64,000 nucleotides of DNA from Atractiella rhizophila (Eukaryota): positions 62,001 through 126,000 of the forward strand of contig MU271231.1 of NCBI GenBank assembly GCA_021432655.1. The letters are read 5' to 3'. Below the pieces are notes generated by a model, which saw only the letters and a program-made list of their open reading frames with translations, ran no database searches and was not told the DNA's origin. How positions within the stretch are numbered: position 1 is the first letter of the stretch; each line of letters starts with the position of its first letter. The position numbers and the translations under genes were made by a program. Below are positions 1 through 64,000 of the stretch, piece after piece.

Positions 1-720
1 TCCTGGTCTTGGTTTTTTGGTTTGAGTCTCTGGTTTGGAAGTTTGGAGTGGTATTGTTTTTGCAGGGGTTTCCTCTGTTGGTGTGTCCTTGTCCTTGCTT
101 TCTACATTTGAGGGAGTGGGGTCCATGTTGATTTCAACTTCTTTTGGTTCTTCTTTGGTGAAGATGTAGTTTCACAACACAAGCACCTTTCTACTTTTTG
201 GATTGAAGTATCATATTGCCTTTTGCCCATCTTCATATCCTATGAAGATCACTTTAACTGACTTTGGGCCTAGTTTGGACCAGTTCATTTCTTTCCTCAA
301 AGACCTACATGTCTGTGCCAAACTCTTAGAGATGCTCGACTGTTGGTCTCTGGGTGGTCCATGCTTGGTGTGGGGTTTCGTCCTTTAGGGCTCATGTGAT
401 GGAGCGATTTCTAAAGGTAAGCAGCATGTCTCACTGCTTTAGCCCACAGTTTAGGACTGTGATTTTTCGCAATTAGCATTGCCTGTGCGAGTTCAATTAG
501 AGTGCGGTTCATGCGTTCTGCCACTCCGAGTTGTTGATGCGAGTGTGGTGCGGTGAGTTCTAGCTTTATTTCTTTCTCTCTTTCTAGCCAGTCTTTGACT
601 TTTTCATTTAGGTATTCTGTTCCCCTATCAACTCAAATGCACTTTGGGGTACGCTCATACTTTCGTTCAACGGGGTTGATATATGATTGGATGTGCTTTT
701 GGAAGCAGGCACAATTCACT
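1..720 (-). mobile_element. Degenerate Ty1/copia LTR-retrotransposon pol fragment (integrase core and downstream SH3-like region)
   Basis: Minus-strand translation gives KCI*VDRGTEYLN...ELTAPHSHQQLGVAERMNRTLIELAQAML...KLWAKAVRHAAYL and SKLGPKSVKVIFIGYEDGQKAI*YFNP. These are copia integrase motifs with in-frame stops. The fragment runs off the window start. Confidence 0.85.
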
Positions 721-748
721 TGGCTGCTGATTCGAGAGTATATGATCC

Positions 749-1403
749 TGTTAAGCAGAAGGATTGGCAAAACAAAGAACCTCTTTAGAGGAGACAAGAG
801 GGTACGGGAATGGTGCCGTTGAACTTGAAATTAGCGGGGAACTGTGGGTTGTGCTAGCTTCGACAGGGTAACAATTCACCAGTCCTTCCACTCTCAATTC
901 CGAGACTTCATCAAAAATGAGAAATGGACCGACCACCATTTTGCGGAGAACTAAACGATAAGCAAGGTCAGTGAAGAAAGTGGGCAGTATTGTTGCCAGT
1001 TGGACCATGCTCAAGCGAAGTTCGTCTGCTCCGCGTGTTGCGACTCCGCATCTCTCCTATGCCCTTCCCAGGTTGTCTCATGAAGTTGCCAAGGTGTCTC
1101 CTGCGCGTCGCTACGTCCATACCGCTATTAGTTCTATCCATCTCCACGGTGCTCACCTTCAATGTTTCTCATTTCTGGCTTCGTAGCGGCAACTCGGGGG
1201 ATACATTCGCCATTACTTTCATACGGTTGCATCTTGTCTAAAAGCCTGTGTTGGCCCGGTGCTTTATTGTGCTCAACATCTTTGGAGCAAGAAACATCGA
1301 AGCTGAATGATGTTCTCGTCAGACCACGCTGTCTCAATGTCGGACGGGGCCTGTTTCTGCCTCTCCCGCTGTTTCGACAGACTTGTTCTCTTGTGTTTTA
1401 ACA
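749..1403. repeat. Possible LTR or solo LTR
   Basis: Segment bounded by the inverted hexamers TGTTAA (749) and TTAACA (1403), next to the copia fragment. No matching TSD or PBS seen. Confidence 0.25.
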
Positions 1404-1639
1404 GAAGGTAAGTTTTGCTCTTTCTTCTTATTTCCTCATTCTGTTTCGAACTGTATATATTGCATTAGCAATACATTCAGGTTTGATATTTGATGATGAC
1501 AATATATAAGGGTCACACATTTCCTTATGGAATGCATGTATCCTCGTTCCTCTCCCGCTTAGTTCTACCGTCTAGATTGTAAGACGCCAAGTTAAATTTA
1601 AGGGCTATACCAGTGAAGGGATTGTGAGACTTGGTTCAA

Positions 1640-3037
1640 ACTTGTTAAGCATGAAAACTTGCTTGGATTTCTGCTTAAACGACAATATTGCCACTCTTCA
1701 TAAAAGCTGAATTGGTTACACATTTCGTCTTGTATTTCAACATATTGCTTCTCGACTTCCTCAAAGTAAGCAGCTCAGTAGCAACGAAGATATTTCACCG
1801 ACTCCTTCCAAATGTTCTCGCTATTTCTTCTTTGCCTGCTTCATCATACGGTAAACCAAGATCGAAAGCTGGCACTTCAACATCTAGCGCGAGGAGTTAC
1901 TGAAAGGATGTGTTTTGCATAGTTGGTTCTGCAAAAAATCAACGGTATTTTCATTGAGATGCATGCTACTTATGCTGTTCTCCTGAAGATGCCTCAGAAG
2001 ACACAACCTAATGGGCTCAAAGGTGATGGCATAAGGAGTAAAGACAAGATCGAACATGTTTCCATCAAGAAGTGCTGGTAACTCAGTCAAGGCTTTATCT
2101 TTCAACTCTTGCAAGAGTATCCTTCCATCACATCAGCATATGAAAAGGAAGAAATGCTGAAACATCTACTGTGTGCCAAAGCATAACATTCAAGCGGATC
2201 TGCGTTCTTTGCTTTAGGAAGTAAGCTTTCACTCATTATACCGGTGGTATCTTGTTCCGAGAGTTTGCGTTCATAACCTTTGTATCCTTGATTGAATGCA
2301 AAAGGTTTTGCGAATTTATGTGCCTAAATCAATCGATTTAGGTGTTTAGTGATAGAAGTGCTGTCAATGCACCGGGTATATAGAAAGAAGAGGAAGCAAT
2401 AGAATGTTCAATAACGACTGCCACCGATTTCAACTACTGTAGGCGAACCAATGGTCCTGCGCTTCCTTCGCTAAAGGTTTCCGTTTCAAACACTACCATC
2501 CTTGCTTCTAGAACAGAAATACCAAATTGATTCAATGAACAACGCACTTGTTGCGAAGTACGGTGAGCGTGAGGAGAGGATGCTCTTGATTGCATCGATT
2601 TTGCTTCCGCCTACCTCAAAAACGACATTTGCAAGTGCAGAATTGTCAAAGGTTTCATGGAGTTGGGCAGACAGTACGCCAAAAGGAATGACCATTGTTT
2701 TCTGTGATTCCACTGATGAGCTGAAAAGTCAGGTGCAAAAATCAATGGACTTACACCAGAAACTGACTCTATCTTACTTGTCGTAGCTATTGGAGGATTG
2801 GGTGTGGATGGTTTTGGCCTCGGAGGGCTGTCCCAATCGAGGGATCTTGCCTCGGGTGGCACTTCGTCTGCCTCGATTAGCAGGCCAGGCGCGGGAATTG
2901 TTGGATAGTCTCTGGACTTCCCTCCTTTTTCTCCCATCATTCCTTTTGCGGACCTGTGATGGTGACGTGGAATTGTGGAGAACTATGGTCCCGCTGCTGG
3001 TCAAAGAAGCTTGGCTCAAGAGCGACGCAAGCGACAC
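1640..3037 (-). CDS. BTB/POZ-domain protein, multi-exon, boundaries approximate, possibly disrupted
   Basis: ORF 2486-2713 contains FDNSALANVVFEVGGSKIDAIKSILSSRSPYF, a BTB N-terminal motif. A Pro/Ser-rich region lies upstream and further helical exons (1884-2114) downstream. Confidence 0.7.
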
Positions 3038-3268
3038 AAATGAGATACAGATGAATTCATGCTTTTTTACGCTGCACTTGATTCGTTTGTTAACATTCCA
3101 CTTATCGTATTTTGTGGCAGCATTGGCTGGCGCAGAACGATCTGAATAAAAAAGATCCAGGAGAGTTTACACAGATCCCACCAGCTGTGATATTTGTTTT
3201 AGACTTGACCGCTTGGAAAAAGAAATGGTTACGGGATAGTGTTTCACTGGTGATCGTGGTGTTCGGAT

Positions 3269-6200
3269 CAGCACTCCCACCCATATGCATACACGTACGG
3301 TGTACTGCCGTACCGTACGGCGAAAACCCATACCCATACAGCCTTTCCTTATCAAATACACTGTCAGTATTGACCCTGAAAGTATCCGTATATAGATTGC
3401 TAACGTAAGCTTAATATGTCCATATACTGTGATACGGCTATGCCAACTGCAGCTGACGCAGCCCAGACATGAGACGTCCAGATCAGACAGTGAAACACAG
3501 AACCCAGAAACCACTGCCACTTGCATCAATAATCTTGGGGATGCCCAATTTTTTTCCTTCTCATGGCTTCTTTCCGAATTCCCCAACGTTTGTGACCATT
3601 CGAACGAAGCTGTAAAAGTACGTCCCTTTCTCCCACTTTCTCCTTTCATATCCAGTCACTCATCCACAATGCCTGAGCCAGCTACCCAACATGCATCACC
3701 ATACACAACGAAAGGCTGCAGACCAGCTACACTGAATGACTATGTCATTGAATCTGGTACCAATATTCTTCATTCGATTGAACGACCAACTTCCCCGACC
3801 CCTCTTTTCCGTGCAACTCCCGGGCCAACTAGTTCACAACAACTTATTCCTCCACATCAGCAGCCTGATCTGCAACTGATTCAACTTTCTTCTTCAGCGG
3901 AGCAGTCAAATGAAGGGTCCGAGTACAGTGACAAGAACTGTAAGAAGAGCCGCCCTGCAAAGAGGAAGAGGTCCAGTTATCTTGACACGGACGGAGAGAA
4001 GGATGAACGGAATGAAGATGAAGGTAGTGAGGAGATGGAGACTGAGGATGGAGAGAGGCTTGATTCGGACGTGGAAATTACAAGGGTGAGCTGCCTTGTT
4101 CCTGTTTTCTAATTCAATCGCTGAGTTGTGTCCTGGATGAAGCTAGGTTAGGAAGAGCAAGGCAAAGAAGATGCAAGCTTGAAGTGCCTCACCTCCGGTG
4201 GCAAAGAAGATGACATTCTGTTTTACTGCTTCTCAAACTCCACTTCTTATTTCAAGCATAGATCAGAGTAGCCCAGATGGACCGAAAAGCATGTGCAGCT
4301 CACAAACACCAGCCAAGAAGTGGGAAGAAGAGTGTCCCCCAAATGTGTGCCGAAATGGATGTGAGCGGTCCTCCTCTGGACGCCAGTGATGTCGATGGAG
4401 ATGAGAAGATGATGAGGAGAAAACCAAAGGCAAACCCGATATGGGAATGTTGGACTGTCCGTGTTTTTGACATGTTTTACTTTAATAGCATGACCCAACC
4501 ACACCAGCATATCCTAATGGGATACGGAACAACTGCTCAAAATATCAGTGTAAACTTGGTTACGGGTATGGGTCTCGCTCTGTGGACATGAAGTTGCACT
4601 AATTTTGGCAATTCCCCATAGCACTGTCTACTCCTTCTTTGGCTGTGAGTATTCAAACCTCAACAAGCATACTCATACCTGCAAGAAGCACGGAAAAGCT
4701 GAAGAACTCGGTATCAAGCTCCCTGAGCAGCCTCCTCGAATGCGCAACCCAGATGGAGATCCCAATGCTTTCAACAGCTTCTCTACTCTGAAGAAACGGA
4801 CACAAGAAGAATGTGACCAACTCTTTCACAAGATTGTCGAGTGGATTCTTCGGACTGACAAGCCCTGGACAATGGTTGAAGAGGATGGGTTCAAGGAACT
4901 TATAGGATTTCTTGATGAGACCGTTAAGGTTTACAGCACAACAACCGCTCGAACTTGGGCCTCCGGCCTTCACTCTGCGTTGAAGGTGCAGGTGCAACAA
5001 GAGATAGATGTAAGTCCTTGCTTGTGGTTAAAGAAGTTTCTTAACTCAACGGTCAAAGGCACATAACGGCGAAATCCACATTAATACAGACTGCTGAACG
5101 AGCTTTGGGTCGATGCATGCGGTCAGCGCCATGATTGGATACTGGATCGATGAAGACTGGCGGCATATTAAACGAGTGCTGCATTGCTCTGTCTTAGAGG
5201 AATCGGACACGTCTCTCAATCTCGCAAGAAGGCTGAAGCTAACCATCTTTGATTGGAGGATAAGTAATAAGTTAAGTGTGTCCATAACTATTTTTTAAAA
5301 TTCCGTGGGTACAAGTTTTAATGTGACATATGGATGACTAGGAAACATTGGATCAGATCACGCTTCAAATATCGTCACTGCTATGTCATTCCTACAAGCG
5401 GGCCTTATCTCCTCCGATCACGATGATCTTTGGGAAGCCAACAAGCGACACAATGGCTGTTCCCTTCATGCCATTGCCCTTTCCGCTCAGGCTGGTCTTT
5501 CCGCCATGGGATTGGAAACTTTCCTGACGTTGAAGATCGTTACCTAAAGGATAAAAACCTAGGTCTGCGGGGAACAGATGAAACGGAGATGGTTGAAGAA
5601 GAAGAGGTGGAGTTGTGCACTGGTAATGACCAGCTCTCTGACATTGAAGAGTCAGACTGGGAGGATGTGTTGGAGGGTGTGGAAGAAGAAGATGAGGAGA
5701 ATGGCCTAAAGCAACGTCTTTTTGTGAAGAAGAGTAAATGGCAGACACGGAATAAGGTGAGTAAGCACTGATTCTATGTTTCAACATTGTGATTATAATT
5801 CTAGCTCTTCAAACTCTGTTGCATCATCCGTTCAACACCGAATCGGCATTCAGAGTACAAGAAAGTCTCACAAGAGATCTACCACGGCCACACCAACCGT
5901 GGTGTTATGCCAAAGCGTAACAATACTACCCGATGGAACTCAGAGTATAATGTTTTAACCAGAGGGTTTTGTTTGAAACAGGTATGTCTCCTGCTTGACA
6001 CCTTTATATATTGCTAATGTGTCCTATCTGCACAGGCACTTCATAAATTTGTCTGTAAATTCATTGATAACTACGGACGGTATACAATGAAAGAGTCTGA
6101 GTGGAAGGAAGTAAAAGTCGTTGCTACTGGCCTAAAGGTGGGTCTTCTTACATTTATCCCGAACTTGCGCTTTCTCATCATCAACAACATGCTTATGATC

Positions 6201-7245
6201 AGCCCTTCAAGGAGACAACTCTCCTCCTGGAAAAGAAGATGCATGTCTGTCCGAAGTCCTCCCCACATTCGAACGCTTGCGGCGCACAAAGGTCAAGCTC
6301 AAAAATGACCCAACAATGGCAGTGTGGCATCCGGCAGCTGAAGCATCCATCAAGAAGCTCGACAAATACTACAACATTATGAAAGACAAGTGGTGCTACC
6401 AACTTGCTACAGGTTCGTCTGATCAACTTGGCCTCTTCACATGCCTCAAATGCAATCTGATGCATTTAAAATGTGGTTTGTCATAGCTATAGATCCTCGT
6501 TAAGGGCTGGCTTTCTTTGAAGAAGTTTACGGTCAAGAGTTCAAAGATTTGGTAAAGGGGAAGGTTAAGATGGAGTACAACCGTCGGGCGAAGACTGCCG
6601 GAAGCAGGAAAGACATGAGTGAAGAAGAGGATCAGAGAGCGTGGAAGGAGCTTAAGGGCAAGGGTTCAGACGAAAATGGAGAGGAGTATGGTGTTCTCGT
6701 TGATCTCCCATTGCGTGAAGACCTTGAGGATAGCCTCCATGAAATTGATCGGTTCTCTGCTATCAAGCTCAAAAAGGACTGTGACCCTCTCAAATGGTGG
6801 AAGGTTAGATGTCTTCTATTTTCTTTATTCTAGTTACTTAATTGATGCTTTCTTTAGCGACATGAGGATTCATATCCCATTCTATGGCTCATTACAAGAG
6901 ATCTTCTTGCAATACCAGCTTCAACAGCTGGTGTTGAGCGACTTTTCTCATGGACAAAGTTTATCAATACGAACCAACGAGACTCAATGTCAGCGGAAAC
7001 TCTTTCTGAGGCCATGACAACAAAGGCATGGTTAATACAGGGTGTCAAGAAACCGCAGATATGGTGACTCCATTTTTTTCTGTTCTGTATACCATATACA
7101 CCGTATAATGTACCTTCCGTACTAGTAAACATTTTTTGGAAATTAACTTCATTTCACTTCCATATCCGTATCGCTTGAAAAGAAACATGTATGACCAGTA
7201 TTGGTACTGCAATACCCATATACTCTACGGGTGGGAACAGCGCTG
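3269..7245 (+). mobile_element. Full-length hAT-superfamily DNA transposon
   Basis: Perfect 8-bp TSD GTTCGGAT at 3261-3268 and 7246-7253. Imperfect TIRs: left CAGCACTCCCACCC, right (reverse complement) CAGCGCTGTTCCCACCC. CCGTA/TACGG-type subterminal motifs and an internal transposase are present. Confidence 0.92.
3669..7067 (+). pseudogene. Intron-containing hAT transposase with premature stop
   Basis: Motifs seen: EWILRTDKPWTMVEEDGFKELIGFL; INTDC*TS (DxWT motif, TGA at 5095-5097); KLDKYY; and the C-terminal dimerisation domain DPLKWWK/RHEDSYPILWLITRDLLAIPASTAGVERLFS...KAWLIQG. GT-AG introns separate the ORF pieces. Confidence 0.88.
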
Positions 7246-8207
7246 GTTCGGATAGAGTTGCCTTAGGGCTTGGTGTTTATGTTGGTGTTTATGTGGTGCT
7301 AGCATAGTGTTAGGGGAATCGAACGGAGAACGTAATAACTCATGAAATCATGGATTGGATGACCGAGGACAAATAGGAACACAACGACATGAACCCCATG
7401 AACGACGTGGTCATGGCAAAAGGAAGCAACGCAATCCAACAATGGATTGAAGGCAGCTAGTAATGAAGGGAGGGAAAAGGAAATGGTTGGAAGATAGTTT
7501 TGATCATGGAGATTTAGAAGGCTCGCTGTGTATTTAGGGTGCGTTCTCCAAGCTTCATTTCTTGCGACTCGACTGCTTATGAAAACCATGTATGGATAGA
7601 TTCTTAGACGTGTAACTTACGGCATGTGCCATTCCGTATGCGTACTCTTTGCAACAAGGAGCCTCTTTCAGCTGTTGTCTGGGCATGGCAATATGATGTA
7701 ATGTTTCAATATTGTTCCGAAAACCCTTTGACCAGGTGCATGTTACACGATGGAGCAAGGTCTCAACAACTGGCTAATGTGGCGAAGAACACTCTCCGAG
7801 TTTTAAGGATAGAACGTGCAAACACGGAGGTAATTTTAGATATCGCAAGCTCACCAACTCTTTTAATGTAAATTTCACCCCAACTATCCTCCACCCTCCT
7901 CTTTTGCTGATGTACCTTCCTAGACTACTGGTGATGGATTCGGTAGAGGAGTGCACAAGTGATGAGTGGACAAGTACAATCAGTGAGAAGAAGGAAAGGA
8001 ATAAGATGTATTGCGAACAAAATGGTGCACAGTGGAAGGCGAAGCATGATAGAGATGGAAAGGGAGGAAGGAAGCAGAGATGTGCGAGAGAAGAGGTGAC
8101 CATCCAGTCCCCTGTCCCTCTTCGTATTTGCGCTTATTGAGATGGGTATTAGGTTCCTCCACCCCTCACCCTTCTCCTGCTGCTGTGCGGCCCCGCCTGA
8201 GCCCTAA

Positions 8208-8590
8208 AGGAATTCAACTGGCCCATCCTCGTGAGAGAATTCCAAGAGGCCGAGGTGGATACTGAGCCATACAAGAGGAAGGTCTTTGACCCCTACCAGC
8301 TCCTCAAACTCAGAAATACCCGATACGAGAAGTACCCTCGTCCCCAGAAGCTCGCCACCCTCTTCAAGAATGTCACAGGCAAGGAGGTCACGCACAACCA
8401 TAACACAATGGTGGACGCATATGCTGCGATGGTCGTCACAATTGACTGCATCAGAAATGACGAGATCTTCAAGATGAAGAGCCTGTCCCACGCAGCGTGG
8501 CAATTTGATGATACCCAGAGGGCAATCGGCAAAAGGAAGAGACAAGAGGTCAGGGATGAGGATGAAAAACTCCATAACGACTCTGAATGA
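8208..8590 (+). pseudogene. 5'-truncated DEDDh (DnaQ/TREX-like) 3'-5' exonuclease
   Basis: EFNWPILVREF (ExoII-like), then KLATLFKNVTGKEVTHNHNTMVDAYAAM (ExoIII H-x4-D). The ExoI motif is absent and no introns are seen. Confidence 0.6.
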
Positions 8591-9282
8591 ATGAAAGCTG
8601 TTTACAGGTACAAAGTACCACGTTAAAGAACCAAAGGCGAAACACTACTAGCGAAAGCAGAAAGGCTAGACATGAAAGACAAACGAACACCCAAACCTGT
8701 CGCCCAACGAGCTGGTGTTGATGAGAGACTTACAGAGCATAATGGGGATACTTAGATGTTCGCCACTCTAAAGAGATCGTGCTGGAACCTTGCTATTTAG
8801 CTTGGGGTCACCACGTCGGGGGGATGCCGTGCAAAACCCTACCGGACGATGCGGGTATGCTCAGCAGGAATCGGCGGGGTGATCCGAATGCTGCAACATC
8901 TCATAAGAGGTCGTAGGGACATTAGCAATGGACCCTTCTAGAGGCGACCATGAGGTGGGTCTCTCTCAGGAGAAGCCTTCACATCGAACCCATCAGGGAG
9001 AAAGATGTGTCGTCGTTGATGAAAGAAAAATATCTCCCTCCTTGGATGCGAGACTGAGGCGAGGCAGCGCCGAGTGAACAGGCCCTCCCAAACTTCAGAG
9101 GGAAGTTGGCTTCGTCGCCTCTGCCTCCATATGTACATGTGTCAGGCTCAAAAAGGTCTTTATGACAATGAGCGAGCGGTGATGATTGAGTCCGAGGAAA
9201 TCACAACAATACATCGCCTAAAGAGCTTCATATCCACCCTTGTGGGGAGAAGTAGTAAGAGCCCATCATGACGATTTAAACC

Positions 9283-9597
9283 CTCAGAGGTAGCAACCTC
9301 TGCCTTGCAAGTCAATCTGCCTGACTGAGGACAAAGATCCTCATGATGGGAGTTTGTAGAGCGACTGGCAACCACCTACACGGTTACGTCCCAACAAACC
9401 AAGATAGGAAAGGGAGCCATCCTCGTGCAGCTGGATCTCAGAGGCAAATCCATCACACAGAAGCTGATGGCTCAAAGGTAGCAACCTCTGCCTTGCAAGT
9501 CAATCTACCGCTCGAGTTGTGAGCAGAATCTGATGGAAAGCCCTCATATGCTCGTCAGCATCTCCTCTGCGTGGTTACGTCTTGACAAACCAAGATA
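9283..9597. repeat. Degenerate direct duplication, about 190-bp period
   Basis: AGGTAGCAACCTCTGCCTTGCAAGTCAATCT occurs at about 9288 and 9476. GGTTACGTC..ACAAACCAAGATA occurs at 9382 and 9573. Confidence 0.75.
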
Positions 9598-10553
9598 TGA
9601 CAAAAAGCAGATGAGTATAAAAAGAGTATCCTGACCCCAAAGAAGGCTTTGTGGAATCAAGACTCCTTTGTGGTGGTCAAATTGTGAAGACATGATACGA
9701 CACACAACAACGCAAACCTCAAGCTCATAATCAATCCCTTGAACTTTGATGCAAGACTAGACATGTACACATGAAAGGCGGCCCTCAGAACACTTCTGAG
9801 ACGTTATGAGGCGGCCCTCGCCCCAAAGAAAGTCGAAGGAATCAATAGAACTCAGCCCCTCATGGTGCAATGACAATACTGGTCATCTGAGATGAATCGA
9901 ATGAATTACATAGCCTCTAACTCTATGAACGGACCCCAAGGTACCTTGTGAGGCAATACAGAGTGCCTTTTACAACGGTCAATAGCCTCCTTCTCCAGAT
10001 CATGATCTGCAGAATCATCATACTGCCATCCCTCCTTCTCCCTCCTCCTGATGATCGCTCGGAACTGTCTAGGTGATAAACGGCAGTATATCTCTTTAAA
10101 CATGGATTAGGCGAAAATATGAAAGGAAAGAAATAGGATAGAGAACGAACCTATAGGGACCACAGCAGCCAAGAAAAAGTTCTCAGACCGTGCCCACACC
10201 ATGGGATCGCCATAAGTGGTCCTAAGACTGCCCCTGGTGCCTCGACGCCGATACCAGGCTACATGATATGGCTCATAGCGCCTCCTACATCCAAAAATGA
10301 GTAAGATGACGCTAATGTGAGACAGGAATCGAGAGAACTTGCCTCTTCTCCCCTGGATGAAGCAGAACGGGGAACTGTCCATCCATAAAGCGCACTGCAG
10401 AGTTGATGATATATGAATTCATGAGGGTGGAGAATTCATCACTGATGGGATCATAAGAGAGAACCAATGGGACGTTCTCATTCTCTCCCATGACCCAACA
10501 CTTCACTGTGATGAAACCACAAAGATCAGAGTTGATGTTGGTACCACCTTCAT

Positions 10554-10575
10554 CCCTAACCCTAACCTTAACCCC
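10554..10575 (+). repeat. Short interstitial telomere-like repeat (CCCTAA)n
   Basis: CCCTAA CCCTAA CCTTAA CCCC. Confidence 0.55.
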
Positions 10576-10795
10576 ATCAGTTGCTTTCAGTATGGATTAG
10601 ATCCCTGCACTTTGGGATTTTAGTAGGTATTGATTTCATTGGCATCCACTTTCTCTGCTTCCAGATACAATATGAACAATAAGACATAAACTTTGAAACG
10701 TTTGATATCAGCGCGCATCATCCAGCCCTTTGGCTTTCTCCATAAAACTGTAGAGGGCAATGAGTACGCAAGAGGTGGACGGAACTTAGAATAAC

Positions 10796-13700
10796 TCACG
10801 GCATCTTAAACGATGACTTCCAACGCCACCATCCAGTCATCCCGGATTCTGCATCGATCTTCGCGATGCGGTCGAGGCAGTAAGACCACCTAAGACCAAC
10901 TGCCTAAATCCCCTGTGTTGACATAGAGCCCCTGAGCCTCCTTGAATCGCTCCAACGCTTGCTCACGCCTCCCGCATCGAAAATCGATCCTCCCCATAGA
11001 TTGGACGCAGTTTGCCCTCCCAACTGTACTCCCCATCAAGATGTACAGCTCTTCCGCCTCCTTGAATCGCCCCGGCGCTTCTTCGTTCCTCCCGCAAATA
11101 AAATCGATCCTCCCCATGGCTTGGACACAGTTTGCCCTCCCAACTGTACTCCCGGTCAAGATGTACAGCTGCTCCGCCTCCTTGAATCACTCTAGTGCTT
11201 CCTCGTTCCTCCCACATCGCGCATCGATTCTCCTCACGGATTGGACACAGTCTGCCCTCCCAAGTGTACCCCCTGTCACCATGTACAGTTCCTCCGCCTC
11301 CTTGAATCGCCCTAGTGCTTCCTCGTTCCTCCCGTATTCAAAATCGATCTCCCCTATAGATTCGAGGCAACCTGCTTTGTTTTCAATGTCTGTGCTATCC
11401 CTCATTGAGCTATGCAGCTGTTCTAAGGCTTCCTGAATATAACCTCGAAATTCAAATCCCCTTCCTAGGTACAACCACAAGCGGACTAACTCTGGGACAG
11501 ATAACTGCTGGTTGGATAAGGTTCTCTGTAGCAGTTGTGTTGTGTCGAACCCTTGGTAAAGCAAGGTATATGAGTTTGTCAAAAGGAACGCTGCAATTCT
11601 TCCACTCATATCTTGGACATGCAGCAAACTGTCAAAACAACCTGCTGTAAGTTCAAATATTCTTCCCTGAATTCAAGCAATGCATCCGGCTGCTTCGTCA
11701 CTTCGAATTGGTAGATTATTGCTTGCGCTTTGAGTAGTAGGCAGTTAGAGAGAGGTTGAAGGGAGTCTGGGACTCGCAGAGGGAAAGGGGCACTTGTTTC
11801 AAAACAAGTTCGTTGATGTGCCTTCGAACTGGGGCAAGCAGACGCAGGCGGTTTGAGGTTCTCTTCGTCGCAGGTACGTCATCTGCTAGTCCAACATTCA
11901 GAATGGCATCGATGGCACGATAATCTCCAGCAAGTAAGTCCTTCAGGTCGGCTCGTAGGAGACCATCTGGAAACCACGACAGAAATGATAAAGCAAGGAA
12001 GCTGCCCGGCTGTTCTCTGATAACTGGAGAAGCGAGAGAAAATCCAAGTGACATATCGAGTGTAGGAGTACCGTCTCTACCATCTGCGTTTTCTGAAAGA
12101 ACTGCACTAGCTTGGCGGTGCCAAAGATCTAGAAGATATGCCATGCTGGAAGATGGATCATGCTTGGCTCTGAGAGCAAAAAGGCGGATACAGAGAGGAT
12201 GGTAATCTAAGCACGATAAAATCTTTGATGTGACATCAGCATTTGTTGGGTCCCGACCACCTTCATAGAAGTGACAGAAGATATCCGTTGCTGCCGCCTT
12301 ATCCTTCTTCAGTGTGTCAATGACAACATGTACGAAAGCAGCGCTGTTCACGTCGATCCGTGGGGCATGATATCCACGCATGGTGAGCACGAGGACAGAA
12401 CCAACTCCAGGTTCGCCAACGAGAGCCTGAAAGAAATGTTGCATCCGTCCCGAATCTGAACCTGCAGGTGTCTCAAAATTATCCAGGATGAGAAGACATT
12501 TGTTGTTTTGAAAAAATTCAGCGACAGCCATCAAATCCATGATACCAAACTGGCGCGATAGAGCGAAGACCCGGCAACACAAATGGTTCTCAAGGCCAGC
12601 GAAGGAAGGGAAGGCGTCACAACGGACCCAAAAGCGTCGCTCGACAAGAAAATCTCCTTCTCGAACTATGTCATGTAACACGGAAAGCGCAATGGTCGAT
12701 TTCCCATTTCCGGCTAGATTGCTACATGGCGACCCCTCAGAACGGCCGTCTGCACCTCCTCGATCTCCTTCGTTCTTCCATAGCAAAGGCCGCGCGGTGG
12801 GAGAGGCTCCTTTTCATGAACTGCCACTCGATGAGGATGAGCTGCCAGCTTGTCGTGAGTCCAGGAACTGACTGGAGCAAAAATGCACCAAGAATGATAG
12901 ATTCTGCCACGGCCTTCGTTTCATAACCCATTCCACCCAAATAAGCTTTTGTCTGTCCCACAACATCCTTCATCCTTCCAAACTCGTCCCAATCCACACC
13001 CACCATCGTGTCAACGTTGAATCGATGGTAGTGATGGCCAACCCCGCGGCCTTGCATCTCGTTCTTCATTTCTCTGTCGATGCGGGAGCAGTCTTCCACA
13101 ATCTTTTTGAAGGTGTCGTCGACCTCGCTTGGCTTCCATCCCAAGTTTCACCGCAGGTCGAATGCCAACACCCAAGGAGAGGAAACAAATGACTTCAATC
13201 CCAACCCCCCAGATCCCTCTTTGCCTCTTTCGCAGCGAAAAAGGACGGATTATTGTTGCCAACAAGGACGTACGTGGTCTGGTCGAGAGTGACAGGAGGA
13301 AAGAATGCCGGTTCCGCAGATGTTGCTCTTGCAGCGTCTACAATAGAGCACTTGGTTGCGGATCCTCCAGCGAAGGCAACATTGTAAGTGCGCATCTCTA
13401 GGGGGACTACCGAATTGGCTTCGTACGTGGCGATGACAAAGGTTCGACACCGCTCTTCGATGTTAGGATCCGACATTGAATATGCCATCGATTCCAAAGA
13501 GGTAAAGATCGAACTTTCGGATGCAGGGATGTAATCTCTGACAATCCTCTCGAAAACTTCTTCAAGGGCTTTGTCAGAATAAGCAGGTGAGCTGCCTGTA
13601 CAAAGACTCTTCTCGCAGAAGACCCCCTTACGATTTCGTTAAACGCGTCCATGCACTCTCGGACGGTCATGCCCACTCGCCCGAGCATCAAAGCAATCCA

Positions 13701-14141
13701 CCCTCCAGTCGATGTACCGCAGATGAGGTCGAAGAATTGACATGGTCGAAGGGTTCCAGGATCTGGCTTCCCAGGAAGGAGATTGGCGACTTGCTCCATA
13801 ACGGCCTCGAGCATATAAAGGCAAGAGAAAGCGCAAACACCTCCATTGTCGAACGAGAGGATGCGGAGACCTTTGCTATTAACTTTCTTGATATCCACAA
13901 GCCGTTTGTGCAGGTCAGGGTCGATCATCCCGTCTCCAATGCAGTTTCACGTGGCCGGCAAAGGGTTTGACTGCTTCGATGGAGGAACAGTTGGCTGCGT
14001 AACGCGGGGGACGACGGTTGTGATGGTTGTGCTTTCAGTCGCGGATTGTTTAATTGGTTCAGAACTGAACCTGTCAGGTTTTTCAGCCTCTTCTGTGTCA
14101 CGGTCAATGTCGGAAGATGTTATGTTGGTGGCAGCCTACAT
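10796..14141 (-). pseudogene. NLR-like gene 1: patatin-like domain + STAND (NB-ARC-like) NTPase + TPR repeats
   Basis: Patatin: RILSFDNGG, FDLICGTSTGG, AARATSAEP.FF, GNNNP. A 47-bp intron (12842-12888) follows. NTPase: P-loop ...AGNGKST with an approximately 7-bp deletion near 12715, FWVRCD, Walker B LLILDNFETP, YHPLCIRLFA. Four 120-bp TPR units at the C-terminus. In-frame stops at 14136, 13947 and 11187, plus several frameshifts. Confidence 0.9.
10900..11380 (-). repeat. Four tandem 120-bp (40-aa) TPR-coding units of NLR 1
   Basis: CCTCCTTGAATC recurs at 10937, 11057, 11177 and 11297. Consensus GRANCVQSMGRIDFRCGRNEEALERFKEAEELY. Confidence 0.95.
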
Positions 14142-14859
14142 TCCTCGAAAGGTTCTCTGTGACTTGTGACTGTCCACTATTTAAGAACCGATGTTCAATA
14201 CATTATTCACTCCACAACAACACAGGACTGTAGCGTACAACCTTTCGTCATCACAAGGGAGCATTGTACGCGACCAAAACCTCATTCTCAGAGAGGACTC
14301 CGTCAGGTTACAGTTTCAGAAAAGCTCTTAACGAGGAAGTCAAGAGTCTACATACAACCAACTTAGGGATTCGGCAGGAAGGGTCAGATGCCATAGGCTG
14401 CAGATGAAGGAATGTGAAGAGTTGAAATACGTTTGACATCTCCCTGGGTAGACAAGGGTAACAAACGCCTCTATGCTTTTGCCGAGGTCCAATGTTCGAA
14501 GGACTGGCGGTGCTATGGAGCGCTTGCTGGGTAACAGGACGGGGGATGGGGCCAAAGCCAAATGTACCAATATCACTCTACTCAGACCCATCTAGCTACC
14601 ATGCTTGTTCCCACTGTACCAACTTGACATCCCCCAAACCAGTGTATTAGCACCTTCGGCAGTATCCCAATTGTCAGTCTATTTAGGAATGCAAAAGGTT
14701 TTCCTCTCTTTCACCACAAATGGGCTTCGATATTGCTCTCGTTTTCGTCGTTCGGGAGATTCGAACGCCCATTGTTGATCCACATTGATCAGATAAAGTA
14801 TCTCATGGCTTTGTCCAACTTCTTTCTCTTTGTTTTATTTTGTGAAGAACATTATATCG

Positions 14860-15225
14860 CTATTCGATTTGCAGGGCTGAGAAGGAAACCGTCAGCTCAT
14901 CAGTGCCTTCTCCTTCTGAGGGGCGACAACAGTAAACTCCAACTTCCACCAAAGCATCCTGCTCCCCAAACGCCCAAGTGACTTCTCTGACACCTGACCT
15001 CTTCCCATCCTCTCCAACGATGTACACCCAGAGCGCCACTCCCTTCCTATCGATTTCAATCGTCACTCTGCTGGTGCTGATGGGTACAAGAGACCAGTCA
15101 GATGTCACCGCACCGCCAGCTGGTGTTGCAACCGTTTGACGGCTATCGTAGACTTCGATGCCTGTTTTGATCCAAGCCGGTGTATCCGTTCCATCAGGGA
15201 AGAGCAACACAAGTCCGCCCTACTC
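14860..15225 (-). CDS. DUF1349-like (beta-sandwich) protein, C-terminal part
   Basis: GGLVLLF...WIKTGIE...DWSL...LWVY...REVTWAF...VGVYCCRP matches the fungal DUF1349 pattern. N-terminal exons were not identified. Confidence 0.65.
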
Positions 15226-15332
15226 CGATCTACAGGAGACAGCAAAAGAAGCGGCATCTCATAAGTCCAGCCAAGTCCAAAGCTGGCCATTTAGCTCCGC
15301 CTTCAGCGCATTGGAGATGAGCTCATTCACAC

Positions 15333-18300
15333 TCAGCTCAAAACTTCGAATTCAAACCCTCCTCTGGTGACTTCCTCAACACGTCTCTCCCAATCCCCAA
15401 CACCTTCATCACCTTCATCACCTCTTCCACTCCCCCATTTTTTCTGCCCTCCGACTCCATACACCTCGCTACGGCCGAATGATTGAGCGGCACGATTTAA
15501 CGCGATACACCGCCACACCTTTTGAGCTTCTACCCCTAGGTGGGTTATGATGATGCCCTGCAAGCGGAAGAGTAGAAAGACAGTAGGTGGGGATGTGCTT
15601 CCGCTCTCAGCACCACTGCGATGCTCATCCTTTCCTCTTGAGGATATCCATACAGCTTAAAATATCCCCTCTTGCCCACGAAACACCGTTTTCAGTGTCC
15701 CTCCATGTCCTCCCTCTGCCGCATCCGACCTGACCAGTCCTTCTGCTCCAGAAGCTCTATTTGGATAAAACAGAAGGAGGAACGAGAGGGATTGGAGGTG
15801 TGGCATCCACTCCGCGCAGCGAGACCCCTTCGAACGCGCATTCCAACGATTTGAATGAGCTTTATGTTGTTCTTAGGAACAAGGAGTTACGTTATCGTTC
15901 AGGTGTGATGCTCTCGATCAGGTCTCTCAATCGTTCGCAATGTTCGGTGGGGAAAGCGTCATTATAGACATCGCAACCGACGACGACAACCTCTCCCTCC
16001 TCCTTTTCCTCGATCCAAAACTCCTGATAAGACCCCACCCTCCTCTCCGCTCCCCTCAGCTCGATCTCCCTAGCTCCATCCATCTTCCCTGGTGCCCTCG
16101 TCTCCAAAACACCAACAACAGGCAGCTTCAGATTCGTACCCTCCCTCGTGTCCGCCTTCGCCTTCGGTACCCTTGCATGAGAGATCCACACCGCACCCTC
16201 GCTACACCTGAGCAACACCGCTCCTCCCCTTTCCCGACAATCTCTCCCGGTGCCGTGTTTCTCACCATCCCTTCGAAAGAGGACGGCGAGGGTTCGACTA
16301 TACCACCGTACAGGAGCATGGCGGGAACTAGCGCCTTGCTCAAGACTCCAGGTTGGGAGTCGGACGCGCGAAGCTGACGGGAGACGGAGGAGGCGGTCTC
16401 TATGACAGGGTTGAAGTCCCTCTCTGCCGGTTTGAGGAGGGGACGGCTGTTGATGGGTCCGTTTCCTGATCCTGGACCGGAGGAGAATGAAAAAGAGAAG
16501 CTAGAGGGAGGAGGGGAGGTGCGGTGAGGTGCGGAGAGAGAGGGAGATAGTGCCATCAGTCGCTCCTGCCATAGCTTGCACCCTGATCCATACTTCCGGA
16601 ACTGGTTTGCCAGTGATCAAATGTTGAATTTCTGTCCTCTTTCCAGGAGATACTCAAAAATGAGGTCCAACAGCTCAATGGGCAATGCAAGAATGGATGA
16701 AGCAGTCAGAACTAGGTGTTGTTGCTGAGTTGGAGGAGGTTTGTTTTCCTTTGGGAGAACAGGCTCAAGGGGTGGAGGAGGATGTTGTCCTTGCACCTGA
16801 ACCTGCTTGTTGTGCAGCAACCACAAGTTTCCTCCTATGGCAGAAGAAGATCCTGGATGTGGCACTTTGGTGATTGCTTTGAGCCAAAGCTCCTCAAAAG
16901 GGTTCAGCACACTTGTGTACTGAGTCTTGACATGATTGACGGTTGCATGGAGCGTTGAGGATCTGAAGGATTGATCTGCAAGCCCACTGCCTGCGCAACC
17001 GTTGGCCACTGATTCTTCTGCGTTGTAGAGAGGGAACCACTGTGCGTTAGGACCGCCTAGAACAAACGGAAGTGATCAATCCTCTTCCCATCGATGAAGA
17101 GACCTCCCGTGATGGGAGTATTCCTGTGCTTCATCCAATCTTGAAAGGCCCAGCGAAATGTGTCTGGACGCAGCTGGGTCTGAACGAGCTTCATTGGAAT
17201 CTCGGGCTGAGTGTTAGATGCTCCCGTGCGGGCAGGAGTCAGGTCGAAGTTTTGATTGTTGTTCGTTCCACCAAAATAATTCATCTCGCTGCCGTAAGCA
17301 GGAGTAATTTCCTGTACAGGCAGAAAGGAAAAGTTGGTAAAGATTCAGAACCGATCAATGCTAAACATTCCTTTGCTCCTGGCAGCAGACCCGTCGCCCC
17401 CTCCATTCATCCCTCCTCCTCCTCCGAAACCCAGACCCAAAATTCGAGCGTGGGCTCGGCGTTGGCGTCTTCCTCAGGCTGTGGTTCAAGAAATGCTGAA
17501 GGATCGTTGTTATTCCCATTCGAACTCGATCCAGGGGCAGAAGGTCCAACAGAAGGCACTCTGACTCTGAATCCCTCGAGCGCGCTGTTCGCGATACTGT
17601 GGGGCATGGAGGAGGATGCGGAGGTGGCGCCGTTGGTGTGGCTGAGAGCGGAATGGGACAGAAGCATGGAGTTGACGAGTTGTTGAAGGAGTCTAAGGAG
17701 CCTGAGGAGGGGGGAAGGAGGGATGTGGATGGAGGTGGATGGACGGGTGGGATGGGGAGACAAGTGGCGTGCTGGAGACGAACCATGTGAAGTGGACACT
17801 CCATTGCTGCATCCAATCAAGCCAGGTCAGATCGTCCATGTAGCGTTTAAACGACTCACGATTTTTTTCTCGAACACCCCTTCCTCGTTCCTGCGCACGG
17901 GACACATTTATCGATACCAGTGATCCAGTAACATTTTACCCCTTCCGAGTGGCACCTGGAACACGTCAAATTGTTCGGATCGAGAGATTTAGCCGTCGAC
18001 CAGGAGGAAGAGGCATAAGCACCTCCTGAGCACGATGCTCCAGTTGAAAATCTGAGGGGCAAATCGAGGGAAGTGGAAGACCTCTTTATTGGATCAGAGG
18101 GCTGGCTGGGTGATAGATGGGACAGCATAAGATTAGTGGACGTCGAGGGACCAGCTCCGGTGAGTGAAGGGATGGAGGATAAGCCAGGTGGAGATTGGGA
18201 AGAACCTCCCGCTTTCAGCATCTCTCTCAGATCAAGGTTTAGACGGAGGAGGGTTTCTCATGTCCTGCTGTCATACCTGACTTGGTTGTCCGCTCCCACT

Positions 18301-18450
18301 TCCACCCAAACCCATGCTCAAAGCCGAACCAGCGCTCGGTCCAGCCCCTCCTCGGGACCGGACACTCCCAATCCCGCCAATCCACCCATGTCGAGCGTAC
18401 GATTACTAGTTGAAGTCATAGACGAGGCTCCCAAGCCCATCGACATCCCT
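15333..18450 (-). CDS. Multi-exon low-complexity protein(s) with a Zn2Cys6-like cluster and an F-box-like motif; structure unresolved
   Basis: CSRCHSEGVKCYWITGIDKCVPCAGTRKGC (about 17870-17965) and ILALPIELLDLIFEYL (about 16645-16695), with Ser/Pro-rich linkers in co-oriented ORFs. Confidence 0.45.
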
Positions 18451-18589
18451 CCAAGTCCCCCTCTTCCCCCACCACTACCACCAGCTGCGAGGTCAGGGAG
18501 GATGTTACCGAAGAGTGCAGAGGGTGGGGGGAGAGAACCAAAAACCCTTGAGCTCCACCGGCAGATTTGTTTCGCCCTTCACTTCAGTT

Positions 18590-19534
18590 TCAGCGACACC
18601 ATGCGAGACAATCAGGGAGGCTGTCCAGCTGACGATGTAGAGCACATCCTGTGGCGGCAAGGACGATCCCAGCGGTGGCGAACAGCCGCCTGGTGCTTTC
18701 CGGAATGTCGGGGTGGGAAGCCACAGAGGCTGCGACAGCTCCACAGGCAACAAAAAGTGCCGAGTAGCGCTTGAGGGAGGTGACTGTTCTGGTGAAATTA
18801 GAGCGAGGACGAGGATGAGTTTCCATTAGCTGACTCTGTGGATAGACTTCGAGAATGAGTCGTCGTATTTTGATCTCCAAGACTTCGACGAGGATCCCAG
18901 AAGTGAAGAAAAGGCATGATACGGATGATATGACCGTACCAGTGACAGCGAAGCCGCTCCTGACTTGGATGGGAATGGTAGGATTCACAGCGATGGAAGC
19001 CGCAAGAGCTGAGAGCCCCAAGGAAGGATTCGAAGCCTTCCTCAACTCTCGCAACTGCCTCGCGAAGTAGGTTAACCGCAAATACATAGCATAACGTCTT
19101 GAAGCATCGCGGTTCCGGGCCACCCTCCCAAAGCTGTCAAGTTGGACACGCGGACGACGCTCCAGCAGTTCAAGTCGTAGTTCCAGCGAGAAAGTGAGAC
19201 TGCGATGCACTAGATAATACCGTCCTTCCACGTCACGATCCAGATAGAACGTGTCTGTTATATCTCCTCTTGCAACTAAGTCGTGGCTTGGGTCCTCACA
19301 TACAGCTAGGAACGAAGACGCAAGTCGAAGATTCGCGCCCTCGAACTTCGTAGAAAGGACCCTGAGTTCAAACCGCACAAGAGGATAAGTGTAATTGTCA
19401 TATATTCGTGAGACTGCATGGGTTGCAGAACTCTCGCTCTCGTCCTTGAAGCTGATGTTCCACAACGATTCCTGTGTCTGTGTCATGGAAGGATTGGTCG
19501 GGGAATGGTACGACAAAAACTCCTCCTTAGTCAT
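18590..19534 (-). CDS. Hypothetical membrane protein with two related hydrophobic hairpins
   Basis: Uninterrupted 348-codon ORF (likely ATG at 19534). Internal repeats LSALAASIAVNPTIPIQVRSGFAVTGTVISSVSC and CGAVAASVASHPDIPESTRRLFATAGIVLAATGC. Confidence 0.6.
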   Translation of the reverse strand: MTKEEFLSYHSPTNPSMTQTQESLWNISFKDESESSATHAVSRIYDNYTYPLVRFELRVLSTKFEGANLRLASSFLAVCEDPSHDLVARGDITDTFYLDRDVEGRYYLVHRSLTFSLELRLELLERRPRVQLDSFGRVARNRDASRRYAMYLRLTYFARQLRELRKASNPSLGLSALAASIAVNPTIPIQVRSGFAVTGTVISSVSCLFFTSGILVEVLEIKIRRLILEVYPQSQLMETHPRPRSNFTRTVTSLKRYSALFVACGAVAASVASHPDIPESTRRLFATAGIVLAATGCALHRQLDSLPDCLAWCR

Positions 19535-20444
19535 TGCGTGTCCATCCCGTCCCAGACAAGCTAGCAAACTCACAGTGAGTGACGCTCGAAATTGATTGAA
19601 ATGACATTTATAACATACACAAGGTATTTTCTGCAATATTCCGTGGTGTCAAGAAAGTTGGCGATGGAGGAGTCCTGGTCAAGGCCGTCGAGCTAGAGGT
19701 GGCCGCAGATTCCTCCTCCGTTGTGACCTCTCTGGGATGTTGTGATGGTGGCATTGGGGATTGAAAGCGAATTGAGGGAATTATCTCCGCTTAAGGGCGG
19801 TGTAACAAGGCTAGCCTTCTGTCAACGTCTTTCCCCTTGCTGATGACTGTTGAATTCAACAAACTCCAACAAAGAATTACACCTACAAAGATGTGGCGAG
19901 GCCAAGGAGTTGGAGAGGGGAATAGTTGAGTTGATGGTGGTGAGGGAAAAAATAGAGGATGACGAAGCCCTTTCTTCGGCGGTGATCACATGAGGCGCAC
20001 AGGAGTAACAGCAGGGGTACATCATCAATGGAATTCAGATGAACTCCATCGCAATGTTTTGGGGTGAGATTGGCCTAACAGGGATAGTGAGGAAAGCAGA
20101 CAATGATAGATTGGACTGGAGTTCTCGGCAAACTGGTCGCCCCGAGGGTTTTGCGCTCAATTTCGTGGAGATTTGCGCCGCATCGGGCTGCAAACACAAA
20201 AGTGGTCAACATCGAATATTATGGAATGCAAAAACGTAGTAATGATTAATGATTCATCATGGACATAATTTAGACCGATCCAGTGTCTATGAAAAGGAAT
20301 GTTTCTGTCTCTGAAGCAAAAAATAAATAAATAAATAAAGATATGGGTATGTCGAAACTTGAAATGTGATCGCACCTTCCGACATCAATACCCAATGTGT
20401 TTTCCTGTTAAGTCGCTTGAACGCAACGTATATGATGCTGTTGT

Positions 20445-20975
20445 TGCCCTGTATAACATGTAATAACGATGAGTGAACATTAAAAAAGCGGAGGACAAAA
20501 CACACACCTCATATACATCAAAAATGCAATTCCACATTGCTTCGCCATTATCTATCGTATTTTAGACGTGAGTAGCGCGAATGGGAGGCCTGAGATGTAG
20601 ATTCAACGACGTATAATGTGTATTGAGAACGAGCAAATATTAAAAAAGCGGAGGACAAAATACGCGCCTCATAAACATCAAAAAACGCAATTCCTCATTG
20701 CTTCGCCATTATCCATTGTTTTTTAGACGTGAGAGCGAGGAGCGATGGGCTTGGGGGCTAGATATTACTATGTATAATGCGTAATAAGAGTGAGCAAACA
20801 TCAAAAAAAAGCGAAGGAAAAAATACGCACCCCATATATGTCAAACATATGATTCCATATTACTTCGCCATTATCCATCGTATCTCAGGCGTGAGTACAT
20901 CGAATGCGAGGCCGGAGAGCTAGCTATCACGATGTATAAGGATTATTAGTATTGAGGGGATATTAACAAAGCAGA
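20445..20975. repeat. AT-rich tandem repeat, about 161-bp unit, about 3.2 copies
   Basis: AAAAAAGCG.AGGA.AAAA.AC.C.CC.CATA...CTTCGCCATTATC.AT.GT...AG.CGTGAG recurs at about 20482, 20642 and 20805. Confidence 0.85.
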
Positions 20976-21520
20976 GCATCAACTCACATTATATTTACAT
21001 TGTCTGACTCCGCAACAGTGCATTCAGTCCTCTTGCAACTGCAGCTGTAATTGATCAAATAAAAGCTCAAAATTTGCCTTTGCTTTAGAATAGTTGACGT
21101 AATCTTTATAAAAATTTCAAAAGTGGAGGCTAATGCATTATTTGTCCCAGACTGAAAATCACAAAAGATATCCATTCGCATCTGACTACTCACTAAGTGA
21201 ACCACTACTTTCTCTTCCCTGCTTCAATATGCAACCTTTCTTTTGTCAAAACCCAGTCCATCTTTTCCTCTACCCATGTCATTGCCATTCGCATGTTGAC
21301 CATCTCCACCGATTGATCAACATCTGGCACTTTCCCATCCTTGATATCCGTGAAAAACTTCTTTACCGCATTCTCGTCTATGCTCCACTTCCCCAACATA
21401 TTCTTGCAGAGTGGGACATTGCGTAAGTTGGTCTTGGGCAGTGGGGACGGAACTTTGGACCAATGCATAAAGTTGTCGTCACAGACATTGCGCTTGTGGT
21501 TGTTTGTATTCTTCTCACCA

Positions 21521-23383
21521 CAAGTGTGTCAGTGCCCTCGTCCCTCGGGCATCCCCCCCCGTCAGGGGCCTCGCCCCTTGGACCCCAGCCTCCGGCGGCC
21601 ACTGCGTGGAGCTCTTGCCTGTGGCAGCCACTGCGTGGGGCCTTGCCTTCGGCGAGCACAGACTCACCATATGTACTCTACTATCTTCAAAAAACAATGA
21701 AAGCTAAGTGGTCTCCTCGTACCTCAGAGAACTACTTCAGCTTTTGACTATACTGTTAGGAACATGCTGAGAGATGATCAATGATTGAGTACTTGTAACA
21801 CTTCCTTGTAAACTACATAATCTGTTTGCTTGTTTTCTTCTCCTTGCTTTGTTTTGACCAATACTCGTAAATTGTTTGCGTTTGAAACCCGCGAAAGACC
21901 AACATAAAGCTGCAATTGAGAGAAAGGAGAAGACTCTAAGTACAAACCCACATGTCCAACAGATTGTCCTTGCGCTTTATTCAGAGTTAAGGCAAACGCT
22001 GAGTGCACAGGGAATTGAAAGCACCAGAATTGAAAAGAAAGCTGGTTTGATACTGCACTGTCAATGCAGATTCGAGGAATGAGAACTGATTCGCCACTGT
22101 GTGCACCTGTAATGATGGTTGCTTCAATGACTCGTCGGAGAAGCTGAGTGACAATGAGCCACGTGCCGTTGCACAGGCCAGCAGATGGATTGAGATTTCG
22201 CAGAAGAATGATCGGTGCACCGGTCTTGAGGTGTAAACGATGCGAAGGGAATCCAGAGATCTCCAGGGTATTCAGGTACTCAACAGAGAAGCAATTTCTG
22301 AGATCTCCCTCGTCATCTATAATTTGATCTGTACTATAATATACCCGATCTCCTATGGATTCGAGCCACTGAATCAAGCGATCGTTGATGCCATCCACAT
22401 GATATGGGCATGTGGTAGACCTCTCTTCTGACATTCAATGACCCAGACATATCTGATAAACCCTTCCAAAGATCTGTCATACCACAAAATCCTTGATGTA
22501 CTCCAGAGCCTTCAGTCGAAAAACCCTTGAAACCAAATCTGGTCCATCCTCTGGTTTTTGTCCTGGTAGGAGGGCTTCTATGATCTCTGCCCAGTGTGGG
22601 TTGCAAGTGAAGGTTGTAAAGATATTTGGGGGTCCTTTGGCACCAACTATACCCATTGCATCCTGGAACAGCTGATTCATTGAACGTGGACTGCCAGTGA
22701 AACTTGATGGTAATATAGTCCGCCTCCCATATCTTCTAAAGAATAGCCTTCTGCAAGGGCATCTGTAAGACCTTGATACACCTCGGCTCGAAGAATAGAC
22801 TGATTGAACCACACATAGCGGAGTCAATTCGCCTCAATTTGAGCATAAGCATCGACTACCAATTCTTGCAGTAGCCGACCACCGTAGAGAGGGAGTGAGA
22901 ATATATCATTTCGTTGATGCAACATGTAAGAATAGAACGCCATTTGGCTCACATGTTGTCAAACCTCAGAATTACCAACTTGCATGCTGTCATCATTGAA
23001 GTGCTCTCGCTCGCGAGGAGGAAGATCTGCAGGCAGGTCTCAATACGGAATCTGCAGATGCCATCCTTGGTCCCCATATAGAAACAGAAGAGGAAAACAA
23101 AGTGGAAGATAATTTGAGTGAGCTCATTCACATGCTGTAAGTTGCTACCAATCGTGGTTGCCCTGAGCTGGATGACAATATCTCTGGCCACTCCATATTC
23201 TTCTCTGTTACTGTCTCCTACCATCACTACAGCAACTTCACTGGCTACAGGAATGTTGTAGCGTCTTGGGTCCCTATCTCGTGGGGCGAGTGTGCAAAGA
23301 TGTAGTGTTGCAGTGGGATCCTGTTCCATTCTTTCTTTTGCAAATTTGTAGATCCTGGGGTATGGGTTGACACGGAAGAGCAT
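21521..23383 (-). mobile_element. Helitron copy 1 (5'-truncated, internally deleted Rep-helicase pseudogene)
   Basis: Motifs RYNIPVASEVAVV, LPSSFTGSPRSM, IFTTFTCNPHWAEI, PDLVSRVF, GLPHAHI, PIILLRNLNPSAGLCNG, AFALTLNKAQGQS, QLYVGLSR. 3' hairpin followed by CTTG|T at 21521. Near-identical to 56471-58340. Confidence 0.92.
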
Positions 23384-24571
23384 CTTCGAGAGAGGACAAG
23401 GCTCGAAGGGTTTATCTCTTTTGCTTGTTATCACAGTTGAATGCAGATCTTCATTTTTGCTGAGTCCAGTGGTTGCGTATTAGGATGAACGAAACCTTGG
23501 ATGAGATGGTCTTTGCCATGGTGCGACCATGTAAGCGTGCATTCTAGGTATTAGTGAGGTCGCTTATCCCGGACTAGAGGGAGAGTTCGAAGTGGGAATA
23601 AACGTTTGGTGGGCAAACACCGAAGCGGCTTAGTGAAAAGGAACTAGGACAGCAGACTAGTGGTTTTGCAATGAAGAAAAAATGCGCTTTCAACACTATA
23701 ATTGACCCACAGTACACTAAGCAAGCACAGCGCGAGTGAGGAATCATATTTTCATCTAAACTTCCCCTTTTATAGTTTTTCTCCTCTCCAGCGCTCCACC
23801 TGGCTCCCCCTCAACGTCTGATCTCCTACATCCTTCCCCTAAGTCCTACATTGCCCCATTTCCTTGTATCTTGCCCAGATTTTCTATCTTGTTCAATCGC
23901 CATTGTCTTCTTATTTAAGGTTAAGATGGAGTTTCTATTGGTCCTTGTCTGTTTTTCCTTGTTCCGATTGAATTAAAAACATGGTTGCGGAGTTACACGT
24001 TGCATGGAAGTACGTAATTTGGTTGGTGTTGCAGTGAAATAGGCCACATGTCCGTTTTTGACGTACGGTTGTCACGTGATAGTATGTACGGACGGGACGG
24101 GGTACGTCATTAGCAAGCTTGTCCAAAGAACAATCAGGAACTTCAAAATCACACTTTTGAAGATTTCATGAGGACAAAGCGACTAAATTGATCCCTTTTT
24201 GATCCTATCCTAAGTAACTGTAAAGCGCAAAGAACTGCAACAGGCACCACAAACAGATACCTCTCAGTACTGAAGACCAAGGAATAAAAATGTAGACTTT
24301 AGGTGTGGACGATAGCTAAGAACAGACGTCACGGATTTGGTTTGTTTTTTTTTTCAACCGAAGCCAAAGGGGACCGTACGGATGAGAAACGAAGGAGGAT
24401 ATCGAATTAAGCAATAGTAGAAGGCATGATGGATGGAAGGATCGGTGGTTGATTCGTTGCGTATATCGATGGATGGATGGTTGTTTCACGAGTGAACAAA
24501 TGATGAAGCAAACAACAAGCAAAGCCCTTCGAAACAAAAAACAACGCAGTGATTCTCCCACACCTTTCATT

Positions 24572-26415
24572 TTATCCTTTAAGGATAGTTAGATCTATCT
24601 CGCCATCATGTTCCTTCTCTTTTGTGCCAATATCCGACGACGAGACGTCATGTAAGTCCTCGTCTTCCTTGTCAGGAAAAGTAGCGACGATGGGGGCGTC
24701 GACGAATGTTTCGGTTGGCGGCCAGAAATAAGAGAGTAGGGAATAGATGATGATGGTGAGGACGATACCCCAGAGCCAACCCACGAGGAATATCCATTCT
24801 ATCGATCCCACATCCACTGAATCGCATCGCATTCAATCAGCATTCGACAAAGACATTCACAACAGAGGGAAGAGACGCACACCATCAGGGTTGATCGATT
24901 GAATCAATCCAGGGAACGCGGGAGGTACGACGAGAAGAAGTGTAAGGCCAGCGCGCCAGTTAAATCCGCCCTGTCATTACCAACCTTTGCATCAGCCAAC
25001 CATTTCGTGTTTCCATCGAAAAATAGAAGGAAAGCGAACATAATATCTGTACCTTCCATGCGGATTGTAAATAGCTGGGACATCGACTTTCCACCTTCTC
25101 AAGATCCAAAAGTCGGCAATCATCAGTCCAGCAAATGGTCCCAGGAAGATCAGCCAAAACCAGAATGAGAGATGAAGGATGTGAAGGAAAAGAGGATACT
25201 CACCGTGTATCCGTTCATGAAGATCAAGAAATTCTTTCCAGTGCTCAAAATTTCCAAAGGAGCCATACACCATCCACCGATGAGCGCACAAATGATCGAT
25301 CCTCTCCTGATATTGATCCATATGGGGAACAGAGTCATCAGGTCTATCACGACGAATCACAAATAATGCACCAATTTCTACTCTTGCGAAAAAGGACACG
25401 CACCATTGGCACCACGAATCGTGTCACCAGTCACATTGACCGAGATCTGAGCAACTGCCCATGCGGCAGAAGCAAAGAAGACAGCAGCTCTGGAATCCCA
25501 CTTGGCAATAATGGTAAATGGGGACCAGAGATAAGTACCATAGACGTCGTGAGAACAAGAGGCACCAATGATACCGAAGAGGCCAGTGATGACATAGAAG
25601 AAAGGGAGGGTGACCAGCTGGAACCACTGCCAAAGTGGACGCTTGGTATAACCAGAGAAGTCGGGACTACATGGCGTCATGCTTGAGCTTCTTTCCCGCA
25701 GAGGAGTTGGGGAAAAGTACATGTTCACTGCTACAGTGGAGTAACCGCCGATGACGGAGTTGAGAGAGAACAACCAAGCGTGGGTGAACGCGGCGCCATG
25801 CACTTGAGACTTCGCAGCGAGTAGAGCTCCTCCTCCTCCTGCCTTGTCAGCGATCCAAGCAACGGTGGCTATCATGACGCTAACTTTCGGCCGTGAGCAC
25901 AGCAGTATACTTGTACAAGAGGAGATATGCTTACGCAGGCACAACCAGGACTTTAAGAATGAAGAGGAAGCGGAGTTTGGAGGGATGGATGAGGAGGAAG
26001 GGGTACTGTAAGAGCCAGAAGAGGAAGCTATATTCAAGAAGTGCCTTAGAATGTCTCTTTTAAATTTGATGAAAAGTAAGGTGCTAGGAAAGCAATTGCT
26101 GGCTCGTCACTCCTCCTCCCTTTGAGAGATGATTGGGAAAGTGAGCTACGAGGGCCAAATAGCTCGAATCAAGCCAGTGATTGCAGATCCACCTGTGGCG
26201 CCACATCAATCAAACTTGCAAGCATTGAATCAGAGAAACAGGGCGACATACCGTTCCAAGTGTTGATGCCGAACCAAAACCAGCTCAATATCAACCTCGA
26301 AACGACGGCAAAGAGTGAAAAGTAATATCCGAATGATATGCGAACGGTCATCGGGAAGGGAATGTGAAGGTAAGCGCCAATGGCACCATTGAGGCATTTT
26401 GTCAGTTATCCTCAC
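24572..26415 (-). CDS. NCS1 family nucleobase (uracil/allantoin-type) permease, multi-exon, N-terminus not found
   Basis: NGAIGAYLHIPFPMTVRISFGYYFSLFAVVSR, GGYSTVAVN/PDFS, GANDLMTLFPIWINIRRGSIICA, IFLGPFAGLMIADFW, FNWRAG. About 9 short introns. Confidence 0.88.
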
Positions 26416-26828
26416 TCCAAACAAACAAGGCACAATCTCAATTTCAAATGAAACGGTCTAAAGAAACAAGAATCTCCACGAACCCTCGTCTACTTCGCAA
26501 ACTCCCCTCCCAAACACGCCATCATAAAAATCTACGACTCGGCCACCAATGGAGGGGGGCATTAGGAATGCTGCAATTCACTGAGTTTGCATCCTATTGT
26601 ATTCTCTGTGCCATCCCATCCCAGGAGTCCCGCCATCTCCCACAAGCTGGCCTCTCGCCGCTTCCTTCTGGGTGCAGGTCAGAAGTGCTAACTGCTCTTT
26701 GCCCTGAAGCGCTGAGCAGCATCTGGGGTGAGCCTTCTGCCCTGTCCCTTTCTGTGCGGTCTGGCTTACGTGTGCCTCTCATGCCCTGCCTGGATCAGCT
26801 CATCTTTGTTATACAGCAATCCAGGCCC

Positions 26829-27866
26829 TCAAGCAAGCACGATCATTCCGAGCACCAACAGGCATACACCCCACCACTCCGTTCTCGTATACCAACTCAT
26901 TGTGACGCTGCCGAAGGAGCTACTTGCAAAGAGTCCGGCATGAGGATATTGCTTCAAACGAGCATGCCTCTCCTTCATAGATATCATATCACCTAAATAT
27001 GAGACTGAAACAGCCTTCCAGAGCTGACAGACGGCAGAAAGTCGCTGGAAGGAAACGAGATATTCATAAATAGATTCGGTAACCATATCGAATTGACTAA
27101 ATGAAAGGAAGTCAAAGATGAGAGAGAGAATCTCAGTAGGCAGCTTTGTGTGATCGTGCATAGACTGATCCCTGGAGTTTGAGTTCGGGAGAGCGAGAGT
27201 TGGATGGTGGTCCCCAGACCGGTGGATGGGATGATTGATTCCTCCCATTTGCTGAGGGGAATGAAGCACCACTCCTTAGACCACAGGGCAAATTGTTGGA
27301 AGACGAGCTGAGGGCGATTCTCTGCAAGATGAAACGTGCATGTGAAGGGCTTCAGAGACAGGTACTGAGAATCCACGGATGCATGGTGTTTGGTATCCCC
27401 AAAAGTTACCCCAATACTTTCCTCTTCCAAAGTGATGGAAAGGTTCATTGTGTCGTCGCATTCGAATGCATTTTCGAGACCTTCCAGAAAGAAGCAGGAC
27501 AATCTCGACAGCCCCATATTGAGAGCCCCAGAATTGAAGAGGTCAGACAACGTAATCTGGAGCATTTGAATCGATGCATGTAGGTGAGCAAGGAAAGAGG
27601 GAAGGATGAAGAGATGTTGCGGACCGCCAAGTCGCAGTGCTACTGGGGTGATGATATGGACCAGTGCGATGGACTCTTTTCCCTGATCATCCTCCCGTGA
27701 AATCAATGTTTCCTTCTCAATCTTTCCCAGAAGAGAAGATACACCGGACTGAAGCCCACGAATGCGTGTTAAACAAGACAAGAGAAGGGGGAGGAGCATA
27801 TCATGCCTGCAGCGCATCAGCGCGTTGTCCAGCCATCTCGACGTTCTCCGTACAATGATCAGACAT
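26829..27866 (-). pseudogene. Truncated F-box gene, paralog of 43524-45380
   Basis: Collinear with the N-terminal domain and F-box (KLPTEILSLIFDFL...FQRLSAVCQLWKAVSVSYL) of the 579-aa ORF. Frameshift near 27150. Similarity stops after YPHAG (about 26935). Confidence 0.82.
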
Positions 27867-28922
27867 CACAGTCGTGATGATGGAGATCGCAAAGCCGTTC
27901 GTGGGAGTGGATGGTTTGGCAGACCCTTTGCCTCTAGGGTCGGAGTGCGTCGGAGTTAAAACCGGTCGACCAGTTTTGCGCTTCAGTTTTATGCTTGGGG
28001 CGATGGGTCTGCTAGCAATGCGAAGATCTGATTGATTTCTTCTGTAGAAATTTCGTCCCGCCTACTTCTCCACTGTGTATCGTTGAACAATGAACGTTGG
28101 TCTTTGTCCACGACCGGCTTAGGCTTCCCCAAATACAACGCGAACGACGACGGGAGATGACACGATGCTTCTGGAGTCATAGTCATGGTTGAGAGTTCAG
28201 TGGCAAACACGCAGAACGTTACGATTTTCAATGTGGTGATTTTGAACACCTTTGATTTTTATGATAGCTTCCTCATCGCATCTCCACGAACCTCTGCATC
28301 TATGTAACAGTCAAGTTGCCTCCTCCTTAATGCTTGCCGTCTCAAAGGTTAAAAGTTGAACGGATTCTGCTGCGTTGTTGGTTGATCCCCCCCTATGTAT
28401 CTTCACCGCCATCCATTTCTGAATTCTGACCCAGACAAAACGCCATTCATCGTGTGGAAAGATGGACACGTATCAACCGAATGCAAGAATAAACACGATT
28501 CAACTGCATGCAAGCTCATCGCCATTACAACCCCCGCTAACTGTGGGCAGGTATTACGTTTGTCCCGTAAAGTAAATCTGCAACGCATGCCAAGGCATGC
28601 AATAGATTGTGAAAGGCAGGGGAAATGGAGGGAACATGTCTGCCCGAACCTACTTCCACTGACTTGAGTGAACAACGTGCACCAACAGAAATGTATTTTT
28701 TTGAGGAATGACTGAAAAGGGGCCTGGCAATGAATAACGGTTTGAGGACTGTTCTGAGGGATGGGTAGGCAAATTGATGCGTTAGCTCCGTTAGTTCCGT
28801 GGACCGTGGAAAGCAAAGGAATGGGAATTGTGACATAGTACGGAAGTTATTACTGTAATCAATTAGTGCATCCCCGAAGTTTGTAAAGAGGATCCAGCGC
28901 ACTCTATGATGATTTAGTGCAG

Positions 28923-31900
28923 TCACACTACACCAGCATCAGCCATGGACGCTTTGAATACCTCCCTGTAGAGCTCCTTTGCCTGCTTGAACGCCTTGAG
29001 AGCGTCCTCATTCCACCCACATTGAAAATAGATCTGCCCGACTCTGACGATGCAGTTTGCTTGACCCTGTCGATCTCCCACATCCATATACAGCTCCTTT
29101 GCCTCCTTGTATGCCTTGAGAGCGTCCTCGTTCCGCCCACATTGAAAATCGATCTCCCCGACGTAGGCAACACACTTGGCTTGACCCTGTCGATCTCCCA
29201 CTTCCACATAGAGCTTTTGCCTCCTTGAATGCCTTGAGAGCGTCCTCATTCCGCCCACATCGAAAATCGATCTTCCCGAATCTAAAGACACAGTTGGCTT
29301 GACCCTGTCGATCTCCCACATCCACATAGAACTTCTTAGCCCCCTTGTACGCCTTGAGAGCGTCCTCGTTCCCGCCATGGTCGCAAAAGCAATCGCCAAG
29401 CAACAGTGTCAGCAAACACTTCAGTCCTAACCAATCCGACTGTTTGTGGCTCGCAGAAAGTGGCACTTCGAGGGTCGTATCCATGACATACATCGCCTGC
29501 TGGAAGAGTGGAGTTGAGAGCCGGTGTTTCATGCGTAGGAAGCTAGATATGTTCGCCAAGCGCTGAAGGATTGGTAAAGGGTCTGGTAGCTTCAACATGC
29601 TTGTGAGAAGGACATGTTCAAGATTCGGATATTGTTCGTGGAAGACAAGCAGTGCATAATGATCCTTGCCGAATTCGAACTGTTTGATGTTTGTCTCGGC
29701 TTTTCCCATGAGATGGTTCACAAGCGGCAGGAGTGACGAAGGTGCAGTCATCGAAAATGGCAGTGTGGAACGAGAGACAAGGCTGTTGAGATATTCGCGA
29801 ATAGGAGCGAGCATACGTAGAGTACCTTTGATGTTATCGGCAAGTCCAATCTTCGAAATCACAGAAATGGCCTTGAAGATATCCTGAGATTCATAAGAGC
29901 TGGAAATGAGTGCTGACAGATCATGACCAGTTAGGCCGTCTGGCACCCATGAAAGTAGTGCAAGGGCAAAGACAGCACGCTCCCTCTGCTTCTTGAGAGC
30001 GGGAGAATGGAGGGAGAATGATATTGACGTTTTGAGCGTGATGGGGTCTTCGCTGTCTTCGTTCCAGAAAACTACTGTCTTTTTCTCCTTCCACTCGTCT
30101 ACCAGTTCTTCGAGTGTCATAGTTGAATCCCCGTGCGCACGGAGAGCGAATAGCTTGATGGATAGAGCGTGGAAGTCTAACCGTTCAACTAGCTGTTGGA
30201 CTACCCGTAGCGAGAACACGTCGTCGCTTTGATATGACCCCTCGAAGAGTGCGAGTGCGCCGTCTTTCGGCAGACCGCCAACTGAGATCTTGATGAACTT
30301 CACAGGCTCGTTCCCTTTCACGTCCAAAGGTTCCACTTTATCTCCACGATGGGCCACGACGAGTACCGACCCCGACTGAGTTGTTCGAGAGGAGTGTTCG
30401 GAAGAAGTGTTGTTTTTTGTTTTCGTCGGCACGCAAGGGAGTCTCAAAGTTATCTAAAACGAGAAGGCATTTTCGACTTCTGAAGTAATCTGCCACGATC
30501 TCTAGCGATGTTTTGCTAGACGTTTTTTCAATGCGAAGATGTCTTGGCAGATGTGGTCAGAAAGCCTGGTAAAAGTGTCAAAATTGTCGCAGCGAACCCA
30601 GAAGCAGAGATCTTGTCTAGTACCCCGTGTCAGATCTGTGAAGGACTGCTCAATCTCTTTGCAGTGCGCGGTGTCGAGTGCAACGGTGGATTTGCCGTTT
30701 CCAGCCCCACCCACAATCGCGACGTGGTGCCCATGAAGTATAGCTTCTCTAGCGCGATGGATCTCATCTTCCCGGCCAAAACAAGAGCCTGGCGGCGGTA
30801 ATGGCATCGGTCGACAAACTGCGATCCGTTCACTGCACACTACAAGAACATCTACACGGTAGCTACACGAGTGGTAAGAGAACATACCCTGCGCGAGATA
30901 TTCAGCAGCTTTACGCGCTTCGTGACCCATTACTTCTATATAGGCCTTGGTACGGCCTACGACGTCCTCCGTTCGCTCCCACTCCTCCCACTTGATTGGA
31001 CTGAAAAGCGGTGGTAGCAATGCCCTAGACCTCCATGCTGCATCCTCATCTTTAACTGATCCGCGACCTGGGAACAATCTTCGACGATGGCTTTACAGCG
31101 GCTTCAATCTCGCCTTTATCACGACCACACTTGACGACAGGAGCTAGACCTGACCCCAGAGAGACGAGACAGGCGACTTGGCTTCCTTCTCCCCAAATGC
31201 GCTTGGACTCGTCAATCGCCATTGCCTCCGGGTTATTGTTTCCGATGGCAACGTATTTCACTTTGTCGATGACGATAGGAGGAAAGAATTCAGGAGCAGA
31301 GGAAGTTGCTCTTGCTGCTTCCAACACTGTACATCGAGCAGCAGAATGAACTGCATTGCGGCCGTCGTACGTACGCATCACTGTGGAAACAACTGCGTCT
31401 GATTCGTACCTTGACACAACAAAAGTTCTGCATCTATCTCCGATTGCTGCATCCTTCATAGGAGGTTGAGAGGACGATACAGACGATGGAGCGTGTCGTG
31501 CAATGATCTCGTGGAGGATGACTTCGAGCGTCTTTGTAGAGTACGGGTGGCCTTCTTTCGAAAGTGCATCATCAGAAAAGACATTCCGCACGATCTGTTC
31601 GGATGCGCTGATGGATTGTCGAACTGTCATTCCCAACCGTCCGAGCATGAGGGCGATCCACCCTCCCGTGGCAGTGCCGCAGATGAGATGAAAACATCGC
31701 ACGGACGAAGTTCTTCCCCTTCGGGAACTTCGAGGAGATTTCCAACCTGGAGCATGATGACTTCGAGCATGTAAAGGGTGGAGAAGGTACAGATCCCTCC
31801 GTTGTCGATGGCAAGGATTCGGACTCCTTGTTCGTTCACCTTTTTGACGTTCTCCGGGACTTTGAATATTGTGGTAGTTTGAACATGGGAGGCGACCGAG

Positions 31901-32169
31901 GGTGAGAAAGCTATTGGAGTAGGCACTTCGAAAGAAATGGGCTCTGCGGTACGTGAGGCGGTGCGGAATTGTTGGAATGGGCCAGGTCGACGATGCAACT
32001 GCAGCACCGAGAAGGTTTGAACTTCCTCGCGTTCGACCGATGGAATTGTGTGGGATTTGTCCCTAAGCGGGTTATCATCGTCAGGCAAAATCCAGTGGTC
32101 ATCATGATCTTGATCGTTAGGGTGTGGCGAAGACGGCCTGAGCATCTTTGCAAAGGTTGAGGTATCCAT
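28923..32169 (-). pseudogene. NLR-like gene 2: patatin-like domain + STAND (NB-ARC-like) NTPase + TPR repeats (frameshifted as assembled; may be intact)
   Basis: RILAIDNGG, LICGTATGG, AARATSSAPEFF, IGNNNP, VSLGSG. Intron at the same position as NLR 1 (about 30835-30882). FGREDEI, Walker A GGAGNGKST, FWVRCD, Walker B LLVLDNFETP, then about 3.5-4 TPR units. About six small indels, mostly in homopolymer runs; no nonsense substitution found. Confidence 0.9.
28960..29380 (-). repeat. Tandem 120-bp TPR-coding units of NLR 2
   Basis: GCCTTGAGAGCGTCCTC recurs with spacing 120, 118 and 120 bp. Consensus GDRQGQANCVxxxGxIDFQCGRNEDALKAYKEAKELY. Confidence 0.95.
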
Positions 32170-32787
32170 CGAGCTGACAAAAGATGATAGATGGCGCCGG
32201 CGCCAATGATTGGACGATAGCTGGTGCTGATTTGTTGAACAGGAGAAGACACTAAGAAATGGAAGTCAGATTTATGCGGTAGATGCCATTAGCAAGCAGG
32301 AGAACCAGTGAAACGATCGCATCTGAAATTGTGCGAATTGATATCGGAGACAGCAGAAGACAAGAGGAATACAATGGAGGCGATGTGAGATACCCAGCTT
32401 ACCACTGTGAAGAGTGGCTACGTCCGGGAGAATATCCGGACGGTACGTGACCCCATCCCGGCCCGTATCATACCGCACTCTGTTTTCAAATTTTGTTTTC
32501 AAACTTTCGATTCCGGCAAAAAACGGCACGATACGACGGACAACGGCCATAGTGCAAAGTCGTGCAAAGCTAACTTTCTTCGCTGAAAATTACTCGCCAA
32601 TAGCACTGATCTTGCCCAATTGGCCTTTTTGACTTGTATGAAATACAAACTTGGTTGACACTTGGCGACGCCGGTCACTACAGGTGATAAAGGAAAATCC
32701 GCTCAATAGTTGAGGTAAGATCACGTGATAGAGACAAAATTTCTGACCACGATTCACGTAGTTTGCCACGTTTGCTCATCTTGCCAA

Positions 32788-32950
32788 ACGTTTCTAAACT
32801 CGATTCATGCAGTTTGACACGTTTCCTCAACGTTTCAGAACTCGATGCATGCAGTTTGATACGTTTCCTCAACGTTTCAGACTGAAAACGATTCTGACGT
32901 GAACGGGAACGAAGTACGGGTTCCGGACCCGTCTCGCCGGGTTGTGCGGC
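32788..32950. repeat. 42-bp tandem duplication plus remnant of a DNA-transposon end
   Basis: AACTCGAT.CATGCAGTTTGA.ACGTTTCCTCAACGTTTCAG occurs twice. GGGAACGAA.TACGGGTTCCGGACCC (32905-32930) recurs at 63808-63833, just inside a hAT-like TIR. Confidence 0.6.
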
Positions 32951-35900
32951 ACAACCAACATGACTCCCGTACGGAAGCAAATCATTTATCCGGATTGGAG
33001 TCAATAGCGAGTCATGCTGGGTGAGAGAACCACGCCTCCTTCGCTTTTTTGTCACTGTCTGAAAACAAGGACTTCGGCTCAGAAGAAACTGGCCAGCCAA
33101 GAAACTTAGCTTCGACGCTGTGTAGTTCCTCAAACCGAGGATGGAAGGTGCGGCACTCTTTACAACCACACATCAGTCTTCAGCTGAACTGCACGGATAG
33201 AAATCCCACTATTCACCTTTGCTGTGTTAGATTGCGACTCATTAACTTCAACGTTAACCAGCATACGGTCGAACGCATGCAACGAGGTCGACAAGCGAAG
33301 TTTAGAGTAAACTCAACTCAGGCATGTCGGCAAGACGCTCAACGTTGCAGCATAGAAGAGACAAAGGGGCTAAAGTGGACGACATATTATCCAAGTGCCC
33401 AAGAAGCATACCTAATAAGTGCCGATCGCCCGATTTGCACTTTCGCGCGATTTCTTCTGCGCAGACAAAAAGAGATCCTGGTCACGACTCAGATTTACCG
33501 ACATTTGAGCCAGAAGCAATATTTGCGGACCGAAACAATGTCCCACCTCTTCATCGATTTGCAACTCCGCGATCAGGCATGTAGGAAATCAGTAGATCAG
33601 TGAGTTACAAATCGTAACGTAGCTGTGTCAAGAGGTGATGACGCTAAGTCACAAGACCAACATGCCAGAAGGATGCTATTAGAAGTAACACCCTCACCAC
33701 GAGAAGAATCCCGTGAAATCGATCACCCTTTTGCTGCTTGTCACTTCCAGCTGTATCGACAAAATGGCATCAACCTCTATGAAAACAGACTTCAGTCAAT
33801 GTTCAGGCAGTTCTGTCAATAGTCAGTCACTGTGCGATCAAATTCAGTCGCCCAAAACTGACTGAAAATTCCACAGTGCAATGTCAGTTGTTCTTCAGTG
33901 CTCATTTACCCTAGGAATAGGAGGGCGGTCGCATTAACATACTTCATCTGATATTTTACAGAGACAAGTTCAAGTGACACGTCTTGCTCGCGCGCCTTCC
34001 CCTTTCTGCCAATCTTCCGACTCCTCTTGTCGCTCCGTCACTCCAGCTTCAGATGTTCCGTCCCTCCTCCTCCCACTGTTCACAGAAGATGGAAAGCCGG
34101 AGCGGATCGAGTCGTTATCGAAAAGAGCGGAGAAGAGATGGAAGCGGTAGCTGGCGCTGGTGAGTGGTTTGTTGATTTGCTGTTGCAGGGAGAGTGACCT
34201 GTTAAGGAGATGCAAGATTGGTCTTGACCTTTGCTAACAGCGGTCGTGGAGGAGTTTTTAAAATGGGCCATGGCGAGTGTTTTGGATGCTTTTTTATCTG
34301 CTGCCAGCTGGCCAGCTGGCGTTGTTTTCCTCATTCTCATTCTCATTCCAAGAGAAAACTTGATGATGACGACACAACCGAAATGCACATTGCGTCACTT
34401 CCTGCAGGACCCCAGAATATCCGCTCAGAGCTCAGATCTGATTGTGTCCATTCTGAGTCAAAATTCCTTGGAGCTTAGGTTGTTTTGAGTCCAAAATGGA
34501 GTTTTTGGATGTCGTATCTTCGATGAGAATGTGTCCAAAATGGCCTTGTCTTCCGAGGTCCGATTGTCCAAATGAGGTAATCTCATCAAGTCCATGCAAT
34601 ATTTCGTGCAGTTACACTCCCAAATATTGTTCTCGCCATCTCCTTTGGCCATCACAGGTTTTGGGGTAGATTTAGAGCAGTTGGAAGGACTCAATGGCAC
34701 AGAATTATGGGACTCACGTGCGTATGTCAACTTCATTCTCCTTCCACGACGACCTGGATATTTCCTCACTATTTTTCCTTACTAATTTACGGCAGTACCT
34801 CTTTAATATGTCTTCAAAACGTTCCTACAACTATGACGAGTCTGATGACGATATACGAGGTGCTTTTATGTCCTGGTCAGATAATGAAGGGTATGGGGAC
34901 TTGTCCGTTCAGGATATTCATGAAGCCTGTCCATCCTTTCTTCCACAGTCCTTCTAATGATATCCATCTGATGAATCTATGGCCAGAGTCTGATGTTGAC
35001 CCATATGAACACCTTACAATGCTCCTTCCTTCAACTGGTCTATCACGGCATACGCAGAGGCGTGATGTTTCTCGTACACCTTCCTCCCGACCTTCAGTCC
35101 TCCACAAAGTCGAAAGCCCTTCTCTGAGCTTTCTGAACGAGACTGGCTGAAAATTCAACAGGCGGATGAACATGCTTTGATGAAGTCAGGAAACTCTGTT
35201 TACCTTGGGTTGAAAAAGAGGTTGAAAGGCTCAGAAGCCTTAATGAGTCCCTTCAGTGTGTTTTCCTTGCTTTTATCCTGCAGGCCATAAGGCCACAAGT
35301 GTTACTTAGGTTGGCTGTGTGCAATCTTTCTTCGAGTGTCATGCCAGCAAACAAACCTCAATCTGCTCCTACCCAGTCTACCAGCTCTCAACAGTATATC
35401 ATACCCTAGGAATAGGAATATGAACAGTATACCCTTCCCCGGCCAGCTCAGAAAAGGCCATCTCACAGTCTCCTGTTCACTCGTGAGGAGTTCAAGAAGT
35501 TGAGATCACAGTTTCAGAAACTTTCTGCTGAGCGCAGAGCCGGGAAGAAGTACGAGTGGTTGAGGGATTTCAATGGTGTGGAAGTTCCTCAACGTGTGAT
35601 GGACATCAAACGAGAAGCTTGCGAGATTCTAGATGCCATGTATGATGGACCTTTGCATCAACGGAAGACATGGCATCAGATTCTCCATTCTCATTGCATC
35701 TGAGGTGTTGCTGTGCTCGAAAGCAAGTTTCCTCAGCTAACGCAGTGTCAAGGACACGCCATGGCAGATCACATCCTCACTGAATGCAGACATCGATAAT
35801 TAGAACGTTACAGAGCTGGTGATAGTCGTCGCCAGAAGCGACTGAAGGTCGAGGAAGATGCGGGGAAGGTACTTGGAGAAGAAGGATCCCTCTCTCCACC

Positions 35901-36102
35901 AGCTCTGTCTTTGACTCAGCATTTAACTCCGTCTGCGACAGGAAAGGAGCGAAGAGCAGAGAATCGAAGTTATGCAAAGAAGAATGCAAGCTCTATTTCA
36001 GGATCAAAGCCCGTATTCTTTTCCTTTTACTTTTCACGAAGATAGACTGAGCAGCTTCACCAATATTCCGATCCACCCTTCGTTGCAGAGTTCAGGATAC
36101 CC

Positions 36103-36236
36103 CAGTGGTATGACACTCTCTTCAAGATGTGACATGAACACTTACCTCTTTGTTCAGACCGCGTCCCAACTGGGTCCAGCGTCACGGATGCTCGTGGAGA
36201 GCTGCCAAAAACAAGAAATGACATAGAGAATAGTAT
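36103..36236 (+). repeat. Dispersed ~130-bp repeat, copy 1
   Basis: Near-identical to 39812-39936 (CAGTGGTATGA.ACTCTCTTCAAGATGTGACATGAACAC...AGAGAATAGTAT). Confidence 0.85.
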
Positions 36237-38279
36237 AAACTGCAAGCTCGCGGTGTTCCGTCGACTTTAAGAAAATTGACGATCAAGCATTTGACTACAT
36301 GCAGCACATGTTGCAGAGTTTTGGTGTTGATGAGCTTTTCCCTAATGTCGAGCAATCAAGATTCTTGCGGTTCAATAACTTTGTCCGCTATGTTATTTGT
36401 TTCGCGTTCACTTGGCTATGTGGCATTAAAGCCTATGCTTTCTGATGTCCTCTGGAGAGATTTTACAACGATCCTCAATTCCTTGTTGCTCTCTTCGACC
36501 AATTCTTTTTCATCTATCAGAGACAGAACTTTATCGCATACCGCAATAATCCTGAAGGCTTTTTGGAACGCCTTGGACGTGCAGCTGTCCTTAAAGGGAG
36601 GCAGAGGGTATGTTGTAAATCCTTTATGCTCTTTCTCACGGTGTTTGCGTCTAGACTGCTGCAAGGAGAATCAAGTACCTTGACAGCCTTTCGAGCAGCA
36701 ACATCGCCAGGAACAAACGGGAAGGCATCACTCGAGTCATTGGTATGACGGATGCAACCTCAGATGACGAAAAGCAGCTTGACAGTCGGCTTGTTCAAAA
36801 GCTTCTACGTTGGCGAGGTGATCCATTTGAAAGATTCGTGCGACTTGTGTCACAAAAGGGGATTGAAATGGAGCAGCAGCTTGGGGCAAAAACTCGTGAC
36901 ACTCCTCGTCATGATCCCACTGATTCGACTCCGTGGCTTTACTCTGACTTACGAAAGCTTCCTTGATGCGTCCCTGTTTACATTTTTGATCCTCAGTACT
37001 ACAATGCCTTGTAGCTCCCCACGCGCAGGAAACTCAAATGTTACTTGGATGATACTTTTCATTTCGCGACTTGTGACTTTATGGACCGGGAGGAATTCAA
37101 CCATTTCATGCGGTGAACCTAAAGATTACGTCGGGAGATTTGAACAAGCGGTACCAGGTACCTGATGACAATGAGGACGAAACTCTCAGTTGGGACTCAG
37201 AGGTCGATGAGGAGGAGGACGACGACATGGATGTTGATGATCATTTTGACACCTGGAGTGGGGACTCCAAAGAGGAGGAAGAAGAGGCGGATGACTGGAG
37301 GGAAAGGAGGAATCTCTTTGTATGAGAATTCCACCCTGTGATGGAGAGGAGTCAAGGTGAAGAAATGGATGTGACATCTGGAGATGAATGAACATCACAT
37401 AGGTAGCTAATCCAAACATTTCGACATTGAACGTGGGACCGCTTGCCACAAGCTTAAGCCATAACTTGAAGGTTGTGACACGGCAACAGGATGGGTTCTC
37501 AGCTCTGACTTCTTCAGTCCTCACACGAGGATGAGCAGTAAGCAGTACCTTGCCAAAGAAGTTGTCAGGAGGAGAAATAGTCAGATGCAGGGAAGACATA
37601 CAAAGCTCACTGGACAATTGCCAATAGAGCCGATAGGAGAGGCGAGGCAGTGGAGGCAAAAGAGCAATTGATGAGCAGTGAATATGGGAAGGAGAGTCGG
37701 TGTCTTTATCACTCCTGACTAGTGGTAGAGTCTTGCTTGAATCTTGGAGCGGAGCATATCCCAAAAGTGCCCAGGCCTAGGTTCAGTCAAGTTGACATCA
37801 ACAAACACCATAACACCCATTGCCGGACGGAAAAGGGAGGAGGGAAGAGGGACGTACTGTCAGGACCGGAGCACTCGCAAAGTTCCATCTCCAATAATTA
37901 ACCAGGGCAGGGTAAATGTCGTTGAGAACGGCGGAGATTGATCGTGGTATTCTGCGGGATATCGGGGTGCTTGCTTTAGTTTGAGCACAAGCTGCGGTGT
38001 GGGAAACCTGAAGAAAGGTGAAGGGGTTAGCCTGACTTTCTTGTGAGACACATCTGTGGCCAAAGCAGCGGCAACAGACCTAGTATGTTAACATCCGTGC
38101 TCAAGAATACTTCAGGCTAACCTGAGTCTTTTGTCTTATCAATTTATAACCACAAGATGGAATCGAGATGGAGGATGTGGTTTTCGGTTCCGTCAACTCG
38201 GGGACAGCTACGGCCGGCGTTCGGGGACACCCTGTTTCCGAACGGAACTCAACGCTTCACCCCCAGGTCACTCAACCAG

Positions 38280-38876
38280 CAGATGGGCTTCAGAGGTATT
38301 TCAACTACAACGGTCCACCAAGCACAGAAGGTGCTGACCCATTAGTGGAGGGAGCATGAGTTCATTGCGTTAGTAGACTAACCATCTTGCTGGCATGGTG
38401 TGAGACGATCTCACCATACCTGCTGTTACTGTCAAGCATCAAAAGGTACTTCTCATGGTCTCACAGGATCCTAACTGACATACAAGCCTCAATGACAGCA
38501 ACGATGCATGTGCAGAGCATGGCCTTGAAGGGTTGGATGATACAAGGTGTTTCTATTCCTGAATCACATTGGGCTGATTTGGAGGCACAGATGGGATGGA
38601 ATAATTACATTGTTTCTACCTGGTATTGTATTGAGGTGTGCTGATCTCCATTATATTCGGGGTTCTGTTATTGTTCTCCATCAATTGATGCTTTGGAAAC
38701 AAAGGCACTGTGATGATAATGTGATATAATCATTAAAAAATAATGCATTACCTTTATCTTAAAGACAAGTTTTTTTTTTTGAATGTAATGGCATTACGGT
38801 ATACTGTGCCAAAAGAGCATTATTTTGCACTAAAAAAGTGATTATTGACATTATAATGGTAATGTGCTCAGCCCTG
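38280..38876 (+). mobile_element. hAT transposon 3' remnant (dimerisation domain + right TIR)
   Basis: Frameshifted LQRYF...DPL, DxLTIPAVT, SIKRYFSWSHRILTD...MALKGWMIQGV, homologous to the C-terminus of the first hAT. AT-rich subterminal region ending TGCTCAGCCCTG (CAGGG-type TIR). Confidence 0.7.
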
Positions 38877-39506
38877 CACAAAGAGGCTGACAAATGATAA
38901 CAGAGCAGAGAAAAGGTTAGGATTAGGATTCAAGAATAAAAGTGCCATTGACCTCAACAACTTAAGCTCTTTCGATTTCTTCGCCTTCATCTTTCGACAA
39001 TTCACCAATGAAGAGTAGGCGTCTTTCTGACAATGGACGAGCCTCGTACACTATATTGCCCTCCTCCTTATCAGACTCCTTGAATTCCATCAGTTCCAAA
39101 GCAGAGTATCTTGAATCATCTCCGACTCCGTCGTTATGCTGTAATGTCGGGGCGAGGAGCTCAAATACTGGCGAGGACATATTGGTTTGTACCTATTCCA
39201 ATTTGTCGGTGATCCCCATATCCGCTGATCTTCACGAGGGAAGACCTTTTGGAGAGCCTCAAGGTTTGGCTTTCTGTTCGTCCGCCTGATCGAGATCACA
39301 TGATTGGCTTCGGACTGGCCTGCTTTCCTCTCGTTGGGATCGCTTAACGAGCGTAAAGGATGAGGAGGATGGAAGGTGCCTGCCGACCGAATTTGAGGGA
39401 TGTTGATGATAGGTGGTGTCCATCGACCAGGTGGTGTCTCGGAGAGAAGTGGTCGGGTTCTTGCTTTCCTCTCGTCGGAATCGCTTAACCGCCGTGAAGG
39501 AGGAGG

Positions 39507-39725
39507 TAAGGCTCCCATACGGGGTGCCGGTGGCCCGTACGGGAAACCCGTGCGGGGTTTGAGGTTTAAAAAGTCAACCCATCCCCTTCCCTCCCTAAGG
39601 CTCCCACACGGGCTGACAACTCGCGGGATCCCTCTGGCCCGTCCCATCCCCTTCCCCTTACGGGGTTTCCCCGTGGGGTCACGGGGACCGCCAGTACGGG
39701 GTGCGGGTACGGGGATGAGGTGAGG
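39507..39725. repeat. GC-rich cluster of CCCGT/ACGGG motifs, probable DNA-transposon subterminal repeats (MITE remnant)
   Basis: Many CCCGT and ACGGG(G) motifs in both orientations. TAAGGCTCCCA.ACGGG occurs twice (39507, 39596). Confidence 0.5.
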
Positions 39726-39811
39726 ATTTCTCAAAAAATTCTTTTGTGGATGTGGATCTCCGCATGGTTCAGTGCGTGGTTCAATCCGATGTGACGCATG
39801 GCGCGTAGGAG

Positions 39812-39936
39812 CAGTGGTATGATACTCTCTTCAAGATGTGACATGAACACTTACCTCTTTGTTTAGACCGCATACCAACTGGGTCCAGCGTCACGGATGC
39901 GTGGAGAGCTGCCAAAAATGACGTAGAGAATAGTAT
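39812..39936 (+). repeat. Dispersed ~130-bp repeat, copy 2
   Basis: Near-identical to 36103-36236. Confidence 0.85.
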
Positions 39937-42529
39937 GTTCTTTCCAAACTTGTCCCTCGTTTCTAATGTTGCACTTGCACATCACATTGGTGCATTTACT
40001 GATAAACAATTACCCATAGACACCAATCTCAACATCACCCGACCAGCTCATACTCCGTTTCGCGCAAACAACTCCAGCGTCGCTGATTCTACTACTTCAA
40101 AAATCACAGAGGAACTCAGCATTCAAGTTGGCGCAGGCATATCAGTCAACGTCCGCCGTATGTTCTTTCTGTTCCTGACGTGTTGATTTCTTAACAACCG
40201 ATGCTTCAACTGCTCCTTCAGACAGCCCATTGTTGTCTCATTTAGATGCTCTTCCGGTTGCCGAAACCACCAACGTCTACGTTGTCCAGCCTGACTGCTT
40301 CGCGGCTGACAGCCCTCGTACTAGCCCAGGTGCTGTACCAGTACGCCAACTCGAAACAACAGAGCGTAACGACACAGCAGTGAGTTACCCAGAGCCGATG
40401 TGCGAGAAAGCAACGCGGTGGATAGCGTGGACTTGCCAGGTCTGTACTCCACGGTTATTTCCTATGATTCTCGCTAAGTGTAGGTGCCAGCGACAAACGT
40501 GAAGCCGTACGCTGAAAGGACAGCTTTACCACCTCGCACGTTTACACCTGTTGCGGTAAGCTATTGCTGCTTCCTCAATGTACGCAAAGCTTGTCTGAAA
40601 AGTGGCAGGCACCGCTCCATATTGGACACTTGCCAGCGACAAAAGGAGCTACGACTAAGCGTATCCTGGGCGGAAGGTGTGTCAACAGCCTGCTGGCAAT
40701 TCTGTGTAACTGAAACATGCATTTCACATATAGGGAGATGTACAAGCGGTTTCGGATGGAGCAATGTGAGCAAGAGCGTACTGCAGGCAAATTGGTAGCA
40801 GAACCAGATTTCAAGAAGGAGTATACACAGCTTTCACAAGCTGAAAAAGCGGTCTGTATCTCGTTCAATACAGCAAGTTTGTGCTTTGCTAAACTCAATG
40901 GGGCAGGACTGGAACCGGCGATGGAAGGAACAATCGGCATCGACTCAGACAGCAGCAGCAAAGCCATCGGGCTCATCGACAACATTGTGAGGTTGAAGTT
41001 CAGAAGGGTGCAGGAGGGTGCAGGAGGAGGAGAAGGAGTAGGTGCAGGTGCGAGGGGCAACGGGATCGGCAGATGTTAACACGCTGCAAATTTGGGAAAA
41101 TAATGGAAATTCCTGTTTTGCACCAATCATCAGTCTCTCGCGTGTCTGAAAAACTGCAAAAAAATCCGTAACCTGACCCAAATTTTGCGAGTTTTCCATC
41201 ACACCGACAAAGTGGGGAAAATGCTGGTAAATCTTGTCAAAAGCCGGAAAGCATTTTTGACAGGGGACTGTCTCTCAATGCATCTCGCTTTCATGACAGT
41301 TTAGCGAGGGAGGAGGATAGACATGTTGGGATTGTGAATACAAAGCTGAAGCCAGAGGACGGGGTGTGAATATGTGCTACATGTTGGAGCTGCAGGAAGT
41401 GGGAGCGGAGAAGGTGGGCGTGGGATTATCATTGTTGATATTGTCAGTGAGGAGGAGCAGTCTGCTTACGTGTGCGGACATCTTGAGTGCGTTTCTCTTT
41501 CGTTTGACTCTGGTGAACACTGATGGAGAAAAAGATACACGAGATTCTTAAGAACTTCATAAGGGTACGAGGTTGGAACACCGGGAACATCCAGAAGAGT
41601 TCACCATCACTGCCACGGCATTGCTGCATCGATGGGCCAGCCCACCAAGACCATTCGGACATCAGATCAAGGTGAGCAACTTCCGTTCTGTCCTAGCCTC
41701 TGCTAAAGACGACAGATGGTGCGATCTCACCTCTCCCCAGAACCAGCAAGAAGCATACTTCTGCTGCTTCAACACTTGCAACAATAGCAACATCCTCTCG
41801 CGCCGTTTCTCCTCCTCCGCCTCTCCGCCTCCAAACCCTTTGGTCACTCCAGCTGCAACCCCAATGAGCATCGACTCTCCATAGCCGATGCTTCTACCTG
41901 CACCATCTCCTGTGCCTTTATCTGCGCCAGCGAGCCAGATCTCACCGCTCCAGTCCAACTGGTCCAGCTGGTTCTACCTCTTCAACACCTCAGTACCACA
42001 CGCACAGGAGAGAACAAATACGGCGGTGAAGAAACACCTACACCTACACTTACTCCTCGTCGCAGCCGCTTGCCCTTACCACAGCCCAAATCAACAAGTA
42101 CAGCTCCAGAAACCATGGACATCGTTCGGCGAAAGAATGAAGGTGGGTTTGGTTTCAGATGTTAAGATAGAGGATGGACCAGCGCCGAAGAGTAAGGAGG
42201 AAGCGAAGGATATGACTGTTAGGAAGTATGGGACTGTGAAGGAAGATGGGGTCAGTTTGTCCCGAAAAATCTGGACAGCGTCTCTCCCTCCTCCTTCTGG
42301 CTTCTGGCCTTGCTGTTCTTGACTGCGATTGTCGAGAGATAATTTATTCGACATATGCATTAACACATCAATATCACGCTGAACTACACCACGCCAGAGA
42401 AGGAGGTGACTGCTGAGACGCGGATGGAGGCTAAGCTGGATGAGAGACCTTGGTCCCTCCCAAACGTGCGTCCCACTCGAGCCACACTTTGTCTTATTTT
42501 TGCTCACGGCGTGTTTTTGTTTGTGTTTT

Positions 42530-42860
42530 AGCGGAGGAAGGAGAGCAGAGGATAACGTATTCGAGGAGGCTCGTGGAGGTCAGGAAGGAGAAGTTCAAGG
42601 TTGCAGACAGGGGATTGCAGGGTTACCACCTCCCCGTAGACTGCAGGAGGTGCATTTGTCCTTGCTTTGAATCCTACACTTTGCAGATCGGTATACTGAT
42701 GGACGGACGAGAACAGGTACGCTTCAGACGGTCTACCTTGTCAAGGACGGTGGAACGTACGTCCAAGTCGGCATGGGCATCGAGTTCGTCCAGGTGGTGC
42801 CGGTCACTGACATCCTCACGAAGGAGGTGATCATCAACGGTTCTTTCCGCTCCAACCTCC
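42530..42860 (+). pseudogene. Fragment of a medium-chain (sorbitol/xylitol-type) dehydrogenase
   Basis: VYLVKDGGTYVQVGMG...VPVTDILTKEVIINGSFR, preceded by EKFKVADRGLQG. The rest of the gene is absent. Confidence 0.6.
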
Positions 42861-43523
42861 CTCCTACTGCTTGCGCCATAACCTTGTTCTGACGCTTCGT
42901 AGTTATTGGTTTGCTCAATGAATACAGACTGGGTGTTATGAGCAAGCAATTGTTTTATTCCCTGGAGGCCTCATTGACTCATGAGTCGCTCATCACACAC
43001 ATCGCTTTAACTTCAAAAACGCAAACCGCGCTGTTAGGACCGCTCAGGTTCGTCTCTCCCTTCTGCTGTGATGTTCTGACGTTGACATTGGGTGATGTGC
43101 GTTTTCAGGGGCGAAGGCAGAGGGTGAAGAGGGCGCGCAATCACGACCCTGCTTGATGGATACGAGGTTGAGTTAACCTCAAAAAATGGAACTCTTGGGA
43201 CAAAGAGTAAGTAAATAAATGGACAACAAGATGGGGATTTGTACTTTGATAAGGGACTGAAGGAATTCCATTGTTGGCATTATTTTACCACACCTTCGAC
43301 CTCCGACGGCAGGTCCTTCAGTTCCCCCAATTAGTCCATCATCAGAACGCAAGAGTCATCGTCAACGGTGAGAACAGCTTAAGCAAGACCCCACATTGTG
43401 ACACTCTCGAGGCGGAATTTGATATCTTACCTTTTACAGGGAATCACTGGAATTGTTTACATGAAAGCAGACATCTTCTCATGTCTTCCCTAGACCGTGA
43501 ATCAAATCTGAGTATCTCGAGCA

Positions 43524-45380
43524 TCACTCCTCCCCACCTTCTCGAACCCATGTGACTTTGTTGAATTGGTCGTCCTCGTCTACAAACTCACTCAACGTGC
43601 TCCTAGCCTTGTATATCTCGTCCTCCAGCCACCCTCCAAAAAATAGCTGAACCCTCAAATAGCGCTTACTCATGGTTTTCACCATTTCAGCCCCATCCAC
43701 CGTATCCCCCTCCTCCTTCACCCCCCTGTCCCCAAAAAACCAGCAGATGAAGTCTGAGAATACGAACCCTGTGAATTCCCAGTCCACCACACAGTACCAA
43801 ACATCTAGGGTTGTTATCGCTATTGCATTTGTGAGGGTGTGGAAGAACTGGGGGGACACGAGGTTTGAAGTTTCCTCACCACCGTCGAGGTAGAGTTGGG
43901 TGAGATGTTTGAGGTGTGATAAACCGAGCGGACAGGGTAGGATGGAGATCTTTCCCTCAGGCAAGTAGGGGGCGAGGGTGATAATGAGCCGTTCTAGAAG
44001 AGGGGGCAGACAGGAGCCTGAGACCGAGGGGGGCAGCGGACACAGTTTGGAGAGACCCAAGTATGTGAGGGTGAGTGGCAAGGCCAGCGATGGGAGAGGC
44101 GGGTACTTGTGAAGCGTTAGGCGTTTGAGGTCAGACGATAATTCAAGGCCTGGTGATGTTGACGAGGCGCAGTCCTCCACGTCGAAAGCACAAAAGAATC
44201 TGATCCTGTCACCCATTCTCCGTGTAAAATTCTCGACCTCATCCTTCTTCCACTTCCTCGAACCTTCTCCTCCAAACCATACTGTATCTAACTTCCTCAA
44301 GCGTTCAATCACATGCAACACAATCCTCGCCTCCTCTTCATTCCAAAGTGCATCCATGTACACGTCCGTAACATGCAGCGCGCCGGCGATGACGTCTTTC
44401 GCCATCTCACCGCTGATGTCATCGTCCTCACTCACAAACGAGAGATATGTCCACAAACGCCCGGCATTAGGGTAAGCTGTCAAACAAGCATGCTTCTCCT
44501 TCACAGAAACATTTTCATGCAGATAAGGGACTGAAACAACCTTCCAAAGCTGACAGATGGCAGAAAGTCGCTCAAAGGAAACGAGATATCCAATATCTTC
44601 TACGACCCTGTCAGATTGATCGAATGAAAGAAACTCGAAGATGAGTGAGAGGATCTCAGGAGGAAGGTGTGCGATACTGCATAAACTAATACCTGTATGT
44701 CGAGTTGTGGAGAAGGAGAGTTGGATGGTTGTCGCCAGACCGGTTGATGGGATGGTTGATTCCTCCCATTTGCTGAGAGGAATGAAACGCTGTTGCTCCT
44801 TGGAGTACAGGGCAACGGGTTCAAAGAGGACCTGAGAGCGGTTATCTGGAAGATGAAAAGTGCATGTGAAGGGCTTCCAAGACAGGTCCTCCATTTCCAC
44901 GGATGCATGATGTTTGGTATCCCCAAAAGTTACCGTAATACTTCCCCGCTCCAACACGATGTAAAGGTTCATTGCGTCGTCGCAATCGACTGCATTTTCG
45001 AGACCTTCCACAGAGAAGTAGGATGATTTCGATGGCCCATAACGCTCCCTCCAGAATTCAAGAGGCAAGACAAACGTGACCCGGATCATGTGAATTGATG
45101 GAGGTAGGCGAGAAAGGAAAGAGGGAAGAATGGAGAGGTGGATCGGACTGCCATGTCGTATTGTTACTGGGGTGATGAGATGCGCCAGTGCGATTGACTC
45201 TGTCCCCTGATCATCCTTGCATGAAATCGATGTTTTTCTTTTTTTCATTCTGGGAGAAAACACGCTAGACTAGAGCACACGAACGCACATTAAACGAGAC
45301 AATGCAGAGAGATGAAATCATGCCTGCAGCGCATCATTGCATTGAACCACCTCGACGTTCTCCGCGCATTGATCAGTCAT
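43524..45380 (-). CDS. F-box / LRR-like protein with uncharacterised N-terminal domain (about 600 aa)
   Basis: Intact 579-codon ORF with IAHLPPEILSLIFEFL...FERLSAICQLWKVVSVPYL followed by LxxLxL repeats. Predicted exon 1 at 45324-45380 (MTDQCAENVEVVQCNDALQ), joined in frame by a GC-AG intron (45270-45323) conserved in the paralog. Confidence 0.85.
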
Positions 45381-48300
45381 CACGCGAGGATGGAGATCGC
45401 AAAACCGTTCGTGGGGAGTCGATGGATTAGGCGACCGTTGCAATTAGGACATCAAGAGGGTGTTGTGTGGAAGTGGGCGTCCGGACGTTAAAGGCTTTAT
45501 ATTTAGTTCTCTAACTGGCGTCCAAAACATGTAAATGAACTGAAATCCTGTGCAATGCTAGTACCTAAATTACGCTGCAAATCAAACGAGAGCTAGTGTA
45601 TGCTTCGTTCTGTAATGATCTGATTGTGAGAGGAAAGGCTAGATGTGGCTGGGACATTTAGGGAGGGCAGTTAGCAATCAGGATGACAGAGGAGGCAGAG
45701 GAGGCCACTTGCGAGAAGATATATGACACTTGAGTCAGCAGCGGGAGACAAGAGGGATGGAGGGCAGAGGCTTAGGAGCACGAGACGGCCCGACCTTGAT
45801 GTTCACTTGTAACCCTGATCCAACACTGTTCCCATTGTCCTCTCCTCTCTCCATGAGACATTCATTGTTGACCTCCACGTACGAAGCAAGCGTCGGTCGA
45901 AGGTGATCCATGGAGTGCGAGCCGGAGTGCGACAGAAGTTGGAGAATGGGATGGGATAGAGAATAGGGTGGGGGCGGCAGGGAACACAGAGGCATGGAAC
46001 AGCGACGACTGGGAGCAGAGGTGCGGAAGAAAGTGTGAGGCGTCCCTCTGACATCTTGATTATCGACCTCCCTCTTCGCTATCCGACTTCCAACCTTCAG
46101 GTCATGTTGGACTTCCGAGTTTTCACGGATTCGGTGGAGGGGTGAGAGACGGTGGAGTGTGAGAGGAGGTGGAGTAAGTGTAGCAGAAAATGGGCCGCGG
46201 AGCAAGGGACCTAGTGGGCGTGTCAGTTAGGATATTTGTAGCAGGGGGAAAGGAAGGGAGAAACGGAATACATTGCCACCAGAACGGAATGCCCCAACGA
46301 GGCCAGAACGTGAGAAAAGGTGCAGGGGTTGGGGGAATGCGGAATGAAGGATGAGCCTTGGCGGAGAGGGATGCGAGGTGGAGCGAGAGGGTAAGTGAGA
46401 CAAAAGGAAAAGGCGGGGTGGAAAAGGAGCGGGAGAGACGCGGGACGGCCATTCTCGTGTTCTTCTGTGATCACCAACCGAACTTGTTCTCTCTGTCCAA
46501 ATTTTCGTCATTTGATATGCCCCGTCGCTCTCTGGGTTGATTTAGATTACCAATATGCGAGAGACGATAGAAGAGCGATGGTGGAGTGGGAATGCGTTGC
46601 CTATGCAATGTGGACAGCGAGGGAATAGGCCCGTTGGCGAAAGACGGGGTACGACTGGGGGATGGGCGAATGGGTGGGCCGCGACGCCTTTCTGTCCTCT
46701 TTTTTCACCCCATCTGCGCCGCAATCCAGTTCTTTGGCCATCACAAGTCACCGCTACGCTTCGTGGTTGATTTCGGATGTCTAGGACGAAACAAAGTTGG
46801 CCACAGGTGAGGGACGGCGGAAACAGGTTTGAGTGATGTTGGAGAGGTGAAACGAGAGGTGGCGGTTTAGAGAAAGCATTCCATGCCTCTCCCATGTCCA
46901 TCGCAATGCCCGACCCGCTGTGTCACCTCCGTCCTCTGCTTTCGCGATCCGACTTTCAACTTGGCCTTGGCGTTCATTTCGGAGGGCATAGAGCTTACTG
47001 GAGGAGCTGAGGATGATGAATGGCGATGAGCACGGAGGTGAGGAGAGAGAAACGTCGTAGCGAGAGAACCAACGCGAGGGGGTTACGGGAAAGCGGGATA
47101 GGTCGGAAGCGCGTATTGAGACTGGTGCAGGGGGGCGCTCACTCGGCTCCCGCTCTCCTTTTGCGTGCCACACTTCCCTCGCACTGCTCTCTTGCTTTGT
47201 AGCCTCAGCAGCTGCGGTAAGTAGGGACGCTGGGAACGTCGAGCAGTGCTGAAGTGTGAAAGGGCCACAGGGGCAGAGTGGTGATGGGTGTACAGGGTGA
47301 GTAGGCGTGGAACCTAATTCCTATGTTAATGAGCGCGATTGCAAAAGAGGGAGAAGGGAGGGGAAGGTCACCTCTTTCTCTGGTAACCCTTTGTGCTATA
47401 GACTTTTCAGCCCTCTGTTGATCCATCCCTGGCCCCTGTTTCGCTTTTTCGCTCCTTCTTGCCCTGCACTGCCCGTCGATTACCTGCTGCTCACACTCTC
47501 TTTCGCTGGTTAGCAGCCCAGGCACTTCCTTCCTTCTCGGTCAGTGCTGTCCGTCATCGTGTCGTGTCGTGCTTTGCTCTCCCTTTCCATCTGTATCATA
47601 CTTCACCTTCCATTACTGCTCATTCTGTTCACAATGCATCTTGAGATCTTCCCCTTCCTTCCTCTCGATGATTGTCCTTGTCCATTTACCACGTGCTCAC
47701 ACCAGCGCTACCAACTAAGTCGGCCTCCACGTGTGGGAAGGGTACATGAGCAAAAGCGGGCGGTGGAGGATAGCTACGGTGAAAGAGGAATGTGGAGGAT
47801 AGCGGCGCTGAAGGATGACGGAGTAGGCTGAAACAGGAGAGGGACACCAGAGCGAAGGAGACTGTGGACGGATTAGAAGACGTGATGGAGGTGCGGCGGA
47901 GAGGAGTGGGCCGCAATTGAGTCGCGCGAGAGCTATGACAAACACGTTTTCGTGTCTTCTAATTATGAGCTGAAGCTTGCCACCTGTTGCAAATCATCGA
48001 GTATTTAGGGCGAGTAGTTAGTAATGTTGAAAACGTCACCATGTTCAAGGTGGCAGCTCTCGCTCCAAATGAGTTTGTAGAAGTCATTCGCCCCATCGTC
48101 ATTTCGATTGTCCTCTTTTGTTGTTTAGGTGGGATTGGTATCATCCAGGTCCGTCTCAAGAATAGGTCAATCCTGAACTTTACTCTTACCGAGCACGGTC
48201 AGTTTTGCAAATACTTCAAATTCATTCAATCGAACACCTCAGAGGTACCTCATTCTGCTTCGAAGCCACGAGAAGAGAAAATACTGAAGTATTTGGGTAG

Positions 48301-50399
48301 GCAAACTGGTTCATGGTTCTCCAAGTCTCCGCTCCACCATACACTCGTATGTTTTCATGGTGTACTCAATCCCAGAGAATTCTGACTGGGTGGTTGACCA
48401 AGATTAGAGAAGGTCACCTGGTTTGAACGATTTATTCAGCAGGCTGTCATTTGGACCATAATCACCGTGATCTATCATACGCGTCGATGTCCTTCGGAAG
48501 AGAGAATCAAAAAGATTCAGCCTCTGGACCTTGATTCTTTCGCCACGTTGTCTTTCTCCCTCGCCCATTACTGGACAATCTTCCGTTAGTTACCCCCTGA
48601 TAAAATATTTTGGCCAATATCGAGGACTAGTGGAATGTACCTCAGTCACTTTATCTGGAACAACACAAGCGAGACTTGAAGAGGAACAATACGTCCCTTC
48701 TACTAACCTTGATGCATTTCCTATCTTTCGTAGGAGTGGAATAATGATGCGAATGGCAGGGCGTCTATCCCAGATGGTGAGATTGTCCCCGATATCGTGG
48801 ACGGTGAGGTTTCCCTCACATCGAGGCAAGGGAACGTCATCGGATACATGTCAAACTTGTGAGACAGGTATCAAGGACAGAGTACAGAGGGCCTGTATTT
48901 TTGGCCGCGCCTACGGTTTTGCGGCCATATTGTGTCAGGATGGCCAATTCTAGTCTGAACTGATGGATGTGTTTATCGGAAGGGCAGGAAATGTTTCAGC
49001 TTCCCCTGCTTCCCCACTCCCGCAGGTAAGCCGAGTTTTGGATCTGTCCAGTCCGCCCGTACCACGGTGTTTCATAAGCCATCGATCACAATAAACCTGA
49101 TGTGCCTGCTGTTCCGTTAGAATGACGTCGATGTCCTTCTGTGCATACCTCTACTTCACTCTGTAGTCCTTCCCAGATGCATCCATTGGCCTGGTTCCTG
49201 CAGCTAAACACAACTTGAATTTGTTTGTTGGGAAGCAAGAGTTGTCCGAGTCTTCACAGAACACAAATCGTGGCTTGATGCCACAATGTAGGTTCCAAAC
49301 GTCAAGATGATACATCTCATGTGAGTAGCGTTCCTGCCTTGCAATGCGAAGGATCATCGATCATCTTTGAAGCGTGGACAGGCTTGCCACAAATCATTAG
49401 CGAGTGCGAGACCCCTCGCAACGTTTATATCTCTATCACCTTTGACATTTGGGGAGGATATCTTTCCACCTGGTGAGAAACTTTGCGTTCTGTGCGGTCA
49501 TTCAGCGATTTTGGCATCCCCTTTGTCGGCCGCTTATTTCACCAACTTTTGATTCGCAATGGAAGATGAACCTTGAAGTACCTCAATAGATCGCCATCAA
49601 GTGGCAACCCTCCAGAGATCATTCACGTTTCGGTGATAAAGTGAATGTCGAAATCCGCACTGAACGCGCAAATATCTGGTTATTCTCCTTTTGGACTGGC
49701 TGGCCACCGGCCACCAGTTTGCCAGAGCCGACAAATGTATTAGCGCCGCAAAGTGTGAGATAACAATGAGTATATGTTGCGTTTAGTATGTAAGGAAATC
49801 ACATTACCTGCGAAGTGCGACATAACAATGAGTATAAGTCTCGCACTTGCAGGTTTACAAGCTTTTATAACAGAGAGATCCCTGTGGCAAAAGATTGGCC
49901 ACAGTCCCAGAAAGTGCTCGAAGGAAACTAAACGCGCAAGTGCGCAAGTGGCGAAAGGAGGAGGCGCACGATTCTGTCAAGAGCGACCCGGTTTAACCTC
50001 CTTTTTCAACTCGAACCAGGCCCACGGTCGTTTCCTCCCTCGTTCAAGGGGTGGAGTGCCAGAGCTGAACAAAATAGTCGCGTGATAGCGTGGCTAAGTT
50101 GAAAATGAGGGTAAATCAGGTTTAAAATACTAACCGGCTAAGGCAGGTCCACGAATTGTCTGTCATCACAAACAAGGTGTGCTCTAGCACCTCCTTTCAG
50201 TGATTGTGGGAGACAAAAGTGATTGAAGGCAGAAATCTGTCAAGGAGGGTTGATCGGGTACACATGAGCGCAGACAAGATTCAAAATTATGCCGAGTGAA
50301 GAGGAAGTCTCAACTCCAATACTCAATAATCGTTGATTGTTGGTTCGGAGCCTTACTTATTTCATCAGTGCCATTAGTGGGCTGGAGCGGAACTAACCT

Positions 50400-50771
50400 C
50401 AGGCTTGGGTCTCAGTAGCAAACTTGCGGCCAGTCTGAACACGGAGTGCCATCTCCACAAAGTTAGGTTCAGTGGAAGTCTGGTGTGCCACCTCTGTTTC
50501 GAATTCTGGAGCCTAGAAGAAGGAAAGCATACGTTGTGCTGAATCCTATAGTTGGGGGTACCGATTGATCCATTGTCGTGAGATGACGGGGGAGTTGTGA
50601 GGTACTCAGTGGTCAATGGGACTTCCAAGTTATGCAGGAGCCGCTTCCAGAATAGGAAGGTATCGCCGCATTTGACCATTGTGTCTCACAAGTCCATTGG
50701 GATTTGAAGGGCTGAGTTATTGGCAGGAGTGACAGGATGATAATGAGAAAGCTTGCCAACGTCGAACGCAT
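50400..50771 (-). CDS. Possible small secreted protein (frameshifted or partial)
   Basis: MRSTLASFLIIILSLLPITQPF resembles a signal peptide, followed by a Cys/Trp-containing segment. A 1-bp shift links it to ORF 50374-50679. Confidence 0.3.
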
Positions 50772-51399
50772 CTCGGCATCCTCCCCATCTGCCGCCACTT
50801 GAATTGAGGTCCTTCGAATATGCTGTCATGCATGCTTTTCACTCCCATGTTGCTCCGATTCCTTTCAACCTTCCAAAAACGGCGAATTTTTGTCCGTTTC
50901 TACCTTCCAATTCAAGGAGGTCTCCCAGATCACGCTCTTTCATTCATTATCTAACCAGGCTATTTTGCAGCTAGTCCACTCCACTGTTCGATCCAAAACC
51001 TGCTCCTTAACCCTCCAGCTTCAGAGCTCTTTGACTGAAGATTGCCATTCGTGGATGTGAATAAAGATTAAGGCCACGAAGTGCACATCGAATAAGCGAA
51101 CGATTGATGCGAAGGCCGCTTCTTCTCACTGTCATTGTAGATCGGTTCGACCGTTCAGTCAAATGGGCAAAGCTATTTGCAGCTGCCGTGCAAGCTGAGG
51201 AACGTGTCGTATTCTGCTATTCACGGTACAGAGGACTTCATTTGCATTTTGGCGTGTGCAAATATGTAACGTGGATTAGAACCTTTGACTTTGTTCCTCG
51301 CCTTCTAACTTGCCACCTTCCCGTCTGTCAATTCCGGGACTCGGCTTCACAATGATCACGCAAAGTCGTGTTTTTATTCACGCTGTCAAAATCGGATTG

Positions 51400-52130
51400 T
51401 TCTATTGTACCAGTCGTCATCCCTTTCGAGATTAGTGGAAAACTCGCACCGGAGGACAAGGAAGGAAGTGGGGATCACGCGAGATATCGAGAAGCAATAG
51501 GATGTTTGATGTACATCATGATTGCAACCCGTCCCAATATTGCTTTCGCTGTCACTCAAGTTGCACAGTTTAGTGAAAATCCTCTTCCGGACCATTGGCA
51601 AGCCGCAAAAAGACTATTTCGTTACCTTCGGGAACTAGCAATGCAAAACTCACATACCAGACGGGGGTGAAAGACCTTGTTGCTATTCCGATTCCGATTT
51701 CGCTGCCAGCCACGATCGAAGGTCCTTTTCAGGAAAGCTCTTCACGCGCGCTGGATGAGCGGTAATTTGGAACAGTAAGAAACAATCTCTAGATACGTTG
51801 TCATCATCAACGGAGGCCGAATAAGTTGCATTGTCGTCAGCCGCAAGACAACCTCATGGATCAGGAATCTCTTCAAGGATCTCCAAATCCCTCTCGCTTT
51901 TCCCATCACTATCTACGGCGACAACCTTTGTTCCATCAACTTGCCAACAACCTCATCTTCAGACAACGAACCAAACATATTGATGTCCCATTCCACTATA
52001 CATGCTAATGTGTCTCTAATCGAAAATCGAGCTTCAATACATGGATACGAAGGAACTTCCAGCAGATATCCTTACAAAGGAAGTAAGCAAGATGAAGTTG
52101 GAAGGAGCAATGAGTAAATTTGGGATGATG
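51400..52130 (+). mobile_element. Degenerate Ty1/copia RT C-terminus and RNase H fragment
   Basis: YREAIGCLMYIMIATRPNIAFAV...HWQAAKRLFRYL; YSDSDFA; W.SKKQ; SSTEAE*VAL; IYGDN; RTKHIDVPFHY; PADILTK. Stops and frameshifts present. Confidence 0.9.
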
Positions 52131-53033
52131 AATGAGTGAAAGATGCAAGAAATATGAATGTGAGGTGGAGTTTGATGGACTTTTGCGCAGTCTCATTTCA
52201 CTTTCTTCTTCTATTGCTTGATAATTGGCTCAAGGAATGGTGATGGGCTACGGTGATATTTTCTCACAAATATGCAAGACCCCTGCAGTGCACCTCCCAT
52301 CGCTTTTTTGGCTTGCATTTGCAGTGCTTACAGCTCCTTATCTCATCAAAGCTGACTAGCGCAGTAGCTCCTTAATTGCAGAAAGCAACCAACAATTTAT
52401 CATTGTGTATCGAGGAGCAGTTCACAACGAAATCTCAACGAAACTAAAGATAACCACATTGACCGGAAAGTGATCACAGCTTACTAAAACCATGAGTCAT
52501 TGAGGAAACGGGGTTGCCTGTGGGAATGACGAAAATTAGGCATTTCAAAGTTGGAAAAAAGTTGGAAACGTGCCATCTTGGTTATGATCTTCCATTTCAC
52601 GGAGAATTTCTGCCGTCCTCTTAACAATGTCACCATCAGGTAACGCTTCGGTGCTCTTCGGGTCAAGGAAAAAGGCTTTCAGATTGTCCCACGTCAATAG
52701 TCAGATTCTTCCACCCAGCATCCTCGGATAGACATAGACGCCTTCAGGAGCAATGGAGATGCTGGAGTTCCCTATTAAAGTATGTCAGCAGATGAACCAT
52801 CATTCCAGGAGGCCAGACCTGCTTCCATTCTGTTCTGGTGGAGAGCTGGATAATCGTGCTTTCGAGATATTTAGTGATATCCTTTCTCAGGTTTTCAATT
52901 TGGTTTGGTTAATGTGCTTGTGAACATTCGACGATATCCGTTTTATTGACCGCTCGAGATGAAAAATGCATCTGGGAGGCGGTCTGTTTCGCTCGTTCAG
53001 CTCGTCCAGACGAGACAGGCTGTACAGCCGAGT

Positions 53034-53097
53034 CTCCTTCTCGCGCGAGTGAACTCTCCTCCTTCTCGCGCGAGTGAACTCTCCTCCCTCTCGCGCG
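53034..53097. repeat. 25-bp tandem repeat (about 2.5 copies)
   Basis: TCGCGCGAGTGAACTCTCCTCC(T/C)TC repeated head to tail. Confidence 0.8.
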
Positions 53098-54421
53098 CAA
53101 CCCCTCACCCCCATTGCTAGAATCAACCTTGTTACTCGCGAATCAACTGTTCCTTGCGCGAATCAGCCTCTAATCCTCAAAATCTGTCCTCGCCTCTCTT
53201 CGGTAAAGACACTAATGTATCCCCAGCACCTACGACCCAACCTCATCCAATAAACTCGTTATGCCCATCAGCCCAAACAGTAACCATCCACCATCATCCC
53301 TAAGTACCTATACTTTCCTTCCTTTCGTCTTCATCGTACCGAAGTAATCCTCGAAGCCAAAATACATCAATCCTTCAACCCTACCCAAGGAAGCGCCTTT
53401 CCGCCGTCCCAATATCCAATCAACCCCTTCCCTTACCTTAACCCATCAATCATGCCAACAAACCGATCTGACCACTCTCCTCCTGAATCCCTTTCTCCCA
53501 CGAGACCTAACACACCCATCCAATCCTCACCGTCCATCAAACCAATCCCCGACAACATCCAACTCCCTGACGGTAGATGCCAATACCAGTCACCCCCTAG
53601 TACCAATACCGATTTCAACCCTCGTTCCCCTTCTCCAACCTCTCGTTCTAGCACCAAACCAACGCATGGTCCCATGCCCCTCAAAAGAGAGAAGGCAATC
53701 ATCATTCGTGACCACGATCTCCTCCGGTCAAAGAAGGTACCTCTTACCGAGAATCTCCCCACGACGTCAAACCTGACGACTTTGCCTTTGCAAGAAACCA
53801 CGACGAATGCACCTTCAAGTCCTTGAGCGGAAATAGACCTCATTTTGTAATCATCTGCTTCTAGTTGTGCAACAACAATCAGTCACACCATAGCTAGCCC
53901 TTTGAGGAGCACAGTATGGCAACATATTTGATGAAAGAGTTCAATCTAGGCCGACGAGCGCGCACGATACCCTAACACCGTGTACTCATATACCATTGTA
54001 CCACGAGGCCACTGGAGAGCTCCTTGCAAAGACCTAACACCGTGCACCTTGCCTTATTCGCGTATAGTAGAACGAGAGTATTACAGAAAAAGAAATGCGA
54101 GGCAGAGAAGAAATGCATAGCAAATAATGGTGAATAAGGCGCGGTCAAAGACGATCGCTCCAGTTGGTAGAGCGCAATACAGTGTCGAAATGGTGGAGAT
54201 GACTTCGTGGATGGAAGCGAGGAGGGTTTGAATATGGATGAAAACAGAAGGACCTGATCGATGTCGATTGTTCCTTTCGGATACATAAATCGAGTGGATT
54301 CTGCATTATCCTTATATATAAAGCACGATGGGTTTTGACCATGACTCACACATGTACTTTTGAGCCCTTATATCACCGCCCACAACAGTCCTTTCAAAAT
54401 TCTGAGCATCCTTATATATAA

Positions 54422-54721
54422 CAAGTGTGTCAACGGCCTTCGTCCCTCAGGCCTCCCAACCCACTCGCAAGGGGCATGGCCCCTTGAACCCCACAGTGAT
54501 CCAATCCTGTAAGCGTTCGAGTCCAGTACAAAACGCATTTTTCAACCCTTTCAGAATAAAATTTCCTTGCAGGTTCAGAAAGGGGCAAGCATATGGGATA
54601 TGATGGTATAATACATTTCATTATATTGTGTATGGTGAGGGAGGTGTAAGGGCTCAAAAGTGCGTCTTATGACTCATGCCAAGAACTGATGAATCTTAAA
54701 GTATAGGATTAGAGTATAGGA
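54422..54721 (-). mobile_element. 300-bp non-autonomous mini-Helitron nested in the 5' end of Helitron 2
   Basis: Minus strand starts TCCTATACT and ends GGCCTGAGGGACGAAGGCC-GTTGACACACTTG. Removing it restores TCCTTATATATAA|AGCACG. It shares ACTTTTGAGCCCTTA with the host element. Confidence 0.8.
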
Positions 54722-55507
54722 AGCACGACGGGTTTTGACCATGACTCACACATGTACTTTTGAGCCCTTATATCACCGCCCACAACAGTCCTTTCAAAAT
54801 TCTGAGCATACAGCAAGAATACGCGTGTCGGCGCCCTTCGAACCGTATACAGCAAAGCCCATTTGAAAGACGAAAAAAAAATTGTTTTCCCCAACTGACT
54901 CATGTGACTTCTTGGTCCACAACAACCCCCTAAAAATTCTGAGCATACCACCAGAATACGCGTGTCAGCGCCTTTCCAACCGTATACAATAAAGCTTATT
55001 TAAAGGACAAAAAATAGTTGTCTTCCATGACTGAGTCAAGTGCACCGACTTCGGCACTTTGACAAAAATTTCCTTACCTACTCAAATAAGGAAGCAAGGT
55101 ACAGAGTTTGCGCGATGGTGTAGTTGGTGTATTGTTGGGTAGTTGAGTCTTGGCTGATTGGTGTTGGTGTAGGTTCGATTCTCAGTCATGTCACATTTTG
55201 TCACTGCCAAATCCTATTGTGTGCAAACTGCGTGCCCACAATTTCTAATTTCTTCAGAGCTTTCTAAGAATTCTCTCATGTCATGCGCCAAAAACTGTTG
55301 TTTGCCAACTATGAGGGAAAGTGAGCAAGCATTCATGCAAGTGAAACAGTTTCTTTCACCACAAATATGCTTCCTAACATTCTACCATAGTATCCCTCAG
55401 CCTGTTAGCATCAAATCAGATCAAGCAAAAAAAGCATAGGTGTGTGGACTCTGGCTTATTTATTCTTCACTTATATCATTTTGTTATGTGCAGCAAGCTA
55501 CACTCTC

Positions 55508-58083
55508 ATGCCACGTGCAATTCAGAGAAATCAAACAAGAAATCGTGAGCGTCGATCCAAACGGCATCAATGTCTGCAGCAGGAGGCACTACTATACCAG
55601 GGTCGACCTGTAAGAGAGAGGCAACGCCCTGCACATTTTAATCCTACTCCACCTACTCCATCTCAACATGAGACAAGATCAACTAGGGCTCCACATCAGT
55701 GTCAGCGGCACCGTCAAAGCTCTTCGCTATCTATATCATCACGACCAGCTCGACGACATTGGAGACAGCATTCACCCTCCGCTGAGGAGTACAGTGAAGA
55801 AGAAACCCGATCATACCCATCCTCTCCTGATCCTGATGGTGTGGACAGTGATGAGGATAGGGCATTAATCCTGTTGTTGCGAGGCGAAATAAGGCAACAT
55901 CACTATCCTGCATTCAACTACTCACCTGATATGGATCTTGAGCACACCACCTCTCTACTTGGGGATTACTTTGTACACATTGCAAAGCCTTTCATTGGAT
56001 GGAAGAGAAGATCGTTAACAGCCCACAACAAAATCCAAAGTTTGCATTGTGCTTCTCCACAGCAAGGTGCTGCTACCTGTTCCTCCGCCTCCACCTGAAG
56101 AGCTACAAAAGCTTTTTACACATGACAATACAACAGGTAAGTATTTCTATTCAATTTTTTTGCATATACATATCTGAGAGGAACAATCATTATAGAGTCA
56201 ATGGCATTTCGAGAGCATATCAGGATATTCAATAATGCTTTTGCATTTACATCCTTAGGCGTCCGCCACGTATCAATTCCTGGACATGGTCCCTACTCCT
56301 TCAAAATTCAGGGAGAGCTGTGCCACCTTATTGGCACTCTTTTACCACAACAAGAAGGGTGTGAAACATTTGCACAGGTCTACATTACAGATTCAGCTGT
56401 ACAGACTGAACGAAGAGTTGGCAACACTTCAATATCACTGAATCGTAGGACGCTTGAAGACCTTCAGGCTATGCTCTTCCATGTCAACCCATATCCCAGG
56501 ATCTACAAATTTGTAAAAGAAAGAATGGAACAGGATCCCACTACAACACTACATCTTCGCACAGTCACCCCACAAGATAGGGATCCAAGATGCTACAACA
56601 TTCCTATAGCCAGTGAAGTTGCTGTAGTGAGGTAGGAGACAGTAACAGAGAAGAATATGGAGTGGCCAGAGATATTGTCATCCAGCTCAGGGCAACCAGG
56701 ACTGGTAGCAACTTACAGCATGTGAATGAGCTCAACTCAAATTATCTTCCACTTCGTTTTCCTCTTCTGTTTCCATATGGGGACCAAGGATGGCATCCGC
56801 AGATTCTGTATCGAGACCTGCCTGCAGATCTTCCTCCTCGCGAGCGAGAGCACTTCAATGATGACGGCATGCAAGTTGGTAATTCTGGGGTTCGACAATG
56901 TGTCAAGCCAAATGGAGTTCTATTCTTACATGTCGCATCAACGAAATGATATATTCTCACTCCCTCTCTAGGGTGGTCGGCTACTGCAAGAATTGGTAGT
57001 TGATGCTTATGCTCAAATTGAGGCAAATCGACTCCGCTATCTGCTGTTCAATCAAGTCTATTCTTCGAGCTGAGGTGTATCAAGGTGTTACGGATGCCCT
57101 TGCAGAAGGATTCTTTAGAAGATATCGGGAGGCGGACTATATTACCATCAAGTTTCACTGGCAGTCCATGTTCAATGAATCAGCTGTTCCAGGATGCAAT
57201 GACTATAGTTGGTGCCAAAGGACCCCCAAATATCTTTACAACCTTCACTTGCAACCCACACTGGGCGGAGATCACGAAAGCCGTCCTACCAGGACAAAAA
57301 CCAGAGGATCGACCAGATTTGGTTTCAAGGGTTTTTCGACTGAAGGCTCTGGAGTACATCAAGGATTTAGTGGTACGACAGATCTTTGGAACGGTTATCA
57401 GATATGTCTGGGTCATTGAATGTCAGAAAGATAGGTCTACCACATGCCCACATCATGTGGATGGCAATCAACGATCACTTGATTCAGTGGTTCGAATCCA
57501 TAGGAGATCGGGTATATTATAGTACAGATCAAATTATAGATGACAAGGGAGATCTCAGAAATCGCTTCTCTGTCGAGTACCTGAATACCCTGGAGATCTC
57601 TGTATACCCCTTCGCATTGTTTACACCTCAAGACCCGGTGCACCCATCATCCTTCTGCGAAATCTCAATCCATCTGCTGGCCTGTGCAACGGCACGCGGC
57701 TCATTGTCACTCAGCTTCTCCGACGAGTCATCGAAGCAACCATCATTACAGGAGGTACACACAGTGGCGAATCAGTTCTCATTCCTCGAATTGGCATTGA
57801 CAGTGCAGTATCAAACCAGCTTCCTTTTCAATTCCGGTGCTTTCAATTCCCTGTGCGCTTAGCGTTTGCCTTAACTCTGAATAAAGTGCAAGGACAATCT
57901 GTTGGACATGTGGGTTTGTACTTAGAGTCTTCTCCTTTCTCTCATGGGCAGCTTTATGTTGGTCTTTCACGGGTTTCAAACGCAAACAATTTACGAGTAT
58001 TGGTCAAAACAAAGCAAGGAGAAGAAAACAAGCAAACAGATAATGTAGTTTACAAGGTAGTGTTACAAGTACTCAATCACTGA
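55508..58083 (+). pseudogene. Helitron Rep-helicase pseudogene
   Basis: CTHCKAFHWMEE, FREHIRIFNNAFAFTSLG, GPYSFKIQGELCHLIG, FAQVYITD, IFTTFTCNPHWAEI, RPDLVSRVF, then GLPHAHI fused directly to the helicase C-terminus (PFSHGQLYVGLSRV). Stops and frameshifts present. Confidence 0.9.
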
Positions 58084-61000
58084 TCATCTCTCAGCATGTT
58101 CCTAACAGTATAGTCAAAAGCTGAAGTGGTTCTCCGAGGTACGAGGAGACCACTCAGCTTTCATTGTTTTTTGAAGACAGTAGAGTACATATGGTGAGTC
58201 TGTGCTCGCCAAAGGCGAGGCCCCACGCAGTGGCTGCCAGAGGCGAGAGCTCCACGCAGTGGCCGCCGGAGGCTGGGGTCCAAGAGGCGAAGCCCCTGGC
58301 GGGGGGGGATGCCCGAGGGACGAGGGCACTGACACACTTGTTTGCAAATAAAGGGGAAAGGCTCGAGTGTTCGGTCGAGCGGAGTCGGGTGCGATGAAGA
58401 CGCAAATGGTGGCGGCGATCCAACCGACAGAGCGCAGAGGAGCCAATATCCATTTCGCTTGCATGGAAACGACAGCGCGTCCTATGGCATGAGTCAGAAC
58501 GATGGTGGTGAGCATCAGGCGCGCAAATTGCAAGATCACAAGCGCAGGATTTCGGCACAAGGGGGTGAAGCCCCTCGCCACCACGATCCAGTCAAGTGCC
58601 GCGTCGAGGGTATCTGCTTCGAAATCTTGGATAGCTCCTGTGAGATCAGGCAATTATAAGTAGTCAATATTTGATGGGTGAAAATTTGAGACCGTATCAA
58701 GTGAAATAACACACATAATCTTGATCATGTCCTATCGTTGCAGCATTGTATCCAGGAATGTCAGAGTTCCTATCACACAAATAATAGCCAATGAACAGGA
58801 CAAGTCATCAAGGGACATAGACATACACTTCTCGTTCACACTTCTTTTGCTCTGCCTTGCTGATGGCAGTTCCTTCTTCATTATTCCGCTTCACCATGTC
58901 TACAATCTTGATTTGTCGAGCCAGCCTTTTGGACACCATGTTGATAGACCGGTTTGCGGGAATGACAAAAGCTCTAGAGGTCTGCCTCCTTTTATCGAGG
59001 TTTTGGTTGGGAATCGACAGGTTGAGAAGGAGAGTGTTGGATTTTGCAGTCTAGTTTCGTGCCACTCAGTGGCAAAGTTCTTTAGTGTTCTGGAATGTTC
59101 TACTACTTTCTAGTTGCCACTGTTGTAAGCTATATAAACACATAGAATTCCATTTCCTGGTGCTCATGCGTTTGCAAGAGCTGAGCCAAACGTAACCAAG
59201 TTGTACTTAGCTCCGCTCCTCAGCCCGTCGATTTCCAACAGAGAGGCTGGGGTAACATTGTTGGAGAAGAATGTTCTGGAGGTCCAAGGACTGGGAATGG
59301 GTGGCAGAACGTTGTGGAGCTTCCAAGTAATGTTGTCAGGTCAGAACCTAATGGACTGTTGATGAAGGACTTACGAAGATGGGGTACACAAACTTTGGCG
59401 TGACGCACGTTCAAGCGACGATCTATAAGAACTATAATATCTTCACGTTGATCAGAAAGATGTTGATGAGTGTCATAAGTCCAGGAGTCCTTAGCTTTAA
59501 CCTTGAAGCAGAAAAGAGGGTGTTCATCGTTAGGAGCAGCAAGCGAAGTCCCCTGGCACGTCATAGTCTCAAATCTGGAAATAACCGGATCTTGAAGAGG
59601 AATGGCGTCATCCAAAACTGCAGATAAATCTCCTAAGTGGAGCCGTTGTAGGAATTTAGATCGTTCAAGTTGAAATCTTCTTAGTTTGAGGTTTTGCTCA
59701 AATCGTGAGGCTGGTCCAGAAGCAGCTGTAGCAAGCTGTTAGTAACACTTTAAAATTTAGTAGGTATCACAACATCAAATCTTGTCAAAGCCGGTCGCTC
59801 GGCCTGCAGGGAACAGGAAGAAAGCGACAGCGTTCGACACCTCCTAGCCTCCTCTGTACGTGCTCAGCGGCTCCTTTGTGGGCTTAAGGGTAGCGGTTCG
59901 TGATGGGGTGACCGGAACACTTACGCCTCCTACTTTCTGGGAGCATTCACTTCTCTTAGTATCCTTACCTTATTGTGGTGTGTGTTCAAGTTTTCTCTTC
60001 ACTTCCAATCACGCCTTCTCATTATTCAGCATCTTTCTCTGATAAAAGCGAGTTGCCCTGCGAGTGCGAGACCACATCCTTATTGGTTGGTCTCGCACCT
60101 CGCAGCCTTGCACCCTGTCACCCTCTTAAACTCATTAAAAGGTAGCCAATGGAACCTGTCCACAGGTGGATACCTTCCCAGCAGCCAATATACCGATATC
60201 ACCTATAGGTTCATATTGGTCAAATGGCAAGCTGATGCCTTAGGCCTGTGGGGAATTGGACTTGTCCTCGGGCTTCGACATTCCTCATTGTTGTGACCAC
60301 AGTTTTGTCATTGTTTCAAGTGATTTTTCCTGAGTTCCCGAATGCATTTTCCGTCCTCCAGGTATCAAACAAGGCTGAGCTGTCTCTTTTGAGTAGACTA
60401 AGAAGCTAGTCATTTGTTCATTTGTGAACTCCCTGCTCTCCTACTCCTCGGCATCACGGACTGGCCCGTTCTTTCCCCCTTCTTCAACTAGCTCCTTAGC
60501 GAACCAATTTGACTGGGAGAAGCATGATCAAGCTCATTTGGGTCAAACGATTTCTTTGTGACATTACGCTTTGTGGAGTAACAGGTTTCACTTTTGATTC
60601 CCTTGCGACTGTTTTCTTGAATTGCTTTAGAATGCCCAATCGCTTGATCATGATCTTATTCGTCTTTAATTCTCCGCCATCACTCTATGCTTCCTATGAC
60701 ACTTATCAGGCTAGTGACTGGTTCTGTGCTCGCCTACATGTGTCAAACAGAAATGGTTATGAAACTGAAAGATTTGGATAATGAAAATTTGGAGGTCATT
60801 GGAATCACAGATATCACATAGTGTCCCACAACAAGCATCACATTTTGATGGGGTCAATGTCGCTGACCAGTTGAGCCCTGAGTCTGCAATAAATGAAGTG
60901 TTTTCTGATGACGGCAGGACGCTTGTCTAAAGCATTCACCCATCAACATCTGCATAGATCAAAGCCAGAGACAGAGGATGTAACTCACATTGATTTTGAA

Positions 61001-62671
61001 TGTCGAAATTTCGGCAGACACATCTTTTCCCTCGAATTCATCAGATTGAGTCACATGATGCCTTGTTGACCTAAAACAACCACAGATATGTCAATCCGGC
61101 CGACTCAGAACTGAGAGCGGAGAGGAAATAGAGAAGATGCTGAATGGCAATGCCAGGATTGAAGGACATGAACCCAGGACCGACCTCGAAGCCAGACGAG
61201 CCCATCACTCGATGAAGGAAAGTACTCCACACCATTCATGTCCAATACCATTCATGTCCAATACCCTTTGATATGACCCTGACAGTTCGTTGTGTTAGTG
61301 GGTTGCATTGGGTAATTCACAAACCTGCGGGAAAACTATGAGGACTGGTTCGAGCTAGCCTGTAAGAGTGGATCGAGTGCTTAACTTACTGATTACTATC
61401 ACCTCATCGGGAGAACTAGACCCGTGTAGGACCGTAAAATCTGCAAGAGAATAAAGCTTGCTCGATGCTTTCCTCCAGACGTAAACTTCCTCTGTTGCAT
61501 TCATCTCTGGTGAAGACTGATGACACAGAAAGTATCTGGAAAATGAAGATACGGATTGATGAAGATGAAGTGAATTACCTCTGAGGCGAAACTGAGATTG
61601 GGCTCCCTTTAAGGAGGGAAAACAGAGCTGGAGGAGAAGAATCAAGGCTCAGTGCGAGCGATCAGTGACCTGATTCATTAGCTCAATCGCAAAGTTTGGA
61701 GCGCCCGTCTCAGACAATGACATGGAACCGGACCTCTAATTTCAGACGCGAAGGCTCGATCAAGGCGTCCAAACATGAGAAAGCCGGAGATTTAGCTTTT
61801 AACAAACAAAGATTGTTCATGGCCGATCGCGACAATCACATCATGGTCCGTCAAGAAGCCTCGAGAGTTGGAAGAGAAGGACACGACTGCTGACTGCAGG
61901 AGGGGTCATAACAACCTCAAAGAGATGACGAATTTGAGGCCTTGAACGGAGCTGGAACGAAGTTATGCAGTTCACCTACGAACTGCCAATGGAAGTATTC
62001 GATTCTGGCGCACTTGTTGTCAGAGTTTGGCACCTTTTTAAGCTGCATTCATGCCACTGTCATTTGTGGCTCTAGTTTTCTTTCCCCTTTGCCATTTCCC
62101 TCATTTTGCCAAGTTCCTTAAAGTATAAAAAGCCCATTGTAACTTCATTGTAATTCCTTCCTTTCGACCCTTGGAATCAACACTTGTTGATCATGAATCA
62201 GTGTCACAGCATTGACAGCCTTTCTATGAGCAATCCTTTTGCCATCGAAACAGCCCTCCGCCATGGCCGGGACAATAAGTAACTGCAGCCAATCGGGTAT
62301 TGCTTGCTAAACGAGCAGCCGACAAAAGTGACGCCGAATTCCGCATACTTCCTTCCGTAGTTCATTTGGCTTGCAATAGAAAGAATGACCGGTTGCACTA
62401 TTTGCTTGATCCGTGACGGTGAAAACGGGGCTGTACGATGAGGCTCATCAATTTGATGACGGTTAACTTTGGCTTGTGCGGGTTTCTTAGGGCGTTTTAT
62501 CGGGCTAACAGTTAATGTTGTGAAGTAGAAGGTGCCATATTGATTTCGATTGCGATTGCGACATTGTCGTGACGGATTTCGGCGTCTGGATGGTCGGCCG
62601 CTCGTTTCAATTGGTGATTTAGGGAAGGGAGAGTTTTCTGCGGCGAATGACAAAGAAAGGGAGCGGCCGAC

Positions 62672-63857
62672 TAGGGATGCACAACGTGGCGTGGCGTGAC
62701 GTGTGTAGGGGGCGATGTGAGCTTCGTCACATCAAGTGAATGCGGGCGGATACGGGGAGACGTGTTCCATTCGCTGAGTCGCACGTCAAAGGTGGCTGTA
62801 ACGGGTTTGTAGCCGGCACACGCCTCATGTCGTGTAATAACATGCAATGTTGACATTACTAGGCTAGATAATGTAAAATAAAGCGTGTTGAGTGAAGCTG
62901 AGAAGTCAAGATGTGAATGTATGTATAAAGAACTTTTAAGCATGCTCAACTTGAATTTCCTTTTGCAATGGCAGCCAGATCTGCCTTTTGTTTCTTTGCC
63001 TTTCGATCTCTCTCCGATCGTAGTTGAGCCTTAAGAACCATGAGAGACTGAATAGTGTTGGGCTTGAGGCGTGTGCGGCAGATCCATATCGTTCTCGTGC
63101 TCCGCTGAAGATGTATTCCAAAACTACCGAATAGCCTAAAAATGAATAATCAGCCTCAGAATTGAATAAGAAGACGAATGAAGGAAACCCAAACCAGGAG
63201 TGGACATAATATCCCATGCCATTTGAGACCACTCCTTCAAATCCGTTTTCGACCTCGTGCGATAGATTTCCAGAGGATCCTCCATCCAGATCAGTGGAGG
63301 GAGACTAAACTAGATATTTGGTTGCAAGTCCTCATCTTCTTGAAACACCTTCATACGCTGATTAGCCTTCTGCGTAAGTTTTGCTGAATACGAGAGTGTT
63401 GCTACCGTTTTGTACTGTCAAGCTGCGATGGTGCGGAAGAACAAGAGTTGTCGGAGGAAGATGGTTTGCTGCCTTCGATTAACACTTTGGGATCCACACT
63501 TGAATGGAGCACTGGAGCGACTGAGGCGAGACTAGTCAGAAGAAGAATCTGGTCTTACATTGGACAGGCACCAGGTGCACAAAGGAACCTCTGACTTCTT
63601 GTTCTTGATGAGCCAGCCGACCTGACCTGGTTGACTAAAAGATCCTACATAAATTGCACAGCTATAGAAATCTGGAGCCACGTTAGAGACGTGTTGGCGT
63701 ACGAAGACGGGAACACTCCTTCATGTCTGCCACACGTCTTCCCGTCCCGTCAAAAATGCGTGCGGTTCGAGACGTGTTTACTGAGCTCCACACACGCCAA
63801 AAAAGATGGGAACGAATTACGGGTTCCGGACCCATCACGCCCCGTTGTGCATCCCTG
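62672..63857. mobile_element. Non-autonomous hAT-like element (or two facing hAT ends)
   Basis: TAGGGATGCACAACG at 62672 and CGTTGTGCATCCCTG ending 63857 form a 15-bp inverted repeat with a T/C mismatch at base 1, resembling Ac-type YAGGGATG. The flanking 8-mers do not match. Confidence 0.65.
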
Positions 63858-64000
63858 GCACTGGTATCCCCACACAAATGAGGCTGTAAGCACTTGCTTC
63901 TCTCTATGAAGGCTTCAAATGGTACTAACTTTGCCTTTATCTTTGCAGGAAGCTCTTAGTGACCTGATACTCAACCTTCCTTGTCATCTGGTCTCGGAAT

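Follow-up and report, generated by a model that had tools for sequence, protein, structure and literature searches.

Reviews of fungal NLRs, as excerpted here, portray the patatin head as an executioner that acts as an enzyme, citing PLP-1, and report that PLP-1 cell death needs patatin activity (Heller et al., cited in PMC12881547; also PMC10197012). Neurospora crassa PLP-1 and other ascomycete NLRs of its kind carry a patatin domain, an NB-ARC-type P-loop NTPase and TPRs in that order, and the same order is found at two loci in a 64,000-nt stretch of Atractiella rhizophila contig MU271231.1 (positions 62,001 to 126,000 of the forward strand; hereafter the window). The nearest named architecture is that of the ascomycete relatives P0013, P0015, P0169, P0170, P0174-P0176 and P0179. 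Unlike PLP-1 and these ascomycete NLRs, both window copies are pseudogenes. The family to which they belong has a patatin head that departs from the canonical active site.

The patatin motifs listed in an initial annotation of this DNA were each found where it had placed them, on the minus strand, in both copies (Table 1), and its assignment of the heads to the patatins was borne out by Pfam, in which the Patatin profile (cut-off 27.7 bits) scored 28.8 bits for the N-terminal piece of copy 1, 26.2 bits for a second piece of that copy and 38.5 bits for copy 2. TPR_12, TPR_2 and TPR_11 also matched the window copies. Walker A is present in both, and the only Pfam support for it was a weak AAA_16 match (E 0.007); the NB-ARC profile gave no match on the broken pieces of either copy, and PF00931 is found in relatives, P0169 and P0170 among them.

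Table 1 Features of the two patatin-NB-ARC-TPR loci, in positions of the window
Feature	Position	Strand	Remark
Copy 1 patatin-NB-ARC-TPR pseudogene	10890..14141	-	3 in-frame stops, 6 frame changes
Copy 1 early stop TAG	14136-14138	-	codon 2
Copy 1 in-frame TGA	13947..13949	-	P0001 has Ser there
Copy 1 oxyanion loop DNGGVCA	13830..13850	-	canonical DGGGxRG
Copy 1 nucleophile elbow GTSTGG	13701..13718	-	Ser codon TCG retained
Copy 1 AARATSAEPAFF	13300-13335	-	
Copy 1 YVLVGNNNP	13246..13272	-	dyad Asp column is Leu; loop 2 residues shorter
Copy 1 SLGVG	13164-13178	-	
Copy 1 P-loop AGNGKST	12694..12714	-	
Copy 1 TPR array	10936..11362	-	120-bp unit, 3.6 copies, 81% matches
Copy 1 in-frame stop within TPR array	11187-11189	-	
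Copy 2 patatin-NB-ARC-TPR pseudogene	28923..32169	-	at least 5 frame changes
Copy 2 oxyanion loop DNGGICT	31786..31806	-	
Copy 2 1-nt deletion, FDLICGT to F|HLICGT	31690..31693	-	extra base in paralog contigs
Copy 2 nucleophile elbow GTATGG	31661..31678	-	GCC replaces Ser codon
Copy 2 AARATSSAPEFF	31283-31318	-	
Copy 2 YVAIGNNNP	31229..31255	-	dyad Asp column is Ala; loop 2 residues shorter
Copy 2 SLGSG	31148-31162	-	
Copy 2 frameshift, one G lost in AAG GCC	31091..31094	-	
Copy 2 multi-nt deletion and frame change	30993-30996	-	
Copy 2 genuine 48-nt in-frame intron (EYLAQ | VCSERIAV)	30841..30888	-	spliced in paralog models
Copy 2 P-loop GAGNGKST	30685..30708	-	
Copy 2 TPR array	28969..29372	-	120-bp unit, 3.4 copies, 85% matches; internal frame change

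Both loci are old, diverged and multiply broken pseudogenes. The motifs of each copy are spread over different reading frames, and the frame changes separate tblastn blocks that adjoin one another, with no gap at the copy 2 changes 31690/31693, 31091/31094 and 30993/30996; copy 2 has further frame changes, two in the NB-ARC region and one in the TPR array. Guided by paralog proteins, we placed the frame changes of copy 1 near 13626, 13217, 13150, 12715, 11788 and 11635, the one near 12715 being a 7-nt deletion just upstream of the P-loop that shifts the frame. Paralog P0001, 93% identical to the 85-aa piece of copy 1 at 13626-13880, reads through the breaks of copy 1 that lie within its 626 residues. 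The deposited 464-aa model KAH8927303.1 (P0022) corresponds to copy 2, onto which it maps exactly in 6 blocks; it fits only by jumping the breaks, skipping the nucleophile motif as well, and so shows that invented introns in deposited gene models can mask pseudogenes. The initial annotation had read the loci as two NLR paralogs and suggested an NLR clade that signals through a pseudo-lipase. We abandon this reading for the window copies, because loci broken in this way signal through nothing.

The altered heads are not peculiar to the two broken copies. Across the roughly 21 A. rhizophila paralog models of the family set, DNGG stands in for DGGG in the oxyanion loop of 10 of 12 rows, the other two having DNSG and ENGG, and the Arg position of the loop varies among C, A, Y, H and R. 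The alignment of the family for DGG that the annotation had proposed gave a consistent picture: the dyad column is not Asp in 17 of the 18 rows that cover it, P0006 being ambiguous, and YVDGGxGxNNP is replaced by YVxxGN-NNP, which has no Asp and is two residues shorter. Among the other representatives (n=143), Gly occupies the oxyanion position in 108 of 117 filled rows and Asp the dyad position in 126 of 138. A HMMER alignment of P0007 with solved CapV-type patatins set 'KYIAVG--NNNP' opposite 'EYVDGGLFANDP', and thus the dyad Asp column holds Ala (Leu in copy 1) next to a two-residue gap. The family keeps the nucleophile elbow and the AARATSxxP.FF helix as well as NNP and SLGxG, and scaffold motifs are invariant among paralogs that are 40-50% identical. 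The loss of the catalytic Ser noted for copy 2 is real at that locus and private to it: GTATG occurs in none of the readable paralogs, and all 13 close paralogs keep GTSTGG.

In the tree, the A. rhizophila rows group without exception into a single clade (support 97), within which P0029 branches first and keeps YVDGG. The tree thereby agrees with the proposal that the changes predate the duplication, and places Asp loss, the shortened loop and DNGG as having arisen once, after the split from this YVDGG-keeping sister paralog. The patatin-NB-ARC-TPR NLR family of both loci has so far been seen only in Atractiella rhizophila. As to how the two copies came to lie in one window, a recent tandem duplication was considered and rejected, DNA similarity between them being limited to the TPR units and to 225 nt of the patatin core (67.6%). 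Helitron-like repeats occur in the region, where paralog depth is high.

No family model found is longer than 731 aa, whereas a complete protein should have about 1,050 aa. A search with the NB-ARC/TPR piece against longer proteins (8,000 word-selected candidates) found no full-length family member and gave only P0166 (BAG-NACHT-TPR, 34% identity) and one unrelated match; a search with P0012 against proteins of 402-1280 aa (again 8,000 word-selected candidates) found no member above 731 aa. Because of these candidate limits, the absence of a full-length member is weak evidence; the family might be entirely extinct in the A. rhizophila genome.

Three other explanations have to be weighed against a family whose head changed and was then conserved. 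If the frameshifts were assembly or sequencing errors, both loci could be intact, expressed NLR genes; in keeping with this, two frame changes sit in G runs (near 13626, G5 where G6 is expected, and at 13217), and among the window-identical contigs listed none spans a frameshift site. However, the stops arise by base substitution (TAG, TGA), and copy 1 has the 7-nt deletion at its P-loop and copy 2 the multi-nucleotide deletion at 30993-30996; lesions of these kinds cannot be homopolymer errors. More than 11 lesions lie over the two loci, yet a nearby 581-aa ORF is open, read runs yield window-identical unitigs over five other stretches, and copy 2 could be modelled by annotators only with invented introns. 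Paralog contigs have one base more at 31689 and one base fewer at 13217, which, in short contigs from two DNA runs of one sample with many paralog contigs among them, fits a shift in the window copies rather than in the paralogs but does not prove it. We regard assembly or sequencing error as a hardly credible source of these breaks. The shared changes could instead be plain decay: the progenitor would have been dead before it was copied, perhaps along with mobile DNA in the vicinity, and its patatin domain would have evolved neutrally since. That none of the roughly 21 family models is full-length, that many have out-of-frame tails and that the region has Helitron-like repeats and high paralog depth all favour such decay. 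Against it, pN of the patatin domain between subfamilies is only 0.26 (54 codons) and 0.37 (131 codons) while pS is at least 0.75, values to be read as pN and pS and not as a true omega, since synonymous sites are saturated between the copies. NB-ARC has a pN of 0.44, and identity between subfamilies is 49% in the patatin domain versus 35% in NB-ARC. The altered domain therefore remained under selection, as the annotation had supposed when it described the domain as retained. Decay of this kind also sits poorly with just 3 stops in the approximately 1,050 codons of copy 1, with scaffold motifs invariant at such paralog divergence, with lesions that differ between the copies, and with flanks that are unrelated; we judge it very improbable.

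An active enzyme is the more serious competitor. The family patatin would then be an acyl hydrolase that pairs the kept Ser with something unconventional, for instance a Glu, Asp or His that has moved, or substrate assistance, and only the window copies would be dead. An AlphaFold2 model of P0007 (pLDDT 81.9, pTM 0.80) predicts that the patatin fold of the family is intact, and its top Foldseek matches are CapV, patatin-17, CapE and iPLA2beta (8zr9, 1oxw, 9ion, 6aun; probability 1.00). This confident fold, the purifying selection on the domain and the fully conserved GTSTGG elbow speak for an enzyme, and a fully dead domain would not be expected to keep its Ser so strictly, since other fungal clades that lost activity motifs have usually replaced that residue. 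The clade also has specific conserved acids, E235 (12 of 13 clade rows and 0 of 142 rows outside) and E227, either of which could serve as a substitute base. Opposed to this are three catalytic-site changes occurring together, namely Gly to Asn, a variable Arg and the loss of Asp with a shortened loop. In the P0007 model, moreover, Ala279 immediately follows strand 275-278, and the conserved 'VIDK' Asp (D273) is predicted to lie in the turn before that strand, at the opposite end from 279. Ser is also absent from both other clades with the Gly-to-Asn change, as seen in the outgroup rows P0048 and P0162. On balance we think an active hydrolase rather unlikely.

We favour as probable the reading in which the window loci are dead copies from a family whose non-canonical head lost its Asp before the family expanded and was conserved afterwards. 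In functional ancestors, and in any intact members that survive, the domain would no longer be a canonical Ser-Asp phospholipase; the head would most likely serve to bind lipid or membrane, with little or no hydrolysis, and NB-ARC oligomerization would gather such heads. The family itself may be in turnover, with copies arising and dying in a region rich in repeats, the window holding two of its casualties.

Compared with the Patatin family at large (PF01734; CapV, CapE, iPLA2beta), the Atractiella family shares the fold and the Pfam match and differs in the oxyanion Gly, replaced by Asn, in the unconserved Arg, in the dyad Asp, replaced by Ala or Leu, and in a loop two residues shorter. The ascomycete proteins P0013 and P0015, which represent the ascomycete NLRs here in place of PLP-1's own sequence, have DGGGxRG, GTSTGG and the dyad Asp, whereas Atractiella members read DNGG and lack that Asp. 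No SNARE (SEC-9-like) gene turned up when the 59 ORFs that lie beyond the two loci and reach 130 aa or more were screened, a screen that short exons may escape. A literature search that included the texts of PMC9815663 and PMC12258605 turned up no account of fungal NLRs whose patatin heads are catalytically non-canonical.

Departures from the dyad recur in other fungi. Both dyad columns are filled in 136 representatives of related fungal clusters; Ser, Asp or the pair is missing from 28 of them, and some of the 28 are full-length NLRs. A Serendipita cluster (P0127; NB-ARC and TPR by Pfam) has lost both residues, Hypsizygus P0138 (TPR only) keeps Ser and has Gly for Asp, and Rhizoctonia P0048 (NB-ARC and TPR) combines DNGGARG with GAGTGG; the dyad is likewise non-canonical in Ceratobasidium P0105 (TPR and DUF7779) and Mycena P0081 (NB-ARC), and the rust proteins P0113 and P0164, in which Pfam finds Patatin alone, read GVGTGG. 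Selection on the Atractiella fold after the loss of Asp and of the oxyanion Gly, together with these 28, suggests that the domain does not in every case contribute catalysis. It is possible, though we put it forward tentatively, that heads unable to run the Ser-Asp mechanism are recurrent and selectively maintained in basidiomycete NLRs, in at least four separate clades; the clades meant are Atractiella, Serendipita/Hypsizygus/Ceratobasidium, a GSGDGGW group and the rusts with GVGTGG. In that case lipid hydrolysis would not be required for patatin-NLRs to signal or sense; they could, for instance, bind membranes when driven by oligomerization or act as baits for lipids or effectors, and the Atractiella clade would represent a distinct intermediate state. 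The other basidiomycete heads with dyad loss fall in separate tree clades, carry different substitutions and have mostly lost Ser, whereas those of the Atractiella clade keep Ser, lack Asp and have a shortened loop.

Every patatin motif listed in the initial annotation was found at its reported position in both copy 1 and copy 2, the two minus-strand patatin, P-loop NTPase and TPR loci of the window, a stretch of the genome of Atractiella rhizophila (Pucciniomycotina). In Pfam searches, pieces of the two copies matched Patatin with 28.8, 26.2 and 38.5 bits (cut-off, 27.7 bits), and their 3′ parts matched TPR families and contain tandem arrays of a 120-bp unit (3.6 copies in copy 1 and 3.4 in copy 2). 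At the DNA level the copies resemble each other only across the patatin core and within the TPR units; the sequences that flank them are unrelated.

Positions of the two loci, their catalytic-site motifs and the Helitron-associated reading frames
Feature	Position	Strand	Remark
Copy 1	~10890-14141	minus	patatin, P-loop NTPase, TPR locus
Copy 2	~28923-32169	minus	patatin, P-loop NTPase, TPR locus
Copy 1 oxyanion loop	13830-13850	minus	DNGGVCA
Copy 2 oxyanion loop	31786-31806	minus	DNGGICT
Copy 1 nucleophile elbow	13701-13718	minus	GTSTGG
Copy 2 nucleophile elbow	31661-31678	minus	GTATGG
Copy 1 Asp-less motif	13246-13272	minus	YVLVGNNNP
Copy 2 Asp-less motif	31229-31255	minus	YVAIGNNNP
Pif1 2B-domain ORF	21781-22434	minus	in Helitron-like repeat
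Pif1 2B-domain ORF	57544-58080	plus	in Helitron-like repeat
Helitron_like_N ORF	57022-57519		in Helitron-like repeat

The two loci had been taken for two NLR genes; both are dead, copy 1 through stops and frame changes and copy 2 through frame changes, and within each copy the motifs fall in differing reading frames. Lesions were mapped with paralog proteins as guides (tblastn blocks on the window DNA), and the frame changes are not introns, because the blocks abut without a gap while switching frame. Copy 2 shows a 1-nt loss at 31690/31693 (FDLICGT to F/HLICGT), a single missing G at 31091/31094, a multi-nucleotide deletion at 30993/30996, a shift pair in the NB-ARC part, the model frame there ending in LAKHR*, and one further internal shift in the TPR array; it also holds a genuine intron (30841-30888). 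In copy 1, codon 2 is TAG (Trp in the paralog P0001), a TGA at 13947-13949 replaces a Ser of P0001, another stop lies at 11187-11189, and the frame changes near 13626, 13217, 13150, 12715, 11788 and 11635, the change near 12715 being a 7-nt deletion immediately before the P-loop. Sequencing or assembly error could in principle account for two of the shifts, which lie in G runs, but not for the substitutions and the multi-nucleotide deletions. Among the listed contigs rebuilt from the reads of two DNA runs of one sample, the window sequence was reproduced exactly over five stretches, no window-identical contig crossed any frameshift site, and paralog contigs differed from the window by one additional base at 31689 and one fewer at 13217. 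P0001 (626 aa, partial) is open across those copy 1 lesions that fall within its length. The stops and frameshifts are late and specific to each copy.

The deposited model of copy 2 (P0022, KAH8927303.1, 464 aa) matches 30505-32169 letter for letter in six blocks, provided that 'introns' of 44, 31, 83 and 67 nt are drawn over the breaks to bridge the frameshifts; the one at 31661-31704 takes the nucleophile motif out of the predicted protein. The annotation thus presents a pseudogene as a 464-aa 'FabD/lysophospholipase-like protein'.

Genes are sparse in the window, which contains fragments of Helitron-like, Pif1 and permease sequences together with F-box-like paralogs, and no SNARE ORF was seen among the 59 ORFs that reach 130 aa and lie outside copies 1 and 2. 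An inverted Helitron-like repeat pair (21520-23383 and 56471-58341) is 94.5% identical over 1,875 nt. Over 20.3-23.6 kb, summed contig depth exceeds that of single-copy contigs by a factor of 50 to several hundred. From 22240, one contig leads into TTAGGG repeats, and other copies of the Helitron-like repeat may therefore adjoin telomeres. Between copy 1 and copy 2, purine/cytosine permease fragments (24995-26106, minus strand) in separate ORFs cover positions 216-303 and 357-394 of the PF02133 profile. The F-box-like paralogs at 26935-27928 and 44461-45439 are 77% identical over ~1 kb. That long ORFs in the window are not broken as a rule is clear from its longest open frame, an F-box-like ORF at 43527-45269 (581 aa).

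About 21 A. rhizophila family models (P0001-P0012, P0016, P0020, P0022-P0026, P0028 and P0035) were retrieved when the copy 1 N piece, the patatin piece of copy 2 and P0012 served as queries; the sister patatin P0029 and P0168, a C-terminal fragment, came up as well. Of the 18 family rows that cover the dyad Asp column in a MAFFT alignment of 165 domains, 17 lack Asp, having Ala, Leu, Thr or Ser instead, and in the Asp-less rows the loop is always two residues shorter; P0006 (FDNNDGVYNP) is ambiguous at this column. The oxyanion loop reads DNGG in 10/12 rows and DNSG or ENGG in the other two, and the canonical Arg position varies (C, A, Y or H, with R in P0010). All 13 close paralogs have GTSTGG at the nucleophile elbow; the GTATG of copy 2 is confined to that dead copy and is uninformative on the family. 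No intact member was found among the ~21 models by word-limited protein similarity searches, which included the NB-ARC/TPR piece and P0012 as queries: the longest, P0012 on a 3.9-kb contig, has 731 aa, against an expected full length of ~1,050 aa. The models P0002, P0005, P0007, P0008 and P0011 end in out-of-frame tails. Those of P0002, P0005 and P0008 (for example, '...AAKMRS..LEKLY...GNPPLHSTP..') match the frame 0, out-of-frame translation of the copy 2 NB-ARC region, and these three are therefore misread after the patatin domain. It is possible that the whole family is extinct. The only long relative found, P0166 (A. rhizophila, 1,235 aa), combines a BAG domain, an N-terminus unusual for a fungal NLR, with NACHT and TPR, its NOD/TPR part being 34% identical to copy 2.

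In a FastTree phylogeny (155 rows, 256 columns; SH-like support only, root not inferred) that left out ten rows shorter than 200 aa (P0004, P0010, P0016, P0017, P0023-P0026, P0035 and P0140), all 14 A. rhizophila rows formed one clade with local support of 97, in which P0029, with YVDGG and DSGGLRG, branched first. The simplest reading of this topology would be a single loss of the Asp within the A. rhizophila lineage. Between copy 1 and copy 2, standing for the two main subfamilies, pN and pS were 0.26 and 0.82 in the patatin N part (54 codons), 0.37 and 0.75 in the patatin C part (131 codons), and 0.44 and 0.68 in the NB-ARC part (165 codons), with amino-acid identities across subfamilies of 49% (patatin) and 35% (NB-ARC). 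In the patatin domain, low pN with synonymous sites at saturation, together with scaffold residues invariant within the clade, indicates that most of the subfamily divergence accumulated under purifying selection, later than the Asp loss. At the family level, the proposal that the loss preceded duplication and that the domain was retained is thus supported by the 17/18 Asp-less rows, the single clade and the patatin pN of 0.26-0.37.

An AF2 model of the family member P0007, built from an 89-row alignment, was confident (pLDDT 81.9, pTM 0.80) and matched CapV, patatin-17, CapE and iPLA2beta. In a HMMER alignment to solved CapV-type patatins, Ala279 sits in the Asp column and is followed by a 2-residue gap; in the model, position 279 comes right after strand 275-278, which would be the place of the DGG motif in canonical patatins. 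We lean towards the putative pseudo-lipase function put forward in the initial annotation. Sequence comparison speaks for loss of the canonical mechanism: three catalytic-site features are altered together, the Arg site varies freely, and the only two outgroup rows with the G-to-N change (P0048 and P0162) also lack Ser. These same features make it rather unlikely that the domain is still an active enzyme, a reading kept alive by the nucleophile Ser, which is replaced in no readable paralog, and by two clade-specific conserved acids, E235 (12/13 clade rows versus 0/142 outside) and E227.

Non-canonical patatin heads also occur elsewhere. Among 143 non-Atractiella representatives of 50%-identity clusters, with columns assigned from one MAFFT alignment in which a few rows may be misplaced, Ser and Asp were both present in 108 of the 136 rows with both columns filled, Ser was missing in 28/141 and Asp in 12/138. 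NB-ARC, NACHT-type or TPR domains were detected by Pfam in 7 of the 18 non-canonical proteins scanned, and several basidiomycete patatins lacking Ser and/or Asp belong to long NB-ARC/TPR proteins: P0127 (Serendipita cluster; NB-ARC, TPR) lacks both residues, P0138 (Hypsizygus; TPR) retains Ser with Asp to Gly, P0105 (Ceratobasidium; TPR, DUF7779) has Gly at both, P0048 (Rhizoctonia; NB-ARC, TPR) reads DNGGARG and GAGTGG, and P0081 (Mycena; NB-ARC) has Ser to Gly. Ser is likewise Gly in P0054 (NPHP3_N) and P0146 (TPR). Patatin is the sole Pfam match in the rust proteins P0113 and P0164 (Melampsora, Puccinia), which also lack Ser and/or Asp, and the non-canonical patatin of Flagelloscypha P0031 is paired with a dsRNA-binding motif. 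The proteins named here, P0054 and P0146 aside, are spread over several separate tree clades. No description of non-catalytic patatin heads was found among the papers listed for patatin pseudoenzymes, or in the available portions of PMC9815663 and PMC12258605. In the portions available of PMC10197012 and PMC12881547, the patatin head of fungal NLRs is described as an enzymatic effector, and that of PLP-1, the Neurospora crassa allorecognition NLR, as essential for cell death.
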